NCBI GenBank assembly: GCA_016182185.1
Contig: JACOXU010000001.1
Coordinates: forward strand, 402,915 to 466,914
From: Candidatus Levyibacteriota bacterium
GTDB lineage: Bacteria > Patescibacteriota > Microgenomatia > Levybacterales > UBA12049
Direction: 5' to 3'
DNA: 64,000 bases
Shown: piece after piece, positions 1 through 64,000 of the stretch
Layout of the letters: the number at the start of each line of letters is the position of its first letter
Numbering within the stretch: the first letter of the stretch is position 1
Notes under the pieces: generated by a model
The model's input: only the letters and a program-made list of their open reading frames with translations
Told to the model about the DNA's origin: nothing
Databases searched by the model: none
Made by a program: the position numbers and the translations under genes

Positions 1-2385
1 GCAAAAAATATCGATAAAGAAGAAATAAAAAAGACCGAAGAGTTGGCAAATGCTTATAAAAAATATGAAGAGATAAAAATAAAAGAAGGATTGATGGATT
101 TTTCAGATTTGATAAATAATTCTCTTAAGCTTCTAAGAATCAGAGAAAATATTCTTAAATCATATCAAGAAAAGTTTAAATATATTTTGGTTGATGAATT
201 TCAAGATACTAATTTTGCACAAAACGAACTGGCAATACTTCTTGCTGGAAAAAATCAAAATATAATGATTGTTGGGGACGACGATCAGGCTATATACCGC
301 TTCCGAGGGGCGGCTGTTTCAAACATAATTCAATTTAAAAAACATTTTAAAAAGGCCAAGATAATTACTCTTACAAAAAATTATAGATCAACTAAAGAAA
401 TTCTTGATAAATCCTATAAACTTATACAAAGCAATAATCCTGACAGACTTGAGGTTAAAGAAAAAATTGATAAGAAATTAATATCCATGCGAAAATTAAA
501 TGGAGAAAAAATTGATTTTCTTTATAACAATCGTGTCGAAGAAGAAGCAGAATCAGTAATTAGAAAAATTAAAACTTTAATTTCGGAAAAAAAATTAGAT
601 TATAAAGATATTGCAATTTTGGTCAGGGCCAACGATCATTCACAACCATTTGTACGAGCTTTCGAACGTGCACGTATTCCCTATCAATTTTTGGGACCTG
701 GTCAGTTGTTTCATCAGGAAGAAATAAAGGATCTAATAGCTTATCTTAAAGTGCTTTACGATTTTGAAGATTCGGCCTCATTATACAGAGTCTTATCGAT
801 ATCAAACTTCAATTTTGAGGCGCGGGATATTGCGGCAATCTTAAATTTTGCCAGAAAAAGGAATATGGATCTTTTTGAAACACTTGAACACATAGACGAA
901 ACATTTCTTAACGACAAGGCGAAAGAGAAAGTCACATATGTTGTAAGGATGATAAAACGCCATCTAAAATTAGTGCCAAAAGAAACAGCCGGTCAAATTC
1001 TTTATTATTTTCTAAAAGACACCGGAATGCTTAAAAAAATGCTCTATATTGAAAGTATCAAAGATGAAAAAAAATCCCAAAATATTGCCAGATTTTTTGA
1101 TAAATTAAAAACTTTTGAAGTCGAGAATGCGGATGCATCTGTATTTTCCGTCGTTGACTGGATTGACCTTTCCATGCAAATGGGAGAAAGCCCATTGGCC
1201 GCTGATATCGATTGGACCGAAAATAATGCCGTCAATATTCTAACTATTCACTCAAGTAAGGGCCTCGAATTCCCCGCCGTATTTTTGGTGAATCTGGTCG
1301 TTGGCCGCTTTCCAACACGTGAAAGAACTGAACAAATTCCAATTCCTCAAGAGCTTATTAAAGAGATTTTACCCATCGGTGATTTTCATCTTGAAGAAGA
1401 GCGTCGACTTTTTTATGTAGGAATGACAAGAGCAAAAGATTTTCTCTTGTTGACTGCATCAAATTTTTACGGCGAGGGTAAAAGAGAGAAAAAAATTTCT
1501 CCTTTTGTTTCTGAGACACTTGGGGAAGAAACTATAGAAAAAATTAAACCAACTGCTAAAAGTGCTATTCAAACATCACTTCTTGAATGGGAACAGCCGG
1601 TTATCTCAAGCGAAAAGTTACAGAAAAGTAAACTTCAAGTCTCAAATGGAGTAACTTATCTTTCCTACTCTCAAATTCAAACATTTGATATCTGCCCTAT
1701 GCATTATAAATTAAGATATATGCTCAAAATCCCCGTACCCCAGACTTCGGCCCAAAGTTTTGGAACGAGCGTCCATGCGGCGCTTCGTGATTATTATCAA
1801 AATTGGATTTTTGGAAATAAACCAAAAATAGAAGACGTTTCTAAGTTTCTTGAAAAAGAATGGATAAATGAGGGTTATGCAAGTAAGGCTCATGAGAAAA
1901 GTGCATTTGTTAAAGCACAAAAAATCGCTATAGCATATCTTAAAAATAATTTTGATAAAACCCGTTTGCCTCTGGCGCTTGAGCTCCCTTTTCAGTTTGT
2001 AATAAAAAATTTAAAGATTGGGGGAAGAATAGATAGGGTAGATAAAATTGATAATCAAAAAATAGAAATTATAGATTATAAAACTGGGGACAATGTTCCG
2101 GATGAAAAAAAGCTCGCGAAAGATTTACAGCTTACATTCTATGCTCTTGCCGCAACCGAAGTTCATGATGCAATTCTTAATAAAAAACCGGATGAGGTCT
2201 TGCTTTCACTATATTATTTGGAACGTGAAAAAAAACTGACAACTACAAGAACTAAAGAGCAACTTGAAGAGGCAAAAAAGATGATTTTGGAAAAAGCCGA
2301 AGAAATCTCAAAAAGCGAATTTCTCTGCTCAGGTTCTGCTCTTTGCAAGAACTGCGAATACAAAATCCTCTGCGGGGTTAAATAA
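1..2385 (+). CDS. UvrD/PcrA-like superfamily-1 helicase fused to a C-terminal RecB-family PD-(D/E)xK nuclease domain with Cys4 cluster. It is 5'-partial: the reading frame is open to position 1 and motif I (Walker A) is missing.
   Basis: SF1 motifs are present: YILVDEFQDTN (II), IMIVGDDDQAIYRFRGA (III), TKNYRST (IV), VLTIHSSKGLEFPAVFLV (V/VI). The C-terminal nuclease motifs are GGRIDRVD and EIIDYKTG. The Cys cluster is CPMHYK ... CSGSALCKNCEYKILC, as in AddB/Cas4 Fe-S nucleases. The ORF-track start at 43 is a TTG in a frame that stays open upstream. Confidence 0.8.
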   Translation, partial: AKNIDKEEIKKTEELANAYKKYEEIKIKEGLMDFSDLINNSLKLLRIRENILKSYQEKFKYILVDEFQDTNFAQNELAILLAGKNQNIMIVGDDDQAIYRFRGAAVSNIIQFKKHFKKAKIITLTKNYRSTKEILDKSYKLIQSNNPDRLEVKEKIDKKLISMRKLNGEKIDFLYNNRVEEEAESVIRKIKTLISEKKLDYKDIAILVRANDHSQPFVRAFERARIPYQFLGPGQLFHQEEIKDLIAYLKVLYDFEDSASLYRVLSISNFNFEARDIAAILNFARKRNMDLFETLEHIDETFLNDKAKEKVTYVVRMIKRHLKLVPKETAGQILYYFLKDTGMLKKMLYIESIKDEKKSQNIARFFDKLKTFEVENADASVFSVVDWIDLSMQMGESPLAADIDWTENNAVNILTIHSSKGLEFPAVFLVNLVVGRFPTRERTEQIPIPQELIKEILPIGDFHLEEERRLFYVGMTRAKDFLLLTASNFYGEGKREKKISPFVSETLGEETIEKIKPTAKSAIQTSLLEWEQPVISSEKLQKSKLQVSNGVTYLSYSQIQTFDICPMHYKLRYMLKIPVPQTSAQSFGTSVHAALRDYYQNWIFGNKPKIEDVSKFLEKEWINEGYASKAHEKSAFVKAQKIAIAYLKNNFDKTRLPLALELPFQFVIKNLKIGGRIDRVDKIDNQKIEIIDYKTGDNVPDEKKLAKDLQLTFYALAATEVHDAILNKKPDEVLLSLYYLEREKKLTTTRTKEQLEEAKKMILEKAEEISKSEFLCSGSALCKNCEYKILCGVK

Positions 2386-2387
2386 AA

Positions 2388-2700
2388 AACTCTGGAGAGA
2401 GAGTAAGCCAGATTCTGTTTCTACCGCAATCTATCTACGCCCTTTACTTGATGCTTCCGTAAGGGAGTATAGCGCATCATTCTAAGGTTGCAGCAGGTAG
2501 GATTGCCCGTTTCACTTTCACTCGTCTCTGTTGCTCTCAAGTCTTGTCAATTCAAGACCTGTTTCAAACTCCGCATGTGAATAAAGAGTCTGAACACCGT
2601 TTTCCCGGAGCTTACGCTCCGTCCCTTCCTTACTGCTGTCTGGACTTTCCTCCCCAATCATGTTTTAGGTGATCGGGGTAGCGGTTCTTCTCCCCAGAGC
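2388..2700 (-). ncRNA. rnpB: RNase P RNA (bacterial type A)
   Basis: The minus strand reads GCUCUGGGGAGAAG...GGGGAGGAAAGUCCAGACAGC (P4 5' half, matching GGAAAGUCC) and ...ACAGAAUCUGGCUUACUCUCUCUCCAGAG-UUUUUU (P4 3' half, ACAGAAnCnGGCUUA). A P1 helix pairs CUCUGGGGAGA with UCUCUCCAGAG. The length of about 310 nt is right for this RNA. Confidence 0.8.
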
Positions 2701-2706
2701 CCCAAT

Positions 2707-2735
2707 ATTTTACTAGATTTAAGGCCCAAATGCAA
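2707..2735 (-). promoter_or_regulatory. Candidate sigma70-type promoter for rnpB (TTGCAT-17-TAAAAT)
   Basis: The minus strand reads TTGCAT ttgggccttaaatctag TAAAAT. The predicted transcript start is about 7 nt downstream, at the G that begins the P1 helix. Confidence 0.35.
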
Positions 2736-2736
2736 C

Positions 2737-3786
2737 TTAGGAGCGCTTGGCAGAGTAGTCTTTGGAGTTTATTTTGTCAAGATAAAATTCAAGAAGTATT
2801 TTTATGGTGGCAGCGGTAGGCACTGCCAATACAAATCCCATTGGTCCCCAAAGATGCTCACCTGCAATTACAGAAAAAAGGATTACCACCGGATGAAGCC
2901 CCACCATTCTTCCCATAATATGCGGTGAGACAAGATAGTTTTGGAATTGTTGGATAAGAAAGTAAATTAAAGCTGTAAGAAGCGCCCCCTGAATAGGCGT
3001 TAGGGGAAAATTGGAAGTCCCGTTTAAAAAAACAGTAAAAGAAGCAACAACCCCCGCAGTAATCGGTCCAATAAAAGGTACGATTTCTGCAAATCCAGAA
3101 AAAATTGCCAAAATAAGAGCAAATCTCACACCTAAGACAGTAAGTGCAATATAAGTCAGGGCAAAAACAACAAACATAAGTATCAATATGCCCCGCAAGT
3201 AGCCTCCAAATACATTGTTTATTTTCCGCAAAATAATCTCGGCCTCAATTCTATATTCTTTAGGTAAATAATATAAAAATCTGTCAAATATTTTTTTCCC
3301 TTCTTTTAAGAAATAAAAAGCAGAGAAGAGAAAAATTATAGTGCTTATTATCCCCGACAAGGCACGGGGAAATATGTTAATTATCGATGAAGGAGACAAA
3401 AATCTTGATTTTCCCAAATCCAAAGACGAAAGTATATTTTCAACTTCGGGTTTAAGCCACGAGGGCAAAAGATTTATCTGCTCGCGGGTCATACTTGTGA
3501 TATTGGCAGTGAATTTAGTCAGTTCTTTCGACTCATGCAGAACTTGCCTTGTGATAATGGTTCCAAGGCTCACAATTCCTGTGATTATTGCAACGTAAAT
3601 AACAATTATTATTAAAGTTCTGGGTAATTTTATCTTGTCGGAGAAAAAGTCAACAATGGGGTTTAAGACATAAGCAAAGACTGCGGCCAAAATAAAAGGA
3701 ATTAAAATTTCTCTTTCTATATAGAGAAAAAGTAAAGTAATGAGCCCAAGGGCTATAAAAAAAATTGTTCTAAGTCTTATCGCCAT
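2737..3786 (-). CDS. AI-2E family transporter (PerM/YdiK-like, UPF0118)
   Basis: Polytopic membrane protein of about 350 aa. The C-terminal signature LVSPHIMGRMVGLHPVVILFSVIAGEHLWGPMGFVLAVPTAA is typical of AI-2E transporters. Confidence 0.75.
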   Translation of the reverse strand: MAIRLRTIFFIALGLITLLFLYIEREILIPFILAAVFAYVLNPIVDFFSDKIKLPRTLIIIVIYVAIITGIVSLGTIITRQVLHESKELTKFTANITSMTREQINLLPSWLKPEVENILSSLDLGKSRFLSPSSIINIFPRALSGIISTIIFLFSAFYFLKEGKKIFDRFLYYLPKEYRIEAEIILRKINNVFGGYLRGILILMFVVFALTYIALTVLGVRFALILAIFSGFAEIVPFIGPITAGVVASFTVFLNGTSNFPLTPIQGALLTALIYFLIQQFQNYLVSPHIMGRMVGLHPVVILFSVIAGEHLWGPMGFVLAVPTAATIKILLEFYLDKINSKDYSAKRS

Positions 3787-3816
3787 AACTTTTTCTAATT
3801 ATATCAAGTTTGAAGT

Positions 3817-4617
3817 TTAGCTGCTCGCGCTTGAGTACCTTTTAAGCGAAAATCTCCAAAACCTGACAGACAAATATAAAGAAAGTGCCCCGATAAATAA
3901 AGAGACTATAACTGCGTTTAAGGATAAAAGTCCCATTACTGCTTTGGCAGGAAAGGTTACCATTACGCCAACCGGAATAATAAATGTGATTACAGATCTT
4001 AAGGGATTTTTATAAATGTCTACTGGAAATCTTCCCATCTGAGTCAGATCTCTGAAAAGCCAAAGCGTATTATCGACTTCGGCCGTTAGTATTCCAATTG
4101 CCAAAACCAGAATATGAAAAGATAATGCAATTACAAATCCATTCAATAAAAGCGTAAAATAAGTAATTAATTCCGACATCGATACAGGGCCGATTTTAGA
4201 AAGAGAAACAAATATGAACAAGAGAGATATTGAAATTATCGGAATATCCAGCACATCACTTCCGCCAAAGAGAAGTCTAAAAAGTGGAGAGACAGGCTTG
4301 GTGAGAAAATAATCAAAATCTCCCCTTATTATATAGCTTCGAAATCGGTAAACTTCTCTTAGGAAAAACTGCGCAAGACTATCGATAAAATTAAAGGTTA
4401 TATAGAAAAGAATTATCTGCCACAGACTATAACCTGCAATTGCATTGGTTCTTGATGCAATTATAAGAAGGAAAAAGAAAAAGAAAACAAATCTAATAAA
4501 TTTTCCTAAAACAAAAAGGGCAGAACCGAATCTTGAAACAAATGCATTTTGAGAAACCATCATGGTCATCATCCACCAAAGCTTAATGTATTTAAATAAA
4601 TTTAGTTTATCTTCCAT
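3817..4617 (-). CDS. ABC-2 type transporter permease
   Basis: A 266-aa protein with about six transmembrane segments. It overlaps the upstream permease by 11 nt and follows the ABC ATPase in the same operon. Confidence 0.55.
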   Translation of the reverse strand: MEDKLNLFKYIKLWWMMTMMVSQNAFVSRFGSALFVLGKFIRFVFFFFFLLIIASRTNAIAGYSLWQIILFYITFNFIDSLAQFFLREVYRFRSYIIRGDFDYFLTKPVSPLFRLLFGGSDVLDIPIISISLLFIFVSLSKIGPVSMSELITYFTLLLNGFVIALSFHILVLAIGILTAEVDNTLWLFRDLTQMGRFPVDIYKNPLRSVITFIIPVGVMVTFPAKAVMGLLSLNAVIVSLFIGALSLYLSVRFWRFSLKRYSSASS

Positions 4618-5401
4618 ATGCAGTATAGCTTCGCAAACCCCTCTGCCAAAAATATTTCACCGTAAAGTAAGTTATAAAAACCCAAAAATTTGCCATAATA
4701 AGACCTGAAAAGATTTCAGGAAAACTTAATTGTCCAAGATAAATCTTAAGCGGAAAATATAAAAGATACGTAAAAGGAAGAAATTTCAATATTGAAAAAA
4801 TAAATGATGGAAGAATATCAAGCGGAAACAAAGAGCCCGCAAAGAACCCAAGAAGAGTTATAAAAATAAATCTAGGCGCCCAAACCTCAGGACTCCAAAA
4901 CCCGATAAGTCCTAAGAGAAAATTAATAAAAAAATAAAGAAAAAGAGAGGAAATAATTGAGAAAATAAAAAACAAAAGATAAAAAAAATTGGTCTGAATA
5001 AAGATTGGTGGTTTAAGAATTATAAAGATCAATGTTAACTCAAATATTGAAAAACAGATATTCATTGCCTTGTCTCCAATATCTTTTGAAAACCAATACA
5101 AAAAATAATTGACAGGCTTAAGTAGAAAATTCATTAAATTTCCGCTGTTTATCTCTTCTCCGATTATGTAAGTCCTTGAAGAAAGTACAATTGAATCCAT
5201 AAGTGATGTTCCTAAAATATAGGTAAGCATGAATGATTGGCTATATCCCAAGATATTTTTTCCAGGAGGCAAAACTACCAGCCAAAGAAAATAAATAGTC
5301 AGAAGCTGAATAGTATTTCTTACCCGCCACATCACAAAACTTGCTCTGTATGTGAAGGCTTCATCCCACGTATTTCTAGCAATAATATAATACTTTTTCA
5401 T
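4607..5401 (-). CDS. ABC-2 type transporter permease
   Basis: A 264-aa polytopic membrane protein. It overlaps the ATPase gene by 4 nt. Confidence 0.55.
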   Translation of the reverse strand: MKKYYIIARNTWDEAFTYRASFVMWRVRNTIQLLTIYFLWLVVLPPGKNILGYSQSFMLTYILGTSLMDSIVLSSRTYIIGEEINSGNLMNFLLKPVNYFLYWFSKDIGDKAMNICFSIFELTLIFIILKPPIFIQTNFFYLLFFIFSIISSLFLYFFINFLLGLIGFWSPEVWAPRFIFITLLGFFAGSLFPLDILPSFIFSILKFLPFTYLLYFPLKIYLGQLSFPEIFSGLIMANFWVFITYFTVKYFWQRGLRSYTAYGR

Positions 5402-6378
5402 TTTCCTTCTCTGGTATAAACTTGAGCTATCACATCCTCTACCTGCTGCTCTTCAATTGTTAAATCTTCAACTTCAAAGTTTCTAAGAATTACAGAAGCA
5501 ATTGAATTTACTTTTTTATTAGGAACATTTAAAGTAAGTTCTGGAAATACAAAAGAATCTATTGTCCCTAATTTATCTATTTTCTTAGGATCTGCATATT
5601 TTCTAAAAAGGACTTTAATTTTCTTATAAGGTGCGTACTTTTCAACCAAGGAAGAAAGTAACCCGTCAAAAATAATTTTTCCAAAATTAATTACAATTAC
5701 ACGTTTGCAAAGTTCTTCAACATCTTGCATATAGTGACTGGTCAAAATAATTGTTGCTTTAAAACGGATATTATATTCTTTTATAAATTCCCGCAGTTTT
5801 TTTTGCATTAAAACATCAAGCCCTATGGTAGGCTCATCCAAAAATAATACTTTTGGGGAATGAATAATTGATGCCATAAGCTCAAGTTTCATCCGCTGTC
5901 CCAAAGATAGCTTTTTAACAGGAACTTTAAGTATTTCTTTGACTTCCAGAAGACTAGAAAGATCTCTTAGGACAGTATTATATTTTTCATCTGAAATTCC
6001 GTATATTTCTTTATTAAGAATAAAAGTGTCAACTGCAGGCAAATCCCACCAGAGCTGATTTTTCTGTCCCATAACGAGCGCTATTTGCCTAAGAAGCTTC
6101 GGATTTCTTTGATAAGGATCAAATCCAAGCACTGAAATCTCGCCTTTTGTGGGATATAAAAGCCCGGAAAGACATTTAAGAGTTGTAGTTTTCCCGGCCC
6201 CATTCGGACCAATAAATCCGACTAGCTCTCCCTCGTTTATTTCAAAAGAAATATCATCAACTGCTTTAACATTTTCATATTTTCTTACGAAGAGAGATTT
6301 TAATGATCCGATCATTCCAGGTTCTTTCTGATGCACCTGGTAGTATCTTGATAAATGAGAAATAGAAATAACCGACAT
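5398..6378 (-). CDS. ABC transporter ATP-binding protein
   Basis: Walker A GPNGAGKTTT, ABC signature LSLGQRMKL, and Walker B LFLDEPTIGLD. Confidence 0.9.
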   Translation of the reverse strand: MSVISISHLSRYYQVHQKEPGMIGSLKSLFVRKYENVKAVDDISFEINEGELVGFIGPNGAGKTTTLKCLSGLLYPTKGEISVLGFDPYQRNPKLLRQIALVMGQKNQLWWDLPAVDTFILNKEIYGISDEKYNTVLRDLSSLLEVKEILKVPVKKLSLGQRMKLELMASIIHSPKVLFLDEPTIGLDVLMQKKLREFIKEYNIRFKATIILTSHYMQDVEELCKRVIVINFGKIIFDGLLSSLVEKYAPYKKIKVLFRKYADPKKIDKLGTIDSFVFPELTLNVPNKKVNSIASVILRNFEVEDLTIEEQQVEDVIAQVYTREGK

Positions 6379-6524
6379 AAACTACAAATTCAAAGCACCA
6401 AGTCCCAAATAATACTTAAGTTTCAATTACCAAAATTCAAAACTGTTTTGAAATTATAATTTTGAAAATTGTAATTTATTTGGAATTTGTAATTTTGTAC
6501 TTGTAATTTGTTCATTAATTATAG

Positions 6525-6560
6525 CAAAAAAAGAAGCTTCCGAATTTTCGGCGTGCTTCT
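6525..6560 (-). terminator. Rho-independent terminator downstream of hup
   Basis: The minus strand reads AGAAGCACGCCGAAAATTCGGAAGCTTCT followed by TTTTTTT. Confidence 0.4.
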
Positions 6561-6592
6561 ATTTAATATTTGATCTTTAATATTTTATACTG

Positions 6593-6865
6593 TTATCTGA
6601 CTGCCTTTTTAAGTGTCTTTCCAGGAGTAAAACCAGGGGCTTTTCTTGATGCGATTGTAATTTTTTCTCCTGTCTTTGGATTTCTTCCTACTCTCTCCAC
6701 TCTGTTTCTTATACTAAAGGTACCAAAACCTGTAATTACAACTTTTTCTCCTCGCTTTAGTGAATCGCGAATAGATCCGACAAATGCCTGAACTGCATCT
6801 CTTGCTGCTTTATTTGTAAGATTTGCTTTTTTAGCTACGATCTCGATAAGATCTCTTTTGGTCAA
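6593..6865 (-). CDS. hup: DNA-binding protein HU
   Basis: The sequence is MTKRDLIEIVAKKANLT...GFGTFSIRNRVERVGRNPKTGEKI, a classical HU/IHF fold. The start is a TTG preceded by GGTGGTGA. Confidence 0.9.
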   Translation of the reverse strand: MTKRDLIEIVAKKANLTNKAARDAVQAFVGSIRDSLKRGEKVVITGFGTFSIRNRVERVGRNPKTGEKITIASRKAPGFTPGKTLKKAVR

Positions 6866-6908
6866 ATTACATCACCACCCTCTGGGCAAATAATTTTTGA
6901 TTTAGATT

Positions 6909-6937
6909 AAAAATACAATGAAAACAAGACATTGTCA
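6909..6937 (-). promoter_or_regulatory. Candidate promoter for hup (TTGACA-17-TATTTT)
   Basis: The hexamers are read on the minus strand upstream of the hup start. Confidence 0.3.
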
Positions 6938-6967
6938 ATATATCAAAAGAGAGCAAAATAAAGAATT

Positions 6968-7078
6968 GCGCGGGGAGTTTCTAAAATTTTCAATCTGAAC
7001 ATTTACGTAATATGATTGCTTTTCTAAAACACGCTTCTCGCGTTGTGAAGATGAAAATTTTTGGAAACGACCTCAGCG
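6968..7078. repeat. Palindromic repeat element, copy 1 (intergenic, rny 3' side)
   Basis: Nucleotide identity to 20791-20908 inside map is about 75%. Shared blocks are gcgcggggag, aaaatttt and cgacctcagcgt. The terminal inverted repeats are GTTTCtAAAATTTTCAatc and gatGAAAATTTTTGGAAAC. Translation is broken by stops, so this copy is non-coding. Confidence 0.55.
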
Positions 7079-7088
7079 TTCTCAAAAA

Positions 7089-8354
7089 TTAGTTTTCAGA
7101 CTGAGAGGAAATTGCACGAAACTCGCGAATTGCTGTAACTTTCACCTCTCCCGGAACTGCAAGAGAGCTGCTTACTTCATCTCGTATCTTATGAGCAATC
7201 AGTGTAGTTTGGGAGTCATCTAGTTTTCCCGGATCAATAATAACGCGTAGCTCTCTTCCTGCCTCAAAAGCATATGCATCCTCAACGCCCTCATATTTCT
7301 TGGCAATTTCTTCCATATCTTTAAGTCTTACTGCGTATTCCTCTACGTCCTCGTACCTTGCGCCGGGCCTTGCTCCCGAAATTGCATCAGCGATATAAAC
7401 TATAACTGATTCAATTGAGGAAAATGGCTTATCTTCATGATGTTCAAGCACGCAATTTATGACCTCCTCGGGCATACTAAACCTTTTGAGAAGTTCTGCT
7501 CCAAGTTTGACGTGACTTCCGTCTCCCTCAACAACTTTACCGACATCATGAAACAAACAGCCAAGCCTTACGATATTTACATTTGCTCCTAATTCATGAG
7601 CAATATGTATCCCTATTTTTGTTTCTTCCAAAGTATGAACAACTAAGTTTTGTCCGTATGAAGTTCTGAATTTAAATCTACCTAGAATTGATAATAAATC
7701 TTTTGGAAGATTAAAAACTCCCACTTCGTGAGCAAGTTTTTCGCCCTCCTCAAACATTATCTTTTCTACTTCTTTTCTAGTTTGTTCGACAATCTCCTCA
7801 ATTCTGAATGGCTGTATTCTTGTATCTTTTATTAATTTTTCCAAAGATCTTCTTGCGACCTCTCGCCTTATCTGATCAAAAGAAGAAAGTCTGATTACGC
7901 CTTCCTCATCTAGATCAACATCGACGCCTGTTGCTTGTTCAAATGCGCGGATATTTCGTCCTTCTTTTCCAATAATTCTTCCCTTTAAGTCTTCATCAGG
8001 AATTTTCACCACCGACACCGTGTATTCTGCTATGTAGTTGAGGGCGCCGTGGCGCATGCTGTCGATTAATATTTCCTGCGCTTTTTTATCTGCCGTTCTT
8101 TTTGCCTCTTCTTCTCTCTCTTTAATAATACGCGCAGCTGCTTTGGCTTCTTGCTGTTCTACTTCTTTTAATAATTCCTGTCTGGCCTCATCTCTCGTCA
8201 AAGAAGAGATTTTCGATAATTTATCCTTGTATTCTTCTTTAAGTCTTGCAAGATTTTCTTTTTCCTTTTCAATATTTTCTTCCCGTTCGAGAAGTTTTTT
8301 CTCAAGTTTTATAAGATCTGGACTCTGTGCTGCCATAAAATTATACGAGGACAA
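7089..8354 (-). CDS. rny: Ribonuclease Y
   Basis: N-terminal coiled coil, KH domain (GRIIGKEGRNIRAFE), and HD domain (HSLEVAH-like, CLFHDVGK). The ORF-track start is a TTG at 8354; an in-frame ATG at 8336 (MAAQSPDL) is the alternative start. Confidence 0.85.
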   Translation of the reverse strand: MSSYNFMAAQSPDLIKLEKKLLEREENIEKEKENLARLKEEYKDKLSKISSLTRDEARQELLKEVEQQEAKAAARIIKEREEEAKRTADKKAQEILIDSMRHGALNYIAEYTVSVVKIPDEDLKGRIIGKEGRNIRAFEQATGVDVDLDEEGVIRLSSFDQIRREVARRSLEKLIKDTRIQPFRIEEIVEQTRKEVEKIMFEEGEKLAHEVGVFNLPKDLLSILGRFKFRTSYGQNLVVHTLEETKIGIHIAHELGANVNIVRLGCLFHDVGKVVEGDGSHVKLGAELLKRFSMPEEVINCVLEHHEDKPFSSIESVIVYIADAISGARPGARYEDVEEYAVRLKDMEEIAKKYEGVEDAYAFEAGRELRVIIDPGKLDDSQTTLIAHKIRDEVSSSLAVPGEVKVTAIREFRAISSQSEN

Positions 8355-8470
8355 TAGAAGATAATCCCGCCCTGGCGGGAGATTAGATTTTAAACATTCT
8401 GTCTGAGGGGTTTATCTTCATATTTTTTCCTAAACCTCTAGGCATTATCCTATTGTCTCTCCCAAATTAT
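8337..8470 (-). promoter_or_regulatory. Structured 5' leader of rny (long-range helix enclosing a GC-rich hairpin)
   Basis: GACAATAGaAGATAAT at 8350-8365 pairs with ATTATCcTATTGTC at 8455-8468. A TCCCGCC-ctg-GGCGGGA hairpin lies at 8367-8388, and GAGGGGTTTA pairs with TAAACCTC. Confidence 0.3.
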
Positions 8471-8621
8471 ACCACATTCTAGATACTAGTAAATAGATAA
8501 AAGATAATGATTATTATTCGCCAATCCGTAATTAACAACTAACTTCTTATTTCGGTATATCATATACAATTAAAACCTATTGCTCACTCAAATATTATAA
8601 TTATGCTATAATTTTTTTTTT

Positions 8622-8987
8622 ATGAAAAAAGAACTTAAGCAAGTACACATAATTATTTCCGGATATGTTCAAAAGACGCTATATAGAAAATTTGCAATAC
8701 GCAGGGCAAAAAGTCTTAACTTGACGGGTTGGACAAGAAATTTAAAAAAAGACCGCAATTATTTCAATCGAAGATGGAAATTTCTTTTTTTTATTCCGTT
8801 CATAAAACCCTTAATATTCGGAAGGGTTGAGTGCGTCGTGCAGGGCAAACAAGAAGATATTGATAAATTTACTGAATGGAGTAAGAAAGGACCATTTTCA
8901 AAATGGATATCCAAAGCTGAGATTGAAGTCACAAAAGAAAAAGTGACCAAAATTTATGATAATTTTTCAAAATATCCAGATTTTTAA
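8622..8987 (+). CDS. acyP: Acylphosphatase with a 22-codon in-frame insertion
   Basis: The acylphosphatase signature YVQ..YR..A..LNLTGW.RNL ... VE.VVQG ... GP is present. An extended -10 (TGcTATAAT) lies 9 nt before the ATG. Confidence 0.7.
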   Translation: MKKELKQVHIIISGYVQKTLYRKFAIRRAKSLNLTGWTRNLKKDRNYFNRRWKFLFFIPFIKPLIFGRVECVVQGKQEDIDKFTEWSKKGPFSKWISKAEIEVTKEKVTKIYDNFSKYPDF

Positions 8988-8990
8988 TTT

Positions 8991-9473
8991 TTAAGAAATC
9001 TCTTTAAAAATTTCCTTAATAATATCGTAATTGAAACCTTTAGACGCGAGATGTCTTGCGACTTTCTGAAACTTTTTTTCCCGTGTTAAATTTTTCCATT
9101 TTTCTTTTTTTCTCTCAATAAGTTTTCTAGCTGATTCTAAATCGCTACTGATTGTTAATTGTAAGCTTTCAATAGCGTGCTCTATTAATTCATTGGAAAT
9201 TCCCTTTTGCTTTAATTCAATTTTAATTAGTCTCAAAGATCGGGGTTTGAAGTTTGTCCTTTGTTCAATCCACCATTTGGTAAATTCCTCATCGTCCAAA
9301 AATTTATATTCTTTTAATCTTGTGATTATTTTTCGAATTAAATCCTCGGGGAGTTTCTTTTTTAATAAATTTTTAACAACTTCGTGTTCTGACCGGGGAC
9401 GATAAGAAAGAAATTTCAGCGCTTTATTATAAAACTTTCCTGCCTTGCCGGCAGGCAGGTCAAATTCATCCAT
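8991..9473 (-). CDS. recX: Regulatory protein RecX
   Basis: A 160-aa protein lying immediately downstream of recA, with the RecX-like helical repeat pattern LSYRPRSEHEV. Confidence 0.75.
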   Translation of the reverse strand: MDEFDLPAGKAGKFYNKALKFLSYRPRSEHEVVKNLLKKKLPEDLIRKIITRLKEYKFLDDEEFTKWWIEQRTNFKPRSLRLIKIELKQKGISNELIEHAIESLQLTISSDLESARKLIERKKEKWKNLTREKKFQKVARHLASKGFNYDIIKEIFKEIS

Positions 9474-10558
9474 TAAGATGCTTCTTTTTCTTCGACTCCT
9501 ACAGCAACAGGGGTAGCTCCTGATTGGCTTTTTTTCATAATTTCATCAATGATTTTTTTTGCCACGTCTGACTTTTCTTTCAAAAATGCTTTTGTTGCTT
9601 CCTTTCCCTGCCCAAGCATAAGATCACCGAATCGAAAGAATGCACCGGATTTTTGAATAATTCCCATCTCAACTCCAACATCGACAATTCCACCCTCTCT
9701 AGAAATGCCACCATCTGCTATTACATCAAATTCTGCGATTCTGAAGGGTGCGGCTACTTTATTCTTGACAATTTTTACTCTGTGTCTTGATCCGATAACT
9801 TTGTCTCCATCTTTTAAGGTTTCGATCTTTCGTGAATCAAGCCGAACCGATGCGTAGAACTTAAGAGCAAGTCCTCCAGGTGTAGTCTCAGGATTCCCAA
9901 ACATTACACCTATTTTCTGACGCAGTTGATTCGTAAAGATAACTACAGTTTTTGATTTTGAAATTACTCCGGTTAATTTTCGCAAAGCCTGCGACATTAG
10001 ACGAGCCTGAAGTCCTATCATCGCATCACCCATTTCTCCTTCAATTTCTGCTCGGGGGACAAGAGCCGCAACAGAATCAATAACTAATACATCGACACCC
10101 CCAGACCTGATAAGACTCTCTGCGATTTCAAGAGCTTGTTCTCCTGTGTCGGGTTGGGAGATAAGAAGTTCATCAAGCTTGACTCCGATACGCTGCGCCC
10201 AAAGGGGGTCAAGCGCATGCTCGGCATCTATAAATGCTGCAACCCCTCCATGTTTTTGGGCTTGGGCAATAATTGATAAACAAATTGTGGTTTTCCCGGA
10301 TGCCTCAGGTCCAAAAATTTCAACCACCCGTCCCCTTGGCACTCCGCCTACTCCAAGCGCTAAGTCCAAGGGAAGACACCCAGTTGAAATAACAGAGATA
10401 TCAAGTTTTTGTCCTCCTTCTCCAAAACGCATTATAGAACCGCGTCCATATTGTTTTTCTATTTGTTCCATGGCCATTTTTACTGCTTCAAGTTTCTTCG
10501 AAGATTCTGTTGGACCATTTGCTTTTGGAGTTTTTTGAGTGTTTGATGTACGCGCCAT
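9473..10558 (-). CDS. recA: Recombinase RecA
   Basis: Walker [10 protein letters not shown] and a canonical RecA core ([11 protein letters not shown]). Confidence 0.97.
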
Positions 10559-10605
10559 TTGGTTCTAATTGTAACAACTTTTTGTTATAATGCAATAGTT
10601 ATTTT

Positions 10606-10676
10606 CGGGGTGTAGTTTAACGGTAGAATTCGCGGCTGGGGGCCGTGCGGCTGGAGTTCGACTCTCCGCACCCCGA
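10606..10676 (+). tRNA. tRNA-Pro (anticodon GGG)
   Basis: Acceptor stem CGGGGTG pairs with CACCCCG. The anticodon stem CGCGG pairs with CCGTG around the loop CTGGGGG. The T arm is TGGAG-TTCGACT-CTCCG. CCA is not encoded. Confidence 0.75.
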
Positions 10677-10688
10677 CTTAAATTAATA

Positions 10689-12101
10689 ATGACTGAGTCA
10701 GAAAAACTTCACAATAAAAGGGTTCAGAAAATTTCCGCACAGTTAAAGAAATTCTATAAGCAAAAAAAGAAAGTACGCATCTATCACGGGAGCACAAATT
10801 CCACCAGAACTCAAGAGTTTAAAAAAGACGAAATTGTATATATTACGGATTTAAATAATGTAATTGAAGTAAATCCAAAAGAAAAATATGCTGTTGTTGA
10901 ATCAAATGTTCCAATGGATAAACTGGTTGAGGAAACATTTAAGTTTGGCCTTATTCCCCCCGTTGTCATGGAATTTCCGGGTATCACCGTTGGCGGAGGA
11001 ATTCAAGGAGGGGCAGGAGAAAGCAGTTCTTTCAAATGGGGTTTATTTCACCACATTTGTCTTGAGTATGAAATGGTTTTAGGAGACGGAAAGATAATAA
11101 CAGCTTCTTCTAAGAAAACCTCTGATCTTTATTGGGGCACTGCATGTTCTTACGGATCTTTAGGAATCATCACGCAAGTAAAACTTCGTTTAATCTCTGC
11201 TAAAAAATTTATTCATTTGACATACCATAAAGTTAATAGTTTTAAAGAGTCTATAAAATCTATTGAAGAAGCCTCTCGGGATTCTGTTGATTTTATTGAT
11301 GGAATACTGTTTTCAAAACAAACCGGCGTAATAATGAGCGGAAAATTTTCCGATAAAAAAGACGCTCCGGTGGTAACATTTCGAAAGGCAATTGATGATT
11401 GGTTTTATGTTCATGCAGAAAAAATTATTAAAAAACACAAGAAATGGAAGGAGATTATACCTTTAAAAGACTATCTTTTTAGGTATGACAGGGGTGCTTT
11501 TTGGGCAGGAAATTATGCGTTTAAACGTAGCCGTATTCCTTTTAATAGATTCACTCGATTTATTTTAAATCCCCTTTTTAAAACAAGAACCCTCTATCGC
11601 TTCCTGCAGGCGATAAATATTTCCCAAAGACAAATCGTTCAGGATTTCTGTCTTCCTAGAGAAAGCGTATTGCCATTTTTAGAACTTGTGGACAAAATGA
11701 CTAATATTTATCCTATCTGGATATGTCCCGGATGGGTGGCTAAAAAATATGATAAGTTGTCTCCCGGCTATCTTAGCAATAATTTTATAATTGATATTGG
11801 GGTATGGGGAAAGACACAAGGAGATTTTGAACATCTTGTTAAACTAAACAGAGACTTGGAAAAGACTTTGACTGAATATAAAGGACGAAAAGTATTATAT
11901 GCTCATTCATATTATCCAAAAGATGAGTTCTGGAAAATCTATGATTTTAAATGGTATGAAAAATTAAGAAAAAAATATAAAGCCGAAAAAGTATTCCCCG
12001 ATGTTTATGAAAAAACTAAGGTTTCCAAAAAATATAATGTATCGATTACAAAAGGGTTGTTAAATGTTATCAAATCACCGTTTAAGTTACCTATTAATTA
12101 A
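10689..12101 (+). CDS. FAD-linked oxidase (PCMH-type FAD-binding domain), DprE1/DHCR24-like
   Basis: The stretch FPGITVGGGIQGGAGESSSFKWGLFHHICLEYEMVLGDGKIITASSK..LYWGTACSYGSLGIIT matches the FAD-binding domain pattern of the decaprenylphosphoryl-ribose oxidase and alditol oxidase families. Confidence 0.6.
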   Translation: MTESEKLHNKRVQKISAQLKKFYKQKKKVRIYHGSTNSTRTQEFKKDEIVYITDLNNVIEVNPKEKYAVVESNVPMDKLVEETFKFGLIPPVVMEFPGITVGGGIQGGAGESSSFKWGLFHHICLEYEMVLGDGKIITASSKKTSDLYWGTACSYGSLGIITQVKLRLISAKKFIHLTYHKVNSFKESIKSIEEASRDSVDFIDGILFSKQTGVIMSGKFSDKKDAPVVTFRKAIDDWFYVHAEKIIKKHKKWKEIIPLKDYLFRYDRGAFWAGNYAFKRSRIPFNRFTRFILNPLFKTRTLYRFLQAINISQRQIVQDFCLPRESVLPFLELVDKMTNIYPIWICPGWVAKKYDKLSPGYLSNNFIIDIGVWGKTQGDFEHLVKLNRDLEKTLTEYKGRKVLYAHSYYPKDEFWKIYDFKWYEKLRKKYKAEKVFPDVYEKTKVSKKYNVSITKGLLNVIKSPFKLPIN

Positions 12102-12154
12102 ATAAAGACGCAAGAGTTGCATTAAAATCCTTTTTATATATAATTGATAGACTT

Positions 12155-12907
12155 ATGAGAAATAAAACACACTCAAGTGTTTGGGATAGATTCCCTAAGT
12201 TAAAATCAATATCAAAAGAAAAGTTCCCCAATCATCTTCTTATAATTCCTGACGGAAATGGCAGATGGGCACAAAGATTTAGTAAATTGCCTGTTTTTGG
12301 ACACCGAAAAGGAAGAGAAGTTTTAAAACAAATTCTAGATGATCTCCAAGAGCTACCTATACACTTTATAACAGTTTGGGGATTTTCTACCGGCAACTGG
12401 AAAAGATCAAAAGCTGAAGTCAAAGCCCTCATGAGTATTTTTGAAAAAGCAGTAAATGAAAATCTTCCAAGATTAATAGAAACGGGCACTCGTTTTATAC
12501 ATATTGGCAGAGAGGATAGAATCCCAAAGTCTTTAAAAAATGCCATCCGAAATTCGGAAATTAAGACAAAAACAAACAGAAAACGAGTATTTTGTCTTGC
12601 AATAGACTTTGGAGGAGAAGATCAAGAACTTAGAATGATGGAGAAAATCCGCGATCTCCCAAAAAATATAAAAATAACCCCGCAGGTTGTTGAAAAATTG
12701 AGAGACGCACAGGGTTTAATTCCACAGGCAGATTTAATTATCAGAACGTCAGGTGAACAAAGAACCTCTGATCTTGGCTGGCTTGAGCGAAATTCGGAAT
12801 TCTATTCCATTAAAAAACTTCTACCGATGACTGCAACATCTGACTTTATTGAAGCAATTATTGATTATTCGAAAAGAAATAGGCGATTTGGAGCAAGACC
12901 AAAATAA
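12155..12907 (+). CDS. uppS: Undecaprenyl/isoprenyl diphosphate synthase (cis-prenyltransferase)
   Basis: HLLIIPDGNGRWAQ (like HVAIIMDGNGRWA), FSTGNWKRSKAEV, and an RTSGEQRTSD motif. Confidence 0.85.
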   Translation: MRNKTHSSVWDRFPKLKSISKEKFPNHLLIIPDGNGRWAQRFSKLPVFGHRKGREVLKQILDDLQELPIHFITVWGFSTGNWKRSKAEVKALMSIFEKAVNENLPRLIETGTRFIHIGREDRIPKSLKNAIRNSEIKTKTNRKRVFCLAIDFGGEDQELRMMEKIRDLPKNIKITPQVVEKLRDAQGLIPQADLIIRTSGEQRTSDLGWLERNSEFYSIKKLLPMTATSDFIEAIIDYSKRNRRFGARPK

Positions 12908-12912
12908 AAACA

Positions 12913-13980
12913 ATGGACGATTTACAAATTTTCAAGGAAAAATTTGATCTTTTCTTAAAAGCACGCCTTAAGCAAAAAACTAAGCAACTTGCCACATACT
13001 CAAAAGATCCTTTCGTTTTAGACTATATTGATTACGCAAAAAAGATTACTGTAATAGGCGGAAAAAGAATAAGACCATATATTGCATACTTAATGTATAA
13101 GTCTTTCGGAGGCAAAGAGGAAGAAAAAGTTTTAAAACTCCTCACTTCCCTTGAAATTCTCCATTCATTTCTGCTTATGCACGATGACATTATCGACAAA
13201 GGAACTCTTCGACATGGAATAAAAACCTCTCATATATATATCGCCAACAAATTAACTAAAGCCCAAAGACATGGGGAATACCTGAATCTTGGTAAATCGC
13301 AAGCTATGCTCCTTGGAGATTTTCTATTTTCCTGGTCGCAGGAAATAATCAACCAAAATTCCGATTTTAATGAAAAAATATTAAAGAATTTAAGACGATA
13401 TTTTTATGCAATGGTTGATAAAGTAATCCTCGGGGAAATGATCGATGTTGATCTTACAACACGAAAAAGCGTAACAAATGATCTTATAGATCAGGAGTTC
13501 CGTCTTAAAACAGCAAGTTACAGCTTTATTGGCCCAATGCAAATCGGTGTGGCCTTAGCAGACAAGACAACTAAAAAAATAGAGAAACTTTGTATAGAAT
13601 TGGGGACAAATCTTGGGATTGCTTTTCAGATACAAGATGATTTGCTTGATATCATGTCAACCGACAAAAATATGTCTAAAGCTACATCTTCCGATATTTT
13701 ACAGCATCAACATACTTATTTTACTCAATATATTTTTGAGCATGGAAGCAAAAATCAAATAAATACGTTGAATAGTTTATTCGAACAAAAAAAGAATAAA
13801 TCAGATAAATCTAAAATTAAAAAATTATTTGTTGAATCAGGAGCAATAAAGATGGGAAAACAGATAATTGAAAACTGTATTGATAAAGCAAGGGAGTTAG
13901 TCAAAGAATTTACTATTCAAGAAGACAAAAAAAGAGAATTAATTCTATTAATTGAAACTATTCGAAAAAGAACGTACTAG
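12913..13980 (+). CDS. Trans-polyprenyl diphosphate synthase, short-chain (FPP/GGPP synthase type)
   Basis: First Asp-rich motif LLMHDDIID and second FQIQDDLLD. The bulky Phe four residues upstream of the first motif suggests a short-chain product. Confidence 0.85.
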   Translation: MDDLQIFKEKFDLFLKARLKQKTKQLATYSKDPFVLDYIDYAKKITVIGGKRIRPYIAYLMYKSFGGKEEEKVLKLLTSLEILHSFLLMHDDIIDKGTLRHGIKTSHIYIANKLTKAQRHGEYLNLGKSQAMLLGDFLFSWSQEIINQNSDFNEKILKNLRRYFYAMVDKVILGEMIDVDLTTRKSVTNDLIDQEFRLKTASYSFIGPMQIGVALADKTTKKIEKLCIELGTNLGIAFQIQDDLLDIMSTDKNMSKATSSDILQHQHTYFTQYIFEHGSKNQINTLNSLFEQKKNKSDKSKIKKLFVESGAIKMGKQIIENCIDKARELVKEFTIQEDKKRELILLIETIRKRTY

Positions 13981-14045
13981 AAAAGAGCGCATATGTATTT
14001 TAGATAAATATTTACCCGACGCAAAATTGATGTTTTTAGGAAAAA

Positions 14046-14630
14046 TTGACGAGTGTTACTATAAAACAAGAAGATTTAGATAAGAATATGCTTTCGTATT
14101 ATAAAACTAGACAGTTAATAGCCAAAATAAATAGAAACGGAAAGGTAATTGGTCAAATTGACAAATGGCAAACACACAGAAAAGGAATATTACATAAGGC
14201 ATTGACTATTGCTATTTTTTATAAAGATTTTTTGATTATACAACACAGAAAACATCCTGCCTTTGATGGAGTATTTGATATAACTTCTTCATCTCATCAG
14301 CTTTTTATAGATGGAAAACTGCAATCATCATCCGAAGCAACATACGCTACTCTAAAAAGAGAATGGAACTTATCAAAAAAAGATATTCTATATGAACCGC
14401 TAAATAAAGGGGCTATTTATTACCGGGCGAAAGATACAAAAAGTGAATTCACAGAACATGAGATGTGTGATATTTTGGTTACAGAGGTCAAAAAGTTACC
14501 AACTCCAAACTTTGATTTTGCTTACGGTTTTTCTTTGGTCAAGAAAAAGGAAATCTTAAATAAAAAAAGCAGAATTTATCAAGCTCTTGCCCCATGGGTT
14601 AAGAAAGCATTAGAAGAAAATCTACTTTAA
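14046..14630 (+). CDS. Isopentenyl-diphosphate delta-isomerase type 1-like Nudix protein, catalytic Cys replaced by Ser
   Basis: [43 protein letters not shown] aligns to E. coli Idi [53 protein letters not shown] aligns to Idi ENEVCPV. Confidence 0.6.
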   Translation: [194 protein letters not shown]

Positions 14631-14635
14631 AAAAA

Positions 14636-15304
14636 CTAGAAAGATAGATCTTCAGTCTGTTCGCGGTGGAAGTTATATGCGGATATAGAAAATTCCGGAG
14701 CTAAAACTTGAGACAGAGGAAACTTTGAACCATTAATGATTGCGGGGATTATTCCTTCAATCTCATTTATGTTTATAGATTGAAATACAATATTTCTTAC
14801 CATTCCGGGATGAAGACTTCTTATGTCTTCTATCGTAAGCCACCCATTGCCTTCAACCTCAATTCCATCTAAAGGCTTAACCTCTCCGTTCATTGGTCCG
14901 TCATAGTAAAGAAATGCTAAATCCACCGGTATCTCTCCTTTCCTTATTGAGACAACACCTTCTCTATACGAATTTTGTGTAACATAAAGGTGATTTAGTA
15001 AAATCCTATCATCTCCGCTAAACTCAGCAAGAGCACCTAATAAATTATACAATGGGCTTTCTCCACGCTTTCTAGTTTCTGCGATAAATGATATTTGTCC
15101 GGCTACCTTCTCCGTCATAGGTTTTGTTTCTCTTTCTCTTACTGTCCACAAGAGGATATTATCTTCATCGCCTTGGGGACTTGCGAAAACTACAACTACG
15201 ATCGCCTTACTGCCGGGCTCGTTCTCAGGAGAAGCTATTATTTCCTGTTGGGGCTTGCTTCCATTAACTCCGTGTATTTTAATGATTCGGGTTTCTGCTA
15301 TCAT
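14636..15304 (-). CDS. Hypothetical protein, possibly a degenerate Nudix-fold protein
   Basis: AIVVVVFASPQGDEDNILLWTVRER...KVAGQISFIAETRKRGESPLYNLLGALAEFSG resembles a Nudix box that lacks the RExxEE residues. Confidence 0.3.
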   Translation of the reverse strand: MIAETRIIKIHGVNGSKPQQEIIASPENEPGSKAIVVVVFASPQGDEDNILLWTVRERETKPMTEKVAGQISFIAETRKRGESPLYNLLGALAEFSGDDRILLNHLYVTQNSYREGVVSIRKGEIPVDLAFLYYDGPMNGEVKPLDGIEVEGNGWLTIEDIRSLHPGMVRNIVFQSININEIEGIIPAIINGSKFPLSQVLAPEFSISAYNFHREQTEDLSF

Positions 15305-15305
15305 T

Positions 15306-16085
15306 TTATTTAATAACTGTTCCTTTTACGGATTTTCCTATTATAGCACTGTAGAATGAATTTTTCCTGTTTCCTATCAGAAAAGTTTTTACCCCATTTT
15401 CTGCCAGCGCAAGAGCTGTTTCAGCTTTGTGTATCATCCCGCCTGTAACATCCGGTCTATCGCTTTTTTCTATAAATTTTTTAATTTTCGGCCAGCTGAC
15501 TTTGTCAATAAGCGGAATTGTTCTTTTCTTATCATCATAAATACCATCAGTTTCTCCTATTTCGATTACTTTTTCTATATTATATTTTTTATTTATAAAA
15601 AACTCCGCTATTTTGCTCAGAATGGTTTCGCCGGAAAAAATCGTACTCTTCCATTTAGAATCCCAGATAACATCTCCGAAAAGAACGGGTACTAAGTTTT
15701 GGTTAATCATTTTTTCTATTGATGAAAAAAAACTTTTTTCCAGCATACCGCCTGCTGCAGTAATTATTCCCATAGGTCTTATTGAAATTGCGGGAATTTT
15801 TTCCTTGATTAGAGCGTCTACAACGATTTTATTTATATCAAAGGCGTCCTTTGACACCCTTGCTATTCCCATCCTGTTTTTATAACCCCTTCTTCCTCCA
15901 TAGATAGATGCTGAAGTGTGTCCGAAGGATCCGCTTCCATGAGCAATAATCATTCTAATGTTTTTCACTTTGCTTATATTCCGAGCAATTCGTTTAAGAG
16001 ACTCAGTTCTTACTTTATATGGAATATTTTTATGGGTTATGGCAGATCCCCCAATTTTTATCAAAATGAGCTTTTTAGAGGACAT
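15306..16085 (-). CDS. Isopentenyl phosphate kinase (amino-acid kinase family)
   Basis: LILIKIGGSAITHK and the HGSGSFGH motif. The start was trimmed to the ATG at 16085 (MSSKK), which is preceded by AAGAGG; the ORF-track start at 16244 would overlap rpsI. Confidence 0.7.
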   Translation of the reverse strand: MSSKKLILIKIGGSAITHKNIPYKVRTESLKRIARNISKVKNIRMIIAHGSGSFGHTSASIYGGRRGYKNRMGIARVSKDAFDINKIVVDALIKEKIPAISIRPMGIITAAGGMLEKSFFSSIEKMINQNLVPVLFGDVIWDSKWKSTIFSGETILSKIAEFFINKKYNIEKVIEIGETDGIYDDKKRTIPLIDKVSWPKIKKFIEKSDRPDVTGGMIHKAETALALAENGVKTFLIGNRKNSFYSAIIGKSVKGTVIK

Positions 16086-16086
16086 G

Positions 16087-16572
16087 TTACCTCTTTGGAC
16101 TTTGTTTTTTTCTTCTTGCCTTTCCGCCGGTTCCGATCTTTCTTCTTTCGCGAACCCTTGCGTCAGACTTGAGGAATCCTTTTTTCTTAAGAATTGGTCT
16201 AAATTTATCTTTATCGAGCCTAGAAAGAGCGCGGGAAACTCCAAGAATCAATGCATCAAGTTGCCCTCTTAATCCTCCTCCTTCGAGCCTGACAGTAACT
16301 GCAAACTTATCAAGTGTATCTGTGGCACGAAACGGTTCTTCGTATTGAGTTTTAGAGACTTCTCCTGAGAAGTAGTTTTCAACAGGCATCCCATTTACAA
16401 CAAGGTCTCCTTTTTTGACAGACAAATCTCCCCATGAAAGACTTGCTTTAACAGATGGATAAAGTCTTACTCTTGCAATTGCTTCTTTGCGTCTGCCGAC
16501 TGCATGAATGTAATCTGGTTTTACTTCCTTTTTTTCTTTTATTTCGTTTTCGGATTGTTTTTTTCTTGGCAT
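16087..16572 (-). CDS. rpsI: 30S ribosomal protein S9 (with N-terminal extension)
   Basis: The C-terminal ...GGKARRKKQSPKR is the S9 signature. Confidence 0.9.
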   Translation of the reverse strand: MPRKKQSENEIKEKKEVKPDYIHAVGRRKEAIARVRLYPSVKASLSWGDLSVKKGDLVVNGMPVENYFSGEVSKTQYEEPFRATDTLDKFAVTVRLEGGGLRGQLDALILGVSRALSRLDKDKFRPILKKKGFLKSDARVRERRKIGTGGKARRKKQSPKR

Positions 16573-16573
16573 A

Positions 16574-17002
16574 TTAGTTGTTTTCTTTCTTCAGCCTATC
16601 TTGGTAGGTATGTTTCTCATCTGAAAAAGCAAAAAGTCTTTTAAGCATCCTGTCTCTTAATCTGTTTTGCGGAAGCATACCTCTTACTGCATGTTTTACA
16701 ATTTCACTGGGATTTTTCTCCCGAAGGTCTTTAAAACTTTCCGCACGAAAGCCGCCAGGATATCCTGAATGTCTGTAATATTTTTTATCGGTCTCTTTTC
16801 TGCCGGTAACCTTTATTTCTTTTGCGTTTATAACTACAACGTAATCGCCGCAATCTAAATTTCTCACAAAATATGGTTTTGACTTTCCCATCAGTAAATT
16901 TGCGATCTTAGTTGAAATTCTTCCTAAGGTTTGCCCTTTTACATCAATAAGATGCCAATCTCTTTTGATATCTGACTGTTTTGTTGCTTTTGTAATATTC
17001 AT
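16574..17002 (-). CDS. rplM: 50S ribosomal protein L13
   Basis: DWHLIDVKGQTLGRISTKIANLLMGK is typical of L13. Confidence 0.9.
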   Translation of the reverse strand: MNITKATKQSDIKRDWHLIDVKGQTLGRISTKIANLLMGKSKPYFVRNLDCGDYVVVINAKEIKVTGRKETDKKYYRHSGYPGGFRAESFKDLREKNPSEIVKHAVRGMLPQNRLRDRMLKRLFAFSDEKHTYQDRLKKENN

Positions 17003-17005
17003 AAC

Positions 17006-17509
17006 TTATTTAGATTTTTTGGTTCTGGTTTTGCCTTTTTCAGGTTTTTTCTTGACAGCAGTTTGCTTCTTTATAGTTTTTCCCTTGGGTCTTCTTTCCT
17101 TGCCTCCTGTTTTCTTTTGAACACCTTTATCTTCGCTGGTAACAGATTTTATTACTTTTTTCTCCACCCACTCCATTATTGCCATTCTGGCATTGTCAGA
17201 CAATCTTTCTCCTAATTTTACTATCCTAACATATCCGCCTTTTCGATTCTCAAATCTTGGTGCAATTTCAGAAATTACTTTTTCAACTGCTTCAGGATAA
17301 AGATGAACTGATAGCAATCTTTGAGCTAATTTTTTTTCTCTCCTTGCTTTTGAGATTAACTTATCTGCCTCGGCCTTGATTGCTTTTGCCTTGGCCTCAG
17401 TTGTCTTAATCCTTTCATTTAAAACCAGGGAGCTTAATAGGCTCTTAAAAAGTGCCTTTCTCTCCTTAACGTCTCTTTTAAATTTTCTGCCAAATACATT
17501 TTTCTTCAT
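17006..17509 (-). CDS. rplQ: 50S ribosomal protein L17 (Lys-rich C-terminal extension)
   Basis: FGRKFKRDVKERKALFKSLLSSLVLNERIKTT is typical of L17. Confidence 0.9.
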   Translation of the reverse strand: MKKNVFGRKFKRDVKERKALFKSLLSSLVLNERIKTTEAKAKAIKAEADKLISKARREKKLAQRLLSVHLYPEAVEKVISEIAPRFENRKGGYVRIVKLGERLSDNARMAIMEWVEKKVIKSVTSEDKGVQKKTGGKERRPKGKTIKKQTAVKKKPEKGKTRTKKSK

Positions 17510-17571
17510 AATAAAATAAACGACAGGTAACCCTATCGTAATTAAGTTTTGAAAACAATATTAAAGTAGAA

Positions 17572-18495
17572 TTACACCGGCAGTTCGATTCCTTTTTCTT
17601 TAAGTTTTTCTTCGATTATTGCAAGTGATTTATTTCCCATATTTCTCATGGACATAAGTTCTTTTCTCGGTGTATTAATCAGATCTCCTAATGTTTCGAT
17701 TTCGCCATTTCTCAAACTGTTATAAATCCTTGTCGGAAGATCAAGCTCATCAACTGTAAGTCTTGAAACTGCATCAGGTATGGATGGCGAGGAAGAACTG
17801 TCGCTTTGGGCTTTAGATGGCTTGGGCTGATAAATCTGCGAGAAATATGATGATAGAATTCTTCCGGCTTCATTTAATGCTTCTCGGGGGTCAACTGCTC
17901 CATTTGTCCAAATTTGAAGAGTGAGTTTGTCCAAATTTGTCTGTCTTCCTACGCGAGTAGCGGAAACCTCATAATTTACGCGTCTTACAGGAGTGAAAAT
18001 TGCATCAGTGGGAATAACGCCGACGGTTGATATCTTGCGATCTTCTGCGATTGAGTACCCTAGTCCTTTTTCAACTGTAAGTTCTGCATCAAACTTTGCT
18101 TTCTTGTCCCCCAAAGTTCCAATATATTGATCTTTATTGACAATTTCTACATCTTCGGGTAATTCTAAGTCCTGAGCCGTTATTTTTTTTGGACCTTTGA
18201 CTGAAAGTTTTATTGTGCTTGAATCTTTAGAATCAAGAAGTCGAAGATTTAATCCTTTAATGTTGAGAAGCAAATCTATAACATTTTCTTTAAGCCCTGG
18301 GATTGTAGAAAATTTGTGCCTTACGCCTGATATTTTTATGGAGGTTACGGCTGCTCCGGGGATAGATGACAAAAGTATTCTTCTTAGAGCATTTCCCAAA
18401 GTATGTCCATAACCAGGTTCAAGTGGCTCGATAATAAATTGTCCAAAATCTTTTTCGATTTTCTCTTCTTTGACTTTAAGTACTGGCTCCAACAT
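17572..18495 (-). CDS. rpoA: DNA-directed RNA polymerase subunit alpha
   Basis: FIIEPLEPGYGHTLGNALRRILLSS in the N-terminal domain, and a C-terminal domain with the helix-hairpin-helix. Confidence 0.95.
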   Translation of the reverse strand: MLEPVLKVKEEKIEKDFGQFIIEPLEPGYGHTLGNALRRILLSSIPGAAVTSIKISGVRHKFSTIPGLKENVIDLLLNIKGLNLRLLDSKDSSTIKLSVKGPKKITAQDLELPEDVEIVNKDQYIGTLGDKKAKFDAELTVEKGLGYSIAEDRKISTVGVIPTDAIFTPVRRVNYEVSATRVGRQTNLDKLTLQIWTNGAVDPREALNEAGRILSSYFSQIYQPKPSKAQSDSSSSPSIPDAVSRLTVDELDLPTRIYNSLRNGEIETLGDLINTPRKELMSMRNMGNKSLAIIEEKLKEKGIELPV

Positions 18496-18512
18496 AAATA
18501 TCTATTTTATCA

Positions 18513-19118
18513 TTATCTCGAATAATATTCAATAATCAACTGTAAATTAAAGGGGACTTGCAAGTCATCTTTTTTGGGAAATCGAAGAAGTTTCCCGACA
18601 TCTCCTTTTCTGGTCAAAAATGACAATAATTGTAAATCTTTATCCTCCAGTTTTTCTGCGACTACTGGAGTTTTTTTTATCTTTGATCTCAGCGTTATAA
18701 TATCATTAATCTTTACTGAATAGGATGGGATATTAACTATCTTATCATTCACAAGTACATGTCGATGGGATACAAGTTGTCTGGCCATAGCTCTTGAGCG
18801 GGTCATACCCAAACGATAAACAATATTATCAAGTCTTATTTCAAGAAGAGACATTAAAATCTCTCCCGTATCTCCCTTTTTACTAGCTGCTTTGTTGATT
18901 AATTTCCTGAATTGTTTTTCCAGAAGCCCGTAGGTAACCTTTACCTTCTGTTTTTCCCGAAGTTGCAAGCCGTATTCCGATAACCTCTTGCGTCTTTTTC
19001 GGCCATGAACACCTGGAGGAATATTTAATCTTCTTTTAAGACTGGCTGAACTTTTATCAAGAAGGTTCATTCCTTCTCTTCTTGCTAGCTTATGTTTTGA
19101 TCCTGTATATCTTGCCAT
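18513..19118 (-). CDS. rpsD: 30S ribosomal protein S4
   Basis: [16 protein letters not shown]...; S4 domain. Confidence 0.95.
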   Translation of the reverse strand: MARYTGSKHKLARREGMNLLDKSSASLKRRLNIPPGVHGRKRRKRLSEYGLQLREKQKVKVTYGLLEKQFRKLINKAASKKGDTGEILMSLLEIRLDNIVYRLGMTRSRAMARQLVSHRHVLVNDKIVNIPSYSVKINDIITLRSKIKKTPVVAEKLEDKDLQLLSFLTRKGDVGKLLRFPKKDDLQVPFNLQLIIEYYSR

Positions 19119-19528
19119 TATATTCTCCTTTTCTTTTTAGGTCTTGGTCCGTTGTGCGGAATTGGAGTGACATCTGAAATAAGTGAGATCGAAAGCCCTC
19201 CGCTTCTCACTGCCCGAAGAGCCGAATCTCGTCCAGAGCCCGGTCCCTTCACGAAAACATCAACAGTTTTTAAGCCTTTTTCCACTGCTTTTTTTACTGC
19301 CTTTTCAACTGCGATTGTAGCGGCATATGGAGTTGATTTCCTCGTACCTTTAAATCCGGCAGCACCCGCTGATCCCCAGGAGATCGTATCACCCGTACTG
19401 TTAGTGATAGTAATTAACGTATTATTAAAAGTAGCTGAAACATAAACTTTTCCATGCTCAGTTAACTTAACTCCTGATTTTTTTCTAGACTTGACTGCTG
19501 TTTTTGCTGATTGTTTCTTTTCTCTCAT
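19118..19528 (-). CDS. rpsK: 30S ribosomal protein S11
   Basis: [24 protein letters not shown]... Confidence 0.95.
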
Positions 19529-19531
19529 AGA

Positions 19532-19933
19532 TTATTTTTTTTCGGTCGTAATGCCCATTTTTGCGGCAACTTCCTTTTTAATTGCTCCGATTGTAACTCT
19601 TTTTCCTCTTTTTGTTCTTGCATTACTTCTGGTTCTTTGACCTCTTACAGGAAGGTTTCTTGCATGTCTCAATCCTCTGTATGAAGCAATTTCTCTGAGT
19701 CTTTTAACATTTGATGTTATCTCTGCACGAAGATCTCCTTCAATCTTATAGCCTTCGAGAACTTTCTGAATTCTCTTTTGTTCATCTTCAGACAAAGATT
19801 TTACCCGTTTTGAACCATCCACATCTGCCTTTTTGAGAACTTCAACTACATTACCTCTTCCTATTCCATATAGATAGGAAAGTGCAATATCAATTCTTTT
19901 CTCATCCGGTATGTTAATTCCTGAAATTCTCAT
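19532..19933 (-). CDS. rpsM: 30S ribosomal protein S13
   Basis: The start was trimmed to MRISGINIP. The ORF-track N-terminus (to 19978) overlaps rpmJ and is an artefact. Confidence 0.9.
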   Translation of the reverse strand: MRISGINIPDEKRIDIALSYLYGIGRGNVVEVLKKADVDGSKRVKSLSEDEQKRIQKVLEGYKIEGDLRAEITSNVKRLREIASYRGLRHARNLPVRGQRTRSNARTKRGKRVTIGAIKKEVAAKMGITTEKK

Positions 19934-19937
19934 AATC

Positions 19938-20051
19938 TTATCCTTGTCTTTGCTTATGTCTAGGATTTTCGCACACAACGCGCAAAACTCCCCTTCGCTT
20001 AATAACTTTGCATTTCATGCATCTTGGTTTTACACTTGCTTGTACTTTCAT
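19938..20051 (-). CDS. rpmJ: 50S ribosomal protein L36 (37 aa; missed by the ORF track)
   Basis: The minus-strand translation is [37 protein letters not shown], with the C-x2-C...C...H zinc ribbon of L36. Confidence 0.85.
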
Positions 20052-20066
20052 ATTAGTTATTAGTTA

Positions 20067-20282
20067 TTACTTATAGCGATAAACTATTCTTCCTTTGGTC
20101 TTGTCATATGGGGTCATCTCCAGACGTACCCTGTCTCCCGGTAAAATTTTGATGAAATTCATTCTCATTTTACCTGACAAATGACAAAGAACTATCACTC
20201 CTTCATTAAGCTCTACTCTGAATAGAGTATTGGGTAAAGATTCTTTAACTATTCCATCTACTTCGAACGATCCTTGATGAGC
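20067..20282 (-). CDS. infA: Translation initiation factor IF-1
   Basis: The start was trimmed to [13 protein letters not shown].... The ORF-track extension (MLTMWQFIF) overlies the promoter and palindrome and is an artefact. Confidence 0.9.
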
Positions 20283-20300
20283 CATAAAAATAAATTGCCA

Positions 20301-20314
20301 CATTGTTAACAATG
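20301..20314. promoter_or_regulatory. Perfect 14-bp palindrome CATTGTTAACAATG in the infA leader
   Basis: It lies between the extended -10 (TTTGCTATAAT, minus strand, about 20322-20332) and the infA ATG. Confidence 0.3.
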
Positions 20315-20377
20315 CAACAATTTCTTAGAATTATAGCAAATTTACTCTCAAAGAACAACCTGTCTCTCAACGGTGAA

Positions 20378-21244
20378 CTATTTTGTCAAAATTACTGGCC
20401 CTTCTTTTGTGATAGCAATCGTTCTTTCAAAAAGACCTGAGATACTGCCGTCAGCTGTTTTAATTGTCCAGTTATCGTCCCTCGAAAGAATCACATCGCT
20501 TTTACCCATATTGTAAATTGCTTCAATTGCGATGGCCATCCCTTCAGAAAGTAAAGGTGTTTTGGCAACTTTTGATGTAAGAAATCCTGGAATTTCAGGC
20601 TCCTCATGTAGCTTTTTGCCTACTCCATGCCCAACGAGCGATCTAACCACGGAATAACCTTTACTCTCTATAATATTTTGAATTGTTTCTGAAATATTTC
20701 CAACTCTATTTCCTACCTTTGCCACCTTAATTGCTTCTCCGAGTGCTTTCTTTCCAGTCTGTAAAAATGTAATAAGTAAATCATAATTTTGGCGCGGGGA
20801 GCTTGCAAAATTTTTGCTGTGAGCATTTGCGCTAACTACCTTCTTGCTTTTCAAACCAAGATCACCCGCTTTGTGAACACGAAAATTTTCGGAAGCGACC
20901 TCAGCGTCAACTATTATTGTCTCTGCCATATCTGTATGAAATCCTTTGAAAAAAACTCCACAATCGATACCGACAATATCCCCATTTTTAAACTTATAAT
21001 TTGTTGGTATTCCATGAACAACCGCATTGTTTGTTGAGACACAAATTGAATATTTATAACCCTCGACTTTCTTAAAACCAGGTTCTGCGCCTTTTGATCT
21101 TATTAATTTTTCTGCCAGCTTATCAATCTCAATCTCAGAAACGCCTGGCTTAATATTTTGAAGAAGCTCAGATAAAACAGAGGCTAAAATTTCACCACCC
21201 TGCCTCATTTTTTTTATTTCTTCCTTGGATTTTAAATTAATCAT
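20378..21244 (-). CDS. map: Methionine aminopeptidase type 1, with an insertion of about 40 aa encoded by a repeat element
   Basis: Pita-bread fold motifs are present (GHGVG; metal ligands D, D, H, E, E). Confidence 0.9.
   Translation of the reverse strand: MINLKSKEEIKKMRQGGEILASVLSELLQNIKPGVSEIEIDKLAEKLIRSKGAEPGFKKVEGYKYSICVSTNNAVVHGIPTNYKFKNGDIVGIDCGVFFKGFHTDMAETIIVDAEVASENFRVHKAGDLGLKSKKVVSANAHSKNFASSPRQNYDLLITFLQTGKKALGEAIKVAKVGNRVGNISETIQNIIESKGYSVVRSLVGHGVGKKLHEEPEIPGFLTSKVAKTPLLSEGMAIAIEAIYNMGKSDVILSRDDNWTIKTADGSISGLFERTIAITKEGPVILTK
20791..20908. repeat. Palindromic repeat element, copy 2 (in-frame inside map)
   Basis: Nucleotide identity to 6968-7078 is about 75%. The terminal inverted repeats are GCTTGCAAAATTTTTG and CGAAAATTTTCGGAAGC. 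It encodes the two similar half-peptides ASENFRVHKAG and AHSKNFASSPR. Confidence 0.55.
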
Positions 21245-21920
21245 CTATAATTTTCCTTTCTTTTAATTCTTCCATGACTCTGTCAACAGTTTCTTCAATA
21301 GTCAAGTTTGTTGTATCAAGAACAAAAGCATCTTTCACAATGGTCAAAGGAGAAGCTTCTCTTTCCATATCAAGCATGTCCCTCCTTTGAGTATCACGCT
21401 TGACTTCTTCAATTGTTGTTTTTATTCCTTTTGCCAAAATCTGCTTTAATCTTCTTTGAGCTCGTACCTTAAGACCTGCAGTAAGGAAAATCTTAAGATC
21501 CGCATTAGGAATCACATCTGTGGCGCTGTCTCTTCCTTCGATGATTACTTTTCTCCCCTCTGCTACGTGCCTTTGTTTTTCGACCATCTGTCTTCTGACC
21601 TTAGCGTATGCTGCAATTATGGGCGTTGAATTGCTTACCTCTTTGGAAAAAATTTCATCAGAGACTTCCTTATCATTTAAATAAACACGGGTTCCATAGT
21701 CTGAAATTTTAAGATCTATTTTATTCCTGGAAAATACATCTAAGACTTGATCTTCTTTTCTCAAGTCAATTTTCTCTTGAAGACAGGAAAGAGTAAGGGC
21801 TCTATACATTCCTCCCGTATAAACATACAAAGCATTAAGTCTTTTTGATAAGGTAACTGCCAGAGTTCCCTTGCCGACTCCAACCGGCCCATCAATCGCT
21901 ATAGAAAAGTTTTTTTTCAT
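21237..21920 (-). CDS. cmk: Cytidylate kinase
   Basis: IAIDGPVGVGKGTLA with the typical CMP-kinase layout. Confidence 0.85.
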   Translation of the reverse strand: MKKNFSIAIDGPVGVGKGTLAVTLSKRLNALYVYTGGMYRALTLSCLQEKIDLRKEDQVLDVFSRNKIDLKISDYGTRVYLNDKEVSDEIFSKEVSNSTPIIAAYAKVRRQMVEKQRHVAEGRKVIIEGRDSATDVIPNADLKIFLTAGLKVRAQRRLKQILAKGIKTTIEEVKRDTQRRDMLDMEREASPLTIVKDAFVLDTTNLTIEETVDRVMEELKERKIIDD

Positions 21921-22483
21921 ATCTTTTTAAAAAATTTATTTAATTTATTTTCAAAAGTTTTGTAATCAAGATTATTTTTTACTATAAAATCTGCTGCCTT
22001 TATACAAGCTGCAACTTGTAATCCTGTATCCTTTTGACCTAATCCTTGATCGCGGCGATCAATTTTTTTAAAAAGTTCAAATGTCAGTCTTTCACGTCTT
22101 TTTAGATTTTTCAACCTTTCGAACCTATTTTTTTTGCTTGATACGATGGCTATCAATATAAAATTCTTTATTTTTTTAAATTCTTTTACCTCTCCTTTAT
22201 TTCTTATGCCATCAACCACAGACTTTTTAATTCCTTTTTTCCCAAGATATTCAAGTGTTTTTTTTGCCAAAATACCAACGCCGTATCTCTTTCTCCATTC
22301 ATTGCCAATATCCTGCAATATCTTTCTGGTTATTTTTTGAAAGCCTCTTTTTCTAGCTTCCTCTTCAAGAAATGACGAGAGAATAATTTTCGTAAATCCT
22401 CTCCTTTCAAAAAAAGAGGAAGCCGCTGATTTCCCGCTTCCAAATCCTCCAGTTATCCCAATAATAAAAATTTTATTTCCCAA
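21917..22483 (-). CDS. Dephospho-CoA kinase-like P-loop kinase
   Basis: IIGITGGFGSGKSAAS resembles CoaE (IGLTGGIGSGKS). Confidence 0.55.
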   Translation of the reverse strand: MGNKIFIIGITGGFGSGKSAASSFFERRGFTKIILSSFLEEEARKRGFQKITRKILQDIGNEWRKRYGVGILAKKTLEYLGKKGIKKSVVDGIRNKGEVKEFKKIKNFILIAIVSSKKNRFERLKNLKRRERLTFELFKKIDRRDQGLGQKDTGLQVAACIKAADFIVKNNLDYKTFENKLNKFFKKI

Positions 22484-23018
22484 GTTTGGTCAGAATATCT
22501 TCGTGTATCTCTTCAATTGCCCTCTCGCCGTCTATTTCTATAAGAATTCCTTTTTTTCGGTAGTAGTCAAAAACGGGTTTTGTAAGTTTGTGAAAAAGTT
22601 CAATTCTCTTAGCAATGGCCGATGGCGTTTCGTCTTCCCGGACCCCATTATCTCCGTTTCGAAAACTTAGTCTTTTAAGAGCCTCCCCATCAGAAACTTT
22701 TAAATAGATAACTTTATCTGCTCCATCTTTAAAAAACTCAGCTTGCGCAATTGTTCTTGGAAACCCATCGATTATATAACCATTTTTATATTCCTGTCTT
22801 TTTAAATATTCATCAACTATTGCAACTGTTTTCTTGTCGGGTATAAGATAACCGGCATTCATGACTTCTTTTATATACCGGCCTATTTTTGTCTTTTCTT
22901 TTGCAAGTTCTCTAAAAATATGACCCGTGGAAAGATATGGAATTTTTAATTTCTCAGAAAGAAGATTTCCCTGTGTTGATTTTCCTGCGCCTTGAATCCC
23001 AATAAGAACTATTTTCAT
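22473..23018 (-). CDS. adk: Adenylate kinase (short form)
   Basis: MKIVLIGIQGAGKSTQ... Confidence 0.9.
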   Translation of the reverse strand: MKIVLIGIQGAGKSTQGNLLSEKLKIPYLSTGHIFRELAKEKTKIGRYIKEVMNAGYLIPDKKTVAIVDEYLKRQEYKNGYIIDGFPRTIAQAEFFKDGADKVIYLKVSDGEALKRLSFRNGDNGVREDETPSAIAKRIELFHKLTKPVFDYYRKKGILIEIDGERAIEEIHEDILTKLGK

Positions 23019-23022
23019 ATGA

Positions 23023-24309
23023 TTATTTGGCGTATGAGTCGTAATTTCGCATCACGAGCTGTGCCTCAATTGCCTTTATAGTCTCAAGTACGACAGAGAC
23101 GACGATCAGAATTCCAGTTCCCCCCAAAAGCAAATTGGGCACGTTTGTGAATGCTTGAGCTACTGTAGGAAGAATCGCAATAATACCCAAAAATATTGCC
23201 CCTACTAAAGTGATTCTCGTTAAGATGTAATTCAGGTATGACGCGGTAGGTGATCCAGGTCTTATTCCCGGAATAAATCCTCCATATTTTTGAATTTCAT
23301 CAGCTATTTTTTTGGGATTAAATATTACTGCCGTATAAAAATAAGTAAATCCTACTACAAGTAAAAAATATAAACCGTTGTATAATATTCCAGTTGGATT
23401 AAACCAAACAGCAATCGTTGAAGAGACGTTACGAAGCGCCACATTACTTGAGGCAGATAAATAATTTGCCACAAGAGAGGGCATGAGCACCAAAGATACT
23501 GCAAAAATAATTGGAATAACTCCTGCCTGATTAAGTCTTAAGGGAAGATGTGTAGACTGCCCCCCATACATCTTATTACCCCTGACTCTTTTTGCATAAT
23601 ATACGGCAATTTGTCTCGTTGCTTCATTTATAACAACTATTGATGCGATTACAATAGTTCCCATCACGGCAAAAATTATGGTGTTGGTAAAATTTTCGGG
23701 TGTCAAAGTCGACAGGGTTTGTCCAAATACCACAGGAACTCTGCCGACTATACCTGCAAAAATAAGAATCGATATTCCGTTTCCTATCCCTTTTTCTGAA
23801 ATTAACTCTCCAAACCACATAAGAAGAAGGGTTCCGGCAACCATGGTTATCATAAATGCTATGAGATTAAGAGGTTGCAAAACTGAGATTATATTTTGAT
23901 TTCGAAGAAGGGCATACATTCCGACCGCCTGGAGCCCTGCAAGGGGAACGGTAAGCATTCTCGTATATTGATTAATTTTTTGTCTTCCCGTCTCGCCTTC
24001 TTTTGCCAACTCTTCAAGCTTTGGAAACACTAATTGTAAAAGCTGAAGTATAATTGAGGCATTAATATATGGATTAAGTCCAAGAGCCATTACGGAAAAA
24101 TTCGAAAGGGTTCCACCTGAAAAAATATCTAAAAGTCCCAAAAATTGATTTTGTGAGAAAAGAATTTTAAGTTGTTCAAGGTTTACTCCGGGAACCGGGA
24201 TATGGGCGAAAACTCTGAAGACGACAAAGATAAGAGCTGTAAAAAGAAGTTTTTTTCTAACATCGGGTGTTTTTATGCTGTTTTTGAAAATTGAAAGAAT
24301 TCTTTCCAT
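23023..24309 (-). CDS. secY: Protein translocase subunit SecY
   Basis: A 428-aa protein with ten transmembrane segments, in the SecY position after rplO. Confidence 0.95.
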
Positions 24310-24317
24310 TTTATTTT

Positions 24318-24764
24318 TTAATTAGCTGTCTCAATATGACCGCCAGCTTTTTTGACTTTTAAAGATGCGCCTTTTGATATGGGTAATTTAACCGTCAACG
24401 GTAAATTTAAGCTTCCTTCACCCAAAATCTTAACTCCATATATTTTAGCATCCTTTTCATCAACTATTCGATGACTAATTAGGGTCTTAAGATCAACTAC
24501 TGTATCTTTCTTAAGGGTATTAAGCACTTTAATATTGACAGCGATTGGTTTTTTCTTAAAAACTTTATTCTTACCTTTCCCTCGTCTAAAGGGTAGCCTT
24601 TTTATAAGAGGAAGGGCTCCGCCTTCGAAGGTGAGTGAAATTTTCCCTCTTGCTTTTTGCCCTTTTGTTCCGCGGCCTGCCGTTTTACCACGGCCTGACC
24701 CATGACCTTGACCCAGACGCCGTTTTTCCTTTTTAGTAATTTTACGAAGTTTATTAAGTTCCAT
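24318..24764 (-). CDS. rplO: 50S ribosomal protein L15
   Basis: Gly/Arg-rich N-terminus [20 protein letters not shown]. Confidence 0.9.
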
Positions 24765-24766
24765 AA

Positions 24767-25243
24767 TTAATCCTTTTCAACAATTTTTTTGTAACGCTTG
24801 GAAAGCTGCGTTAGTGCTTCAAGAGTTGCATATACGTTACTTGCTTGATTATTTGTTCCTAAAACTTTTGAAGAAATATTTTCAATTCCCGCCGCTGTAA
24901 CGACGCTTCTTACTGCACCGCCCGCGATAACTCCGCTTCCAGAGGGAGCAGGCTTAAGAAGTATTTTGGCTGCACCTAATTTAATGCTTGTCTTAAATGG
25001 AATAGTTCCTCTTATAATTGGGACCTCTATTAAATGTTTTTTGGCAGCTGCAATTCCTTTTTTTATGGCAAGAGAGACATCAGGTGCTTTTCCAAGCCCT
25101 ACTCCAACTTTTCCCCTCTTGTCTCCTACGACCATCAAAACCGAAAAACCGATCTTGTTTCCACCCTTTGTCTTTTTGGAAACTCTATTTACCTGAATAA
25201 TCTTCTCTTCAAACCCATTTTCTGTAAAATCTTGTTGTGCCAT
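24767..25243 (-). CDS. rpsE: 30S ribosomal protein S5
   Basis: S5 double-stranded RNA-binding and C-terminal domains. Only 2 nt separate it from rplO. Confidence 0.95.
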   Translation of the reverse strand: MAQQDFTENGFEEKIIQVNRVSKKTKGGNKIGFSVLMVVGDKRGKVGVGLGKAPDVSLAIKKGIAAAKKHLIEVPIIRGTIPFKTSIKLGAAKILLKPAPSGSGVIAGGAVRSVVTAAGIENISSKVLGTNNQASNVYATLEALTQLSKRYKKIVEKD

Positions 25244-25590
25244 TAAAATACCAAACCTCCTTCCCTTGCTCCTTCAGCAAGTGCCTTTATTCTTCCATGA
25301 TATTTATAGCTTCCTCTATCAAAAATTACATTTTTAATTTTCTTTGCAGTTGCTTTCTTGGCAAGAAAAAGTCCCAAGATCTTCGCTTGATCGATCTTGC
25401 TACCTGATACCTTTTTGTCAATGTTTTTTTCAGATACTCCCAAAATCGTATCCCCCTTTTCATCATTAATAATTTGAGCATATATTAACTTATTAGACCT
25501 GAATACAGAAAGTCTAGGTCTTTGGCTAGTACCTTTTATTTTTGCTCTAATTCTCTTTTTTCGAATTTCCTTTCTTCCTAACATATTCAT
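25243..25590 (-). CDS. rplR: 50S ribosomal protein L18
   Basis: KRIRAKIKGTSQRPRLSVFRSNK... Confidence 0.9.
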   Translation of the reverse strand: MNMLGRKEIRKKRIRAKIKGTSQRPRLSVFRSNKLIYAQIINDEKGDTILGVSEKNIDKKVSGSKIDQAKILGLFLAKKATAKKIKNVIFDRGSYKYHGRIKALAEGAREGGLVF

Positions 25591-26141
25591 TACTTTGTTC
25601 CTACGGCTTTTGCAGCTTTTCCTGCTTTTCTTCTTATCTTTTCGCCCTTGTATTTTATTCCCTTACCTTTATAGGGTTCGGGTGGTCGAATTGATCTTAT
25701 TTTAGACGCAATATCTCCAACTAGTGCCTTATCCATGCCAGAGATAATAATATTATTCTCGGCAACTGAGAGCTTGATCCCCTCAGGGGGAGTTATTTTA
25801 ACCGGGTGGGAGAAACCAAGATGAAGCGTTAGGTCAGCGCCTACAATTTGTGCTCTATATCCAACTCCTGAAAGCTCGAGTCTTTTCTCGAATCCCTCCG
25901 ATACTCCTATAACCATATTATTTATCATAGATCTAGTTAGACCATATAATGCCTTATTTTCTTCTTTATTCTTATTCTTTTGACTTATTTGAATCTTGTT
26001 TTCAGAAATATCTACGCTTACCCCATTTGGAATCTTAAATAAAAGTGAACCTTTAGGACCCGTAATTTTTACTTCATGCCCTTGTACTTGAGCAGATACT
26101 CCCTCCTTTACCGAAACAGGCTTTTTTCCGATTTTTGACAT
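25590..26141 (-). CDS. rplF: 50S ribosomal protein L6
   Basis: MSKIGKKPVSV...; two L6 domains. Confidence 0.9.
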   Translation of the reverse strand: MSKIGKKPVSVKEGVSAQVQGHEVKITGPKGSLLFKIPNGVSVDISENKIQISQKNKNKEENKALYGLTRSMINNMVIGVSEGFEKRLELSGVGYRAQIVGADLTLHLGFSHPVKITPPEGIKLSVAENNIIISGMDKALVGDIASKIRSIRPPEPYKGKGIKYKGEKIRRKAGKAAKAVGTK

Positions 26142-26144
26142 AAT

Positions 26145-26537
26145 TTACCAGATCTTAAACAAGACCTCTCCTCCTATTCCTTTCTTGAATGCTTCATGCC
26201 CTGTCATTATCCCCTGACTGGTTGAAAGGATCATTGTATACATTCCTTTTTTCTGAGCATCTAAAATATTTTTCTTGGCATTATAAACTCTAAGAGAAGG
26301 TTTGGAAACAAGTTCAACATCAGTTAAGACTGGTATTCTGTTCTTGTATTTTATTTTTACCTGAAAGACTTTCTTGTTCCCCATTGTTTTTTCCTTTATT
26401 TCTTCTAGGAATCCTTCTTTTATTAATACTTTTGCGATGTCCTTATTAATATTTGCAAATGAAACCATTGTATCTTTTCGCCTGGCCAAGGCTGCATTTT
26501 TTATTCTTATAATAAAATCAGAAACTGTATGATTCAT
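26145..26537 (-). CDS. rpsH: 30S ribosomal protein S8
   Basis: TVSDFIIRIKNA... Confidence 0.9.
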   Translation of the reverse strand: MNHTVSDFIIRIKNAALARRKDTMVSFANINKDIAKVLIKEGFLEEIKEKTMGNKKVFQVKIKYKNRIPVLTDVELVSKPSLRVYNAKKNILDAQKKGMYTMILSTSQGIMTGHEAFKKGIGGEVLFKIW

Positions 26538-26547
26538 AATTTATTTT

Positions 26548-26733
26548 TTACCAGGTAGACTTGATTACGCCTGGTAATTCCCCCTTTGATGCCAACTCTC
26601 GAAAACAAATTCTGCAAAGACCGAATCTTCTCATGTAGGAACGGGCTCTACCGCATAAATTACATCGGTTGCGGTGCCTTGTTGAGAATTTTTGTTTTTT
26701 CTTAAATTTGACTATGTCAGATACTTTAGCCAT
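26548..26733 (-). CDS. rpsZ: 30S ribosomal protein S14 type Z (zinc-binding)
   Basis: A 61-aa protein with [23 protein letters not shown]. Confidence 0.9.
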
Positions 26734-26735
26734 GT

Positions 26736-27296
26736 TTAATTTTTTACTCCTTTCTGAAACGGCATTCCAAGCGCTTGAAGAAGCGCATACCCTTCATCTT
26801 TATTTTTAGCCGTTGTAACAATAGTTATTTCAAGACCCTGTCCTATTAAAGCAGTGTCTATTTTACCTACGTCTATTTCCGGAAAAACACTTGAATCAGT
26901 AAATCCTAAGGTATAGTTGCCCATATTATCAAAACTTTCTTTTTTTACACCATGAAAATCCCTAAGTCTTGGCAGAACGACATTTACTAATTTTTCATAA
27001 AAATCATACATTCTATTTCCGCGCAACGTCACCATGAGCCCGATTTTATCTCCTTCCCTTAGTTTGAAGGTTGCTATTGATTTTCGGGCGGCTGTAACTT
27101 TCGGCTTCTGTCCGGTAATTTGTTCTAATGCGCCAAGGGCTACTTCAAGATTTTTTTTGTCTGCCAAAACGTTTCTTACTCCGACATTAATAACTATTTT
27201 TGAAAGAGAAGGTATTGCCTGTCTATTTGCAATTCCTAATTCTTTACTAAGTCTGGATAAAATTTCTTCTTTAAATTTTTTTTGCAAATTTGTCAT
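26736..27296 (-). CDS. rplE: 50S ribosomal protein L5
   Basis: L5 signature. Confidence 0.95.
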
Positions 27297-27300
27297 AATT

Positions 27301-27606
27301 TTAAATTACCTGTTGGCATCTCCTGCATATTCTTATTTTTTCATTACCTTTCATATCAAATCCTACGCGGGCTGGTAAATGACATTTGGGGCATACTAGA
27401 ATTACATTTGCCAAAGCAATCGGTTTTGTCAAAGTGATTATCTCAGACGGCTGGCTTTGAGATCTTGCCTTTAAATGTCTTTTATACAGATTAACACCTG
27501 GAATGACCACCTTTTTGGTTTTGGAAAAAATTTTTTCTATTTTTCCGGTCTTTCCCTTATCTTTTCCTCTTATAATTTTGACTTCGTCGCCCTTTTTAAG
27601 CTTCAT
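27301..27606 (-). CDS. rplX: 50S ribosomal protein L24, with a C-terminal C4 zinc-ribbon-like insertion
   Basis: KOW motif GDEVKIIRGKDKGKTGKI, and CPKCH...CRRC. Confidence 0.85.
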   Translation of the reverse strand: MKLKKGDEVKIIRGKDKGKTGKIEKIFSKTKKVVIPGVNLYKRHLKARSQSQPSEIITLTKPIALANVILVCPKCHLPARVGFDMKGNEKIRICRRCQQVI

Positions 27607-27610
27607 ATTT

Positions 27611-27985
27611 TTATAATACCTCCATAGCCATACTGGCTATTTTATTGAATCCCTTTTCCTTTACTTCTCTGGCAATTGGACCGAAAATTCTTGTTGCCCT
27701 TGGGTTTTTGTCTTTCATATTATCGATGACGACCGCTGCATTGTCGGAAAATCTGATATAAGAACCATCGTTTCTTCGCTGTTCTTTTCTTGCTCTTACC
27801 AAAACACATTTTACCATTTCTTTCTGTTTTACTTGACCATTGGGATTGGCCTCTTTTACAACACAATTTAACACATCGCCTATATGCCCAAATTTTCGTT
27901 TTGATCCGCCGTAAATATGAATAACCATTAGTCTTTTGGCTCCAGAGTTATCTGCTGATTTAAGAATTGTTCTATGCTGTATCAT
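27611..27985 (-). CDS. rplN: 50S ribosomal protein L14
   Basis: [17 protein letters not shown]... Confidence 0.95.
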
Positions 27986-28218
27986 TATTTAACTTTCTCC
28001 AATATTCTGAAATGCTTATCCTTCGAGATTGGACGTGTTTCAGCAATTTTTACCGTATCTCCTATTGCAACGTCCAATTCTCCAACATCAGATTTGTATT
28101 TTTTGCCTCTCTTAAGAAGCTTTTTATACAAAGGGTGAGCAGTTCGGCGTGTCACTTCAACTACCGCTGTTTTATTCATCTTTACTGAAATAACTGTTCC
28201 TTTAAATATTTTTCGCAT
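27985..28218 (-). CDS. rpsQ: 30S ribosomal protein S17
   Basis: [19 protein letters not shown]... Confidence 0.9.
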
Positions 28219-28420
28219 TTTTAAACAACTCCTTTTCTTTTAATAGTGTCAGGATTATTGCAATTTCTTTTTTCTTCCAAAAAACTGATCGTGTATTTTT
28301 AAGCTTTTTTTGTATAAGTTCTTGTTTTAACAAAAAAAGTTCGTCTCTTTTTTCTATTAGTAATGTTTTAAGTTCAGACGCTGTTTTTGCTGAAAATGTT
28401 TTCTTGTCTTTTATTTTCAT
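28202..28420 (-). CDS. rpmC: 50S ribosomal protein L29
   Basis: A 72-aa helical protein in the conserved position between rplP and rpsQ. Confidence 0.75.
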   Translation of the reverse strand: MKIKDKKTFSAKTASELKTLLIEKRDELFLLKQELIQKKLKNTRSVFWKKKEIAIILTLLKEKELFKNAKNI

Positions 28421-28422
28421 AT

Positions 28423-28830
28423 TTATACCTTATCAATTATTCTCGTTTTTATCGGCAGTTTATGCGATGCCAATCTTAATGCATTATGAGCCGCATCCTT
28501 TGATACTCCTGCCATCTCAAATAACATTCTTCCCGGCAAAACCCTGGCTACAAATTCATGGACGTCGCCTTTTCCTCCGCCCATTCTTGTTTCCGCAGGT
28601 TTTTTGGTAATTGGCTTGTCAGGAAAAATCCGTATCCAGACTCTTCCTCCTCTTTGAATATAATGAGTTATGGCTCGTCTTGCTGCCTCGATTTGTCTGC
28701 TTGTAACCCAAGCTGTCCCCTCAGATAAAAGTCCGAATTCACCGAAAGAAAGCCTGTTGCCCCGATAAGCCTTGCCTTTCATTCTTCCTCTCTGTTGTTT
28801 TCGATATTTTGCTCTTTTAGGTACCAACAT
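28423..28830 (-). CDS. rplP: 50S ribosomal protein L16
   Basis: [19 protein letters not shown]... Confidence 0.95.
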
Positions 28831-28831
28831 A

Positions 28832-29506
28832 TTATTTTTCCCCTCTATTGATCCAAACTTTTACTCCTATGTAACCTTTCTTTGTCAACGCAGGAACACT
28901 GGCAAAATTAATGTTCTCTCTTATTGTTGAAAGAGGGACCTTGCCTTCTTGAAGTTTTTCCCGTCTGCCAATTTCGGCTCCTCCTATTCTTCCTGAAAGA
29001 ACAATTCTAACACCTTTTGCTCCCGATGACATAACTTTTGACACTGCCTGCAACATTACGCGTTTGTGAGGCAATCGCTTAATAAGTTGGTCTGAAATAT
29101 TTTTCGCAACCAAATATGCATCGAGGTTTGGCTCTTTAATTGGCTCAATCCTAATGTCTACTTTTGGTGAATTCTTGCCATTTTGTCTTTTTGCAAGAAT
29201 TGAAAACAAAAATTTCTTGAGCTCCTCCATGCCAGTTCCTGCTTTTCCGATTACCATTCCAGGGCGCATGACATAGATTGTAAGTTTTATATTGTTTATT
29301 GACCTTTCAATATCTATGGTTGACACACCGGCAGGACTTAATTTACTCATCAGTGCGCGGCGTAATTCAAAATCCTCAATCAGAGTATTTTTATAACCTT
29401 TGTCTTCATACCAGCGACTGCTCCAGTTAAAAACAGGTCCCAGTCTTATTAATTTTGGATTAACTTTTTGACCCATCTTTTTCTCCTTTCGCTTCTTGTT
29501 TTTCAT
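28832..29506 (-). CDS. rpsC: 30S ribosomal protein S3
   Basis: [13 protein letters not shown]... The true start is probably the ATG at 29476. Confidence 0.9.
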
Positions 29507-29897
29507 TTGTTTTCTTTAATTCTGTTTCTTTTTTTATTTGAGATTTGGAATTTGATATTTGAACTTTATCGTCCATAAGGACGATTCTTATATGACTCGT
29601 CCTCTTTTTATACGGATGTATTCTTCCGCGAGTTGAAGGATGATATCTCTTAAAGGCAGGGCCAGGACTTATTTCAATGCTTTTTACAATAAGATTTTCT
29701 TTCTTGGCACCCTTATTTATAGCATTAGCCAGAGCACTTTTAAGTGTTTTTTCAATAGCATCTCCCCCTCTTTTTCTTACTAAAATAAGAGAGTCAAGCC
29801 AAGCATCAACCGATTGTTTCCTGCGAAACGCATCGGCAACTAGACCTACTTTTCTAGGGGCTATTCGAACCCCCTTTGCTACTGCTATATATTCCAT
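29460..29897 (-). CDS. rplV: 50S ribosomal protein L22
   Basis: L22 fold with a C-terminal Lys/Glu-rich tail. Confidence 0.85.
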   Translation of the reverse strand: MEYIAVAKGVRIAPRKVGLVADAFRRKQSVDAWLDSLILVRKRGGDAIEKTLKSALANAINKGAKKENLIVKSIEISPGPAFKRYHPSTRGRIHPYKKRTSHIRIVLMDDKVQISNSKSQIKKETELKKTNEKQEAKGEKDGSKS

Positions 29898-29903
29898 AAT
29901 TCC

Positions 29904-30188
29904 TTAAGTTTTACTTATTTCTCTGGCCACAACTCTTCCATGACTTCTGAATGCTCGGGTTGGAGAAAATTCTCCAAGCCTGTGTCCGACCATTCCTTCT
30001 GAAATAAATACATTGATAAAGTTTTTTCCGTTATGTACAGCAAGTGTATGGCCGACAAATTCGGGTGGAATCTGAGATGCTCTTTTCCACGTTTTGATAG
30101 GAGATTTATCTCCCGTTTGCTTCTGTGCCATAACTTTTTTCATGAGTTTTGGGTCTATAAACGGCCCCTTTTTACTGCTTCTTGACAT
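29904..30188 (-). CDS. rpsS: 30S ribosomal protein S19
   Basis: [19 protein letters not shown]... Confidence 0.95.
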
Positions 30189-30928
30189 TATTTCTTTCTC
30201 CTTTGCACTATGTATTTATCTGAATATTTTTTCTTTTTTCGGGTTTTTCCAACAGCTGGCCTGCCATAGAACGTTTTTGGTGTTGACATACCGATTCCTG
30301 ATCTTGCTTCTCCTCCTCCATGTGGATGGGATCTTGGATTTTGAGCAACTCCCCGAACAGTAGGCCTTATTCCCATGTGTCTTTTTCGTCCGGCCTTGCC
30401 AAATACTTCATTTTTCCAATTTACATTACCCAGGTTCCCTACTGTAGCGTAACCTTTGTCTTTCACTTTTCTTATTTCTCTGGATGGCAATTTAAGATGC
30501 ACATATGTTCCTTCGTGTGCCGCAACAATCGCGCTCGTTCCGGCTGATCTTGCTAATTGTCCGCCACGTCCTGGAGTAAGCTCGACATTGTGAACCACTG
30601 TACCAATCGGCATTACATAAAGAGGCAGGGTATTGCCGATTTTAATTTCTGCGTCTTCGCCTGAGATAACAAGATCATTTAATTTAAGCCCTTCAGGACA
30701 AAGAATGTATCTTTTTTCTCCGTCATCGTATTGGATAAGAGCAATATCACAAGTTCTGTTTGGATCATATTCAATCGCTACGACTCGCCCTTTGATTCCG
30801 ATCTTATTTCTTTTAAAATCAATCACCCGCATAAATCTTTTATGTTCTCCGCCCTGATGGCGAACGACAACCTTTCCGGATACATCTCTTCCTGATCTCT
30901 TTTTTTTAATAAATTTTAATTTTCTCAT
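30188..30928 (-). CDS. rplB: 50S ribosomal protein L2 (lacks about 30 N-terminal residues relative to E. coli L2)
   Basis: ...[21 protein letters not shown]...[14 protein letters not shown]... Confidence 0.95.
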
Positions 30929-30933
30929 ATTTT

Positions 30934-31233
30934 TTAGCCTTTCTGCGCTGCTACATCGAATACATCAATTTTTTGGCCCGGCTTAAGCTTTACCTTTGCC
31001 TTTTTCCAAGACGAACTTAAGACTTCTGTTCTTTTTGTTCCGTATCTTCTTTTTTTACCCTTAACGATATTGGTGAATACCTTGACCACATTGACTTTGT
31101 ATCTTTTTTCGATCTCCTTCTTAATTTGTTTTTTATCTGCGTTTTTGGCCACACGAAAAGTAAATTTCCCGGCTGATGCCTCGCTCATTGATTTCTCAGA
31201 AATTACCGGTGCAGTTATTATATTCTGGTACAT
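30934..31233 (-). CDS. rplW: 50S ribosomal protein L23
   Basis: A 99-aa protein in the conserved position, with an L23 fold. Confidence 0.8.
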
Positions 31234-31234
31234 A

Positions 31235-32029
31235 TTAATTTTTCTCCTTCAGAAAATTTTCTTTAATCTTGTCTATTGAATCCTTCATCAAAACCACAGA
31301 ATTTGCTTCTAAAATTTCATATGTATTAATAAGATTTGCACTTACTACGTCTATGCCTTCGAGATTCCTTGCTGCTCTATAAATGTTTTCCAGTCCATTT
31401 TTTGCAGGGCTTGGAACAATTAGAAGCACCTTTCTCTTTTTTTGATCAAATCCTAATTTTCCGAGCGTTGAGTTCATTTGTTTAGTCTTTGGCTCAATTT
31501 TTTCAAGCCCTGCAATTATTTTTACACTTCCGGTATTTTGCTTTAAAGACAAAGCAGAAAAAAGTGCTACTTTCTTCATTTTCTTGGAAAGCTTAAGCGA
31601 ATAATCTCTTGGCTTTGGTCCAAATACTACACCGCCGCCTACAAAAATTGGAGCTTTTCTTGATCCGTGTCTTGCGCGACCAGTTCCTTTTTGCCTCCAT
31701 ACTTTTTTGGTTGATCCCGTAACTTCTCCTCTTGTTTGAGTCGATACAGTTCCTCGTCTTTGATTTGCTAAGTAAACTCTTACGGCTTGGGCCATAAGCT
31801 GGTTATTTATCTTGGCTCCGAAAATTTCCTTAGGTAAAGTTACTCTTGAAACTACCTTTCCTTGCGTGTTATAGACCTGAGCTGAGAGACTCGGGCTTTT
31901 GGCGGAAGGGATTTTTGTAACCGCCTTTTTGACAACTTCTTTCTTCCTTTGAGCAACTTTTGACTTTTCACTTTTTCCGCCAGAGGCGGATTGGCTTTTG
32001 GCCGGAACTTTTGACTTTTTAGCTGGCAC
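31235..32029 (-). CDS. rplD: 50S ribosomal protein L4 with an N-terminal Lys/Ala/Ser-rich extension of about 45 aa
   Basis: ...RQKGTGRARHGSRKAPIFVGGGVVFGPKPR... Confidence 0.85.
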   Translation of the reverse strand: MPAKKSKVPAKSQSASGGKSEKSKVAQRKKEVVKKAVTKIPSAKSPSLSAQVYNTQGKVVSRVTLPKEIFGAKINNQLMAQAVRVYLANQRRGTVSTQTRGEVTGSTKKVWRQKGTGRARHGSRKAPIFVGGGVVFGPKPRDYSLKLSKKMKKVALFSALSLKQNTGSVKIIAGLEKIEPKTKQMNSTLGKLGFDQKKRKVLLIVPSPAKNGLENIYRAARNLEGIDVVSANLINTYEILEANSVVLMKDSIDKIKENFLKEKN

Positions 32030-32993
32030 TTTCTTTGTCCTCCTTGCTTTCTTTTTCCTCCGATGAATCGTTTGTTTTTGTGGCGATAGGCGTTTGTCCA
32101 GTTTCAGGTGAATCTAAATTCGACCCAAGGCCTTCTTGTTTTTCTTTTACCTCGGGTGTCTGAATTTCGCTTAGCGAGCCAGAATTCTCTCCTGTTTTAT
32201 CCTCAGCTTGGCGAGCGTCACCCGAAATCTGCGGTGAACGACTATCGCCATTCTCTTCTGGCTGACTTGCCGAAGCTTCTACTTTTTCTGTTTGAGTATT
32301 TTCTAATTCTTTATTTTCAGTTTTTTCTTCCTCAGTCTTTTTACTTGTTCCATATAATGGTACAAATTTTTTGTTTTCTCCAACTTTGGTAACCATTATC
32401 AAAGTATTTTTCCCTCCAGGAACAAGCCCTTTGATAAGAAGTGTGTCTTCCGAGACTCCGACAACTTCCAGATTTTTGATGGTTACTCTTTCATGCCCCA
32501 TTCTTCCTGCCATTCTTTTGCCTTTGTAAACTCTCCCCGGCGTGGTTGTTTGCCCGATGGAGCCGGGTGCTCTTTCTCTGTCTGACTGACCGTGAGTGCG
32601 AGGCCCTCCCTTGAAATGGTGTCTTTTGACAACTCCTGCGTAACCTTTTCCCTTGGAAACCCCTGTCACATCTACGATGTCGCCTAGTTTGAAGATTTCA
32701 GTGGCGCTTATTACTGCTCCAATTTCTGGAACTTCTCCATTCTCAACTTTGACCTCTCTCAAAAATTTAGGGGCAGATTCTAAGTTTGCCCCTTTAATGT
32801 GTCCCACTAATGCTTTGCTTGCGTTCTTTTTGATGCCGAGTCCAAGTTGCAAAGAAGAATAATCGTGTTTGTCTTTGGACTTAATAGCTACAACCGTATT
32901 CCCTGCAACCCACAAACGGGTTACAGGAATTCTTGTCCCGTCATCCAAAAATTTCTGTGTCTGATCAATTTTTGTACCTAAAATTGCTTGCAT
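32019..32993 (-). CDS. rplC: 50S ribosomal protein L3 with a C-terminal acidic low-complexity tail of about 130 aa
   Basis: The start was trimmed to MQAILGTKIDQTQKF. The ORF-track N-terminus (to 33044) overlies the leader hairpin. The tail is Glu/Ser/Thr/Lys-rich. Confidence 0.9.
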   Translation of the reverse strand: MQAILGTKIDQTQKFLDDGTRIPVTRLWVAGNTVVAIKSKDKHDYSSLQLGLGIKKNASKALVGHIKGANLESAPKFLREVKVENGEVPEIGAVISATEIFKLGDIVDVTGVSKGKGYAGVVKRHHFKGGPRTHGQSDRERAPGSIGQTTTPGRVYKGKRMAGRMGHERVTIKNLEVVGVSEDTLLIKGLVPGGKNTLIMVTKVGENKKFVPLYGTSKKTEEEKTENKELENTQTEKVEASASQPEENGDSRSPQISGDARQAEDKTGENSGSLSEIQTPEVKEKQEGLGSNLDSPETGQTPIATKTNDSSEEKESKEDKESAS

Positions 32994-33028
32994 ATATGTA
33001 TTTATCCTGAGCCTGCCGAATGGACAAC

Positions 33029-33056
33029 AAAAAAAGCGACCCACTTAGAGTCGCCT
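33029..33056 (-). terminator. Attenuator-like or terminator hairpin in the rplC leader
   Basis: The minus strand reads GCGAC-tctaagtgg-GTCGC followed by TTTTTTT. Confidence 0.4.
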
Positions 33057-33133
33057 GATCTCTTTCGAAACCTGAGTCACTCTTCTATGTGGTCAAAGTT
33101 TCCTCCATTGCCCTATTCATCAGAATTAAAAGT

Positions 33134-33162
33134 ATTATATAACGAAGCCAAAACAAATGCAA
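33134..33162 (-). promoter_or_regulatory. Candidate sigma70-type promoter upstream of rplC (TTGCAT-17-TATAAT)
   Basis: The hexamers are read on the minus strand between the YkgJ-like gene and rplC. Confidence 0.4.
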
Positions 33163-33177
33163 TACGAGGATTAGAAA

Positions 33178-33726
33178 TTAACTTACAGGAAGTTCCCGAA
33201 GAATAAAGGTGTTTAAGGGTGTAGACGGTTTTCTACTGACATTACTTCTGATAAATACGCTTTTCAAAACAACTTCTGCCGGAACTTCAGCTTCACCATC
33301 TACTGCGAGCGCGCAATCTTTGCAAGAAAATGTACCAAGGTCGCGAGTCTTTATTGTAGCTTTAGATCCCTTCGCCATAGCTCTAATATCTTCATCGACA
33401 TTTAATGGAATGCCGCCATTCCCATGCTGAATACAGTGAACTGGCCTATGGGGATAAATCGTGCACTTTTTATCCCTTCCTAAAAATGGGCACTGAGTTA
33501 CTTTAGGATCTTTTGCTCGTCTCTGAGCTCGCTTAACGACCCACTTTTTAATATCTCCTCTTGCTAAAGCATCGCTAATTATTTTTTTGTCACCATAAAC
33601 CATACTAACGTTTGCCTTGCAGCATCCGCCATCTATCCCTTTACAAAAATTATATTCTCTGAAAGAGGAATCAAATCGTTCAACTTTTTCTCGAAATTCC
33701 GGGTACTCAATTTCAGGCACACGCAT
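33178..33726 (-). CDS. YkgJ/UPF0153 family Cys-rich protein (putative zinc- or iron-chelating domain CxxCxGxCC)
   Basis: CKGIDGGCCKANV ... CPFLGRDKKCTIYPHRPVHC matches the PF03692-type pattern. Confidence 0.6.
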   Translation of the reverse strand: MRVPEIEYPEFREKVERFDSSFREYNFCKGIDGGCCKANVSMVYGDKKIISDALARGDIKKWVVKRAQRRAKDPKVTQCPFLGRDKKCTIYPHRPVHCIQHGNGGIPLNVDEDIRAMAKGSKATIKTRDLGTFSCKDCALAVDGEAEVPAEVVLKSVFIRSNVSRKPSTPLNTFILRELPVS

Positions 33727-33744
33727 AACAATCTCCTTGGAAGA

Positions 33745-34053
33745 TTACATTTTTATTTCGATGTTGACTCCGGCAGGAAGCTCCAGATGGGTTAGGGAAT
33801 CGATTGTTTTATCCGTCGGAGAAACTATATCGATCAATCTTTTGTGAACTTTTATCTCGAAATGATCTCTGGCATCTTTATCGATAAATGGGGATTTGTT
33901 GACTGCGTAGACGCTTCTTTGTGAAGGAAGAGGCACAGGACCTATGACCTTTGCACCTGTCCTGATTGCAGTATCTAAGATCTGCTGACAGCAAAGGTCA
34001 ATTACCCGGGCATCATAACTTTTTAAACGTACTCTAATCCGTCCTTTAGGCAT
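33745..34053 (-). CDS. rpsJ: 30S ribosomal protein S10
   Basis: MPKGRIRVRLKSYDARVIDLCCQQI... Confidence 0.9.
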   Translation of the reverse strand: MPKGRIRVRLKSYDARVIDLCCQQILDTAIRTGAKVIGPVPLPSQRSVYAVNKSPFIDKDARDHFEIKVHKRLIDIVSPTDKTIDSLTHLELPAGVNIEIKM

Positions 34054-34106
34054 TCAGCTATTTTACTATAAGAGGGGTAATTATTCAAGAAGTATGTGAG
34101 AAAACA

Positions 34107-34406
34107 TTAATTACTGACGGGCTCTCTGTGGCCGGCTGAAAATACTTCAGGAGTCTTCTTGCTTCTTTCAAAAATCACTCCCGATTCCAATAGCTGACCC
34201 TCAAGTTCAGTCGGATAATATAGTTTTGCTTCTCCGGGTCTATCCACATGCGTGTCAAAAACTATAAACATCGGTGTTTTAGTTTCACCGATTGTGTATC
34301 CTTCAGTATTAGTCTCCAATACTTCTCTATTGATGCTATCTTTGTTGCTTCTTACAAATCCGATAAAAGCTTGAGATTGTTCTTTGGATAAATGTGCTTC
34401 CGGCAT
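34107..34406 (-). CDS. Small hypothetical protein, paralog A of the tuf-rpsJ array
   Basis: A 99-aa protein starting with MP and carrying a C-terminal GVIFE motif shared with paralogs B, C and the broken copy. Confidence 0.45.
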   Translation of the reverse strand: MPEAHLSKEQSQAFIGFVRSNKDSINREVLETNTEGYTIGETKTPMFIVFDTHVDRPGEAKLYYPTELEGQLLESGVIFERSKKTPEVFSAGHREPVSN

Positions 34407-34412
34407 AATAAT

Positions 34413-34748
34413 TTATTTAAGAATTCCCGGATTATTTAGGGACTGGGAGTCTTCCTCGGTAAACGAACATATAGAATCCATGCTTGGCCACCTTGAAGAT
34501 TCAAAAATCACTCCGGCTGTTTTTAATTCCTCCGCATGTCTTTCGCTAACATAGAAGCTATCAAATCTTTCTCGATCATTAGACCATAAAACAATAGGCT
34601 CCCCGTCAACCTCATAAATCCTGGCTGCATGATTATGGGGTATATTTGAAGAAGTCAAAAAATTTCCCCTACCTTGGTGAAGCTTTCCGTAAATCCAGCC
34701 ATTTAGTTTATCAAATTGTTGTTCTGTTTCGATTTCAATCCTCGGCAT
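34413..34748 (-). CDS. Small hypothetical protein, paralog B of the tuf-rpsJ array
   Basis: A 111-aa protein carrying YEVDGE and AGVIFES motifs. Confidence 0.45.
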   Translation of the reverse strand: MPRIEIETEQQFDKLNGWIYGKLHQGRGNFLTSSNIPHNHAARIYEVDGEPIVLWSNDRERFDSFYVSERHAEELKTAGVIFESSRWPSMDSICSFTEEDSQSLNNPGILK

Positions 34749-34749
34749 A

Positions 34750-35000
34750 TTATTCTCTACGAAATTGTCCCGTCAAGTGAGGATCAAGCGTCATTTTTGC
34801 AAATTTTGATCCAGGAGCTTCGTCTGTTGCACTTTCGCTTTCAAAAATTACCCCTTTTTCTCCTAGTGTCGTTTCTATTTCATCCAATACCTCTTGTTCT
34901 CCAAAAACCCTTTGTCTACCTCCTCAACAAGATGGCTTTTTATTTTCTCAAATTTACCAGTTAATCCGCCATTTTTGTTATCAAATTCAATTGTCGGCAT
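34750..35000 (-). pseudogene. Frameshifted member of the small-paralog family
   Basis: The sequence is MPTIEFDNKNGG...ENKRYWMK* and then continues in a different frame as ...EIETTLGEKGVIFESE...GQFRRE*. Confidence 0.45.
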
Positions 35001-35002
35001 AA

Positions 35003-35290
35003 TTAAACAGAGTCTCCGTTGAGATCGTAGATTACTCCTCTTTTTTCCCTTAATTGATCAGCGGCTCCCTCACTTACGATAGCTTTCTCCCACCTATGAA
35101 TAATTCTCGTGTCCACTTGAACACCTAGCAATTCTCCATCAACCTTATATACTTCCAGAGCATTCCCGTTATCCAAAAAGCCCCTTAAAAGATGCTCTCC
35201 TTGCCCTGACTCAATTTTGTCATCAAGCCATTCTCTGAAAGCAAGTCTTTGCGGTTCGTTTATTAAGCTTAATTCTTTAAATGGCGGCAT
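35003..35290 (-). CDS. Small hypothetical protein, paralog C of the tuf-rpsJ array
   Basis: A 95-aa protein carrying YKVDGE and RGVIYD motifs. Confidence 0.45.
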   Translation of the reverse strand: MPPFKELSLINEPQRLAFREWLDDKIESGQGEHLLRGFLDNGNALEVYKVDGELLGVQVDTRIIHRWEKAIVSEGAADQLREKRGVIYDLNGDSV

Positions 35291-35295
35291 AAAAA

Positions 35296-35631
35296 TTATC
35301 CTATCTCTCCTGTTGATCCATTATGTTTTGTGTTGACAACCGTTAAGGTACCATTAATACCATTAATTTCTAATTTTTGACCTTCTTGGTCAAGAAGGAA
35401 AATGTTTTTTTTATTATCTCTTAGATAGCCCTGGCTTAATATTTTTCCACCCCTTAGTCTATTTAGATATCCCAAATTCTCGCCCGTCACATCAACAACA
35501 GTGCTTAAATCGCTAGAAGAAACATTGGCATCTATTGAACCGGCTACAAATTTTTTTTCATCGCCTGAATGGACTTTAGCGCTTGAGGACCCTTCTCCAA
35601 ATTTGAATATTCCTATTTCTGCTGGTGCCAT
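35296..35631 (-). CDS. Small hypothetical Gly/Ser/Asn-rich protein (first gene of the array operon)
   Basis: A 111-aa protein with no clear similarity to A, B or C. It lies 5 nt upstream of C on the same strand. Confidence 0.4.
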   Translation of the reverse strand: MAPAEIGIFKFGEGSSSAKVHSGDEKKFVAGSIDANVSSSDLSTVVDVTGENLGYLNRLRGGKILSQGYLRDNKKNIFLLDQEGQKLEINGINGTLTVVNTKHNGSTGEIG

Positions 35632-35645
35632 AAATATAAAAATGA

Positions 35646-35673
35646 TTATAAACCTAAAAAATAAAAAGTCAAG
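35646..35673 (-). promoter_or_regulatory. Candidate promoter for the small-ORF array (TTGACT-16-TATAAT, 13 nt before the ATG)
   Basis: The hexamers are read on the minus strand. Confidence 0.35.
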
Positions 35674-35740
35674 AATAGAATAGACTAAAATTGTTAAATT
35701 GTTCGATTGTTAAATTATGCAATTCTTATAGTTGCCAATT

Positions 35741-35893
35741 CGAAGTTGAATGCATGAGAGATTAGACGAGTGATTCAGGGGGATTCCTTGTTTATCAAGG
35801 AGGGGGTGAAATCCCCCGAAGAAGAAGTTTAACTTCGAAAGCATGAAACAAGGCTTGGCAAGAGTTTTTGGTACTTTTGTCAATACAAAAGTA
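35741..35893. other. Structured RNA-like element of about 120 nt with a closing helix and internal hairpins, followed by a perfect 9-bp hairpin
   Basis: TTGCCAATTCGAAGTT pairs with AACTTCGAA...TTGGCAA. Internal hairpins are CCTTG-tttat-CAAGG and GGGGG-tgaaat-CCCCC. The trailing hairpin GTACTTTTG-tcaata-CAAAAGTAC lies at 35870-35893. Confidence 0.3.
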
Positions 35894-35940
35894 CAAAGAA
35901 AGTAAGAATGTTATATTAAAATGAAGATTTTAAAGGAGGT

Positions 35941-37128
35941 TTAGGCAATTACCTTCGTGATTACTCCTGCGCCGACGGTTTTTCCGCCTTCCCGGACTGC
36001 AAATCTGAGTCCTTCTTCCATAGCAACAGGGACGATGAGTTTGACTGTCATTTTGGTGTTGTCACCAGGCATGACCATTTCAACTCCTTTAGGAAGTGCG
36101 ACTTCTGCTGTTACATCGGTTGTTCTTATGTAAAATTGCGGTCTGTAGCCTGTAAAGAACGGTGTGTGGCGTCCGCCTTCTTCTTTGGTCAGGATATATA
36201 CTTCTGCTTCAAAATCTTTGTGGGGCTTAATACTGCCCGGTTTGGCAATGACCTGTCCTCTCTCAACATCGTCTTTTTCAACACCTCGAAGAAGAAGCCC
36301 TACATTGTCTCCTGCCTGTCCTTCATCGAGTTGCTTCTTAAACATCTCAACTCCGGTTACGACTGTAGATTTGGTATCTTTGATACCGATAATTTCAACT
36401 GTCTCATTGACTTTAACGACTCCTCTTTCAATTCTCCCTGTTACGACTGTTCCTCGTCCCTTGATTGAGAAAACATCCTCAACAGGCATTAGGAACGGCT
36501 TTTCCAAATCTCTCTTGGGAGTTGGAATGTAACTGTCAACTGCTTCCATAAGAGCCTGAATTTGTTTTTCTGCTTCCGCGTCTCCCTCAAGAGCCTTAAG
36601 TGCCGATCCTCTTATAATTGGCACATCATTTCCTGGGTACTGGTATTTGGTAAGAAGTTCTCTTACTTCCATTTCAACTAAATCCAAAAGCTCAGCATCC
36701 TGAACCATATCACACTTATTCAAGAAAACTACGATAGAAGGAACCTGTACTTGATGGGCAAGAAGAATGTGTTCTCTGGTTTGAGGCATGGGACCGTCTG
36801 GAGCAGACACTACAAGAATGGCACCGTCCATTTGAGCGGCTCCTGTAATCATGTTCTTTATGTAATCTGCGTGTCCCGGAGCATCGATGTGAGCATAGTG
36901 TCTTTTCTCAGTCTCATATTCGATGTGGGTAATATTAATTGTAACTCCTCGGGCTTTTTCCTCGGGAGCATTATCGATATCTTCATATTTCTTGGCTGTT
37001 GCTTTACCTGCTTTGGCCAAAACAGTAGTAATTGCCGCAGTAAGCGTAGTTTTACCATGGTCAACGTGACCGATTGTACCGATATTTACGTGTGGTTTTG
37101 TTCTTTCAAATTTTTTTGCGTCTGCCAT
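35941..37128 (-). CDS. tuf: Elongation factor Tu
   Basis: [15 protein letters not shown] and the [26 protein letters not shown] motif. Confidence 0.98.
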
Positions 37129-37184
37129 ATTTTTAAAAAAATTACAAGAAAAAAATACACCTTAACAATTTTAAGGCTAGAAAG

Positions 37185-37213
37185 AATATACATTATTTTC
37201 CTGCCTTCGTCAA
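37185..37213 (-). promoter_or_regulatory. Candidate tuf promoter (TTGACG-17-TATATT)
   Basis: Read on the minus strand. tuf is separated from fusA by two inserted genes. Confidence 0.4.
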
Positions 37214-37221
37214 GAGGGAAA

Positions 37222-37791
37222 TTAGAGTGGTAATTTTATTTGCTCAGAAGTTACATAAGCGGTATCAGGAACTATTGACAATACAAACGCAGGTCTTTCC
37301 CATGTTCGAATCTCATAAGAAATTCTACCAGAGACCACAGTATAATCCCATCTCTCATAACCATTTGTACCATCGTGCAGTATTTCTTCTCGTTTGGAAT
37401 CTTTTCCTGAATAAACTCCCATCCTGCCTGAAAGGAGTTTATGAATTGTTGGAAGATCTGTACTTCGAGATTGTCCTGCTTGCGGATAACGATTTATAAA
37501 TTGTGGGGGTCTTAAAATTCTACCCCAAAGAAGAATAAAATCTAGAGACAATCTATCTAACCTATGAATTCCTGAATATAAATGTATAATTTTGGCATCT
37601 GGTCTTATTTCAAATGAAGGATTTAATTCGACATGACTACCTTGGGCACTATAGCCAAGCCGTACAAGCTCCTTATCAGCAATTTCCTGATAATGAGGCA
37701 CAAATTCTTCTAAAATCCGTCTTGATCCTTCCCTTTGTAATTCAGGGAGAAATTGTTCCTGCCTGATTCCGGACTCAACTGTCGAAAGCAC
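37222..37791 (-). CDS. Hypothetical protein, cupin-like paralog E
   Basis: The C-terminal AFVLSIVPDTAYV is shared with the neighbouring ORF (VAVVLVIMPDTADIP). HDGTNGYERWDY is a possible cupin motif 1. Confidence 0.4.
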   Translation of the reverse strand: MLSTVESGIRQEQFLPELQREGSRRILEEFVPHYQEIADKELVRLGYSAQGSHVELNPSFEIRPDAKIIHLYSGIHRLDRLSLDFILLWGRILRPPQFINRYPQAGQSRSTDLPTIHKLLSGRMGVYSGKDSKREEILHDGTNGYERWDYTVVSGRISYEIRTWERPAFVLSIVPDTAYVTSEQIKLPL

Positions 37792-37852
37792 AGGTTAAAA
37801 GGATTCTAAGAAGATTATCTCTCCGAAATTTATCTCCCGTCAATGGGGAAAA

Positions 37853-38446
37853 TTAAGCTGCTTTTTCTTGTCGAGGGATATGAAGTTCTTCGTCAGGAAT
37901 ATCTGCCGTATCAGGCATGATTACCAAAACGACTGCAACACCTTCTGAAATTTCCGCCTGATGGTAAGTTTCCGGTGGAACCATTACATGTGGCGCTGCA
38001 CTACTCAGCGTTACAACCTTCGCACTTTCTTCATTCTCATCATCCATCACAAGATCCATGGATCCTATCAAGCTGATATAGTGCTCGACCACCCTTCTTC
38101 CTTTATACGAATGCTTATGTTCGGATGTCCTGCCGATTGATTCGCCATTCTCTTCGGGTTCCGGTTTTAAAACATAACCATAGATCCTGTAATTGTTTAT
38201 TTTTTGCTCAAGGAAATAGTGGCCGTCGGACTTATGGCCATTTGACTTTATATGTCTTTCTGTCTGTTTCTTGAAATTCAACTGGCTTATATCATCAACG
38301 ATTTTAAGCCATTTAAGAGGCTTGAAAGTAAGCTCCCTATAACCGGGTGCCAATAAATTTAAATCCTCGTGGCTCAGGCTACCATTTGTTTTTCTATTTA
38401 CTGCTTCAGGGTTTATTCCCGTATTTGTTTCTGCTCTTGCTGCCAT
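37853..38446 (-). CDS. Cupin-domain protein, paralog F
   Basis: GRTSEHKHSYKGRRVVEHYISLIG has the spacing G(x)4HxH(x)8E(x)6G. PPETYHQAE fits P-x-x-x-x-H-x-x-x as cupin motif 2. A TATAAT box lies 8 nt before the ATG. Confidence 0.5.
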   Translation of the reverse strand: MAARAETNTGINPEAVNRKTNGSLSHEDLNLLAPGYRELTFKPLKWLKIVDDISQLNFKKQTERHIKSNGHKSDGHYFLEQKINNYRIYGYVLKPEPEENGESIGRTSEHKHSYKGRRVVEHYISLIGSMDLVMDDENEESAKVVTLSSAAPHVMVPPETYHQAEISEGVAVVLVIMPDTADIPDEELHIPRQEKAA

Positions 38447-38474
38447 AAAGTATTATTATATAATTTTTTTACTT

Positions 38475-38524
38475 ATTTGGAAAATAAATTCTATATCAGA
38501 CCTCGCCAATCGGCGAGCAGGCAG
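38475..38524 (-). terminator. Hairpin downstream of fusA (CTCGCC-gatt-GGCGAG followed by a weak U-tract)
   Basis: Read on the minus strand at about 38495-38517. Confidence 0.3.
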
Positions 38525-40639
38525 TTACTGTGCCGAAACTCTTCCTGTAAAGGTAGATTTGGCAAGCATCTGCTCTTGAATATTCCTGGGAACTTCTTCA
38601 TAGTGTGACGGCTCCATATAATAGGATGCTCTTCCCTGCGACATCGATCGCAAAGTCGTGGCATAGCCGGAAAGCTCTGCCAAAGGAACCATGGCAAGTA
38701 TTATTGTAGCACGAGTCCTTTCCTCGGTTCCCAAAATTTGAGCTCTTTTGGAAGATAAATCCCCGATAACATCTCCCATAAATTCAGATGGGGTTGTCAC
38801 TTCAACTTTCATAATTGGCTCCAAAAGTGTAAGCTCTGCTTTTTTGCTAGACGCCTGAAGAGCTTGAGAAGCTGCAATTTTAAATGCCACATCAGATGAA
38901 TCAACATCATGATAGCTTCCGTCATAAACCGTAACTGTCATATCTACCATTGGGTAACCCAGGAGTATCCCATTCTCCATTGTTTCCTTGACTCCTTTTT
39001 CAACTGATGAAACAAATTCTGCCGGAATGGCTCCACCTTTTATGGCATCGACAAATTCAAATCCTTCACCTCGAGGTTTTGGCTCAACGCGCAGGAAACA
39101 ATGTCCATACTGACCACGGCCTCCGCTTTGTCGAATATATTTTCCTTCTGCTTCTGCCATTTTTTTAATAGTCTCCTTATAGGCTACCTGCGGCGCACCA
39201 ACATTGGCAAGCACGCTGAATTCTCTCTTCATTCGGTCAACCATAACCTCGAGTTGCAGTTCTCCGATTCCTGAAATAATCGTCTGGCCTGTCTCATGAT
39301 TTGTTTTAATAACAAATGTCGGATCTTCCTCCGAAAGTCTCTTCAAGGCAAAGCCTAATTTTTCCTGGTCCACCTTGGTCTTGGGTTCAATTGCCAAAGA
39401 AATAACCGGTTCCGGGAAAGAAATCTTTTCCAAAATTATCGGGGCTTTTTGATCACACAATGTATCTCCGGTAACAGTTTCTTTAAGCCCGACGAGTGCT
39501 ACGATTTCACCGGCCACCGCTTCTTTAAGTTCTTCCCTGGTATTGGCGTGCATAAGTAAAATTCGGCCGACTCTTTCTGTTTTATTTTTTGTACTATTAT
39601 GGATATACGAGCCTGATACGACTTTTCCTGAATAGACTCTAAAGTATGTAAGTTTTCCTACGTGAGGATCGATCTGAATTTTGAAGGCAAGTCCTGAAAA
39701 AGGATCCTCTGGAACTAATTTTCTTGCGATAGGCTCATTGGTCTTGGGATCTACACCATGTACTTCTTTAAGATCGACCGGTGAAGGAAGATAATCAATT
39801 ACAGCATCGAGAAGGGGTTGTACTCCCTTATTGCGGAGCGAAGATCCTGCATAAATTGGGACCAATTTATATGCGATTACCGCAGCTCTTAGAGCTTTTT
39901 TTAAGTCCTCCAGCGCTGGTTCTTCGCCTCCCAAATATTTTTCCAAAAGCGCATCATCTGTTTCGGCAATTTTTTCAATAAGTTTATGGCGGTACTTTTC
40001 TACCTCATCTTTCATATCAGCCGGGATTTCATCCGAAACTTCAAATTTGGCACCCAATTCATCTGACCCCCAGACAATTGCCTGACGGGTAAGAAGATCT
40101 ACAGTACCTTTAAATGTTTGCTCTGCTCCGATTGGCAAAACCATTATTGCAGGATTTGCACCTAGCCTGTCTTCAATACTTTTTACAGTTGCCAGAAAAT
40201 CAGCGCCGAGCTTATCCATCTTATTGATAAAGCAGAGCCGTGGCACCTTGTATTTGTCTGCCTGTCTCCAGACAGTTTCGGACTGCGATTGAACTCCTTC
40301 TTCGGCATCTAGTACTGTGATTCCACCGTCAAGAACACGCAAAGATCGCTCTACTTCTGCAGTAAAATCTACATGCCCGGGAGTATCAATAATATTTATT
40401 CTGTGGTCTTTCCAAAAAGCAGTTGTTGCGGCTGATACTATAGTAATGCCTCGTTCTTTCTCCTGCTCCATCCAGTCCATTTGAGTGGTTCCGGCATCAA
40501 TATCCCCAATCTTGTAAGTTTTTCCTGTATAAAACAAAATACGCTCGGTAGTCGTAGTTTTGCCTGCGTCAATATGGGCAATAATTCCGATGTTTCGGAT
40601 TTTGTCTAGTGTATATTCTTTTTTCTTCGTTTCCGCCAT
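38525..40639 (-). CDS. fusA: Elongation factor G
   Basis: [16 protein letters not shown] and the [21 protein letters not shown] motif, over a full length of 704 aa. Confidence 0.98.
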
Positions 40640-40739
40640 AAAAAAATAAAACTCGCTCCCGCCCTTTACGGGACGAATTTATTAAACAAAGTATAACATA
40701 TTTCCTATTCATATTCCAGACAGTGATATAATAATTTAG

Positions 40740-41465
40740 ATGAAAAGTGAATCAGTCATTATAAAGAGCGATGGACATAATCTTTCAGGAACTATTATAA
40801 AACCCGATGGAAATGAAAAGATCCCTGCAGTTGTCTTCTATCACGGCATGATAAGCCAGAGTAAACCCCGATATATTAAACGTGCAGAAGAATTAGCAAA
40901 AGTTGGAATTTCCTCTTTGTGCTTTGACTTTCGAGGCTGCGGTGAAAGTGAAGGAAAACTCGGAGAATTAACTTTGAAAGATTGGCTTGACGATTCAATT
41001 TTGGCTTTTGATTATCTTATCAATCAAGAATTCGTCGACAAAGATAGGATTGGAATAATGGGCAAAAGTTTTGGCGGAGAAATGGCAGCGCTTGTTGCTG
41101 AAAAAAGAAACGTTAGATCAATTGTTCTACATGCGCCTGCTGTTTATCCGGATACGTGGTTCGATGATAAATTTACCTGGGATGAAGAAATAAGCAGAAA
41201 AAGAAAAGAATACAGAAATTCAGAGAAAGCCCTGGATAATAATGCGATAAGAGCGATAGAAAAATTCAAAGGCTCATTATTAGTGGTAGGAAGCGAACTT
41301 GACGGTACATGTCCCAAAACTATAGTTAAAGGTTATTATGAACAGGCAGGATCAACAGACAAAAAAATCGAATGGATAAAAGGTGCCGATCATCCGCTCA
41401 AAGACGAATTCCATAACCACCAACTCACAAAACTCATGCTTGATTGGTTCTCAAAAACCCTTTGA
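40740..41465 (+). CDS. Alpha/beta hydrolase (dienelactone hydrolase / S9 peptidase-like)
   Basis: Nucleophile elbow GKSFGG, with an acid residue in ELDG and a His in GADHPL. A TATAAT box lies 7 nt before the ATG. Confidence 0.7.
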   Translation: MKSESVIIKSDGHNLSGTIIKPDGNEKIPAVVFYHGMISQSKPRYIKRAEELAKVGISSLCFDFRGCGESEGKLGELTLKDWLDDSILAFDYLINQEFVDKDRIGIMGKSFGGEMAALVAEKRNVRSIVLHAPAVYPDTWFDDKFTWDEEISRKRKEYRNSEKALDNNAIRAIEKFKGSLLVVGSELDGTCPKTIVKGYYEQAGSTDKKIEWIKGADHPLKDEFHNHQLTKLMLDWFSKTL

Positions 41466-42065
41466 CTAAATTACTGCGAGGACGGAGAAGTATTGATTTT
41501 GCCTTCGTTCTTCTTGCAAATGTCTTTGTAAAGTATCTTCCGGTGCAGCCGAAATTGAAACATGTAAAGGTAACGACCCTTCAGGTCCTTTAATAACAAA
41601 AGATGGATCATGGTTATTATAGTCGAGAAAAAATGGACCGGTTTCTCTTATCGCTTTTCCATTCTCTCCAAACATGGTAACTTTTACCACTTTATAACTT
41701 TCGGTGTGATCTGGAAAATATCTAAAATCTAACCCATATTGTTTGGCAAAGTCAGAAACTGTATCAATGGTTCGGTCGATTAATCCTACTCGCATGGCTG
41801 TATTGGCCGGTGCAGAATTTAAAATTCTAAGATCTATATCGTTTAAGGGGTGGAATCGTTTTCTTTCCGGTTTTACAGAGCTGCCAATAGCTATGACTCC
41901 TATTTTCTCTCCTTGAAAAAATTGACCGTTTTCTTGAAAAGCGGCGATTAATCTTTGGACTCTTTCTCTATCTATTCCGCTAAGAGTATCTAAATATTCA
42001 CTTGATGGAATCTCTCGTCCTCTTTTTCCTCTTACAATTTCTCCAGCTCTTTCTATAATTTGCAT
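41466..42065 (-). CDS. Polymerase-beta superfamily nucleotidyltransferase-domain protein
   Basis: IGSSVKPERKRFHPLNDIDL matches hG[GS]-x(9-13)-Dh[DE]h. It lies 12 nt downstream of rpsG on the same strand. Confidence 0.55.
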   Translation of the reverse strand: MQIIERAGEIVRGKRGREIPSSEYLDTLSGIDRERVQRLIAAFQENGQFFQGEKIGVIAIGSSVKPERKRFHPLNDIDLRILNSAPANTAMRVGLIDRTIDTVSDFAKQYGLDFRYFPDHTESYKVVKVTMFGENGKAIRETGPFFLDYNNHDPSFVIKGPEGSLPLHVSISAAPEDTLQRHLQEERRQNQYFSVLAVI

Positions 42066-42077
42066 AAGTTTAAAAAC

Positions 42078-42551
42078 CTACCACTTGAAGTGGGCGAAGG
42101 CGCGATTGGCTTCTGCCATGCGGTGGGCTACATCTCTTTTCTTGACTGCATCTCCCTTGTTTTCCAAAGCATCCATAAATTCTGCTGCCAGTTTTTCAGG
42201 CATTGTATGATATTCTTTGTTGGGTCTTGATTTCGCGGCTTGAATTATCCAGCGGATCGCAAGAGATGTTCTTCTGTCTCCTCTTACTTCAATGGGAACC
42301 TGATATGATGCTCCTCCGACTCTTCTGGCTTTTACCTCCTGTTTGGGCTCTACATTTCCAACACTTTTTTCAAAAACTTCCAAGGCATCCTGCCCCTTTT
42401 CTGAAATAATTTTCAACGCCTGGTAAAAATTTTTTTCAGCCACTGTTTTTTTGCCGTCTTTCATCAAATTATTGATAAACTTTGCCGCAAGCCTACTGTT
42501 ATAAATTTTATCAGGATTTATTTGTCTTTTTTTGGTTTTCTTGTGTCTCAT
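42078..42551 (-). CDS. rpsG: 30S ribosomal protein S7
   Basis: MRHKKTKKRQINPDKIYNSRL... Confidence 0.95.
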   Translation of the reverse strand: MRHKKTKKRQINPDKIYNSRLAAKFINNLMKDGKKTVAEKNFYQALKIISEKGQDALEVFEKSVGNVEPKQEVKARRVGGASYQVPIEVRGDRRTSLAIRWIIQAAKSRPNKEYHTMPEKLAAEFMDALENKGDAVKKRDVAHRMAEANRAFAHFKW

Positions 42552-42553
42552 AA

Positions 42554-43033
42554 TTACGCTGTTTCTGCCGGCGTAGGTGATGCCTCAGGAGCCGGTGTTC
42601 CTTGAGCGACTCTTGGAGCACTGCCTCCGCCTCGCTTGGTTCCGTATTTGCTTCTTGATTTCTTCCTTCCCTCAACTCCGGCAAGATCAAATTTTCCTCT
42701 TACAATATGGTACTTTACCCCGGGTAAATCTTTTACTCTTCCTCCCCGGACCAAAACGATTCCGTGCTCAGAAAGTGCATGTCCGATGCCCTGAATATAA
42801 GCAGTCACTTCCATTTTGTTTGAAAGTTTTACTCTTGCGACTTTTCGAAGCGCTGAATTAGGCTTCTTAGGAGTCATTGTTTTGACCAAAGTTACCACGC
42901 CTCTTTTTTGCGAGGACGGAATGTTTTTGTAGACCTGGTTTTTGGCATTAAAGAGTCGTCTTAAAGCTGTTGAACGAGTCTTTTTGATCTTTTTCTTTCT
43001 TTTTTTTCTTGCTAACTGTGATAATGTAGGCAT
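42554..43033 (-). CDS. rpsL: 30S ribosomal protein S12 (with N-terminal and C-terminal extensions)
   Basis: ...[17 protein letters not shown]...[19 protein letters not shown]... Confidence 0.95.
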
Positions 43034-43051
43034 GGCGTATGATTATAGCAT

Positions 43052-46000
43052 TTATTGCGCGGCCTCTTCAACTGCGGCTTGACCTGAATCAACCGGGATA
43101 AGACGTCCGATAATAACGTTCTCCTTAAGCCCGATCAGCTTATCTTCCTGCCCCTGAAGCACCGCTTCTGTGAGAACCTTTGTTGTTTCCTGGAAGGATG
43201 CCGCAGAAAGCCAAGAATCTGAAAATAGAGATGATTTGGTGATCCCCAAAAGAATTTGCCTTGCAGTGGCAGGCTCTCCTCCTTGAGACAGCATCTCCGC
43301 ATTGATCTCTTCAAATCTTTTTTTGGTAATAAAGTCGCCTGGAATAAGCGAAGTGTCTCCAACTGTCTCAACAACTACCTTGTCTGACATTTTTCGCAAT
43401 ACTACTTCAAAATGTTTGTCATTAATTGATATTCCCTGAGATTCATAAACTTTTTGAGCTTCTGAAAGAATGTATCTTTGAGCATCTATTAATCCATTGA
43501 TTCTGAGAATCTCCTTAGGATCAAGGTATCCTTCAGCAAGCGGAGTTCTTGCGGAAATTGTGTCCCCGTCTGCTACTTTAAGCTCTGAAGACATGGGAAT
43601 AAAGTATTCCTTCTCTTCCACCGGTTTTACTCTTGAGTTTCTTATTCTGACTATGTTGCCGTCGTCTGTTTTTTCAATGCCTACCTTCCCTGAAATCTCA
43701 GAAATTGGAGAGAGATTTTTTGGTGTTCTCATTTCGAACAATTCCTCAACACGAGGAAGTCCTTGTGTCACGTCAGACATTACTACTCCTCCGAAATGTC
43801 TGACTCTCATCGTAAGCTGGGTTCCTGGCTCTCCGATCGATTGAGCTGCCATAACTCCAACTGGAACTCCAGGATTTACTTTTTGCTTGGTTGAGAAATC
43901 CCACCCATAGCACTTGGCACACATTCCATAATCAGCCTTACATGTAAGGGGAGACCTAACAATTAATTCTTCGATTCCGCTATCATCGATTAGTTTTACT
44001 TTCTCTTCATCGATCTCTTCTCCTGCCTTAAGAATTATTTTCTTACTCTTTTTGGATGAAATATCTTTGACAGTAAATCTTCCCAAAATTCTATCCGAAA
44101 AAAGAGAAGTTCTATCAGGACTTTCTTTAAGGATTGTAATTCCATCAGTCGTTCCGCAATCTTCGCTTCTTATAATCACATCGTGAGAGACATCAACTAA
44201 CCTTCTAGTTAAATATCCTGCATTTGCGGTTTTAAGCGCCGAATCAGTAAGTCCCTTTCTTGAGCCTCTCGCACTTGCCACATATTCAAAAATTGAAAGT
44301 CCTTCGCGGAAATTGGACTTGATCGGCAGTTCAACTATTTTCCCTAAAGGATCGAGAATAAGCCCTCTCATGGCAGAAAGCTGTTTAACCTGTTCCTTTC
44401 CGGCGCGGGCACCTTCAGAGTCAATAATCATTTTGATTGGATTTTCTCCTTTCAAAATTTTCCAGGTTCGGTCGGCGAGATCATCGGTAGTTTTTAGCCA
44501 AACTTCATTACTTAATCGTTTTCTCTCTTCATTGGTGATTAATCCCTGCTGATACTCAAGCTCTATTTCCGTTATTTTCTTCTCAGCTTCTCTGATATCT
44601 TCCTCCTTCTTAGACACCATTTCATTATCAAAAACTGATACCGATGTTCCTGAAACTGTTGATCCGTAAAAACCCAAAGTTTTTATATTATCAATTAGAG
44701 CCTCTACTTCTTCATGTGAACATTTGGCGATAGCGATTGTAATAAGCTTTTTAATACCCGAGGCTTTAATGGGTGCATTAATGAAATCCAAAACTTGTGG
44801 CAATTTTTCGTTGAAAAGAATTCTTCCAACACTTGTTTCCATCAAATCTGCCTCAATTCTAACTTTGATGGGTTCTCTATATTTAATTCTTCCCAATGAA
44901 TGAGCAAGAATTGCTTCTTGAGCGGACATAAAAATGGGTGAATTTTCTTTCCTTAAAGATTCGTCAATCGTTGTAAGGTAATATACTCCGACTGCCATTT
45001 CCTTATTGGGCAAAGTTATGGGGCTTCCGTCCGCAGGTTTTAGTAAATTATGTCTTGGCATCATAAGACCGATGGCTTCTTCTTTGGCCTGGGAAGATAA
45101 AGGAATATGTACTGCCATTTGATCTCCGTCAAAATCCGCATTATATCCAGCACAGACACAAGGATGAAGGCTGATTGCAGATCCTTCAATCAGAACCGGA
45201 TAAAATGCCTGAATGCCGAGCTTATGAAGCGTTGGAGCGCGGTTTAGTAGCACCGGATGATCTTTGGTAATTTCTTCGAGGATATCAAATACCTCAGGAG
45301 GTCTTTTTTCGATATATCTTTTTGCCGACTTTATGTTTGGAGCAAATCCTCTAACTATGACCTCGCGCAAAACAAAAGGCTTAAACATTTCAAGGGCGAT
45401 TTCTTTGGGGAGTCCGCATTGGTAAAGGTTGAGCTGCGGCCCAACAACAATAACCGAACGTCCTGAATAATCAACTCTTTTACCCAAAAGGTTTTGTCTG
45501 AATCTTCCCTGTTTCCCGCGCAACATATCGGAAAGTGAACGAAGAGGAGACGAAACTACCTGATTGGAACGTTGTGATACATCAATCAATGAGTCAACAG
45601 ATTCTTGAAGCATTCTCTTCTCGTTTCTCAAGATTATTTCAGGCGCCCCCAATGAAATCAAATGCTTAAGTCGGTTATTTCTATTAATTACTCTTCGATA
45701 TAAGTCATTTAAATCAGATGTGGCAAAGCGACCTCCTGCAAGTTGAACCATTGGACGAAGATCAGGGGGAAGAACCGGTAAAACGTTGAGGATCATCGAT
45801 GACGGTGCTACACCGGCTGCCCTCATGGACTCGATAAGGCGAAGCCTCTTAATAAGCTTGAGGTATTTTTGGCCTTTAGATTTCTCTGTTTCGGTTCTTA
45901 ACTTCACAATAAGATCAGGAAGATTAATTTTATTTAAAAGATCAAGAATTCCTTCAGCTCCAGTCTTGAGGGTGAAAAAAACTGGGATATCGTATTCCAA

Positions 46001-46780
46001 AATTTTTGTATATTCATCTTCCGATAAAACTGATCCTACTTTTAAACTCTTTATAAGTTTGGAGAGGGCATCATGTATTTCATCAACTTTTTTTTCTTCC
46101 TCGGAAAGTCTGGTTTGAAGACTTGCGATTCTTTGACGCTCAGTTAGATCCAACTCCTGATAAATGAGATCCTTCTGTTCATTTCGAAGTTTTCCAGTCT
46201 TCACTTCTTTCTTTTTTTCCTTAATCTCGTCAGTAATTTCTTTCTCTTCGGCCGAAATTTCGTCTCTTTGTTGTTTCTTTCTCTTGTAGATATTCTTCAT
46301 AAAGGTTTCAAGAGCTGCTTTTTTCTTCTCTTCATCCATATCGACCACTAAAAATGAAGCGTAATAGACTACAGATTCAAGACTTTTCTGAGGCATATCA
46401 AGAATCAGAGATAAAGGAGAAGTCGAACCTTTGAAAAACCAAACATGCGAAACAGGAGAAGAAAGAACAATATGACCCATCCTTTCTCTTCTTACTCTTG
46501 AAGTCGTTACCTCAACACCACACTTGTCACAAATCACGCCTCTGTGTCTTATTCTTTTGTATTTTCCGCAATAGCATTCCCAGTCTTTTGTGGGCCCAAA
46601 GATTCTTTCGTCAAATAATCCGTCCTTTTCAGGCCTCAAGGTTCTATAGTTTATAGTCTCAGGCTTGGTAACCTCGCCATATGACCATGAAAGTATGTCG
46701 TCTTTACTTGCCAGTAAAATCTTTAATGACTTGAAATCCAAGATAGTTATATCTCTTACTTTTTTATCATTTTTGTTCAT
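43052..46780 (-). CDS. rpoC: DNA-directed RNA polymerase subunit beta'
   Basis: NADFDGDQMAVH catalytic loop and zinc-binding Cys residues, over 1242 aa. Confidence 0.98.
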   Translation of the reverse strand: MNKNDKKVRDITILDFKSLKILLASKDDILSWSYGEVTKPETINYRTLRPEKDGLFDERIFGPTKDWECYCGKYKRIRHRGVICDKCGVEVTTSRVRRERMGHIVLSSPVSHVWFFKGSTSPLSLILDMPQKSLESVVYYASFLVVDMDEEKKKAALETFMKNIYKRKKQQRDEISAEEKEITDEIKEKKKEVKTGKLRNEQKDLIYQELDLTERQRIASLQTRLSEEEKKVDEIHDALSKLIKSLKVGSVLSEDEYTKILEYDIPVFFTLKTGAEGILDLLNKINLPDLIVKLRTETEKSKGQKYLKLIKRLRLIESMRAAGVAPSSMILNVLPVLPPDLRPMVQLAGGRFATSDLNDLYRRVINRNNRLKHLISLGAPEIILRNEKRMLQESVDSLIDVSQRSNQVVSSPLRSLSDMLRGKQGRFRQNLLGKRVDYSGRSVIVVGPQLNLYQCGLPKEIALEMFKPFVLREVIVRGFAPNIKSAKRYIEKRPPEVFDILEEITKDHPVLLNRAPTLHKLGIQAFYPVLIEGSAISLHPCVCAGYNADFDGDQMAVHIPLSSQAKEEAIGLMMPRHNLLKPADGSPITLPNKEMAVGVYYLTTIDESLRKENSPIFMSAQEAILAHSLGRIKYREPIKVRIEADLMETSVGRILFNEKLPQVLDFINAPIKASGIKKLITIAIAKCSHEEVEALIDNIKTLGFYGSTVSGTSVSVFDNEMVSKKEEDIREAEKKITEIELEYQQGLITNEERKRLSNEVWLKTTDDLADRTWKILKGENPIKMIIDSEGARAGKEQVKQLSAMRGLILDPLGKIVELPIKSNFREGLSIFEYVASARGSRKGLTDSALKTANAGYLTRRLVDVSHDVIIRSEDCGTTDGITILKESPDRTSLFSDRILGRFTVKDISSKKSKKIILKAGEEIDEEKVKLIDDSGIEELIVRSPLTCKADYGMCAKCYGWDFSTKQKVNPGVPVGVMAAQSIGEPGTQLTMRVRHFGGVVMSDVTQGLPRVEELFEMRTPKNLSPISEISGKVGIEKTDDGNIVRIRNSRVKPVEEKEYFIPMSSELKVADGDTISARTPLAEGYLDPKEILRINGLIDAQRYILSEAQKVYESQGISINDKHFEVVLRKMSDKVVVETVGDTSLIPGDFITKKRFEEINAEMLSQGGEPATARQILLGITKSSLFSDSWLSAASFQETTKVLTEAVLQGQEDKLIGLKENVIIGRLIPVDSGQAAVEEAAQ

Positions 46781-49700
46781 CAGTTACCTCCGCTTCAGGC
46801 GTTGCGGTATCGCCATTTGAAATTACTTGTTCCCCGCCTAATTCTTCCTGAAGCTTCTTCCCTTCCTCTTCTTTCTTTTCTTCCTCGATGGCTTCGGACA
46901 ATGGAAGTTCGGTTAACTTCGGAGTCTCAACCGTTGCCCCCTGAGCAACAACATTTAAGGAAAGTGCCGCAAGTTCTTTTATCAAAACTCTAAATGACTC
47001 GGGGACTTTCGGGGTCGGAATATCGGTTCCTTTAACAATTGCCTCAAAAGATTTTGCCCTTCCTACAACATCGTCTGATTTGATAGTCAACATTTCTTGT
47101 AAAATATATCTTGCTCTGTGTGCTTCAAGCGCCCATACTTCCATTTCTCCCAGTCTTTGACCACCCATCTGAGCCTTTCCTCCCAACGGCTGTTGAGTAA
47201 CAAGCGAGTATGGACCCGTTGATCTGGCATGAGTTTTATCCTCAACCATGTGAATAAGCTTCATTATGTACTCTATGCCTACAACAACCGGATTTTCATA
47301 AGGTTCTCCGGTCCTCCCATCGTAAAGAATCGTCTTCCCATCTTCTGGAAGTTTTGCTTCTTTAAGAAGCGAGATAATCTTGTCCTCACCAATCTCTTCA
47401 AAAACCGGAGCAGAAATTTTAATATTTAATTTCTTGGCTGCCCATCCAAGATGCGCTTCCAAAAGCTGGCCCAAATTCATACGAGCCAAAACACTTATAG
47501 GAGAAATAATTATATCAACTGGCGTTCCGTCGGAAAGATAAGGCATATCTTCGGCAGGTAATATTTTTGAAATTACCCCTTTATTTCCGTGTCTTCCTGC
47601 CAGCTTATCTCCAACGGTAACATGTCTAAATTGCGCAACCTCGACTATAATTTTTTTAATAGTTCCAGGTTCAAGCTCGTCACCTTTTTTCCTATCAAGA
47701 ATATTTACATTTATTACTGTTCCTCTCTCGCCATTTGGTACACGCAAAGATGTATCTCTGACCTCTCTTGCCTGTTCACCAAAAATCGCACGCAGAAGCC
47801 TTTCTTCAGCCGTAAGCTCAGTTTCTCCTTTTGGAGCAATTTTTCCAACCAATATATCACCGGGTCCTACTTCGCTTCCTACAACCACAATTCCGTCCTC
47901 ATCAAGATTGGCTAAATCCTCTTCTGAGACATTTGGAATATCACGAGTAGTTTCTTCGGCTCCAAGCTTGGTTTCAACAACTGCTACATCATATTTCTCA
48001 ATATGAATAGAGGACAGGATATCTTCTTTGATGAGTCTGTCTGAAATAACGATAGCATCTTCGTATCCTAACCCATCAAGCGAAGCGTATGCGATAAGTA
48101 AGTTTTTACCCAGGGCAAGCTCTCCTTTGTCAGATGCCGGACCGTCAATCAAAAGATCTCCATATTTTACCTTATCCCCGGTTGAAACCATAGTTCTTTG
48201 AGTATAAGAGGTTGCCTGCGAACTTCTTTTGAATGAACCGAGCTTGTAAGTAAGTTCCTCTCCCTTTTTTGACTTGACTGTCACTTTAGTAGCATCGGCA
48301 TATATAACTGTTCCATCGTATGGTGCCCTAGTTACTCTACTCATAACTTCTGATACAGCCTGTTCCATGCCAGTGCCTACTACTGGGCTCTCTAAAGAAA
48401 TAAGAGGAACTGCCTGGCACTGCATATGGGTTCCCATAAGAGCTCTATTTGCTTCATCGTGGCTTACAAAGGGAATAAGAGAAGCTGCAGTTCCAACAAC
48501 TTGTCGAGGCACTACATCAACAAATTCCACTTTTTCACTGTCTGCTTCTATAAATTCACCCTTATACCTTACAGGAACGCGCTGCTCCTCAATTGTTCCA
48601 TCTTTTGAAAGAATACCTGCATGCGTAATGTAATGATCCCTTTCATCATCTGCTGCCATATAAACAATTTCATTGGTTGCTTTTATATTTACTTTTTTCC
48701 CTCTTTTGTCTTTGATTATTTTTCTATAAGGAGCTTCAAGAAATCCATATTTATTAACTTTTGAGTAAAGAGTCATATAGGTAACAAGTCCAATATTTGG
48801 TCCTTCAGGACTTCTGATTGGGCAAATTCTTCCATACTGAGAACTGTTGATATCGCGAATCGAAAAGGCCGCCCTTTCCCTTGAAATACCGCCTGTTCCC
48901 ATGACAGTAAGTCGGTTTAAATTATCGACCTCAGACAAGGGATTTGTTTGATCAAGAATGGTTGAAAGTTGTGAGGTTCTGAAAAACTCATTTATCGAGG
49001 CCATTATCGGTCTTGCATTTATGAGCCCTGAGATTGAAACAGGAACGTCTGGTTGGATAAGGCTCATCCTTTCCTTAATACTTCTTTCAAGTCTTAAAAT
49101 TCCAACTCGGAAAGCATTGGTGGCGACCAGTTCTCCAACTCTTCTTACTCTTCGATTTGCAAGACTATCAATATCGTCCACTCCATCTCTTCCCTGAGCA
49201 AGCTCAATCAAAAAATTTATAGTTCCTACAATATCATCAATTGTCAGAACATGTTCTTGTGTTTCTGAAAAACCAGGTATGTCTTTCAGTTTTCGGTTAA
49301 TTTTGTACCTGCCCACGTCTCCCAAATCATATCTTCTATGATTAAAGAACATTCCATTAAAACTTTCTTTTACTTTTTCAAGAACAATCGGCTCACCCGG
49401 ATGTAGCTTTCGGAAAATTTCAACTAAAGCTTCCTGAGAATCTCCAGTTTCATCCTTTTTGAGAGTGTTTTCAATGAATGATGTATTTCCTTTGTCTTCC
49501 GACTCTTTAAATCTTTCCCTGATTTGATCACTGCTTCCAATGCCGATTGCTCGCAAAAAGGTTGTTGCCAGGAATTTTCTTCTTCTGTCAATTCTCACCG
49601 TAATTGTTTCATGTCTTGTAGTTGAAAATTCAAGCCATGATCCGTGAACGGGTCTTATCTCTGCCATATACATTGTCTTTCCCGTAACATTGTCCTCAAT

Positions 49701-50144
49701 TGCTGTAAAGAATGCGCCCGGGGAACGGACGAGCTGATTTACAATTGTTCGCTCCACGCCATTAATAATAAATGTTCCTTGTTCGGTCATTTGAGGAATA
49801 TCGCCCAAAAATACTTCCTGTTCGATTTTGGCATCTGTTTTTTTATTTGTAAGTACTGCATCCACATAAAGAGGCATATCAAAAGTTAATCCTTTTTCTA
49901 TAGCTATGTCCGGGGTAATTTGCGATTTGCCTATACGATATTTCTTAAACTCAAGACTCCAGTTTTTTTCGGTAAAATCATCGATTGGGGATATTTCTTT
50001 AAGAATTTCCCCAATGCCTTCTTCAATAAACCATTTATAAGATTCTTTTTGAACTGAAAGAAGATCTAATTTGGGCAAAAATGTATATTCACTACCCCAA
50101 TTTTTTCTGAGGTCGTTTTTTATTTTAATATTTGATTTAGGCAT
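46767..50144 (-). CDS. rpoB: DNA-directed RNA polymerase subunit beta
   Basis: A 1125-aa protein with the rifampicin-region and catalytic motifs. Confidence 0.98.
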   Translation of the reverse strand: MPKSNIKIKNDLRKNWGSEYTFLPKLDLLSVQKESYKWFIEEGIGEILKEISPIDDFTEKNWSLEFKKYRIGKSQITPDIAIEKGLTFDMPLYVDAVLTNKKTDAKIEQEVFLGDIPQMTEQGTFIINGVERTIVNQLVRSPGAFFTAIEDNVTGKTMYMAEIRPVHGSWLEFSTTRHETITVRIDRRRKFLATTFLRAIGIGSSDQIRERFKESEDKGNTSFIENTLKKDETGDSQEALVEIFRKLHPGEPIVLEKVKESFNGMFFNHRRYDLGDVGRYKINRKLKDIPGFSETQEHVLTIDDIVGTINFLIELAQGRDGVDDIDSLANRRVRRVGELVATNAFRVGILRLERSIKERMSLIQPDVPVSISGLINARPIMASINEFFRTSQLSTILDQTNPLSEVDNLNRLTVMGTGGISRERAAFSIRDINSSQYGRICPIRSPEGPNIGLVTYMTLYSKVNKYGFLEAPYRKIIKDKRGKKVNIKATNEIVYMAADDERDHYITHAGILSKDGTIEEQRVPVRYKGEFIEADSEKVEFVDVVPRQVVGTAASLIPFVSHDEANRALMGTHMQCQAVPLISLESPVVGTGMEQAVSEVMSRVTRAPYDGTVIYADATKVTVKSKKGEELTYKLGSFKRSSQATSYTQRTMVSTGDKVKYGDLLIDGPASDKGELALGKNLLIAYASLDGLGYEDAIVISDRLIKEDILSSIHIEKYDVAVVETKLGAEETTRDIPNVSEEDLANLDEDGIVVVGSEVGPGDILVGKIAPKGETELTAEERLLRAIFGEQAREVRDTSLRVPNGERGTVINVNILDRKKGDELEPGTIKKIIVEVAQFRHVTVGDKLAGRHGNKGVISKILPAEDMPYLSDGTPVDIIISPISVLARMNLGQLLEAHLGWAAKKLNIKISAPVFEEIGEDKIISLLKEAKLPEDGKTILYDGRTGEPYENPVVVGIEYIMKLIHMVEDKTHARSTGPYSLVTQQPLGGKAQMGGQRLGEMEVWALEAHRARYILQEMLTIKSDDVVGRAKSFEAIVKGTDIPTPKVPESFRVLIKELAALSLNVVAQGATVETPKLTELPLSEAIEEEKKEEEGKKLQEELGGEQVISNGDTATPEAEVTDEQK

Positions 50145-50184
50145 CGGATAAATTCAAAAGAAAACTTGCTACTTAACAAAAAAA

Positions 50185-50215
50185 ACACAAGGTGCAAGAC
50201 ACCTTATTCTTGTTT
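50185..50215 (-). promoter_or_regulatory. Hairpin plus U-tract in the rpoB leader (attenuator-like)
   Basis: The minus strand reads AAGGTG-tcttg-CACCTT followed by GTGTTTTTTTTG. Confidence 0.3.
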
Positions 50216-50272
50216 CAATGGCGTGTAACTCTTATAACATAGAGGCTTTTGTATGTCAATACCCTATTTGAT

Positions 50273-50659
50273 TTAGGAGATGGAATAGTTTATTTTTCTC
50301 TCGCTGGGGCCGTTGAGCTCGACCAAAATTACTCTCTGCCAATCGCCTAGCTGTAGTTCGTTATTTTCAAATATTAAAGACAATGAGGTCCCCAGAATTG
50401 ATGAAAGTATATGGTCGGGAGTGTGCGTTGGATCATGAGGATGACGAAATGAGATTTGAGGAATCATTTTTCTTACGGCTTCCAAAATATCTTTATCAGT
50501 TCCCGGATCAAGGTCAGCTGTTGTGAGTGCGCAAGTTGTATGAAGTAAATTAAGAACTATAATCCCATCTTTTTTGCCTGATTTTTTAATTAACTCATTT
50601 ATATCATCCGTAATATCTACAACTTCATCTTTTGTATTTGTTTTAACAGTAAAATTCAT
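50273..50659 (-). CDS. YjbQ/UPF0047 family protein
   Basis: HTTCALT....DLD and a C-terminal LGDWQRVILVELNGP motif. Confidence 0.7.
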   Translation of the reverse strand: MNFTVKTNTKDEVVDITDDINELIKKSGKKDGIIVLNLLHTTCALTTADLDPGTDKDILEAVRKMIPQISFRHPHDPTHTPDHILSSILGTSLSLIFENNELQLGDWQRVILVELNGPSERKINYSIS

Positions 50660-51909
50660 ATCCTTTTATTTTCCAATCTTCGCAAAGCCTTATCTTTTGC
50701 GATTGGATCGATTCTAGATTTACCCACTGCTTTTTGCAATATATTAATAGTAGCATCGTAAGTCTCTCTACCTACAGGATATGGAATTGCATCTTTTCCT
50801 CCATGTGCAAAACTGTATCTCGCCGGATCTTCGTAAGACGGGTCTGCTCCATATATAACTTCTCCTACCAGAGACAGGGCGCGTATTGTTTTGGGCCCAA
50901 CTCCTTCAATTGCCAATAAGTCTTCGTAATCTTTTGGACTTTCATAAGTAACTTTTTGGAGAATCTTATCTAGATATTTGCTTTTGGTAAAATCTTCATG
51001 AACAACAGGATGAGTTGTAAAATGCGGATCATTAAGCTTGAGAAAAGTTAATTGCTCTCCATCTTTTCCTTCTTTTTCCGATGGTACTTCAAGAGAAACC
51101 ATTTGAGAGTATTCAGAAAAATGACTTCTGAGAAGTTGTATATCTTTCATCAAGGTGTTATATCCGGATGAAACCAACTCTTGTGACAAATTTCTATTTC
51201 CTTTGCTTTTTTTATCTATGAGATTTAAAACGTTTTTCTCAAAAGCCTGCGATGCAATTCCCGCATGGGGCTCATCTATAAAGTCCTTTCCATATTTTTT
51301 ATTTTTAATATTTAATTTTTGATCTTGTAGCTCGTCATACCAATGATACCGTCTTGCTGTTGAACTGATGGTATTCATCCCCTGCTGAACTACTGCCCAG
51401 CTATCGATAACAGGAACTGAAGAATTTCGGTTTTTTTTTACCGAAAAGAAGAAAGCATGATGATAAATTTGATAACCGTCCTGGACCAGACTTGAGTCTA
51501 CTTTGGCAGTCATTTTTGAACTGTATGAAAGACTTTTTACTTTTTGAGAATCCAAACTTAATTTTTCTCCCCAAGCAAGAATCTCATCTGGTGTTTTCCT
51601 TGAAGTTTTTCCTTTTCCTCCACAGATAAAAATACCTAGTTCTTTTTCCTGTCCGCGGATTGCTTCTTTAAGAGCAGCAGTTAATATAGTGGTGAGACCT
51701 GATGCATTCCAATCAAAGGCAAGAACTGTACCCAATGACTGAAACCAGACAGGATCGGCAATTCTTTTTACAAATTCTGTTGGTCCGTATTCATCAACCA
51801 GGACCCGTGTCATTTCCCGACCCAAAGCAACCATTCGTCTAAAAAGCCAAGGAGGACACTTTCCCGTATCAAGTGTGAAAGTTGCGACGCCTCTTTTCAT
51901 AAGATGCAC
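50656..51909 (-). CDS. DUF763-like protein with a C-terminal helix-hairpin-helix
   Basis: The N-terminal GKCPPWLFRRM and the C-terminal LLAIEGVGPKTIRAL are recalled from memory as DUF763 features. Confidence 0.4.
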   Translation of the reverse strand: MHLMKRGVATFTLDTGKCPPWLFRRMVALGREMTRVLVDEYGPTEFVKRIADPVWFQSLGTVLAFDWNASGLTTILTAALKEAIRGQEKELGIFICGGKGKTSRKTPDEILAWGEKLSLDSQKVKSLSYSSKMTAKVDSSLVQDGYQIYHHAFFFSVKKNRNSSVPVIDSWAVVQQGMNTISSTARRYHWYDELQDQKLNIKNKKYGKDFIDEPHAGIASQAFEKNVLNLIDKKSKGNRNLSQELVSSGYNTLMKDIQLLRSHFSEYSQMVSLEVPSEKEGKDGEQLTFLKLNDPHFTTHPVVHEDFTKSKYLDKILQKVTYESPKDYEDLLAIEGVGPKTIRALSLVGEVIYGADPSYEDPARYSFAHGGKDAIPYPVGRETYDATINILQKAVGKSRIDPIAKDKALRRLENKRI

Positions 51910-51946
51910 TTACAAATTACCACATGCATCCTAATTTCTCAAGGAT

Positions 51947-52198
51947 TTAAGACGAAGGTCTTTTAATGTCGTAGACTACTTTTTCCTGCGGCCTTGGCCA
52001 CTGTTTGATAACTAGGTGATGATCTTGATCCGACTCTGATTCGTGCAATCGTGCTAAGTTGTATGCACGTCTGTGATTTAATTCGTCTCCTGGCCGCGCA
52101 AGAGCAACTGGTTCTTTCTCTGAAAATGGATTAAAACAAGTATTGCACTCCACAGAATAAAAACTAAAACCACCTGATAAATCACCTTCAATAGTCAT
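51947..52198 (-). CDS. Hypothetical protein (83 aa)
   Basis: An ORF in an operon-like position between the Tag and DUF763 genes. No recognisable motif was found. Confidence 0.25.
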   Translation of the reverse strand: MTIEGDLSGGFSFYSVECNTCFNPFSEKEPVALARPGDELNHRRAYNLARLHESESDQDHHLVIKQWPRPQEKVVYDIKRPSS

Positions 52199-52225
52199 GA
52201 TAAAAACTAGAAGATTTTATTATTT

Positions 52226-52813
52226 TTAAGAAGGCCTGTCAATTAAATCGTTAATTCTCTTATAGCAAGAACAATTTACTAGATGGTCGTTGACCATTCC
52301 TGCTGCCTGCATAAAAGCATAACAAATAGTTGAACCTACAAACTTAAATCCGCGTTTAATCAAATCTTTGCTCATCTCATCCGACTCAGAACTTTTCGCA
52401 GGAATTTCAGATAGATTTTTAAACTTATTAGTTTTCGTCTTACCATTTGTAAACTGCCAGATATATTTATCAAAACTGCCGAATTCTTTTTGTATCTCAA
52501 GAAATCTTTGGGCATTCGAAATTGCGGCATTAATTTTGGCACGGTTTCGGATAATTCCTGCATCGGTGAGCAATCGGTTATAATCTTTCTCACCGTATTT
52601 AGCAATTTTCTCTGGAGTAAAATTATCAAATGCTTTGCGGAAATTTTCTCTTTTCTTAAGTACCGTGTTCCAGGAAAGACCTGCTTGAAAAGCATCCAGA
52701 ATCATATACTCAAAAAGGGTTCTATCATCATGAACCGGAACCCCCCACTCTTCATCATGATAGACAATCATAAGTCGGTCTTCTCCTGGCCAAGAACATT
52801 TATTCTTATTCAT
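52226..52813 (-). CDS. tag: DNA-3-methyladenine glycosylase I
   Basis: CSWPGEDRLMIVYHDEEWGVPVHDDRTLFEYMILDAFQAGLSWNTVLKKRENFRKAF. Confidence 0.85.
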   Translation of the reverse strand: MNKNKCSWPGEDRLMIVYHDEEWGVPVHDDRTLFEYMILDAFQAGLSWNTVLKKRENFRKAFDNFTPEKIAKYGEKDYNRLLTDAGIIRNRAKINAAISNAQRFLEIQKEFGSFDKYIWQFTNGKTKTNKFKNLSEIPAKSSESDEMSKDLIKRGFKFVGSTICYAFMQAAGMVNDHLVNCSCYKRINDLIDRPS

Positions 52814-52839
52814 AAAAAGATTATATCAGGAGACCATAT

Positions 52840-53226
52840 TTATCGGTTGAGAGATTGAGATTGTATTCGGTAATATCCTGGTGCTTTAATTCTTACCGAT
52901 ACTGACTGATCTGATTTTCTTGCAAAAGAAATTTTAATCGGCATATCTTTGATCCTGTAATCAACATTTGTTTTAATTTGTTGTATTTTGCTTGTAATAG
53001 AAATATTATCTTCGATCAAACTTAAAGCAATTCTTAAAGAATCTGGGGACAAGAACATTTGAGGAACTATTCTATATGAAATCGCTGTTCTTATTTTTCT
53101 TATTTGAATCTCCTCCAATAGCGGACAGGTCAAAAAAATATTTCTGCCTTTGCCAGGGTTTCTCTCAGATGCCAATATAAGATTGGGCGGTTGTCTAACC
53201 AGACCCTTTTCTTTCATTGCAGACAA
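52840..53226 (-). CDS. Hypothetical protein (128 aa)
   Basis: ORF only. Confidence 0.3.
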   Translation of the reverse strand: MSAMKEKGLVRQPPNLILASERNPGKGRNIFLTCPLLEEIQIRKIRTAISYRIVPQMFLSPDSLRIALSLIEDNISITSKIQQIKTNVDYRIKDMPIKISFARKSDQSVSVRIKAPGYYRIQSQSLNR

Positions 53227-53274
53227 ATTATAAGATGATTAAATTGAGAATTCAAGAAAAACTGGTGTTGATTT

Positions 53275-53964
53275 TTGAAAATATTGGGTGTATACTCCCA
53301 ACTAATGTCAAAACAAATCGGAATAATTATAGGAATTATAGTGCTAGTCTTAATCGGTGGTGCAGTCGCATATACTCAATTAAATAAATCCTCACAGGCT
53401 CCGCAACAACCAACAACTGTTGGAGAGGAAAAAACCCAATCATCTGAATCAATGAACAAAGGATCTTTTAAGAGCCTCTTGGGTATGGGACAGACTGTAA
53501 CGTGTAATGTTTCTTATTCTGTTGATCAAATGGAGTCAAAGGGAACAGTTTATGTTGCGGGTAAAAAAATGAGAGGAGATTTTACTGTGAAGACCGCCGA
53601 TAGTCAAGCAATGGATAGTCACATGATTACCGATGAAATGTATATGTATTCCTGGTCCTCGGCAAATTCTCAAGGTGTAAAATTTAAGATCGACGAAGCT
53701 CTGCAAATTACACCGTCTCCAGGAGCCCAATCTCAAACTGCGCAACTTGATCAGGAAGTTGATTACAAATGTTCTTCATGGACAGTAGATAATTCAAAAT
53801 TCACTCCTCCGTCAAATATCAAATTTACAGATATGTCTAGCATGATGAATCAAATGAAAACACAACCAAGCGGGGCTACTCAAAACAACCAATCAGCAAT
53901 TTGTGACCAAATAGAAGATCCTACAGCTAAGGCATCTTGTCTTAAAGCCGTTTCTGGTCAATAA
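53275..53964 (+). CDS. Hypothetical membrane-anchored secreted protein
   Basis: N-terminal transmembrane or signal-anchor segment (IGIIIGIIVLVLIGGAV) and a Ser/Thr/Gln-rich ectodomain containing four Cys residues. Confidence 0.45.
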   Translation: MKILGVYSQLMSKQIGIIIGIIVLVLIGGAVAYTQLNKSSQAPQQPTTVGEEKTQSSESMNKGSFKSLLGMGQTVTCNVSYSVDQMESKGTVYVAGKKMRGDFTVKTADSQAMDSHMITDEMYMYSWSSANSQGVKFKIDEALQITPSPGAQSQTAQLDQEVDYKCSSWTVDNSKFTPPSNIKFTDMSSMMNQMKTQPSGATQNNQSAICDQIEDPTAKASCLKAVSGQ

Positions 53965-54119
53965 TTCCCAGAAGTTTTACCAGCAGAATTCGTCTTCTTC
54001 CATAAAAATCCTTTTATAACAATCTAATCTATCAGGATACTACTTATACACCCAGCTCAGCTATTTGTCAATGTTGAAAACTGTATAAGAAAAATGCTCT
54101 TGACATCAAGCATAAAAAA

Positions 54120-54689
54120 ATGTATAAAGTTAAACTTATGAGAAGAAATGAAAGAGGCGGACATCATTATTGGAATGAGGCTCCGTTTCTGCTTGCTCCC
54201 TTTTTATCGGTTGTCCTTCTTGCATCAATTTGTTCAGATCAAAAAAATGTAAGTCCGGCCGTATCGAATAGACCTGTTCCCCAACCCACTCCCGATATTC
54301 TTGCGTTCAGAGAGGATGCAGATTGCAGAGAAGTTTTGACAGAAATACAAGGGGCCCATAACAAGAGCGGTCTCACTCCGTATGGAGGAAAGTATTATTT
54401 AATAGCCAGTCCCTTAGATGGTTCTGCTCTTCGTGTACTTGTTTTAACAAGTAAGGAAGATTTCAAAAGGGAAGTCGAAAGTTTTGATGCTAACTTAAGA
54501 GATAATCTTTCAAGAACAAACATTGAATATTTTCCTGTAACTTATTATCGCGTCGGTAAAAAAATTGAAGGAGGAGGAACTCTAGTTGATGAAAGCGTTC
54601 CGAGTATCCCGAAAGGAGAACGAGGGATTGGACCGGCATGCTATTCACCAGCTCCCGCCACCCCCGCCGCCGCTCCCGCTTCCAGATGA
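54120..54689 (+). CDS. Hypothetical lipoprotein-like protein
   Basis: Signal-like N-terminus with LLASIC. The last 45 nt overlap the 3' end of the DUF2207 gene on the opposite strand. Confidence 0.35.
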   Translation: MYKVKLMRRNERGGHHYWNEAPFLLAPFLSVVLLASICSDQKNVSPAVSNRPVPQPTPDILAFREDADCREVLTEIQGAHNKSGLTPYGGKYYLIASPLDGSALRVLVLTSKEDFKREVESFDANLRDNLSRTNIEYFPVTYYRVGKKIEGGGTLVDESVPSIPKGERGIGPACYSPAPATPAAAPASR

Positions 54690-56306
54690 ACCGCCTGAAA
54701 ATCCGGATGAAGAAGACGGAGCAGAAGTCGCAATATTATTTCCTATATTTGAATAAAATCCTGCATAGTTTGTGTAAAAACTACCACTATATCCCGCATA
54801 CCAGGAGGGATTATAATCAGGTTTAAGAATTTTAAGACTTTCCATAAATTTATCGATGTACCCCAGCGCAATCGCATAAGGAATCATTTGCTCAACAATA
54901 TAAAATTTTTCAGCCTGCCATTTGTAATTTCTATCCATGCTCTTTAAGAATAGTTTTAATCCGTCGATTTTAAAATCTATTTCGTCTCCTACTGCTGTTC
55001 TACCAATAAGTTTTACCGAAAGGAAAAATAAAATTCCTGCCAGAAATATATTCAGAGTAAAAAGTGAAAATAATCCTGTAAATAAAAGAAGTGATCTTTG
55101 AATTTTGGGATTCTTAAGATAATACCCTTTTTCAACCAGAAGCTTGAAAACATCTTTTTCCATTTCCTCAAATGTTTTATAAAAATCTTTTTTGAGAGTA
55201 TCAACTTCAACACTTTTTCCTGCTTCGAAAAGCCGGTTAAATAATTTTTTCTCATATGCATTTAATTTCCCGTCATCTTCTTTAAACTTTGTAATTACTT
55301 GTTCTCTATGGGACGTGTTTATAACTCTTAAAACTTTTGAGGATTTATTTATTTCTTCAAGTTTTATATACTTTCTGATTGCCAAATCAAAAATGGTGGC
55401 CACCACATCATCTCTCTCAAGTTTTGCTGTATCTATTGTCCCAGCAAGAGCAGGTGGAATTCTTTCTTTATTTAAATCTTCAGGAAAATCAAAATTAACA
55501 ACAGGTTTTCCGAATCTTTTTTTATTTTTATTCTTCTGATACCAAACAAAAAGATAAGATGCAAGAATAAAATTTAGAAAAATAAAAATCAGATAATAGT
55601 TTTTTAGGATCGGATCAAAAATAGTTTCCGCAAAAGTCTTGGGGAAAGATCTAAGAAGAATACTTTTGGGAAAAGTGTTCGGAGGATAAACCGCAACTGC
55701 GGTTAGGCCTTCGCCGGGTGACAGAATTCCCAAATTGCTCGCAGAATAACCTGACACTTCGCAGTCTTTTTCTTTTGAGCCGGTAATTCCTGTAAAACAA
55801 ATATAATCTTTTTGCTCTACGCCAAAATCAGTGGCGATAGTTATTTTGGCTGCTTCAATTGGAACTTCCCAATTATTACCTGTCGCATTCCAATAAATCT
55901 CGTCATGATCGAGAAAATTACTGCCTATACCGTTTTCAACCGTGTAGGAAATTTTATAAATATGGGTGCCGGTTATTGTCTTATTTTTATTTCCTATCTT
56001 AATATCTATCTTATCTTTGCTTTGAGTTTTTTCAAAATTTTCAGGATTATTATCTCTCTCAATCTTTAGATTCTCAATTTTTACCACTCTGTAAAGATCG
56101 CCAACTTTTGAGTAAAGCGGAATAAATCTGTATATTCCATGACGGTCCAAATTCTCAAAATCATAATTAATTGTCTCAGTAATATCCATTAATCCATTTT
56201 TATGAGCCGCAATCTGAACTTCGAAGGATCTTATTTTCTCAGCAAAAGCAGAGGATGGATTAATAAAAAATGAGAGGAAAAACAGGAAGAAAAATAACTT
56301 TTTCAC
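54645..56306 (-). CDS. DUF2207-like membrane protein with a Gly-rich C-terminus
   Basis: Signal peptide, two transmembrane segments, and the tail SGGSSGSGSGGGGGGSW. Confidence 0.5.
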   Translation of the reverse strand: MKKLFFFLFFLSFFINPSSAFAEKIRSFEVQIAAHKNGLMDITETINYDFENLDRHGIYRFIPLYSKVGDLYRVVKIENLKIERDNNPENFEKTQSKDKIDIKIGNKNKTITGTHIYKISYTVENGIGSNFLDHDEIYWNATGNNWEVPIEAAKITIATDFGVEQKDYICFTGITGSKEKDCEVSGYSASNLGILSPGEGLTAVAVYPPNTFPKSILLRSFPKTFAETIFDPILKNYYLIFIFLNFILASYLFVWYQKNKNKKRFGKPVVNFDFPEDLNKERIPPALAGTIDTAKLERDDVVATIFDLAIRKYIKLEEINKSSKVLRVINTSHREQVITKFKEDDGKLNAYEKKLFNRLFEAGKSVEVDTLKKDFYKTFEEMEKDVFKLLVEKGYYLKNPKIQRSLLLFTGLFSLFTLNIFLAGILFFLSVKLIGRTAVGDEIDFKIDGLKLFLKSMDRNYKWQAEKFYIVEQMIPYAIALGYIDKFMESLKILKPDYNPSWYAGYSGSFYTNYAGFYSNIGNNIATSAPSSSSGFSGGSSGSGSGGGGGGSW

Positions 56307-56339
56307 TTCTCCCCAATTATACTACTTCTTTTTGAGGTT

Positions 56340-56885
56340 TTATTTTACATCCAACAGTTCGATGTCGAAAATAAGTGTTGCATCAGGAGGAATAGATCCT
56401 GCTCCCTGTGAACCGTAAGCAAGATCAGGAGGAATAATAAGTCTTCTTATTCCTCCAACTTTCATGCCCAAAATTCCCTGATCCCAACCCTTGATCACCT
56501 GTCCCATACCAATTACGGTTGCAAACGGCTGTCTTCCGACCGAACTATCAAAAACCTCTCCGTTAGTGAGTCTGCCTATATAATGAACCGTGACTGTATT
56601 TCCGCTTTTTACCTCTGCTCCGGTTCCTACTTTTGTATCTTCAACCTTAAGCTCTGTAACTGGGCCGAATGTTGGTATGGGAGTAGTTTGAGGTTTTGTG
56701 GGGGAAACAGCAAGAGACAATGTTGGTGAAATAACATTAGTCGGAGTCAAAGTTATTGTAGGAAAAGGAGTAAGTGGAATACCGTTTGCTGGAATGGACG
56801 ATTTTCTATCTATATTCATAACAATAACAGTTGCAATTACAACCAGAATCATAAATATAAATACCAGTAAATATTTATTTTCCAT
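56340..56885 (-). CDS. FKBP-type peptidyl-prolyl cis-trans isomerase, membrane-anchored
   Basis: VHYIGRLTNGEVFDSS...GMGQVIKGWDQGILGMKVGGIRRLIIPPDLAYG. Confidence 0.85.
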   Translation of the reverse strand: MENKYLLVFIFMILVVIATVIVMNIDRKSSIPANGIPLTPFPTITLTPTNVISPTLSLAVSPTKPQTTPIPTFGPVTELKVEDTKVGTGAEVKSGNTVTVHYIGRLTNGEVFDSSVGRQPFATVIGMGQVIKGWDQGILGMKVGGIRRLIIPPDLAYGSQGAGSIPPDATLIFDIELLDVK

Positions 56886-56954
56886 ATTGAATGGGGTAAT
56901 TTTAGCAGAAAACTCAATGAGATGGTATAATCAAGTAAATTTTGTAAAGCACAA

Positions 56955-58805
56955 ATGAAGGCAAAAGACATAGTTGACAAATATATTTCTTTTTTTGAAA
57001 AACGCGGACATAAAAGAATTGCCAACTCGCCTCTTGTACCGCAAAATGACCCCACCACTCTTTTCACTTCATCCGGTATGCAGCCGCTGATCCAATATTT
57101 CTTAGGTGAAATTCATCCCCAAGGAAAAAGATTAGTTAATGTACAAAATTGCTTCCGGGCAGCCGATATCGATGAAATAGGAGATAACCGTCATACCACT
57201 TTTTTCCGAATGCTTGGAAATTGGTCACTCGGAGATCCTGCCCGCAATGCTTCGCAACGCGATGCAGGCGGGTATTTCAAGAAAGAACAACTTAAATGGT
57301 ACTGGGAATTTTTAACAAAAGAAATTGGTCTTCTAAAAGAAAAACTTTATGTAACTATCTTCAACGGTTTTAATGATATCTCCAAAGATAATGAATCTTT
57401 AAAGATCTGGACAGAAATTTTTGAAAAAGAAGGTTTAAATGCAAATGAGCGAATTTTTCATTACGGAGCAGATAAAAATTGGTGGTCAAGAGCAGGTGAA
57501 CCAGAAAAAATGCCCGAGGGGGAACCAGGTGGACCGGACAGCGAGGTCTTTTATTTATTTGATGTTGCCCATGACAAAAAATATGGAAAAGAATGTCATC
57601 CGAATTGCCAATGCGGACGTTTTATGGAAATCGGCAACTCGGTCTTTATGGAATATCAAAAAACAAAGGATAATAAGTTCAAACCGCTCCCGCAAAAAAA
57701 TGTTGATTTCGGAGGAGGCGTGGAAAGACTTTTGGCAGCTGTCGAAGACCAAAATGATGTATTTCAAACATCTCTATTTTTACCAATCGTAAAGAGCATC
57801 GAAAGAGTTTCTGAAAAAGATTATCGATCTAACCATAAGACAATGCAGATTATTGCTGACCATCTCGTTGCAGCAGTTTTTATAACAGCGGCCGGAATAG
57901 CACCTTCAAATAAAGAACAAGGGTATATCCTTCGAAGGCTTATACGAAGAGGTCTGGATAATTTTTATAAACTTGAGGGAAAAGATATTAAAACAATTCT
58001 TACATCGATTGTTGATCAGTATAAAGAGACTGATCCCCCTCTTTTAGTAGACTTTGAAAAAATAAAATTGACGATTATTGAAGAAGAACAGATTTACAAA
58101 AGTACACTTTCTCGTGCCAAAAGTTACATTGAAAAAAAATATCCCTCGACGGGTTCAGAACAAGTCGGAGACGAAATAAAGGGAGTAAGAAAAATCTTAT
58201 CAGATGATGCATTTATTCTTTATTCAACTCATGGACTTTCTCCTACTCAGATAAAAAGTCTGGGATTTTTATTTGACGAGCAAAAATTTGCAGAAAAAAT
58301 GAAAGAACATCAAAAAGTTTCCCGCAAAGGTGCTGAAAAAAAATTCAGAGGGGGCCTTGCAGACCATTCTGAAAAAACAATTATGGGACACACAGCGACT
58401 CATCTTCTCCATCAGGCTTTAAGAGATATCCTGGGAAAACATGTTTTCCAAACCGGTTCAAATATAACAAATGAGAGAGTAAGGTTTGATTTTAATTTTG
58501 AAAGAAAATTAACAGATGAAGAAATTAAAAAAGTTGAAAACATTATAAATGAAAAGATAAAAGAAAATCTTCCCGTCCATTTTGAAATAATGACACTTGA
58601 TAGGGCTCAAAAATTAGGAGCAATTGGACTCTTTGATGAAAAATACGAAGATAAAGTAAAAATATATTTTATAGGAAACTATTCAAAAGAGTTTTGCGGA
58701 GGGCCTCATGTTGAGTTTACAGGAATATTAAAAAGGTTTAAGATATTAAAGCAGGAAAACATCGGACACGGACAAAGACGAATATACAGCCAAGTATTCG
58801 ACTAA
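56955..58805 (+). CDS. alaS: Alanyl-tRNA synthetase, short form (616 aa; catalytic and editing domains, no C-Ala domain)
   Basis: The N-terminus PLVPQNDPTTLFTSSGMQP...RHTTFFRMLGNWSLGD identifies the class II AlaRS. Editing-domain motifs TATHLLH and CGGPHV are present. Confidence 0.85.
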   Translation: MKAKDIVDKYISFFEKRGHKRIANSPLVPQNDPTTLFTSSGMQPLIQYFLGEIHPQGKRLVNVQNCFRAADIDEIGDNRHTTFFRMLGNWSLGDPARNASQRDAGGYFKKEQLKWYWEFLTKEIGLLKEKLYVTIFNGFNDISKDNESLKIWTEIFEKEGLNANERIFHYGADKNWWSRAGEPEKMPEGEPGGPDSEVFYLFDVAHDKKYGKECHPNCQCGRFMEIGNSVFMEYQKTKDNKFKPLPQKNVDFGGGVERLLAAVEDQNDVFQTSLFLPIVKSIERVSEKDYRSNHKTMQIIADHLVAAVFITAAGIAPSNKEQGYILRRLIRRGLDNFYKLEGKDIKTILTSIVDQYKETDPPLLVDFEKIKLTIIEEEQIYKSTLSRAKSYIEKKYPSTGSEQVGDEIKGVRKILSDDAFILYSTHGLSPTQIKSLGFLFDEQKFAEKMKEHQKVSRKGAEKKFRGGLADHSEKTIMGHTATHLLHQALRDILGKHVFQTGSNITNERVRFDFNFERKLTDEEIKKVENIINEKIKENLPVHFEIMTLDRAQKLGAIGLFDEKYEDKVKIYFIGNYSKEFCGGPHVEFTGILKRFKILKQENIGHGQRRIYSQVFD

Positions 58806-58806
58806 T

Positions 58807-61080
58807 ATGAAACTGCCATTTGCTTTACCAAAGCAGAAAGAAAAACCTGAATATTTTCTGGCTCTGGTTCTCAGAAACGAGCTTGTAAATGCTGTTGTAT
58901 TTGAAGTCTTGGCGGGAAAAATAAAGGTTGTAGGACAACACAAAGAACAATTCGATAATCTGATCGAAGAAACGCCGCTTGAGGAACTACTCCAGAAAAC
59001 TGATAAAGCAATATCAACTATTGAATCGTCTCTGTCTGAATCGGTTGAAACCATAAAAACTATTTTTGGAATTAAGGAAAGTTGGACAGAAGATAACAAA
59101 ATTAAAAAAGACTATCTTCTGAAGCTCAAAAGAGTTTCAGATGAATTAGGCCTTGCTCCAATTGGGTTCATAATTATTTTTGAAGCCATTGCTCATCTTA
59201 TTCAGAAAGAAGAAGGAGCTCCTGCTACACTCATTTTGGTCGAAACCGGTAAAAAAATTGTTTCAGTTGCTCTGATTCGCGGCGGGAAAATAACCGAAAT
59301 CAGAAGCTCCGAGCCTCTTGAAAATATCCCCTTGACAGTAGATACAATTCTTAAACACTTTACCTCAATAGAAGTTTTACCCGCTAGAATTGTAGTTTTT
59401 GATGGAGATGAGGATAGAAGTCAAGAATTTATCAACCACAGGTGGAGTAAAACACTGCCTTTCCTCCATCTCCCTCAGGTCTCGACCCTTTCTCCTGAAT
59501 TTGACGCAAGAGCTTTAGTGTTTGGAGCGGCAACTCAAATGGGATTTGAGGTCCTCGGCGACTTGACCCAAGAGAAAACTGAAGAAGAAATAAAACCTTT
59601 GGAATCCGAAAAGATTCCTGATAATCAAGAGGAATTTGAACATATCGAGGGAAAAATAACACAAGTTGGAAAAGAAAGTTCAATGGAATATTTCGGATTT
59701 ATTAAAGATAAGGATATAACCAAAGTTCCTTCACCCGCCAAACAAGATGAAACTTCAAGAGTTCCTGATCAAATCTTAGAGGATCAAATATCCGAAATTC
59801 CTGAAGAGGTACAGCTTAAAGAAAAGAGCATGCAGTTTCCTGTACTTGCTAATTCGCTATTTTTAATTATTAAATCCATTGCCCAGCAATTATTTCTTGC
59901 CCTAAAAAAAATTCCAGTTAAAAAGGTTTTTTCCAATCTGCCTGTATTTTTTTCTGGAAGACTCGCTCTTTTAATCCCGGTCATTCTAGGATTGGTTCTT
60001 ATCATTTTGGCATATGTATTTATCCCTCGCGCAACTGTTTCTATCGGGATTGATCCTAAAATTGTTAAACAAGATCAAAATATTATTTTTTCGACTTCCT
60101 CAAAGACTGATCCATCAAATAATATTGTTTCTGCAGAATTAGTCTCGATTTCTGAAGAAGGAACTATAACCACTTCGGCCACAGGGAAAAAAGAGGTTGG
60201 AACCAAGGCAAAAGGAACAGTAACTATATTTAATAATTCCTCAAAGACTGAAACTCTTCCTTCAGGAACCAAATTAACATCAGCAAATGGTCCCGAATTT
60301 ACCACAGACAAAAGCGTGACAGTTGCTTCTGCATCTGGAGATATTTTTACCGGAACAACACCCGGAAAAGCAAACATTTCAGTTACTTCCTCAGAAATAG
60401 GCAATGAGTATAATCTTCCTTCAAATACCAAACTTTCCGTAAGCGGGAGCTCAACAATTGCTGCCAAAAATGATGATCCCTTTTCAGGTGGAACAAAAAA
60501 AGAAATTAAAGTGGTTTCGAAAGAAGATATTGAAAAACTAACTGAAGAACTGCCTAAAAATCTAGAAAAAAAGGCAAAAGATGACCTCTCAAAAAAAATA
60601 TCAGATGATAAGGTACTGCTGCCCCAGTTTATTAATCAAAGTCTTAAAGATAAAGATTTTAATAAAGATGTTGGCGATGAAGCATCTCAAGTAACTTTAA
60701 AAGCAGTTGTTGAATATCAAGGAATTTCTTATGCGAAAAAAGATTTGTTAATCTTCTCTGATACTTTGGTTAGAAATCAAGCATCCGCCGATTTAGTTAT
60801 TGATCCTGACAATTTAAGGGTTGAAGTCAAAGACATCAAACAAACAGATGACAACGAAACTTCTGCAAATCTGAATATTATCGCATCTCTTAAGCCAAAG
60901 ATTGATGAAACAAAATTGAAAAAAGACTTAGCAGGAAAATCTTTTGAGAATGCTGAAAAATTAATTCTTGAAATTAATCAAGTGTCAGACGTTAATTTTT
61001 CTCTCAATATACCCTTCCTTCCCAAAAGGATCCCATTTATGGCAGGCAGTATAAAACTGAACTTTATTACTAATGACTAA
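58807..61080 (+). CDS. Large membrane protein with a cytoplasmic N-domain, one transmembrane segment and a Ser/Thr-rich ectodomain
   Basis: The transmembrane segment LALLIPVILGLVLIILAYVFI lies near residue 380. The N-domain is possibly actin-like (PilM/FtsA-like), which is a weak call. The gene overlaps the sortase gene by 8 nt. Confidence 0.4.
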   Translation: MKLPFALPKQKEKPEYFLALVLRNELVNAVVFEVLAGKIKVVGQHKEQFDNLIEETPLEELLQKTDKAISTIESSLSESVETIKTIFGIKESWTEDNKIKKDYLLKLKRVSDELGLAPIGFIIIFEAIAHLIQKEEGAPATLILVETGKKIVSVALIRGGKITEIRSSEPLENIPLTVDTILKHFTSIEVLPARIVVFDGDEDRSQEFINHRWSKTLPFLHLPQVSTLSPEFDARALVFGAATQMGFEVLGDLTQEKTEEEIKPLESEKIPDNQEEFEHIEGKITQVGKESSMEYFGFIKDKDITKVPSPAKQDETSRVPDQILEDQISEIPEEVQLKEKSMQFPVLANSLFLIIKSIAQQLFLALKKIPVKKVFSNLPVFFSGRLALLIPVILGLVLIILAYVFIPRATVSIGIDPKIVKQDQNIIFSTSSKTDPSNNIVSAELVSISEEGTITTSATGKKEVGTKAKGTVTIFNNSSKTETLPSGTKLTSANGPEFTTDKSVTVASASGDIFTGTTPGKANISVTSSEIGNEYNLPSNTKLSVSGSSTIAAKNDDPFSGGTKKEIKVVSKEDIEKLTEELPKNLEKKAKDDLSKKISDDKVLLPQFINQSLKDKDFNKDVGDEASQVTLKAVVEYQGISYAKKDLLIFSDTLVRNQASADLVIDPDNLRVEVKDIKQTDDNETSANLNIIASLKPKIDETKLKKDLAGKSFENAEKLILEINQVSDVNFSLNIPFLPKRIPFMAGSIKLNFITND

Positions 61081-61810
61081 GTATTACTATCAGAAGGTCG
61101 ATAAAAAAAAGAGAAAAAAGATCTTCAGAGTTTTAGGTTTTTTAATTTTTACAATCGGATTTTTTCTGGTACTTTATATATTCTATCCGCTTATTTCATG
61201 GCAAATTTATTTTGCTCCATATTATGCGCAAGCCACTTTCCGGACCCCAATTCCTAAAACAACTGTAGTTGATCCAACTCTTATTGGAGGACTAATTTCT
61301 CAAGCAGGTAATGTAATTTCAGGAATTGATTATACAAATGCTCAAAATTGGTTCCCAAATTACAACCCTCAAGATGCAAATAGAAAGGGCTTTCAAGTCC
61401 CTTCCTATATAATCTCTATACCAAAGCTTGGTATAAAAGACGCAGTTGTATCAACAATAGACTACGATCTTGCCAAGCATTTAATTCAGTATCCAACCAC
61501 TGCGATTCCTCCTGAAAAAGGAACTGCTGTAATTTTCGGACATTCAACTCTTCCTCAGCTTTTTAATCCCAAAGATTATAAAACAATCTTTGCAACTGCC
61601 TACAAGCTTAAGGAACAAGATTCGATCTATATAACTGTAAATAAGATCACTTTTCTTTATAAAGTCTTTAACATTTCAGTGGTTGATCCTGAGGATACAT
61701 CTGTTTTCACTCAAGATTACAATAATTCTTATTTGACGCTCGTAACTTGCACGCCTCCCGGCACTGTTTGGAAAAGATTAATTATTAAATCCAGACTTGA
61801 GCGAATTTAA
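61073..61810 (+). CDS. Sortase family transpeptidase
   Basis: N-terminal transmembrane anchor, the His in VIFGHS, the TLxTC motif (LTLVTC), and a downstream Arg. Confidence 0.75.
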   Translation: MTKYYYQKVDKKKRKKIFRVLGFLIFTIGFFLVLYIFYPLISWQIYFAPYYAQATFRTPIPKTTVVDPTLIGGLISQAGNVISGIDYTNAQNWFPNYNPQDANRKGFQVPSYIISIPKLGIKDAVVSTIDYDLAKHLIQYPTTAIPPEKGTAVIFGHSTLPQLFNPKDYKTIFATAYKLKEQDSIYITVNKITFLYKVFNISVVDPEDTSVFTQDYNNSYLTLVTCTPPGTVWKRLIIKSRLERI

Positions 61811-61961
61811 TTTTATGGAAGAAAATAGACTGAAGGGTATATTGATTAATATCTGGCCCATGATTTATCGAATCTTAAATTCGATCCTGTATTTTATTAT
61901 CGGACTTATAAAAACAGTTCTGTCTATTGCTTTTAGACAGTTAAAACAAGGTGGTTAATTA

Positions 61962-63260
61962 ATGGATAAAGAAGAAAATAATTCTCCTGAGAAACTAAAT
62001 AGAGTTCTTGAGGCCATACGAAAAAAACTAGTTGGTAAACATCTTAATTACCAAGAAATCTATGCAATAATGGACGCTATCGCAAACAACAGTTTGGGAG
62101 ACATACTTACAACTTATTTTGCTGCCTCAGGTTACGCAGAAGGATTTTCAAACAGTGAACTTTATTATCTGACTCGAGCAATGGTTGAAACTGGAGAAAA
62201 ATTGGATTTCAACAAGAAAATTGTTGCAGATAAACATTCAATAGGTGGGGTGCCCGGAACCCGTACGACTCTCGTAGTCGTACCGATTGTTGCGGCTTGC
62301 GGTTTTATCATACCCAAAAGCTCATCAAGGGCTATAACATCCCCGGACGGCACTGCAGATGATATGGAAGTTATAGCGCCTGTCAATCTTTCGAAAGAAA
62401 AAATTTACAGTGTTGTAAAAAGAACGAACGGCTGCATAGTTTGGGGAGGAAGCTTCGGGATCGCCCCCGCAGATGATATTATTATCAATGTCGAAAAACC
62501 ACTTCTGTTTGAAAGTTATGATAAGATTTTGGTTTCAATAATGGCAAAGAAAATTGCCTTCGGATCAAATCATGTTGTTATTGATTTACCGTATGGAAAA
62601 ACTGTCAAAGTTCACACATTAAAAGATGCTAAGATTATTAAAAATAAATTTGAATTTTTAGCTAGAGAATTTAATATAAAAATAAAAGTGCTTCTTAGTA
62701 AAACAGAAGAACCGGCCGGCCGGGGAATTGGACCGATTCTTGAGACTCGGGATGCTCTTCGCATACTTCAACAAAAACCAGATCGACCTCTGGATCTTGA
62801 AGAAAAAAGTATTAATCTTGCAGGCCATCTGCTTGAACTTTGCCTCAGCGATTCTTCAGATGAGACGAAAGAAAATGTCAGAAAAAATTATGGCGACACA
62901 TTTTCTTGGGCAAGAAAAATTCTTGAAAATGGCCTTGCATTCCTTAAAATGCAAGGGATTATTAAAGCCCAGGGAGGAAATTCTGAGATAGACAGCGAGG
63001 ATTTAAAACCAGGTAAATTTGTCTATCATGTCAAAGCAAACAAAAACGGTATTGTCAAAAATATTAGTATAAAAAACCTGACTATTGTTGCGAAACTTCT
63101 GGGTGCGCCCAAAGAAAAGGGCGCGGGTGTATTTTTAGATAAAAAGATCGGTGAGAAAGCGGATAAAGACGACGTAATCTGTACTTTATACAGCGAAAAA
63201 GTGTATAATCTCAAGGAGGGGAAAAAATATTTTACCCGCTTTCCAATTATAAAAATTTAA
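61962..63260 (+). CDS. Thymidine phosphorylase / AMP phosphorylase family enzyme
   Basis: DKHSIGGVPGTRTTLVVVPIVAACGFIIPKSSSRAITSPDGTADDME matches DKHSTGGVGD...AACG..V.K.SGRGLGHTGGT.D. Confidence 0.8.
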   Translation: MDKEENNSPEKLNRVLEAIRKKLVGKHLNYQEIYAIMDAIANNSLGDILTTYFAASGYAEGFSNSELYYLTRAMVETGEKLDFNKKIVADKHSIGGVPGTRTTLVVVPIVAACGFIIPKSSSRAITSPDGTADDMEVIAPVNLSKEKIYSVVKRTNGCIVWGGSFGIAPADDIIINVEKPLLFESYDKILVSIMAKKIAFGSNHVVIDLPYGKTVKVHTLKDAKIIKNKFEFLAREFNIKIKVLLSKTEEPAGRGIGPILETRDALRILQQKPDRPLDLEEKSINLAGHLLELCLSDSSDETKENVRKNYGDTFSWARKILENGLAFLKMQGIIKAQGGNSEIDSEDLKPGKFVYHVKANKNGIVKNISIKNLTIVAKLLGAPKEKGAGVFLDKKIGEKADKDDVICTLYSEKVYNLKEGKKYFTRFPIIKI

Positions 63261-64000
63261 TGAAAAAGTTATCAATACTTTTAGCTCTTATTGTAATAAT
63301 TGGCACCGCTCTTTTTCTATGGTGGAAAAACGGAATCAGTCCGGTAAATCCCAAGAACAACACTCCACAAATTTTCGTAATTGCAAAGGGCGAAGGTATG
63401 AGAGAAATTGCCAACAGCCTTAAAAAAAATGGATTGATTAAAGATCCTATCGTATTTTTTCTTCTGACTAAAAAGACGGGCTATGATAAGAGAATACAAG
63501 CTGGAGATTTTCGCCTAAACCCATCTATGAGCATGTATTCAATAATTGAGGCTTTAACGCATGGAACGTTGGATATTTGGGTTACTATACCTGAAGGATT
63601 GAGAGCTTTGGAAATCTCAGATATTTTTAAAAAAGAACTGCCTACTTATAAACCGGAATGGGAAGAAACTCTCGTAGTAAATGAGGGGTACTTATTTCCG
63701 GATACGTATTTAATCCCAAAAGATGCCAATATTGATGTAGTTTTGTCTTTAATGAAAGGAAATTTCGATAGGAAATACGAAACGATTGAAACAAATAAGT
63801 CGAATTTCAATCAAAATGAAATTGTAACAATTGCTTCTATGATCGAGCGAGAGGCCCGATATCAGAACGATCGACCTCTCGTTGCAAGCGTCATAGCAAA
63901 TCGATTAGAGATAGGCATGAAGCTTGATATTGACGCAACTGTTCAATACGCATTGGGTTCGGTAGAAAACAAAAATAGATGGAAAAAAAATCTAACATTT
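63260..64000 (+). CDS. mltG: Endolytic murein transglycosylase MltG (YceG-like), 3'-partial
   Basis: The translation is MKKLSILLALIVIIGTALFLWWKNG...IPEGLRALEISDIF...ASMIEREARYQNDRPLVASVIANRLEIGMKLDIDATVQY. The ORF runs off the end of the window and the ORF track missed it. Confidence 0.75.
   Translation, partial: MKKLSILLALIVIIGTALFLWWKNGISPVNPKNNTPQIFVIAKGEGMREIANSLKKNGLIKDPIVFFLLTKKTGYDKRIQAGDFRLNPSMSMYSIIEALTHGTLDIWVTIPEGLRALEISDIFKKELPTYKPEWEETLVVNEGYLFPDTYLIPKDANIDVVLSLMKGNFDRKYETIETNKSNFNQNEIVTIASMIEREARYQNDRPLVASVIANRLEIGMKLDIDATVQYALGSVENKNRWKKNLTF

Follow-up and report, generated by a model that had tools for sequence, protein, structure and literature searches.

A hairpin-forming element downstream of rny in a Levybacteria genome: an intact, non-coding member of a putatively mobile family

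The spacer downstream of rny in a Levybacteria contig contains a hairpin element of 112 bases (6968–7079 on the plus strand, the strand carrying GGGGAG), which is a structurally intact, non-coding member of a larger family. Positions refer to the window, that is, the whole stretch of 64,000 nt analyzed here. With a probability of ∼0.6, the underlying element is a non-autonomous mobile DNA that forms a hairpin (palindrome), of which this copy is intact and non-coding; the presence of the copy behind rny is most likely that of a tolerated insertion.

The two genes adjoining the element are both encoded on the minus strand: rny, encoding RNase Y (7089–8354; Pfam RNase_Y_N, KH_1, and HD), and hup, encoding an HU-type DNA-binding protein (6593–6865; Pfam Bac_DNA_binding). 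The original prediction had placed the element directly downstream of rny, which is correct, but at a distance of 8 nt; the gap between the rny stop codon (7089–7091) and the outermost helix is 9 nt (7080–7088). It had also placed it upstream of the hup promoter, and a promoter scan indeed returned a promoter-like site (TTGACA-17-TATTTT; 6938–6910, minus strand) between the element and hup, with 29 nt separating the element from the −35 box. When aligned by blastn, the element (6968–7079, plus) and the copy residing in map (20792–20907, plus) were 77% identical over 117 columns (E = 5.7e-16). Covariance model R1 recovered only these two copies from the window, with 84.1 bits (rny copy) and 88.9 bits (map copy), which substantiates the notion of a second copy of the map-insertion repeat. 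The two halves of the same match had been reported as D9 and D10 by a repeat search of the window. The end motifs GCGCGGGGAG (10 nt) and CGACCTCAGCG (11 nt) occur in the 64 kb only at the rny and map copies when at most one mismatch is allowed. A 31-nt inverted repeat (50105–50135/50367–50397) contains CTGAGGTCG and spans the end of a gene for a 128-aa protein and the start of rpoB; since it falls within the coding regions of two genes, with a complementarity of 74%, it was judged a chance resemblance rather than a family copy.

The rny copy carries all features of the family, namely, P1, P2, a bulged A, an internal loop, P3, and an apex. P1 is formed by GCGC (6968–6971) and GCGT (7076–7079), the outermost pair being G·U. 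The 5′ core GGGGAG (6972–6977) pairs via its first four G residues with CCTC (7071–7074), leaves A6976 unpaired, and connects via G6977 to C7068; in the 3′ core CGACCTCAG (7068–7076), GA (7069–7070) is unpaired and A7075 is bulged. The arms of P3, GTTTCTAAAATTTTCAA (6977–6993) and GATGAAAATTTTTGGAAAC (7051–7068), were derived from folds and, for the 5′ arm, also from covariation. They are the complementary arms previously regarded as terminal inverted repeats; their complementarity is real, but they constitute an inner stem, and the element reaches further out to P1. Secondary structure prediction, one of the checks proposed at the outset, yielded an end-to-end hairpin, which was more stable on the plus strand (−33 to −34 kcal/mol) than on the minus strand (−25 to −26 kcal/mol). 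To call this copy degenerate or decayed, as had been done, is misleading: it is the most diverged copy of the family (at most 77% identical to any other), yet it has the full P1/core/P3 architecture and scores 84 bits, like intact members. GGGGAG at 6972–6977 and (C)GACCTCAG at 7068–7076 are present in the right order and spacing. Its non-coding nature, in contrast, was confirmed, as stops are present in all three gene-strand frames and the distance from core to core is 105 nt and, thus, not 1 mod 3. The translation given for it, ENAEVVSKNFHLHNARSVF followed by a stop, is exact for 7083–7024 (minus strand) and is out of frame with rny. The widespread family, its invariant core and covarying stems, and the antisense orientation of the better-folding strand relative to rny and map had not been part of the original prediction.

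Further members were sought in two ways. A genome scan (one genome per species; two end motifs 80–110 nt apart) returned many chance matches in GC-rich genomes, plus about 28 true relatives in Patescibacteria MAGs (Levy-, Gottesman-, Shapiro-, and Chisholmbacteria and others). A metagenome scan that was constrained to the inner core and to the AAAATTTT arms found in the subfamily of the window, and left the outer helix free, added 55 copies. Loci L124–L177 came from groundwater metagenomes of Rifle and Hainich. The family was recovered from ∼90 unique sites (88 unique copies with the same core from both scans), and its elements are 100–130 nt long. The shared core reads 5′-GGGGAG … (C)GACCTCAG-3′. 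Its P2 (GGGG/CCTC) is a helix of 4 bp with one invariant G·T(U) and a bulged A on the 3′ strand, followed by a 1x2 internal loop (A opposite GA), a long covarying P3, and a variable apex. P1 comprises 4–8 bp in the 88 unique copies; its two inner pairs (C-G and G-C) are almost invariant, and its outer pairs covary (usually GCGC/GCGC, but also TTGC/GCAA, ATGC/GCAT, AACGC/GCGTT, and others).

The core helix pairs did not vary in 29 pattern-selected copies, an invariance partly built in because the search patterns fixed the end motifs; unbiased in this respect are only the variation in P1 and the copies found by the model. The core was likewise retained among copies recovered by R1 despite the lack of an exact match at the ends. 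Both P1 (pairs 3–7) and P3 covary between GC, CG, AU, and UA, with 95.3% of the cells paired; none of 500 shuffles reached that value, and slid controls amounted to ∼40%. The interiors of the subfamilies are wholly different (43–73% GC), yet every relative from the genome scan folds into a long end-to-end hairpin.

At the Rfam gathering threshold, nothing in the whole window matched besides RNase P and one tRNA; at a permissive E-value, the region 6850–7150 gave only chance-level matches (E>4), and an Actinomycetota copy gave no match. The window's RNase P RNA (2392–2697, minus strand) reaches the gathering score only with the archaeal model RF00373 (86.5 bits; cut-off 84), the genome being bacterial (Levybacteria). 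The literature was searched for the end motifs as well as for MITEs and palindromic elements of CPR/Patescibacteria, with no relevant result, and the family appears not to have been described yet. No true copy was present in phage and plasmid collections or IMG/VR; the 27 viral matches to a relaxed pattern were chance matches devoid of P3 pairing. At four places (L129 5098–5196; L131 2595–2684 and 3048–3142; L167 2080–2182), the AAAATTTTCGCTGTTCGC arms are kept and the core is replaced by TGAGG…CCGAGG with symmetric GA-type loops; these relatives may be decayed copies or a sister family. Locus L064 (430–560) contains a run of N, a duplicated LeuRS fragment, and a second, variant element end (CGACTTCAGCGC), probably two strain variants merged in scaffolding.

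The two strands of the element are not equivalent. Of 29 copies, 28 were predicted to fold more stably as the GGGGAG strand than as its complement (mean, −50.8 vs −42.3 kcal/mol). Within the first six pairs of P3, G·T/T·G wobbles outnumbered A·C/C·A mismatches (69 vs 7), and the same was true when one representative per 75% identity cluster was counted (∼47 G·U vs 5 A·C over trusted clusters; 72 vs 6 over all 23 clusters). This strand is the plus strand in the window and, thus, antisense to rny, hup, and map; judging from negative GC skew, it is probably the leading-strand template. The orientation bias is strong throughout, with copies lying antisense to genes and only one convincing case of a genic copy on the same strand as its host (UvrD, L102). 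Stop codons or hydropathy, considered as its sole cause, are insufficient.

Nearly half of the unique low-GC copies (32/73) are embedded in long ORFs encoded by the other strand, which they extend in frame and without stops, usually being read as AEV…SPR. The host proteins include LeuRS (at three sites), YchF, a Mur ligase, RadA, GT1 glycosyltransferases, Lgt, a 6PGDH-like protein, and MetAP, and the inserts comprise 14–43 aa. The core length is 1 mod 3 in 26 of the 32 genic copies versus 21 of the 41 non-genic ones, and in 20 of the latter all three gene-strand frames contain stops. As the genic copies are stop-free and mostly of this length, unlike the non-genic ones, they are evidently translated and not spliced out; the constraint on frame and the small size of the insert also rule out an intron, an intein, other splicing, or a DGR. 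In some hosts, other frames are used (LRS..APRA, ARG..TSA, and RGE..TSA) with the same nucleotide ends, which argues for conservation at the level of the nucleic acid. At one position in glycosyltransferase paralogues, the interiors are unrelated. The intergenic copies are mostly antisense to both neighbors and start 3–17 nt past the upstream stop codon, like the rny copy.

The copy in map, the gene for type I methionine aminopeptidase (20378–21244, minus strand), is located at 20792–20907 on the plus strand, opposite to its host; the bounds of 20781–20910 assigned earlier had to be corrected. It is translated in frame as part of a 40-aa insert (DAEVASENFRVHKAGDLGLKSKKVVSANAHSKNFASSPRQ; codons 20789–20908). 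The AlphaFold model of the window's MetAP is confident except for the insert (residues 116–150; pLDDT ∼30), which forms the loop joining strand 102–111 to helix 150–174. This loop exists in several states among MetAP orthologues: empty, with a full insert, with a mini insert, or with other, unrelated hairpin inserts. In sequence, the map copy is closer to copies from other genes of other genomes (90% identity with one in a 1045-aa protein, L169; 87% with the Mur ligase copy, L093) than to its orthologous counterpart in the MetAP gene of L119 (83%). An exhaustive phmmer search with the 40-aa insert against 1.8 billion proteins returned only three matches, a low number that reflects a query too short for so large a library; a word-index search returned none. 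The inserts in the MetAP genes of L121 (10001–10822), L122 (10001–10852), and L123 (82–954; P0018), all from other Levybacteria, occupy the same loop but are different hairpin elements and were rejected as family members. In L123, a direct repeat of 17 nt, TCAAATCTCAAATCTCAA (a tandem heptamer), borders the insert, and relatives without an insert also have tandem heptamers at this position. The loop thus has the appearance of a hot spot for several families of elements.

The covariance model also revealed a recurrent mini form of 44 nt, GGCGC-GGGGAG-CCCCGC-NNTG-GCGGGG-CGACCTCAG-CGCC, which is in frame in four unrelated proteins and read as GAEVAPPxRGSPR. At both mini sites that could be compared, a relative has a full-length member at exactly the same site, namely, in the pair L119/L120 in map (flanks ∼94% identical) and in the pair L145/L167. 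The full interior does not contain the mini interior as a sub-sequence; the latter may represent a footprint, a replacement, or the product of an exchange of the recombination-site type.

That the element is mobile is suggested by its scattered presence and absence, including the different states of the MetAP loop, and by the closer match of the map copy to copies in other genes than to its orthologue. In L119, the closest available genome (MetAP 73% identical, same gene order), the rny–hup spacer lacks the element and measures 94 nt, versus 223 nt in the window, and the block with the hup promoter is kept; judged from this comparison, the rny copy is probably a lineage-specific intergenic insertion just 3′ of the rny stop codon. 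(Elsewhere in L119, at 320–1349, rplB is called as two ORFs, 320–811 and 826–1071, and a 92-aa ORF without a Pfam match, 1071–1349, lies between rplB and rpsS.) Some contigs contain three to four copies within 6 kb, and one copy of 73% GC resides in a genome of 36% GC (L033). True members with the same core are also present in high-GC Actinomycetota MAGs, in the rplQ–truA spacer and in a linker of the error-prone polymerase DnaE2. That one core is shared by high-GC Actinomycetota and low-GC Patescibacteria, and that GC-rich copies reside in AT-rich genomes, points toward a transfer between phyla. Among Actinomycetota DnaE2 proteins that are 93–95% identical, one and the same site is represented by empty, gene-antisense full, composite, and remnant alleles, the composite consisting of a partial inverted copy and a gene-sense full copy. 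Such an arrangement, in which a partial copy (3′ arm, reverse-complemented) adjoins a full copy of opposite orientation, is found at L107 (3060–3110) and in several Actinomycetota DnaE2 genes, and suggests nested insertion or rearrangement at the element.

The search for a mobilizing enzyme was negative. Within the 207 loci, no matching ends 135–6000 nt apart were found, except for adjacent separate copies, and thus no autonomous partner or composite element. No enzyme or transposase recurred as a neighbor; clustering of the ORFs from 66 element-bearing loci gave nothing but housekeeping genes in synteny and one artificial cluster, which was linked through the insert peptide. The sole Y1_Tnp gene in the loci (L121, 17857–18525; 222 aa) scored 52.8 bits with NCBIfam REP_Tyr_transpos, below the cut-off of 80. 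It is accompanied, on its Levybacteria contig (region 17780–18580), by its own inverted repeats of ∼35 nt (TTCACCTGGGGGGTGTACTAGCTTGACACGTAGGG/CCCTAGGTGTCAACGTAATCCACCTCCCAGGTGTA), which are unrelated to the element studied here, and it resembles a RAYT with its own REP-like sequences. A RAYT was rejected as the mobilizer, as this gene has different repeats and no element nearby, and no other Y1 gene is present in the loci.

We infer that movement proceeds via a single-stranded hairpin intermediate: a trans-acting enzyme encoded elsewhere would bind the folded single GGGGAG strand and move or copy the element. Insertions would persist only where they are harmless: either as translated, stop-free additions that keep the frame and extend a surface loop of a protein (map copy), or a few nucleotides past a stop codon in compact operons (rny copy). 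The rny copy would accordingly be neutral or have a minor role as a 3′-UTR stem-loop. Several observations weigh against a mobile element. Besides the lack of an autonomous partner, transposase, or recurrent neighbor family in the loci examined, neither a target motif nor a target-site duplication became apparent: no consistent direct repeat flanked the copies, and the junctions in the L119 rny–hup spacer, the MetAP orthologues, and the empty DnaE2 alleles were too remodeled for a duplication to be read. The invariant core and the kept pairing would equally fit selection for an RNA function. Furthermore, copies from a single genome differ considerably (77% identity in the window), so there is no sign of a recent burst here, and the orientation bias is not accounted for by stops or hydropathy alone.

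REP, ERIC, and similar intergenic repeats have been described as 3′ stem-loops, and the rny copy might have been co-opted likewise, either as a stabilizer against 3′ exonucleases or as a weak terminator or insulator before the hup promoter. Its position, 9 nt past the rny stop codon and 29 nt before the −35 box, would suit such a role, as would the position of the intergenic members of other genomes, again 3–17 nt past stop codons, and the gene-sense RNA still forms an end-to-end fold (−26 kcal/mol), with AAUUCUUUAUUUUG behind it. However, this fold is not significant (z −1.7; 14 of 200 shuffles fold as well or better), and the better-folding strand is the antisense one. A scan of 6500–7400 for intrinsic terminators (GC-rich stem, short loop, direct U tract) was negative; the downstream tract is U-rich but begins with AA, and the other intergenic copies have no consistent U tract. 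Moreover, L119 has the same rny–hup synteny without the element, which is, therefore, not a conserved part of rny expression. We consider such a co-opted role rather unlikely.

Alternatively, the family could be a functional structured RNA, or an RNA–protein recognition module, made from the GGGGAG strand, with the core being kept for binding a conserved cellular factor. In favor of this are the invariant core with one invariant G·U, bulged A, and asymmetric loop, flanked by covarying helices in two phyla, and the excess of G·U over A·C on the GGGGAG strand; a weak promoter-like site (6932–6959, plus strand) also lies just upstream of the rny copy. Yet there is no Rfam match, and the copies occur at unrelated positions in unrelated genes, where an antisense promoter is not generally expected. 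Presence, absence, and replacement among close relatives, an apex so variable that the length ranges from 44 to 130 nt, and the flipped orientation in some hosts (L102; the composite DnaE2 copies) likewise speak against this alternative, which we regard as improbable.

Slightly less credible again is the idea that the elements are folded single-strand recombination sites analogous to integron attC, in which P1 and the core would represent the crossover and the interior would be exchanged or excised to yield full and mini forms at one locus. The architecture is parallel (paired box, extrahelical bases, unpaired spacer, and a terminal structure of varied length), and folding is strand-specific. 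The coincidence of mini and full sites in both comparable cases, the same 44-nt mini form at four unrelated loci, and the unrelated interiors at one position of glycosyltransferase paralogues would also agree with it. However, the motifs RYYYAAC/GTTRRRY are absent, no integrase, cassette array, or attI context was seen, and the same data fit independent re-insertion or replacement. In L145/L167, P1 differs too, so exchange was not confined to the interior. Finally, selection of the repeat as a protein module (AEV..ENF..SPR), which would make the rny copy a dead coding fragment, agrees with the one preferred frame of the genic copies and the surface position of the MetAP loop but is already disfavored and hardly credible, as the nucleotide ends are kept in three different frames and both orientations (AEV.., LRS.., ARG.., RGE..) and in intergenic copies, the interiors differ wholly among subfamilies while pairing stays, and the pLDDT of the insert is ∼30.

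Returning to the mobile hairpin element, a more far-reaching proposal can be made, albeit tentatively: the family may be an unrecognized class of structure-specific mobile hairpins, the candidate enzyme for which would read the GGGG/CCTC helix, the bulged A, and the G·T wobble of the folded strand. It would exist in interconvertible full (∼120 nt) and mini (44 nt; GAEVAPPxRGSPR) states at the same site, pass from phylum to phylum (Patescibacteria and Actinomycetota), and reshape surface loops in essential proteins. CPR genomes, which are small and compact, are regarded as poor in mobile DNA. If the proposal is true, they carry a selfish or semi-domesticated hairpin element that adds 14–43 residues to essential enzymes such as MetAP, LeuRS, RadA, YchF, DnaX, DnaE2, and others, and the family would be the first analogue of the Rickettsia palindromic elements (RPEs) outside the obligate intracellular Proteobacteria. 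The invariant asymmetric core (a 15-nt motif plus pairing) could serve as a handle in the hunt for the enzyme, and the core motif can be used to annotate inserts that now inflate or split gene calls and confuse alignments. For the window, the element accounts for the odd 40-residue loop of map and for the extra 129 nt in the rny–hup spacer.

Several known systems share features with the family. According to the part of PMC10969869 that deals with them, the RPEs (Ogata et al, 2000) are palindromic repeats of ∼100–150 bp with many in-frame insertions in unrelated housekeeping genes, which are translated as extra surface peptides; intergenic copies exist as well, and the mobilizing enzyme is described there as not known. 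A palindromic repeat of this size, in frame and read through, is also what the map copy and the other 31 genic copies represent. As far as this comparison by description goes, the differences are that the hosts are Patescibacteria and Actinomycetota and not Rickettsia, that only an asymmetric core of 6 + 9 nt is kept while stems covary and interiors differ wholesale by subfamily, and that there is a 44-nt mini form and a strong strand and orientation bias.

REPs and REPINs have a short conserved head (GTAG or CGTC) on a 20–40-nt palindrome, are extragenic, and are mobilized by RAYT (Y1 HUH) transposases. They, too, combine a short head with an imperfect palindrome, are strand-specific, being recognized as folded single-stranded DNA, and have copies just past stop codons; they are also non-autonomous, with the enzyme encoded elsewhere (as would be the case here), and show no obvious target duplications. 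The family studied here, however, has GCGC-GGGGAG and …CCTCAGCGC as heads instead of GTAG/CGTC, forms a single and much longer hairpin (100–130 nt), is intragenic in nearly half of its copies, and has no RAYT gene flanked by the same repeats among the loci examined. With attC sites it shares conservation of only structure and short basal boxes, extrahelical or unpaired bases that set the functional strand, and a variable terminal structure with a wide range of lengths, represented here by the bulged A, the 1x2 loop, the strand asymmetry, and 44–130 nt. The R″/R′ core sites (RYYYAAC/GTTRRRY), in turn, are absent from all copies, which reside in frame inside, or just after, housekeeping genes and in no integrase or cassette context. 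As the defining sequence features of REP/REPIN and attC are not present, the family was assigned to neither, and from RPEs it was set apart by description.

Less similar are classical MITEs, from which the family differs by its asymmetric ends (GC-GGGG-A-G vs GC-T-GAGG-TC-G) and the lack of a longer element with the same ends in the 207 loci. ERIC, Correia/NEMIS, YPAL, BOX, and other MITE-like repeats are co-transcribed with flanking genes, and some carry ORFs, with occasional in-frame fusion (PMC10969869). They are imperfect palindromes of similar size; within a given genus or family, however, their sequence is conserved over its full length, and they have terminal inverted repeats as well as target duplications, whereas the family described here spans phyla and keeps only core and pairing. 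Coding palindromes and GC-cluster or “byp” hairpin inserts in mitochondrial genes, for example, of Nematomorpha (PMC6649704), are likewise inverted repeats within coding sequence, both arms being coding; they are organellar, however, and without a shared invariant core, and byps are bypassed by the ribosome, whereas the elements here are read through. By analogy, the closest behavior would be that of RPEs and the closest architectures those of REP/REPIN and attC. The family is best described as a palindromic in-frame insertion element that is unusual in the asymmetry and invariance of its core, in its covarying helices, in having both a mini and a full state, and in occurring in two phyla.

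Follow-up and report, generated by a model that had tools for sequence, protein, structure and literature searches.

A palindromic repeat element in frame within the methionine aminopeptidase gene of a Candidatus Levybacteria genome

The host gene map and the two copies in the window

The window, by which we mean the whole 64-kb stretch of DNA that was analysed, comes from a Candidatus Levybacteria host and carries map on its minus strand at 20378–21244. The encoded protein is a type I methionine aminopeptidase (MAP) of 288 residues, which matches PF00557 and TIGR00500, the model for type I MetAP, the latter with 249 bits against a cutoff of 171. The TIGR00500 match covers residues 2–118 and 163–288, and both the Pfam and the NCBIfam matches are broken into two stretches by an insert. 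A preliminary description of this DNA had claimed that the protein has extra residues, and these are real, since the insert-free close homologues have about 250–259 residues. The insert is copy A of a palindromic element, located at 20791–20908 on the plus strand, which is its top, better-folding strand; it is antisense to map and in frame within it, and gives a profile match of 103–123 bits. The MAP codons D113–Q152 occupy 20789–20908 on the minus strand, and the peptide encoded by the element is A114–R151 (AEVASENFRVHKAGDLGLKSKKVVSANAHSKNFASSPR), 38 residues. The junction-spanning peptides include IIVDAEVASENFR and NFASSPRQNYDLLITFLQTGK.

Comparison with E. coli MetAP leads us to take D94, D105, H206, E241 and E273 as the five metal ligands, and all of them fall in invariant columns of the homologue alignment. 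The preliminary description had proposed that the protein be modelled. In the AF2 model, the core has pLDDT >90, and residues 116–148, with pLDDT <50 and no secondary structure, lie between the strand 102–111 and the helix 150–174. A Foldseek search with the model gave type I MetAPs as the top matches, and the TM scores against solved MetAPs, normalised to the target, are 0.93–0.94. The model thus predicts an intact pita-bread MetAP fold, with the insert outside the core as a disordered loop between the halves of the fold.

Copy B of the element is non-genic and is located at 6967–7080 on the plus strand. It lies in the spacer between its upstream neighbour, the RNase Y gene (7089–8354, minus strand; Pfam RNase_Y_N, KH_1 and HD), and its downstream neighbour, a gene for an HU-type DNA-binding protein (6593–6865, minus strand; Pfam Bac_DNA_binding), and is antisense to both. 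It starts 9 nt beyond the RNase Y stop codon, and the reading frame that is used in map, designated F1, is broken in copy B by two stops. The recurrence of 20791–20908 near 6968–7078 that had been reported survives proper alignment, with 77% identity over 117 bp by blastn (E 1.4e-12), and the sequence blocks that had been listed are common to both copies in the same order. A third copy was not found with nhmmer over the 64-kb window. Whereas the window has copy B in the RNase Y–HU spacer, the syntenic spacer of L004 is empty but keeps the promoter-like sequence between copy B and the HU gene. Judging from their N-termini and operon context, which is not a full transposase screen, the ORFs of the window look like housekeeping genes.

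Structure and folding of the element

The element is 111–119 nt long (about 115 bp) and has the ends (G)GCGCGGGGAG ... CGACCTCAGCG(T/C)(C), which in copy A bound 20791–20908. Read from left to right, the terminus GCGCGGGGAG is followed by a variable arm of 5 nt and by AAAATTTT; beyond the variable centre come GAAAATTTT, the arm complementary to the first, and the terminus CGACCTCAGCGC. In copy A, with all of these parts read on the plus strand, the left terminus GGCGCGGGGAG at 20791–20801 pairs with the right terminus and is near-invariant in 51 copies; on the minus strand it encodes ...SSPR. The variable left arm CTTGC (20802–20806) co-varies with 20891–20895, and the corresponding alignment columns, 12–16 and 106–110, each contain 4–6 pair types. 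Box 1, AAAATTTT, at 20807–20814, is self-complementary and invariant in nearly all copies. The centre of the hairpin, 20815–20880, is poorly conserved and sets the subfamily, while box 2, GAAAATTTT, at 20881–20889, is invariant and was used in the pattern for the scan of species-representative genomes. The right terminus CGACCTCAGCGTC at 20896–20908 encodes (G/D)AEV on the minus strand. Among 43 metagenome copies picked with a search pattern that did not include it, 35 have it exactly or nearly so. The paired end types of the element are GGCGCGGGGAG...CTCAGCGCC.

The terminal inverted repeats of the preliminary description are indeed present, as the GGCGC...GCGCC ends lie inside a 23-bp stem and so form part of one long imperfect stem. 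The two similar halves of the peptide, SENF and SKNF, had been attributed to these repeats. The halves are there, and their source can be refined: box 1 and box 2 encode the repeated S(E/K)NF, and the duplication arises because the self-complementary box GAAAATTTTC is present in each arm.

The profile of the family spans 118 positions. Copy A was aligned with 50 other copies, and the pairing of the two arms was compared with that in shuffles. Over the 23 base pairs of the consensus stem, 97.6% of cells pair, compared with 92.3% in the shuffles. There are 57 cells in which both partners have changed, against 17.4 ± 3.3 in shuffles, and none of 500 shuffles reaches 57. If the pairing partner is shifted, pairing falls to ≤56%. 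With one invariant column left out, G·U mismatches outnumber A·C mismatches 59 to 6, and in the non-genic copies alone the numbers are 20 and 1. In every one of the 51 copies, the fold of the top strand is the more stable. For copy A, the predicted RNA fold of the plus strand has −35.2 kcal/mol and z −2.2, compared with z +0.7 for the minus strand; the plus strand of copy B folds with −33.2 kcal/mol and z −4.1. The folding that had been suggested thus gives a plus-strand hairpin in both window copies, together with covariation in the family. The hairpin is maintained, and its pairing is strand-specific. Integron attC sites were considered in view of this strand-specific imperfect palindrome. 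Such sites are recognised by a GTTRRRY core and a cassette context; neither is present here, and the assignment was rejected.

Copies in other genes and genomes

A right-arm pattern scan of species-representative genomes found 22 loci, and a left-arm pattern scan of metagenomes found 48. The two scans pooled gave 75 full-length copies, 66 of them unique, from Levybacteria/Microgenomates DNA. The host range is Levybacteria and related Microgenomates (CPR/Patescibacteria), with genic and intergenic copies spread over many genomes, and the element does occur elsewhere in these genomes, as it should not if it were a loop confined to MAP. It is present in groundwater and sediment samples, for example of the Hainich, Rifle or SRR12113430 type. 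Among the unique copies, 34 are genic and about 30 are non-genic, where genic means inside an ORF of at least 100 aa; gene-destroying insertions would thus count as non-genic. By extrapolation the density is roughly one copy per 30–80 kb, although no complete genome was searched. Intergenic copies have been annotated as 52-aa genes.

The element has no match in Rfam, either at the gathering score or at E 10, and its four sometimes-open frames have none in NCBIfam and Pfam at E up to 10. It is absent from the phage and plasmid collections and the viral contigs that were searched, so that nothing points to a virus or plasmid as its vector. A profile of the peptide gave 2 matches from 130 scored candidates in an index of 5.8 billion proteins, whose word index is unsuited to a 40-aa query, so this is not a count. 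An exhaustive HMMER search of 1.84 billion cluster representatives gave 4 matches and indicates that the peptide is rare; the 50%-identity representatives are mostly without the insert, and again no count can be given. The preliminary description was not aware of such an element as a known feature of this kind of genome, and our literature searches likewise found no earlier account of it in CPR.

All 34 genic copies are antisense to the better-folding strand and are read in frame F1, and all 34 keep the host frame and are free of stops. In the non-genic copies, by contrast, F1 mostly contains stops or frameshifts. The consensus of the F1 peptide is GAEVAsENFRVh...aHSENFeSSPR. In 79% of copies F1 is open, and its peptide is hydrophilic (mean KD −0.70), whereas the other frames are open in 0–33% and are hydrophobic or cysteine-rich. 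The hosts belong to 13 families: MAP, DprA, TopA, a FolC-like ligase, GT4, Prs, WecG/TagA, TGT, IF-2, DnaX, RluA, LeuRS, and a DHH protein (a weak match). Pfam domains are found on either side of the insert in the hosts, and it separates two domains in GT4, FolC, IF-2 and Prs. The non-genic copies also lean antisense to their neighbours, 35 versus 15. Three further copies, L049, L055 and L066, lie in ORFs of 146–302 aa in the other orientation; they were excluded as genic, as none of these ORFs has a Pfam match.

The comparison of map orthologues that had been suggested found MAPs both with and without the insert. Several orthologues do share it, yet the copies that they carry are from different element subfamilies, and the insert junctions are offset by 3–4 codons. 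The closest MAP relative of the window, L081, has 78% core DNA identity and is element-free, while the carrier L004 is only 71% identical. The copy in the window MAP is closest to a copy in FolC (L013) and one in LeuRS (L072), at 0.86 each, and has 75% identity with the copy in the L004 MAP. A single ancient insertion into MAP is ruled out by the subfamily discordance, the offset junctions and the closer relatives without the insert. Thus, as judged from the sequences, similarity among copies does not follow host orthology, and the family does not go back to one old insertion. Copies within one genome are alike even when they lie in different genes, for which gene conversion could account as well as transposition.

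Decay products and mini forms of 37–41 nt also exist. The identity between copies on one contig is only 66–83% and thus does not indicate that the family was recently active. In 65 copies, target-site duplications of 3–7 nt were no more frequent than expected by chance, whatever the offset, and the flanks of these copies show neither a target motif nor TA termini, only a partly complementary base at −1/+1. In 578 kb of DNA, which includes no complete genome, a search for a longer element with the same termini gave nothing but two mini forms and solo termini at chance level, and no partner transposase was found in this DNA. Mobility is inferred from the distribution of the copies and was not observed.

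Proposed origin and comparison with known elements

We consider it very probable that the insert in MAP is one copy of a dispersed, non-autonomous hairpin repeat family, which is tolerated as a translated loop in its hosts. The element would spread, we infer, through a single-stranded intermediate of the top strand. Copies persist between genes, typically just beyond a stop codon, and inside housekeeping genes only in a single orientation and a single reading frame, where the stop-free F1 would be translated into about 38 aa that form a hydrophilic and disordered loop. Purifying selection is inferred to clear insertions in all other frames and orientations. Because the loop lies at domain boundaries, we propose that the host protein still works. 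The element would thus be translated and tolerated rather than useful; both the translation and the enzyme activity are inferred. A strand-specific fold has no clear role under a purely selfish double-stranded DNA model, which counts against this explanation.

An ordinary lineage-specific loop of MAP, which arose in place, was inherited vertically and resembles 6968–7078 only by coincidence, would fit the six MAP orthologues that have a homologous insert at roughly the same position, as well as the varying length of the loop across Levybacteria. However, the same DNA is found in 12 other gene families and about 30 non-genic sites, the second window copy matches at E 1e-12, and the nearest MAP relatives are without the insert, so that we give this origin practically no credence. 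Could the insert be an intron- or intein-like sequence that is removed from the mRNA or the protein and is absent from mature MAP? The stable hairpin with conserved ends would suit such a sequence, and unusual insertions are reported in CPR rRNA genes. We regard it as extremely unlikely because every genic copy (34/34) is in frame and stop-free, neither of which would be needed if the sequence were excised. Furthermore, a match to a family of ribozymes or introns is lacking even at E 10, so the element does not qualify as a self-splicing intron; 38 aa is far below the size of an intein; and it is the mRNA-sense strand that folds more weakly. The identical frame and orientation of all genic copies, and the conserved ends of the peptide (GAEV..ENF and ENF.SSPR), might instead indicate a selected peptide module, for example an interaction or targeting motif, which many housekeeping proteins have recruited and in which the palindrome is incidental. 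But the non-genic copies that carry stops keep the same ends, and conservation is therefore at the level of DNA. The arms co-vary as base pairs rather than as residues, the peptide is disordered in the model with a hypervariable centre, no protein family matches, and filled and empty sites occur within one protein family. A selected module is thus very unlikely.

The element could also be a MITE of the classical kind, derived by deletion from an insertion sequence and moved in trans by a DDE transposase that recognises its terminal inverted repeats in double-stranded form. Its inverted ends, its size of about 115 bp, its many dispersed copies and the subfamily-wise covariation of its arms fit bacterial MITEs (PMC2229807, PMC10969869). 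On the other hand, the insertion sites show neither a target-site duplication, whatever the offset, nor a TA or other motif; a search of 578 kb, with no complete genome included, revealed no longer element bounded by such ends; and double-stranded recognition would not predict that mismatches are so strongly biased to G·T on one strand. We therefore think a MITE unlikely, but not to be dismissed. Quite unlikely, in our estimate, is that the top strand is itself a functional single-stranded molecule, either an antisense or trans-acting RNA on element-bearing mRNAs or a structured ssDNA site, with the coding insertions secondary. The better fold of the top strand in all 51 copies, the G·U bias that extends to non-genic copies, the conservation of the termini far outside host genes, and the antisense lean of non-genic copies (35 versus 15) would be explained, whereas the decay of non-genic copies, the lack of a conserved promoter or terminator in the flanks and the lack of an Rfam match would not. 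A related and speculative idea, to which we assign a low likelihood, is that the element is a strand-specific hairpin element, acting as ssDNA or as RNA antisense to host genes, and not a passive inverted-repeat transposon. It may spread by an undescribed route without target-site duplication, landing or surviving in the linker-coding parts of essential genes; or transcripts of non-genic copies may pair with every mRNA that bears a copy. If the latter were true, MAP, IF-2, DnaX, TopA, Prs, LeuRS and others would be joined in one post-transcriptional network.

The proposed repeat family has its closest parallel in the Rickettsia palindromic elements, RPE-1 to RPE-10 (Ogata et al. 2000, 2002, summarised in PMC2229807, PMC10969869 and PMC3767692). 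The preliminary description had compared the insert with RPEs as a mobile or repetitive palindromic element in frame within an essential enzyme, and the 13 host families and spacers, the filled and empty sites, the covariation and the modelled loop outside the MetAP core bear this out. The likeness holds as analogy, not as homology: the element appears to work alike, but its sequence is unrelated, with no NCBIfam or Pfam match in any frame, although the presence of RPE models in the NCBIfam release was not verified, and its CPR/Patescibacteria host is far from the Rickettsiales. Both are palindromic repeats of 100–150 bp that form one long stem-loop, are dispersed in small genomes, intergenically and in frame within conserved housekeeping genes, have one conserved open frame, and insert at solvent-exposed positions. 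For our element the last point is met in the MAP model, and in GT4, FolC, IF-2 and Prs only by the placement of Pfam domains. Orthologues often share an insertion site in both cases, no transposase is known for either, and the status of target-site duplications is unresolved for both. The strict single frame and orientation, the strand-specific G·U fold and the covariation of the arms are not stated in the RPE literature examined. Copy relations that cross host orthology and mini derivatives of 37–41 nt are further features shown for our element. For an RPE-bearing guanylate kinase, translation and enzyme activity have been demonstrated (cited in PMC2229807); for our element both are only inferred. 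The Wolbachia palindromic elements (Ogata et al. 2005, as cited in PMC3767692) are likewise protein-coding palindromic repeats in a reduced genome, of a different lineage.

Other small repeats are less similar. IS200/IS605 elements insert beside a fixed target of 4–5 nt, and a separate hairpin lies close to either end. The lack of a target-site duplication in our element fits these, but the flanks have no fixed target motif and separate end hairpins are not seen. MITEs derived from IS200/IS605, and REP/BIME-RAYT systems, share with the element strand-specific hairpins and the absence of target-site duplication, and it is plausible that single-stranded DNA is the substrate here as well. REPs are extragenic, 20–40 bp long, and have GTAG or CGTC heads (PMC3733652); an element of about 115 bp that is half genic and ends in GCGCGGGGAG and CGACCTCAGCGC does not meet this definition. 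The intragenic MITEs ERIC, the 107-bp Correia/NEMIS and the Coxiella QMITE are also small repeats that form hairpins and contain open frames, in some cases continuous with a host ORF; they usually have TA termini and target-site duplications and lie mainly between genes (PMC2229807, PMC10969869, PMC5896051). By contrast, our element has no target-site duplication, and about half of the copies found are genic, in core enzymes.

In the literature searched, RPEs and their Wolbachia relatives are the outstanding example of an in-frame repeat in many essential genes, and as late as 2024 a review went no further than to speculate that other prokaryotes show the same phenomenon (PMC10969869). This second, unrelated case suggests that it recurs in small genomes. 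The ultra-small CPR bacteria belong to a very different lineage, and their reduced genomes measure roughly 1 Mb. The family also offers more for analysis than the RPE accounts that we examined, namely arms that co-vary, a fold specific to one strand, subfamilies, sites with and without the element, and mini forms. It provides a concrete source for the length variation and ‘extra loops’ of CPR proteins, and its insertion sites may be used as markers of permissive places in essential enzymes for engineering. Annotation is affected too, both in the names of carrier MAPs and in the intergenic copies called as genes. At NCBI, carrier MAPs are named ‘M24 family metallopeptidase’, and most non-carriers ‘type I methionyl aminopeptidase’.

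The map insert and its second copy

The window derives from a Candidatus Levybacteria (CPR/Patescibacteria) genome with a G+C content of 37%. Its map gene (20378–21244, minus strand) is a 288-aa ORF for a type I methionine aminopeptidase (MAP); an identical protein has an NCBI record under Candidatus Levybacteria and was independently assembled from three sequencing runs. TIGR00500 matches the protein with 249 bits (cutoff 171), and the match is split in two, residues 2–118 and 163–288, with copy A of the element (20791–20908) between the matched stretches. The preliminary description had claimed that the DNA of this insert recurs elsewhere in the window, and blastn bears this out: copy B (6967–7080), between the stop codon of the RNase Y gene (7089–8354, minus strand) and the start of the HU gene (6593–6865, minus strand), is 77% identical to copy A over 117 bp (E = 1.4e-12). 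No third copy appeared when the window was searched with a sensitive profile.

An AlphaFold model of the window MAP was built from a 120-sequence alignment. The core is confident, with 191 residues at pLDDT ≥90, and the model superimposes on solved type I MetAPs with TM scores of 0.93–0.94 normalised to the targets (about 249 residues) and 0.81 normalised to the 288-residue query. Asp-94, Asp-105, His-206, Glu-241, and Glu-273 occupy invariant alignment columns and are presumed, on the basis of E. coli MetAP, to be the metal ligands. Residues 116–148, between the strand 102–111 and the helix 150–174 of the model, have pLDDT <50 and no secondary structure. Thus, modeling, which had been proposed as a check, places the insert in a low-confidence, unstructured stretch outside the confident core. 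Both the translation of the insert and its tolerance by the enzyme are inferred.

All four named MAPs with long loop inserts bear the NCBI name ‘M24 family metallopeptidase’: the carriers P0001 and P0002, and also P0033 and P0092, whose inserts are unrelated. For insert-free orthologues the name is mostly ‘type I methionyl aminopeptidase’; apparently, the four fall below the equivalog naming rule on account of the insert. Elsewhere in the window, the archaeal RNase P RNA model RF00373 matches 2392–2697 (minus strand) with 86.5 bits, where its gathering score is 84. It is the sole RNase P RNA match in the window, where neither bacterial type was reported.

Anatomy and strand-specific pairing of the element

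The anatomy was obtained from an alignment of 51 good copies. A left terminus, (G/A)GCGCGGGGAG, is followed by a variable arm of 5 nt, a first box, AAAATTTT, usually with CG next to it, a variable centre of about 65 nt, a second box, GAAAATTTT(C/T)G, a complementary arm of 4–5 nt, and the right terminus, CGACCTCAGCGC(C/T). The terminal inverted repeats recognized in the preliminary description are confirmed by this alignment, in which the two ends pair to form one stem of 23 base pairs. Standard pairs fill 97.6% of the stem cells, compared with 92.3% in shuffles, and double-sided changes are found in 57 cells, compared with 17.4 ± 3.3 in shuffles, none of 500 of which reached 57. When the 3′ partner is slid by 1–3 columns, pairing falls to ≤56%. 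The arm pairs include CTTTC/GGAAG, CCCGC/GTGGG, CTGGC/GTCAG, CTAAC/GTTGG, and GGAAT/ATTCC.

The pairing of the stem is strand-specific. With one invariant G·U column excluded, the top strand has 59 G·U and 6 A·C pairs, and the ratio is 20 to 1 in the non-genic copies alone. In all 51 copies the top strand also folds more stably, by 8–10 kcal/mol. The G·U bias suggests that the top strand exists in single-stranded form. Given the GC skew of the window and the orientation of its genes, C-to-T damage on the sense strand would be expected to produce the opposite bias, an inference from the general behavior of replication-linked skews. In the genic orientation the mRNA carries the weaker hairpin, as a side effect.

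Copies in other genomes and metagenomes

Two scans with independent patterns were performed. With the right arm, 22 loci were obtained from a set of one genome per species, and with the left arm plus both boxes, 48 were obtained from metagenome contigs. Both required exact matches to conserved parts, and diverged subfamilies are therefore under-sampled. A profile search over all the collected DNA yielded 75 full-length copies, of which 66 are unique. Of 43 metagenome copies, 27 have an exact and 8 a near-exact right terminus, although this terminus was absent from the metagenome pattern. The density is about one copy per 30–80 kb, extrapolated from the window and from second copies in collected loci, with no complete genome. 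The named carrier records are mostly Levybacteria/Levyibacteriota, Microgenomates, or ‘Patescibacteria group’.

Some carrier records are labeled Gammaproteobacteria or Saccharimonadales, labels that are doubtful in view of at least one of these records. The MAG CAYZEE01 (L014, L080), labeled ‘uncultured Gammaproteobacteria’, has a Levybacteria-type ribosomal operon and an element in topA, and its label is probably wrong. The label of CAYPAU01 (L022) is doubtful, and that of the ‘Saccharimonadales’ MAG DATIIG01 (L010, L017) is possibly at fault as well.

All 34 unique copies within ORFs of ≥100 aa are antisense to the better-folding strand and share one frame, encoding GAEVAsENFRVh...aHSENFeSSPR. 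The earlier reading of an in-frame palindromic repeat resembling the Rickettsia palindromic elements (RPEs) holds. By Pfam, the hosts are MAP, DprA, topoisomerase I, a FolC/Mur-type ligase, a GT4 glycosyltransferase, PRPP synthetase (Prs), WecG/TagA, tRNA-guanine transglycosylase (TGT), IF-2, DnaX, an RluA-type pseudouridine synthase, LeuRS, and, with a weak match, a DHH-family protein; in GT4, FolC, IF-2, and Prs, the insert is located between two Pfam domains. The coding frame is open in 79% of copies and hydrophilic (mean Kyte–Doolittle −0.70). Three other frames, hydrophobic or cysteine-rich, are open in 27–33%, and no identifiable gene uses any of them among the copies examined.

The non-genic copies, about 30, usually start 4–65 nt downstream of a stop codon. 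Relative to neighboring genes they are antisense in 35 cases, against 15, and in most of them the coding frame is broken by stops or frameshifts. Two 52-aa database proteins, P0121 and P0122 (MIMKYEKNAEVASENFRVHNAGKLGLKNKKSEGANAHSENFESSPRKKIYHE), are non-genic copies annotated as stand-alone ORFs and are probably over-predicted genes.

Origin of the copies and relation to known repeats

Could the element be removed from the RNA before translation? An excised RNA would need neither the host frame nor freedom from stops, and all 34 genic copies have both, despite differing centres and lengths, whereas the non-genic copies do not; excision is rejected, and translation of the element is inferred. 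No match of the element to a ribozyme or other RNA family was found. A single old insertion is also rejected, because sites are filled or empty, closer relatives lack the element, copies are similar across genes, and junctions are offset. The RNase Y–HU spacer is filled in the window and empty at the syntenic locus L004 (GCA_023379505.1), where the promoter-like sequence beside the insertion site is conserved. The comparison of map orthologues with and without the insert, also suggested in the preliminary description, gave both: the window MAP core DNA is 78% identical to that of locus L081, whose MAP has a 20-aa loop and which has no element anywhere in its 17.8 kb, and only 71% identical to that of the carrier L004. 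The window MAP copy is 86% identical to the copies in FolC (L013) and LeuRS (L072), 75% to the L004 MAP copy, and 64% to the L005 MAP copy; the L004 MAP copy shares 91% identity with one in GT4. The right junction of the window MAP, SSPR|QNYDLLITF, is 3–4 codons off the SSPH|REIQKF of other carriers. Copies from the same genome are alike across different genes (L010/L017, L024/L026; L021/L028 less so). These patterns call for either repeated insertion into a few permissive linkers or homogenization of copies by gene conversion within genomes, which are not separated. Since copies sharing a contig are only 66–83% identical, the family is old, and they show no sign of a recent burst.

Shortened forms, which are decay products, are also found. 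P0024 and P0075 have partial inserts in MAP. A 41-nt mini form with a single AAAATTTT box lies at L018:5073–5112, and a 37-nt GC-hairpin mini form is in-frame in Prs on the L070 minus strand (about 7891–7928 in reverse-complement coordinates); its peptide, GAEVAPPGRGSPRP, also persists as a remnant in the MAPs P0012 and P0016.

The best supported proposal is that the element is a selfish, non-autonomous hairpin repeat, the insertions of which would persist only where they do little harm. Such sites may be directly downstream of a stop codon, or may be reached in the single frame and orientation that would add a flexible, hydrophilic loop at the boundary of a domain. The flanks show no target-site duplication or conserved target, only a partly complementary base at −1/+1, TA ends are lacking, and the 578 kb of collected DNA contain no partner insertion sequence. 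These results argue against a classical DDE-type MITE without excluding it. What has yet to be explained is, above all, how the element spreads and why its fold is strand-specific.

The closest known system is the RPEs, which are 105–146 bp long, with a long stem-loop, terminal inverted repeats, and unresolved target-site duplication status; they have a single open frame, which is fused to conserved genes where the protein is exposed to solvent, occur at the same site in orthologues, and have debated insertion hot spots (PMC2229807, PMC3767692, PMC10969869). The present element shares every functional RPE feature that could be tested. However, sequence homology is lacking, with no NCBIfam or Pfam match to the element in any frame, and the host phylum is unrelated. 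Thus, it is RPE-like in its working, yet it is no RPE. A full-text literature search turned up no account of elements of this kind from CPR, Patescibacteria, or Levybacteria, and a 2024 review of MITEs names no comparably frequent case outside Rickettsia (PMC10969869). In the candidate phyla radiation, the element represents a new counterpart of the RPEs, to which it is unrelated in sequence.

The MAP loop itself appears to be a hot spot of a general kind, perhaps also for other families of elements. Two other Levybacteria MAP genes (L078:82–954 and L079:73–951) have unrelated inserts of about 100 nt in the same loop, which are also hairpins (z = −3.2 and −3.9); that of L078 has a flanking 20-nt direct repeat, CGTCAAATCTCAAATCTCAA. 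The CAYZEE01 MAP (L080:3001–3852) has a different insert, which is rich in G+C and does not form a hairpin. In its common ‘empty’ form, KSQISNLKSQ, the loop consists of a (CAAATCT)n heptanucleotide repeat. In L004 (320–1349), ribosomal protein L2 is called as two ORFs, of 163 and 81 aa. L2 domains are present in both, and the next ORF, of 92 aa, has no Pfam match; possible causes are a frameshift, an error of assembly, or a further intervening sequence.

Follow-up and report, generated by a model that had tools for sequence, protein, structure and literature searches.

Gene content of the locus

The order of the rpsL-fusA-tuf-rpsJ-rplC cluster is normally frozen. The window (the whole 64,000-nt stretch analysed) belongs to a metagenome-assembled genome of Levybacteria (CPR, Microgenomates) and carries the cluster on the minus strand in the order rpoB, rpoC, rpsL, rpsG, two ORFs, fusA, two ORFs, tuf, a non-coding spacer with a tandem gene array, rpsJ, one ORF, rplC and the S10-spc block (Table 1). 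The original prediction of this gene order, with four interrupted junctions (rpsG/fusA, fusA/tuf, tuf/rpsJ and rpsJ/rplC), was confirmed; its assignment of all listed genes to the minus strand holds except for the hydrolase gene ABH241, which lies on the plus strand and is convergent with the 199-aa gene NT199. Relatives are denoted by L-numbers.

Table 1. Features of the interrupted str-S10 cluster (positions in the window)
Feature	Position	Strand	Remarks
rpsL promoter-like site	43071-43042	-	TTGAAG-18-TGnTATAAT, within rpoC 3' end
rpsL	43033-42554	-	with promoter 42554..43071
rpsG	42551-42078	-	upstream flank of rpsG/fusA; Pfam Ribosomal_S7 on identical gene in L081
NT199	41466..42065	-	199-aa ORF, cargo; probable Pol-beta-type nucleotidyltransferase fold
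ABH241	40740..41465	+	241-aa alpha/beta hydrolase; Hydrolase_4 1.7e-19, Peptidase_S9 4.5e-16
fusA promoter and leader	40640..40739	-	extended -10 TG-T-TATACT 40698-40690; hairpin 40673-40657; U-run 40650-40640; ATG 40639
fusA (EF-G)	40639-38525	-	93% identity to L085
cupA197 promoter-like site	38483-38455	-	TTTCCA-17-TATAAT
cupA197	38446-37853	-	197-aa ORF; with promoter 37853..38483
cupB189 promoter-like site	37843-37814	-	TTGACG-18-GATAAT
cupB189	37791-37222	-	189-aa ORF, cargo; with promoter 37222..37843
tuf promoter	37213-37185	-	TTGACG-17-TATATT
tuf 5' leader hairpin	37177-37160	-	followed by U-run 37155-37149
tuf	37128-35941	-	with promoter/leader 35941..37213
Spacer after tuf	35632..35940	-	310 nt, non-coding
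Spacer hairpin 1	35894-35871	-	9-bp stem
Spacer hairpin 2	35817-35778	-	GGGGGATT...AATCCCCC
Array promoter	35672-35645	-	TTGACT-16-TATAAT, near-consensus
Tandem array	34107..35631	-	five paralogues (D, C, frameshifted copy, B, A)
Array D	35631-35296	-	
Array C	35290-35003	-	
Array frameshifted copy	35000-34750	-	
Array B	34748-34413	-	
Array A	34406-34107	-	
rpsJ promoter-like site	34088-34060	-	TTGAAT-17-TAAAAT; -10 box ends 6 nt 5' of ATG
rpsJ	34053-33745	-	with promoter 33745..34088
YkgJ182	33178..33726	-	182 aa, CxxCxxCC (YkgJ-type), putative Zn/Fe-binding; PF03692 26.1 bits (cut-off 23)
rplC promoter and leader	32997..33177	-	TTGCAT 33162-33157 -17- TATAAT 33139-33134
rplC	32996-32019	-	Ribosomal_L3; opens the uninterrupted S10-spc block

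Genes at the four junctions

At rpsG/fusA, NT199 starts 12 nt 3' of rpsG and is preceded by no promoter-like site, hence it is probably co-transcribed with rpsL-rpsG. It has no Pfam or NCBIfam match; the nucleotidyltransferase of the original prediction is made probable, as a Pol-beta-type fold, by an hG[GS]x13DxD motif (invariant GS-x13-DID) and by weak, uniform Foldseek matches of the AF2 model (pLDDT 79.5), for which the top 50 PDB matches were all nucleotidyltransferases (E 2e-3 to 5e-2). Homologues of 39-42% identity occur in unrelated contexts in other Patescibacteria, and the gene is missing from the str-S10 cluster of every relative compared. ABH241 (GxSxG motif GKSFG; dN/dS 0.11) abuts NT199 tail-to-tail with a spacing of 0 nt, separates rpsL-rpsG from fusA, and shares one divergent 100-bp spacer with the fusA leader. 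Position and orientation are shared by its orthologues in L085 (80%), L115/L116 (70-71%), L111/L112 (64-65%) and L009 (56%).

Two cupin-like genes had been proposed for fusA/tuf. The first, cupA197, has cupin matches below threshold (WbuC-family cupin, E=2e-4, under the cut-off) and an invariant HxH...E...H, and is probably a metal-binding cupin; for cupB189, Pfam and NCBIfam gave no recognisable family and no support for a cupin. The cupA family was found only at this junction (L087 70%, L085 53%, L110 51%, L111 37%, L090 28%; eight species groups in all, L001 included), with a dN/dS of 0.11 for cupA197. The sole homologue of cupB189 (dN/dS 0.37) is a 204-aa gene adjoining cupA in L087-L089 (44%).

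The spacer after tuf, originally described as a structured element, has a minimum free energy of -57.9 kcal/mol (z = -5.5 against shuffles) and no Rfam match; its hairpin 1 and the 40 nt that follow are conserved with L099, without covariation. The array promoter (TTGACTTTTGG-N-TATAAT) is kept in L087, L090, L094, L098 and L099. The array paralogues have the motifs MPxIE.., Y.VDGEP and SERH..ELK.AGVIFE in common. Array B was an orphan in a word-indexed search, and a profile search of the family against 1.84 billion proteins gave 18 matches, 12 of them small homologues in other genomes. Every family context with flanking tuf or rpsJ lies between these two genes, in arrays of 2-5. The family comprises previously unannotated proteins of about 100 aa with a sub-clade-fixed position at tuf/rpsJ. 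The predicted fold is beta-alpha-beta4-alpha (AF2 pLDDT 82.8); Foldseek searches of PDB and BFVD gave no match, and dN/dS is 0.13-0.30.

At rpsJ/rplC, YkgJ182 starts 18 nt 3' of rpsJ behind an AGGAG Shine-Dalgarno sequence and looks co-transcribed with rpsJ; it is absent from this junction in every relative compared.

Promoters and leaders

Promoters and terminator-like hairpins are predicted here from consensus matches plus conservation. Across species, conserved promoters and leaders precede rpsL, fusA, tuf, rpsJ and rplC. The -10 box of rpsL ends 8 nt 5' of the ATG, and its -35/-10 pair is kept in L085, L004, L005 and L008. The layout of TGnTATACT, hairpin and U-run 5' of fusA recurs in L001-L006, L008, L009, L011 and L012; the tuf promoter with its hairpin and U-run is kept upstream of tuf in L085, L087, L090 and L001-L010; and the rpsJ element is kept in L085, with a related TTGTAAAAT box in L090, L094 and L099. 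In the rplC leader the box GGAGG..TTTGACCACATAGAAGAGTGAC is conserved, and a terminator-like hairpin with U-run (33056-33034) is present; the leader's alignment and alternative pairing were examined, and no Rfam match was found. In 10/10 Levybacteria loci a hairpin with U-run is found no more than 100 nt from the start of rplC, the background rate being 4.5%; by strict definition it was found in only 6/15 fusA leaders, against the same background, and in only 3/14 tuf leaders. These elements, downstream of each promoter, may be attenuators, 5' stabilisers or terminators of the upstream unit. With its promoter and terminator-like leader, rpsJ/rplC would be an operon boundary in Levybacteria; the rplC-to-rplO block is annotated on an identical contig (L105).

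Each insert had been predicted to bring its own promoter or -10 box. Sigma-70-like sites were found close 5' of cupA197, cupB189, D and B, and a weaker one at the hydrolase gene; none precedes NT199 or YkgJ182. From rpsL to rplC, 8/15 genes have a promoter-like site within 60 nt of the start codon, versus 8/61 in the rest of the window; the region-wide count of such sites (32) is only 1.5 sd above that in shuffles (24.2 +/- 5.2).

Variability across Levybacteria

About 91 dereplicated Levybacteria lineages were surveyed, an interruption being a gap of more than 400 bp. Interruptions were found in 19/24 lineages at rpsG/fusA, 35/37 at fusA/tuf, 13/83 at tuf/rpsJ and 34/70 at rpsJ/rplC, versus 0/18, 0/20, 1/56, 0/50 and 1/49 at the control junctions rpoC/rpsL, rpsL/rpsG, rplC/rplD, rplD/rplW and rplW/rplB; these counts include metagenome contigs, among which some redundancy or mis-binned lineages may remain. 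GTDB species representatives gave the same junction pattern. The 353 cargo ORFs form 221 families, of which about 85% occur in a single lineage (42/50 at rpsG/fusA, 85/104 at fusA/tuf, 20/25 at tuf/rpsJ, 45/51 at rpsJ/rplC), and more than 72 and more than 82 Pfam families were present in the two sets scanned. The four junctions are thus a lineage-wide variable region, in this genome and in most relatives. The proposal of an insertion hotspot in this lineage is strongly supported, "hotspot" being relative to neighbouring cluster junctions rather than to the whole chromosome: the cargo is variable and mostly non-homologous, and mobile elements lie inside the slots of close relatives.

Each of the four slots varies among close relatives. 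The closest relative, L085 (EF-Tu 96%), has the hydrolase gene and cupA only. In L087, cupA and cupB are accompanied by an rve transposase ahead of tuf, and L090 carries TrpR/PNPOx/Cu-oxidase_4, a distant cupA, D-like and A-like genes, and HicB-HicA with one more gene; in its sister contig L091 an rve transposase replaces TrpR at rpsG/fusA. Synteny and composition checks had been suggested with the original prediction. The same inserts were not seen in all relatives, the hydrolase, cupin-like and small-protein families being sub-clade-limited, and GC, GC3 and CAI of the cargo equal the genome background. With purifying selection on the cargo tested (dN/dS 0.11-0.37), the cargo looks native and coding.

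Part of the cargo is not accessory, which speaks against the turnover reading: the hydrolase, cupA and small-protein families show stable inheritance inside sub-clades.

Alternative explanations

The original prediction also suggested an expression platform, with accessory genes selected at this site for access to the very high transcription of ribosomal and elongation-factor genes. The close spacing of NT199 and YkgJ182 behind rpsG and rpsJ, with neither promoter-like site nor terminator between, fits this idea, as do the conserved near-consensus promoter of the array and the share of co-directional cargo at fusA/tuf (70%) and tuf/rpsJ (83%). However, this share is only 48% at rpsG/fusA and 57% at rpsJ/rplC; 36% of all cargo ORFs, and the hydrolase gene in the window, are antisense to the cluster, and leading-strand bias alone could explain the 64% co-orientation. 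Most cargo genes in the window carry their own promoter-like sites and would not need to borrow, the native genes beside each junction have conserved promoters of their own, the cargo is a functional miscellany that includes IS, toxin-antitoxin and restriction-modification genes, and its CAI does not differ from background. As a general rule the platform is unlikely; it may plausibly apply to NT199 and YkgJ182.

An old, fixed arrangement, in which the inserts are conserved and possibly translation-related residents of the cluster rather than accessory genes, would agree with the cupin-like family at fusA/tuf in eight species groups, the hydrolase at rpsG/fusA in at least five, the confinement of the small-protein family to tuf/rpsJ, and purifying selection on all three. 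It is distinctly improbable as a whole, given that NT199 and YkgJ182 occur at these junctions only in this genome and cupB189 is common to one relative, that L085 lacks these three and the array, that L090 carries other genes at rpsG/fusA and rpsJ/rplC, and that most cargo families are single-lineage. For NT199, cupB189 and YkgJ182 it is refuted by their absence from close relatives.

Site-specific integration of mobile islands (integrase, att site, tRNA-like target) is very improbable: junctions in relatives do contain the rve transposases, HicAB, a restriction-modification pair, HEPN, Fic/DOC and Replic_Relax genes, and the L099 insert contains a duplicated rpsJ 3' fragment, but the window inserts have no integrase, transposase, flanking direct or inverted repeats or defence-family match, no tRNA lies in the region, their composition is native, and lineage-wide most cargo consists of ordinary enzymes and small ORFs.

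Over 24052-36684 and 39962-45137, per-run Logan assemblies from five sequencing runs match the window at 100% identity. These stretches cover three of the four interrupted junctions; fusA/tuf lies outside them, and its gene order was found again in contigs of relatives. The frameshifted array copy is present in an independent Logan assembly too. An assembly or binning error that joined foreign contigs or reads within the conserved region, as the original prediction had allowed, is barely credible even for a metagenome-assembled genome, where chimeric joins classically fall in conserved genes like tuf, in view of this identity, of like arrangements in independent JGI, ENA and NCBI contigs of up to 140 kb, and of the background composition of the cargo; the four interruptions are genuine and the window assembly is not chimeric.

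Interpretation

We consider it probable that the Levybacteria str-S10 cluster consists of a series of units, each with a promoter of its own, and that the boundaries between them serve as gene-turnover slots. The units would be [rpsL-rpsG], [fusA], [tuf], [rpsJ] and [rplC onward] instead of one transcription unit, each starting with a conserved, presumably active sigma-70-type promoter (often with extended -10) and a short leader with hairpin and U-tract. The antisense cargo, here and lineage-wide, argues that the units are not linkable by read-through. The four inter-unit spaces would be operon boundaries, whose status would make them permissive for insertion, and entry may have been by IS-mediated or homologous recombination.

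Four independent insertions had been proposed, which holds in spirit; the inserts appear to differ in age. At rpsG/fusA an older hydrolase gene would have been joined by a recently acquired gene of nucleotidyltransferase fold, at fusA/tuf an older cupin-like gene by a younger neighbour, and YkgJ182 would be a recent acquisition at rpsJ/rplC; at tuf/rpsJ, an older resident small-protein family would have grown by tandem duplication to five copies, one of them frameshifted.

In outgroups (Bacilli and others) rpsG/fusA and fusA/tuf are tight; most Woesebacteria loci are likewise tight, and in Roizmanbacteria fusA and tuf are no longer linked at all. This agrees with a two-step route of operon disconnection described in the literature (PMC8046335). 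The variable junctions are a variant of already known gene-turnover hotspots. Gain, duplication, replacement or loss of DNA at such boundaries would leave the essential genes joined to their promoters, and because no essential gene is cut from its promoter, the boundaries may have turned into gene-turnover slots over the radiation of the lineage.

Gene order and inserted genes

ORF listing and translation show that the order rpoB-rpoC-rpsL-rpsG-fusA-tuf-rpsJ-rplC-rplD and onward is kept collinear on the minus strand; the contiguity of the str and S10 operons is not kept, with 0.75-1.9 kb inserted at each of the four junctions rpsG/fusA, fusA/tuf, tuf/rpsJ and rpsJ/rplC. The minus-strand order with four interruptions was predicted correctly, except that the alpha/beta hydrolase (ABH241) is encoded on the plus strand and adjoins the 199-aa gene (NT199) tail-to-tail. 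The features are summarized in the table below.

Features of the interrupted cluster and of its surroundings (positions in the window)
Feature	Position	Strand	Predicted promoter or leader; remarks	End of -10-like box to ATG
rpsL (S12)	43033-42554	-	TTGAAG-18-TATAAT, inside rpoC 3' end	43042-43033
rpsG	42551-42078	-		
NT199 (199 aa)	42065-41466	-		
ABH241 (241 aa)	40740-41465	+		
fusA	40639-38525	-	TGnTATACT, hairpin, U-run	
cupA197 (197 aa)	38446-37853	-		38455-38446
cupB189 (189 aa)	37791-37222	-		
tuf	37128-35941	-	TTGACG-17-TGTATAxT, hairpin, U-run	
Non-coding stretch (310 nt)	directly after tuf	-		
Array: four small ORFs, one frameshifted copy	35631-34107	-		
Frameshifted copy (fifth array copy)	34750-35000	-	frameshift near 34887	
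rpsJ	34053-33745	-	TTGAAT-17-TAAAAT	34060-34053
YkgJ182 (182 aa)	33726-33178	-		
rplC leader	32997-33177	-	TTGCAT-17-TATAAT, conserved box, ~110-nt leader ending in terminator-like hairpin and U-run	
rplC (L3), then uninterrupted S10-spc block	32996-32019	-		
rplD (L4)	31235-32029	-		
rpsE to rplO, rpmD absent	24318-25243	-		
RNase P RNA	2392-2697	-		

The possibility of a chimeric assembly was eliminated: five per-run Logan assemblies match positions 24052-36684 and 39962-45137 of the window at 100% identity, and these spans include the junctions rpsG/fusA, tuf/rpsJ and rpsJ/rplC as well as the frameshifted copy. In the proposed comparison of base composition and codon usage, the nine inserted genes lie at the genome background in GC, GC3 and codon adaptation, and foreign composition or codon usage of the inserts, which are indistinguishable from the genome, was rejected; the codon adaptation index fails to separate even the r-protein genes from the remaining genes in this genome. 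Orthologue pairs of the inserts gave dN/dS values of 0.11-0.37, versus 0.01-0.02 for tuf and rpsJ. Given the Logan identity, the native composition and the dN/dS values, the inserts are therefore real, native-looking and selected genes.

Some other features of the window were recorded. Judged from the translations, three r-proteins carry low-complexity extensions: L3 an acidic Ser/Glu-rich C-terminal tail (~120 aa), L4 a Lys-rich N-terminal extension (~50 aa), and S12 (159 aa) basic N-terminal and Pro/Ala-rich C-terminal extensions. The gene rpmD (L30) is absent between rpsE and rplO, also in an identical contig (L105, 11442-12367), in agreement with the frequent absence of uL30 in CPR bacteria stated in a passage of PMC9297842. 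For the RNase P RNA, the best-scoring model is archaeal (RF00373; 86.5 bits versus a gathering score of 84) rather than bacterial, which is odd for a bacterium, even of the CPR.

Variability of the four junctions across Levybacteria

In a first scan, GTDB species representatives were searched with EF-G, and the window falls in Levybacteria. Among 12-13 Levybacteria representatives the rpsG/fusA and fusA/tuf spacers range from <0.1 to 7.8 kb, and most of the ORFs inside have no relation to one another (104 singletons among 131). A second scan searched metagenomes with S10 (80 contigs, S10 identity 85-98%) and was dereplicated to ~91 lineages; a junction was counted as interrupted when its spacer exceeded 400 bp. 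The four junctions named as insertion sites in the original prediction proved to be the same four that vary lineage-wide, with neighbouring control junctions interrupted 0-1 times each. By these counts, the flagged four are therefore exactly the variable junctions of the lineage.

Interrupted junctions among Levybacteria lineages, and cargo families confined to one lineage
Junction	Interrupted	Single-lineage families
rpsG/fusA	19/24	42/50
fusA/tuf	35/37	85/104
tuf/rpsJ	13/83	20/25
rpsJ/rplC	34/70	45/51
rpoC/rpsL (control)	0/18	
rpsL/rpsG (control)	0/20	
rplC/rplD (control)	1/56	
rplD/rplW (control)	0/50	
rplW/rplB (control)	1/49	

The 353 cargo ORFs at the four intervals fall into 221 families, ~85% of which occur in one lineage only. 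Between constant core-gene borders the intervals hold many different accessory families, as expected of hotspots in the sense of PMC5635113; the excess is relative to the neighbouring cluster junctions, the only controls. By Pfam, the cargo is mixed: ordinary functions are represented by GH18 with PIG-L, cyclophilin, Maf, D-Ala-D-Ala ligase, peptide deformylase, transporters and redox proteins, and selfish elements or conflict systems by rve transposases, HicB-HicA, a DNA methylase with a CfrBI-type endonuclease, HEPN, Fic/DOC and Replic_Relax. Cargo at rpsJ/rplC of relatives includes Fic/DOC, peptide deformylase (four lineages) and plasmid-type Replic_Relax (loci L113 1141-2121, L160 11632-12225, L111 10428-11231). 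Bacilli and other outgroups are tight at rpsG/fusA and fusA/tuf, as are most Woesebacteria loci; the fusA-tuf linkage is lost in Roizmanbacteria.

Close relatives and age of the inserts

Homologue searches with single cargo proteins yielded relatives closer than any GTDB representative, and in an EF-Tu tree the window groups with contigs L085 and L087, with L090 next. L085/L086 (EF-G 93%, EF-Tu 96%) carry only the hydrolase (80%) and a cupin-like gene (53%) as cargo; their tuf/rpsJ spacer is 174 bp long and their rpsJ/rplC spacer of 460 bp is empty. L087-L089 (EF-Tu 96%) have cupA (70%), cupB (44%) and an rve transposase, followed by tuf and small ORFs. All four junctions are interrupted in L090-L093 (EF-Tu 91%), in L090 by TrpR/PNPOx/Cu-oxidase_4, a distant cupA (28%), D-like and A-like small proteins, and HicB-HicA with another ORF; a transposase replaces TrpR in the near-identical contig L091. 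The synteny comparison proposed with the original prediction thus found that the inserts are not the same in all relatives and that close relatives carry different cargo. In a further relative (L099), a 3' fragment of rpsJ (residues 75-102, 82% identity) is duplicated within the rpsJ/rplC insert (3426-3509), and has the appearance of a scar left when this insert arose by rearrangement.

The hydrolase, cupA and the family of ~100-aa proteins in the tuf/rpsJ array (A-D family) are common to sub-clades, cupB is less widely spread, and the window genome alone has NT199 and the YkgJ-like gene. The inserts of the window therefore differ in age; on this distribution, the hydrolase, cupA and the A-D family are older and cupB is younger, and the array has been lost from L085.

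Predicted inserted proteins

The label alpha/beta hydrolase is solid for ABH241 (Pfam Hydrolase_4, 70.5 bits; Peptidase_S9, 59.4 bits), in which the nucleophile elbow GxSxG is present as GKSFG. Likewise, the YkgJ-like label holds for the 182-aa protein, which exceeds the cut-off of PF03692 (CxxCxxCC; 26.1 bits versus 23, E=1.5e-5). Of the two proteins labelled cupin-like, cupA197 has sub-threshold matches to WbuC cupin (21.3 bits, cut-off 42), to FdtA (E=0.016) and PnbB (E=0.0016), both under the Pfam cut-offs, and to cupin-type PGI (E=0.064), together with an invariant HxH...E...H motif (H110, H112, E121, H162); the label fails for cupB189, with no cupin match in Pfam and NCBIfam. For NT199, predicted to be a nucleotidyltransferase, searches of Pfam and NCBIfam gave no match. 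It does contain the motif GSS-x12-DID (i.e. GS-x13-DID; signature sought, hG[GS]-x9-13-Dh[DE]h), invariant in five homologues, and the top 50 Foldseek neighbours of its AlphaFold model (pLDDT 79.5) in the PDB are all nucleotidyltransferases of Pol-beta type, as weak matches (E 2e-3 to 5e-2, TM 0.27-0.38); its best PDB profile match is an adenylyltransferase (E=0.18). Homologues of NT199 elsewhere in Patescibacteria have neighbourhoods unrelated to the cluster. The PADLOC defence-system models gave no meaningful match.

Copies A, B and C of the tuf/rpsJ array, like the frameshifted one, have the motifs MPxIE..., Y.VDGEP and SERH..ELK.AGVIFE in common; D is related to them more distantly. Protein B as query matched only itself among 5.8 billion proteins, and a profile of the four copies gave 18 matches in 1.84 billion representatives, 12 of them small homologues from other genomes; a metagenome scan with a degenerate pattern from the family alignment gave no true matches. 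Genomic contexts, collected protein by protein, place the family between tuf and rpsJ in arrays of 2-5, in every context including flanking tuf or rpsJ. The structural model is confident (pLDDT >90 over residues 1-85; beta-alpha-beta4-alpha with a disordered tail) and has no Foldseek neighbour in the PDB or BFVD. Homology to the helicase-associated (HA) domain PF03457, for which hmmsearch gave weak multi-stretch matches, was rejected at an hhalign probability of 2.9%. The frameshift in the fifth copy is identical in an independent assembly from another run, so that this copy is no product of a sequencing error but a true pseudogene (or contains a programmed shift).

Promoters, leaders and RNA elements

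A consensus scan found 32 promoter-like sites in 12 kb, versus 24.2 +/- 5.2 expected; such a site lies just upstream of the start in 8 of the 15 genes from rpsL to rplC, versus 8 of 61 elsewhere. As to the claim that each insert brings its own promoter, the scan placed promoter-like sites before cupA, cupB, D and B, and a weak one before the hydrolase; no site was found at NT199 and the YkgJ-like gene, which start 12 and 18 nt after the preceding stop codon. The predicted promoter elements of the native genes recur in relatives that carry different cargo.

The rplC hairpin with U-run is present in 10 of 10 Levybacteria loci, versus a background of 4.5%, and its stem sequences differ between species; the leader candidate is also found upstream of rplC in L085, L090, L094, L096, L001 and others. 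A conserved box upstream in this leader is able to pair with the 5' arm of the terminator, and the leader is a possible attenuator with antiterminator pairing. The 310-nt spacer after tuf has an unusually stable predicted fold (z = -5.5) and one hairpin, without covariation, in common with L099. Searches with Rfam 15 gave no credible match over window positions 32900-43200 (two chance-level matches, far under the gathering scores) and none at E<=0.1 in the spacers of six relatives.

A different element, a ~70-nt hairpin without Rfam match, lies directly 3' of the tuf stop codon in three relatives (L087 3874-3955, L090 9402-9480, L098 358-440), with five compensatory base-pair changes among just these three sequences; it is missing from the window. 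Furthermore, -10-like boxes end 6-8 nt before the ATG, without a Shine-Dalgarno sequence, at rpsL, rpsJ and cupA, with box-to-ATG spacing identical in relatives for rpsL and rpsJ, which suggests that these mRNAs may be leaderless or near-leaderless; nothing specific on leaderless mRNAs in Patescibacteria was found in an incomplete literature library.

Explanation of the pattern

The simplest account, drawn from sequence, would be that the Levybacteria cluster is a chain of independently promoted units (rpsL-rpsG, fusA, tuf, rpsJ, and rplC onward), so that the four junctions would be operon boundaries that tolerate insertions. Turnover at these junctions could proceed by ordinary processes, i.e. 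IS activity, tandem duplication and deletion, to which recombination anchored in the highly conserved flanks possibly adds.

The original prediction also proposed an expression platform, in which accessory genes borrow the transcription of the cluster. This may hold for NT199 and the YkgJ-like gene, which have no promoter-like site of their own, but orientation statistics count against it as a general rule, with 64% of the cargo co-directional overall, 48% at rpsG/fusA and 57% at rpsJ/rplC, and it is not needed beside a chain of promoted units. Alternatively, the two families of fixed position would be more than passengers: the A-D family, whose near-consensus promoter is conserved, and the cupin-like protein, in all cases at fusA/tuf, would act as factors of this lineage on EF-Tu, EF-G or the ribosome. 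The modules of promoter and 5' hairpin/U-tract that precede fusA, tuf and rplC would form a new set of autoregulatory leaders insulating the units; we regard this reading as improbable. The fixed position of the A-D family can be explained by descent in one sub-clade followed by tandem duplication, and is therefore by itself no proof of a role in translation. Finally, a mobile genomic island was rejected for the window inserts, as no integrase or transposase, flanking repeats or att sites, or atypical composition was found within the window (short chance-level repeats only around the inserts, plus a paralogue motif at ~335-nt spacing), although the slots of relatives do hold IS and TA genes.

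Comparison with known systems

In Gammaproteobacteria and Bacilli, small groups of unrelated genes are known to separate units of this cluster (tusDCB, bfd-bfr and ilv-leu at str/S10; nrdHEF), and transposable elements inside the cluster have been proposed as drivers; 163 events were counted over 204 genomes and ~2 Gy, with the analysed insertions mostly between recognised operons (PMC6735719; PMC8046335). As there, some lineages go on to full disconnection, Roizmanbacteria for fusA and tuf. Unlike there, occupancy at four adjacent junctions is 16-95% of Levybacteria lineages, with nearly lineage-unique cargo, and rpsG/fusA and fusA/tuf lie inside the classical str operon and rpsJ/rplC inside the S10 operon. 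Variability of tuf/rpsJ, the str/S10 boundary, is known from Firmicutes; in the Bacilli outgroups it is the single variable junction (200-5000 bp; both Bacillus spizizenii and B. inaquosorum, for instance, have 1302 bp), whereas rpsG/fusA, fusA/tuf and rpsJ/rplC are tight (36-160 bp); these three are most often occupied in Levybacteria.

According to Oliveira et al. 2017 (PMC5635113), accessory genes gather in few core-gene intervals and diversify by rapid turnover, often without recognisable mobile elements. The Levybacteria junctions are likewise core-flanked intervals with rapid gene turnover; the hotspots in that study concern within-species pangenomes against a genome-wide background, whereas the present comparison is between species and among neighbouring junctions only, with the most conserved translation genes as flanks and no compositional signs of foreign origin. 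Overall, the pattern resembles both the known cluster insertions, at much higher frequency and at operon-internal junctions, and core-flanked hotspots. No description of str/S10 disruption in CPR or Levybacteria was found in our incomplete library.

Among the r-protein autoregulatory leaders reportedly treated by Fu et al. 2013 is the E. coli S10-operon leader with L4-mediated attenuation. Like it, the rplC candidate has a predicted promoter, leader, terminator-like hairpin with U-run, and an alternative pairing of the 5' arm; unlike it, the candidate sits before rplC, not rpsJ, and matched no Rfam family.

Significance

The rpoBC-str-S10-spc cluster is the textbook example of a gene order that was fixed before bacteria radiated and has been kept since, and its contiguity is assumed by phylogenomic and binning pipelines. 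A candidate phylum with four open slots amid collinear genes is a natural experiment on why the cluster normally stays together, and the Levybacteria cluster shows the 'insertion first, disconnection later' route while it is under way. The pattern suggests that the condition for tolerating insertions is a promoter and leader of its own for each unit. To our knowledge, CPR genomes otherwise have few recognisable mobile elements, and the four junctions are a concrete place to seek strain-specific genes in them. Two by-products lend themselves to testing: the family of small proteins, known only from beside tuf, and the conserved, attenuator-like leader of rplC.
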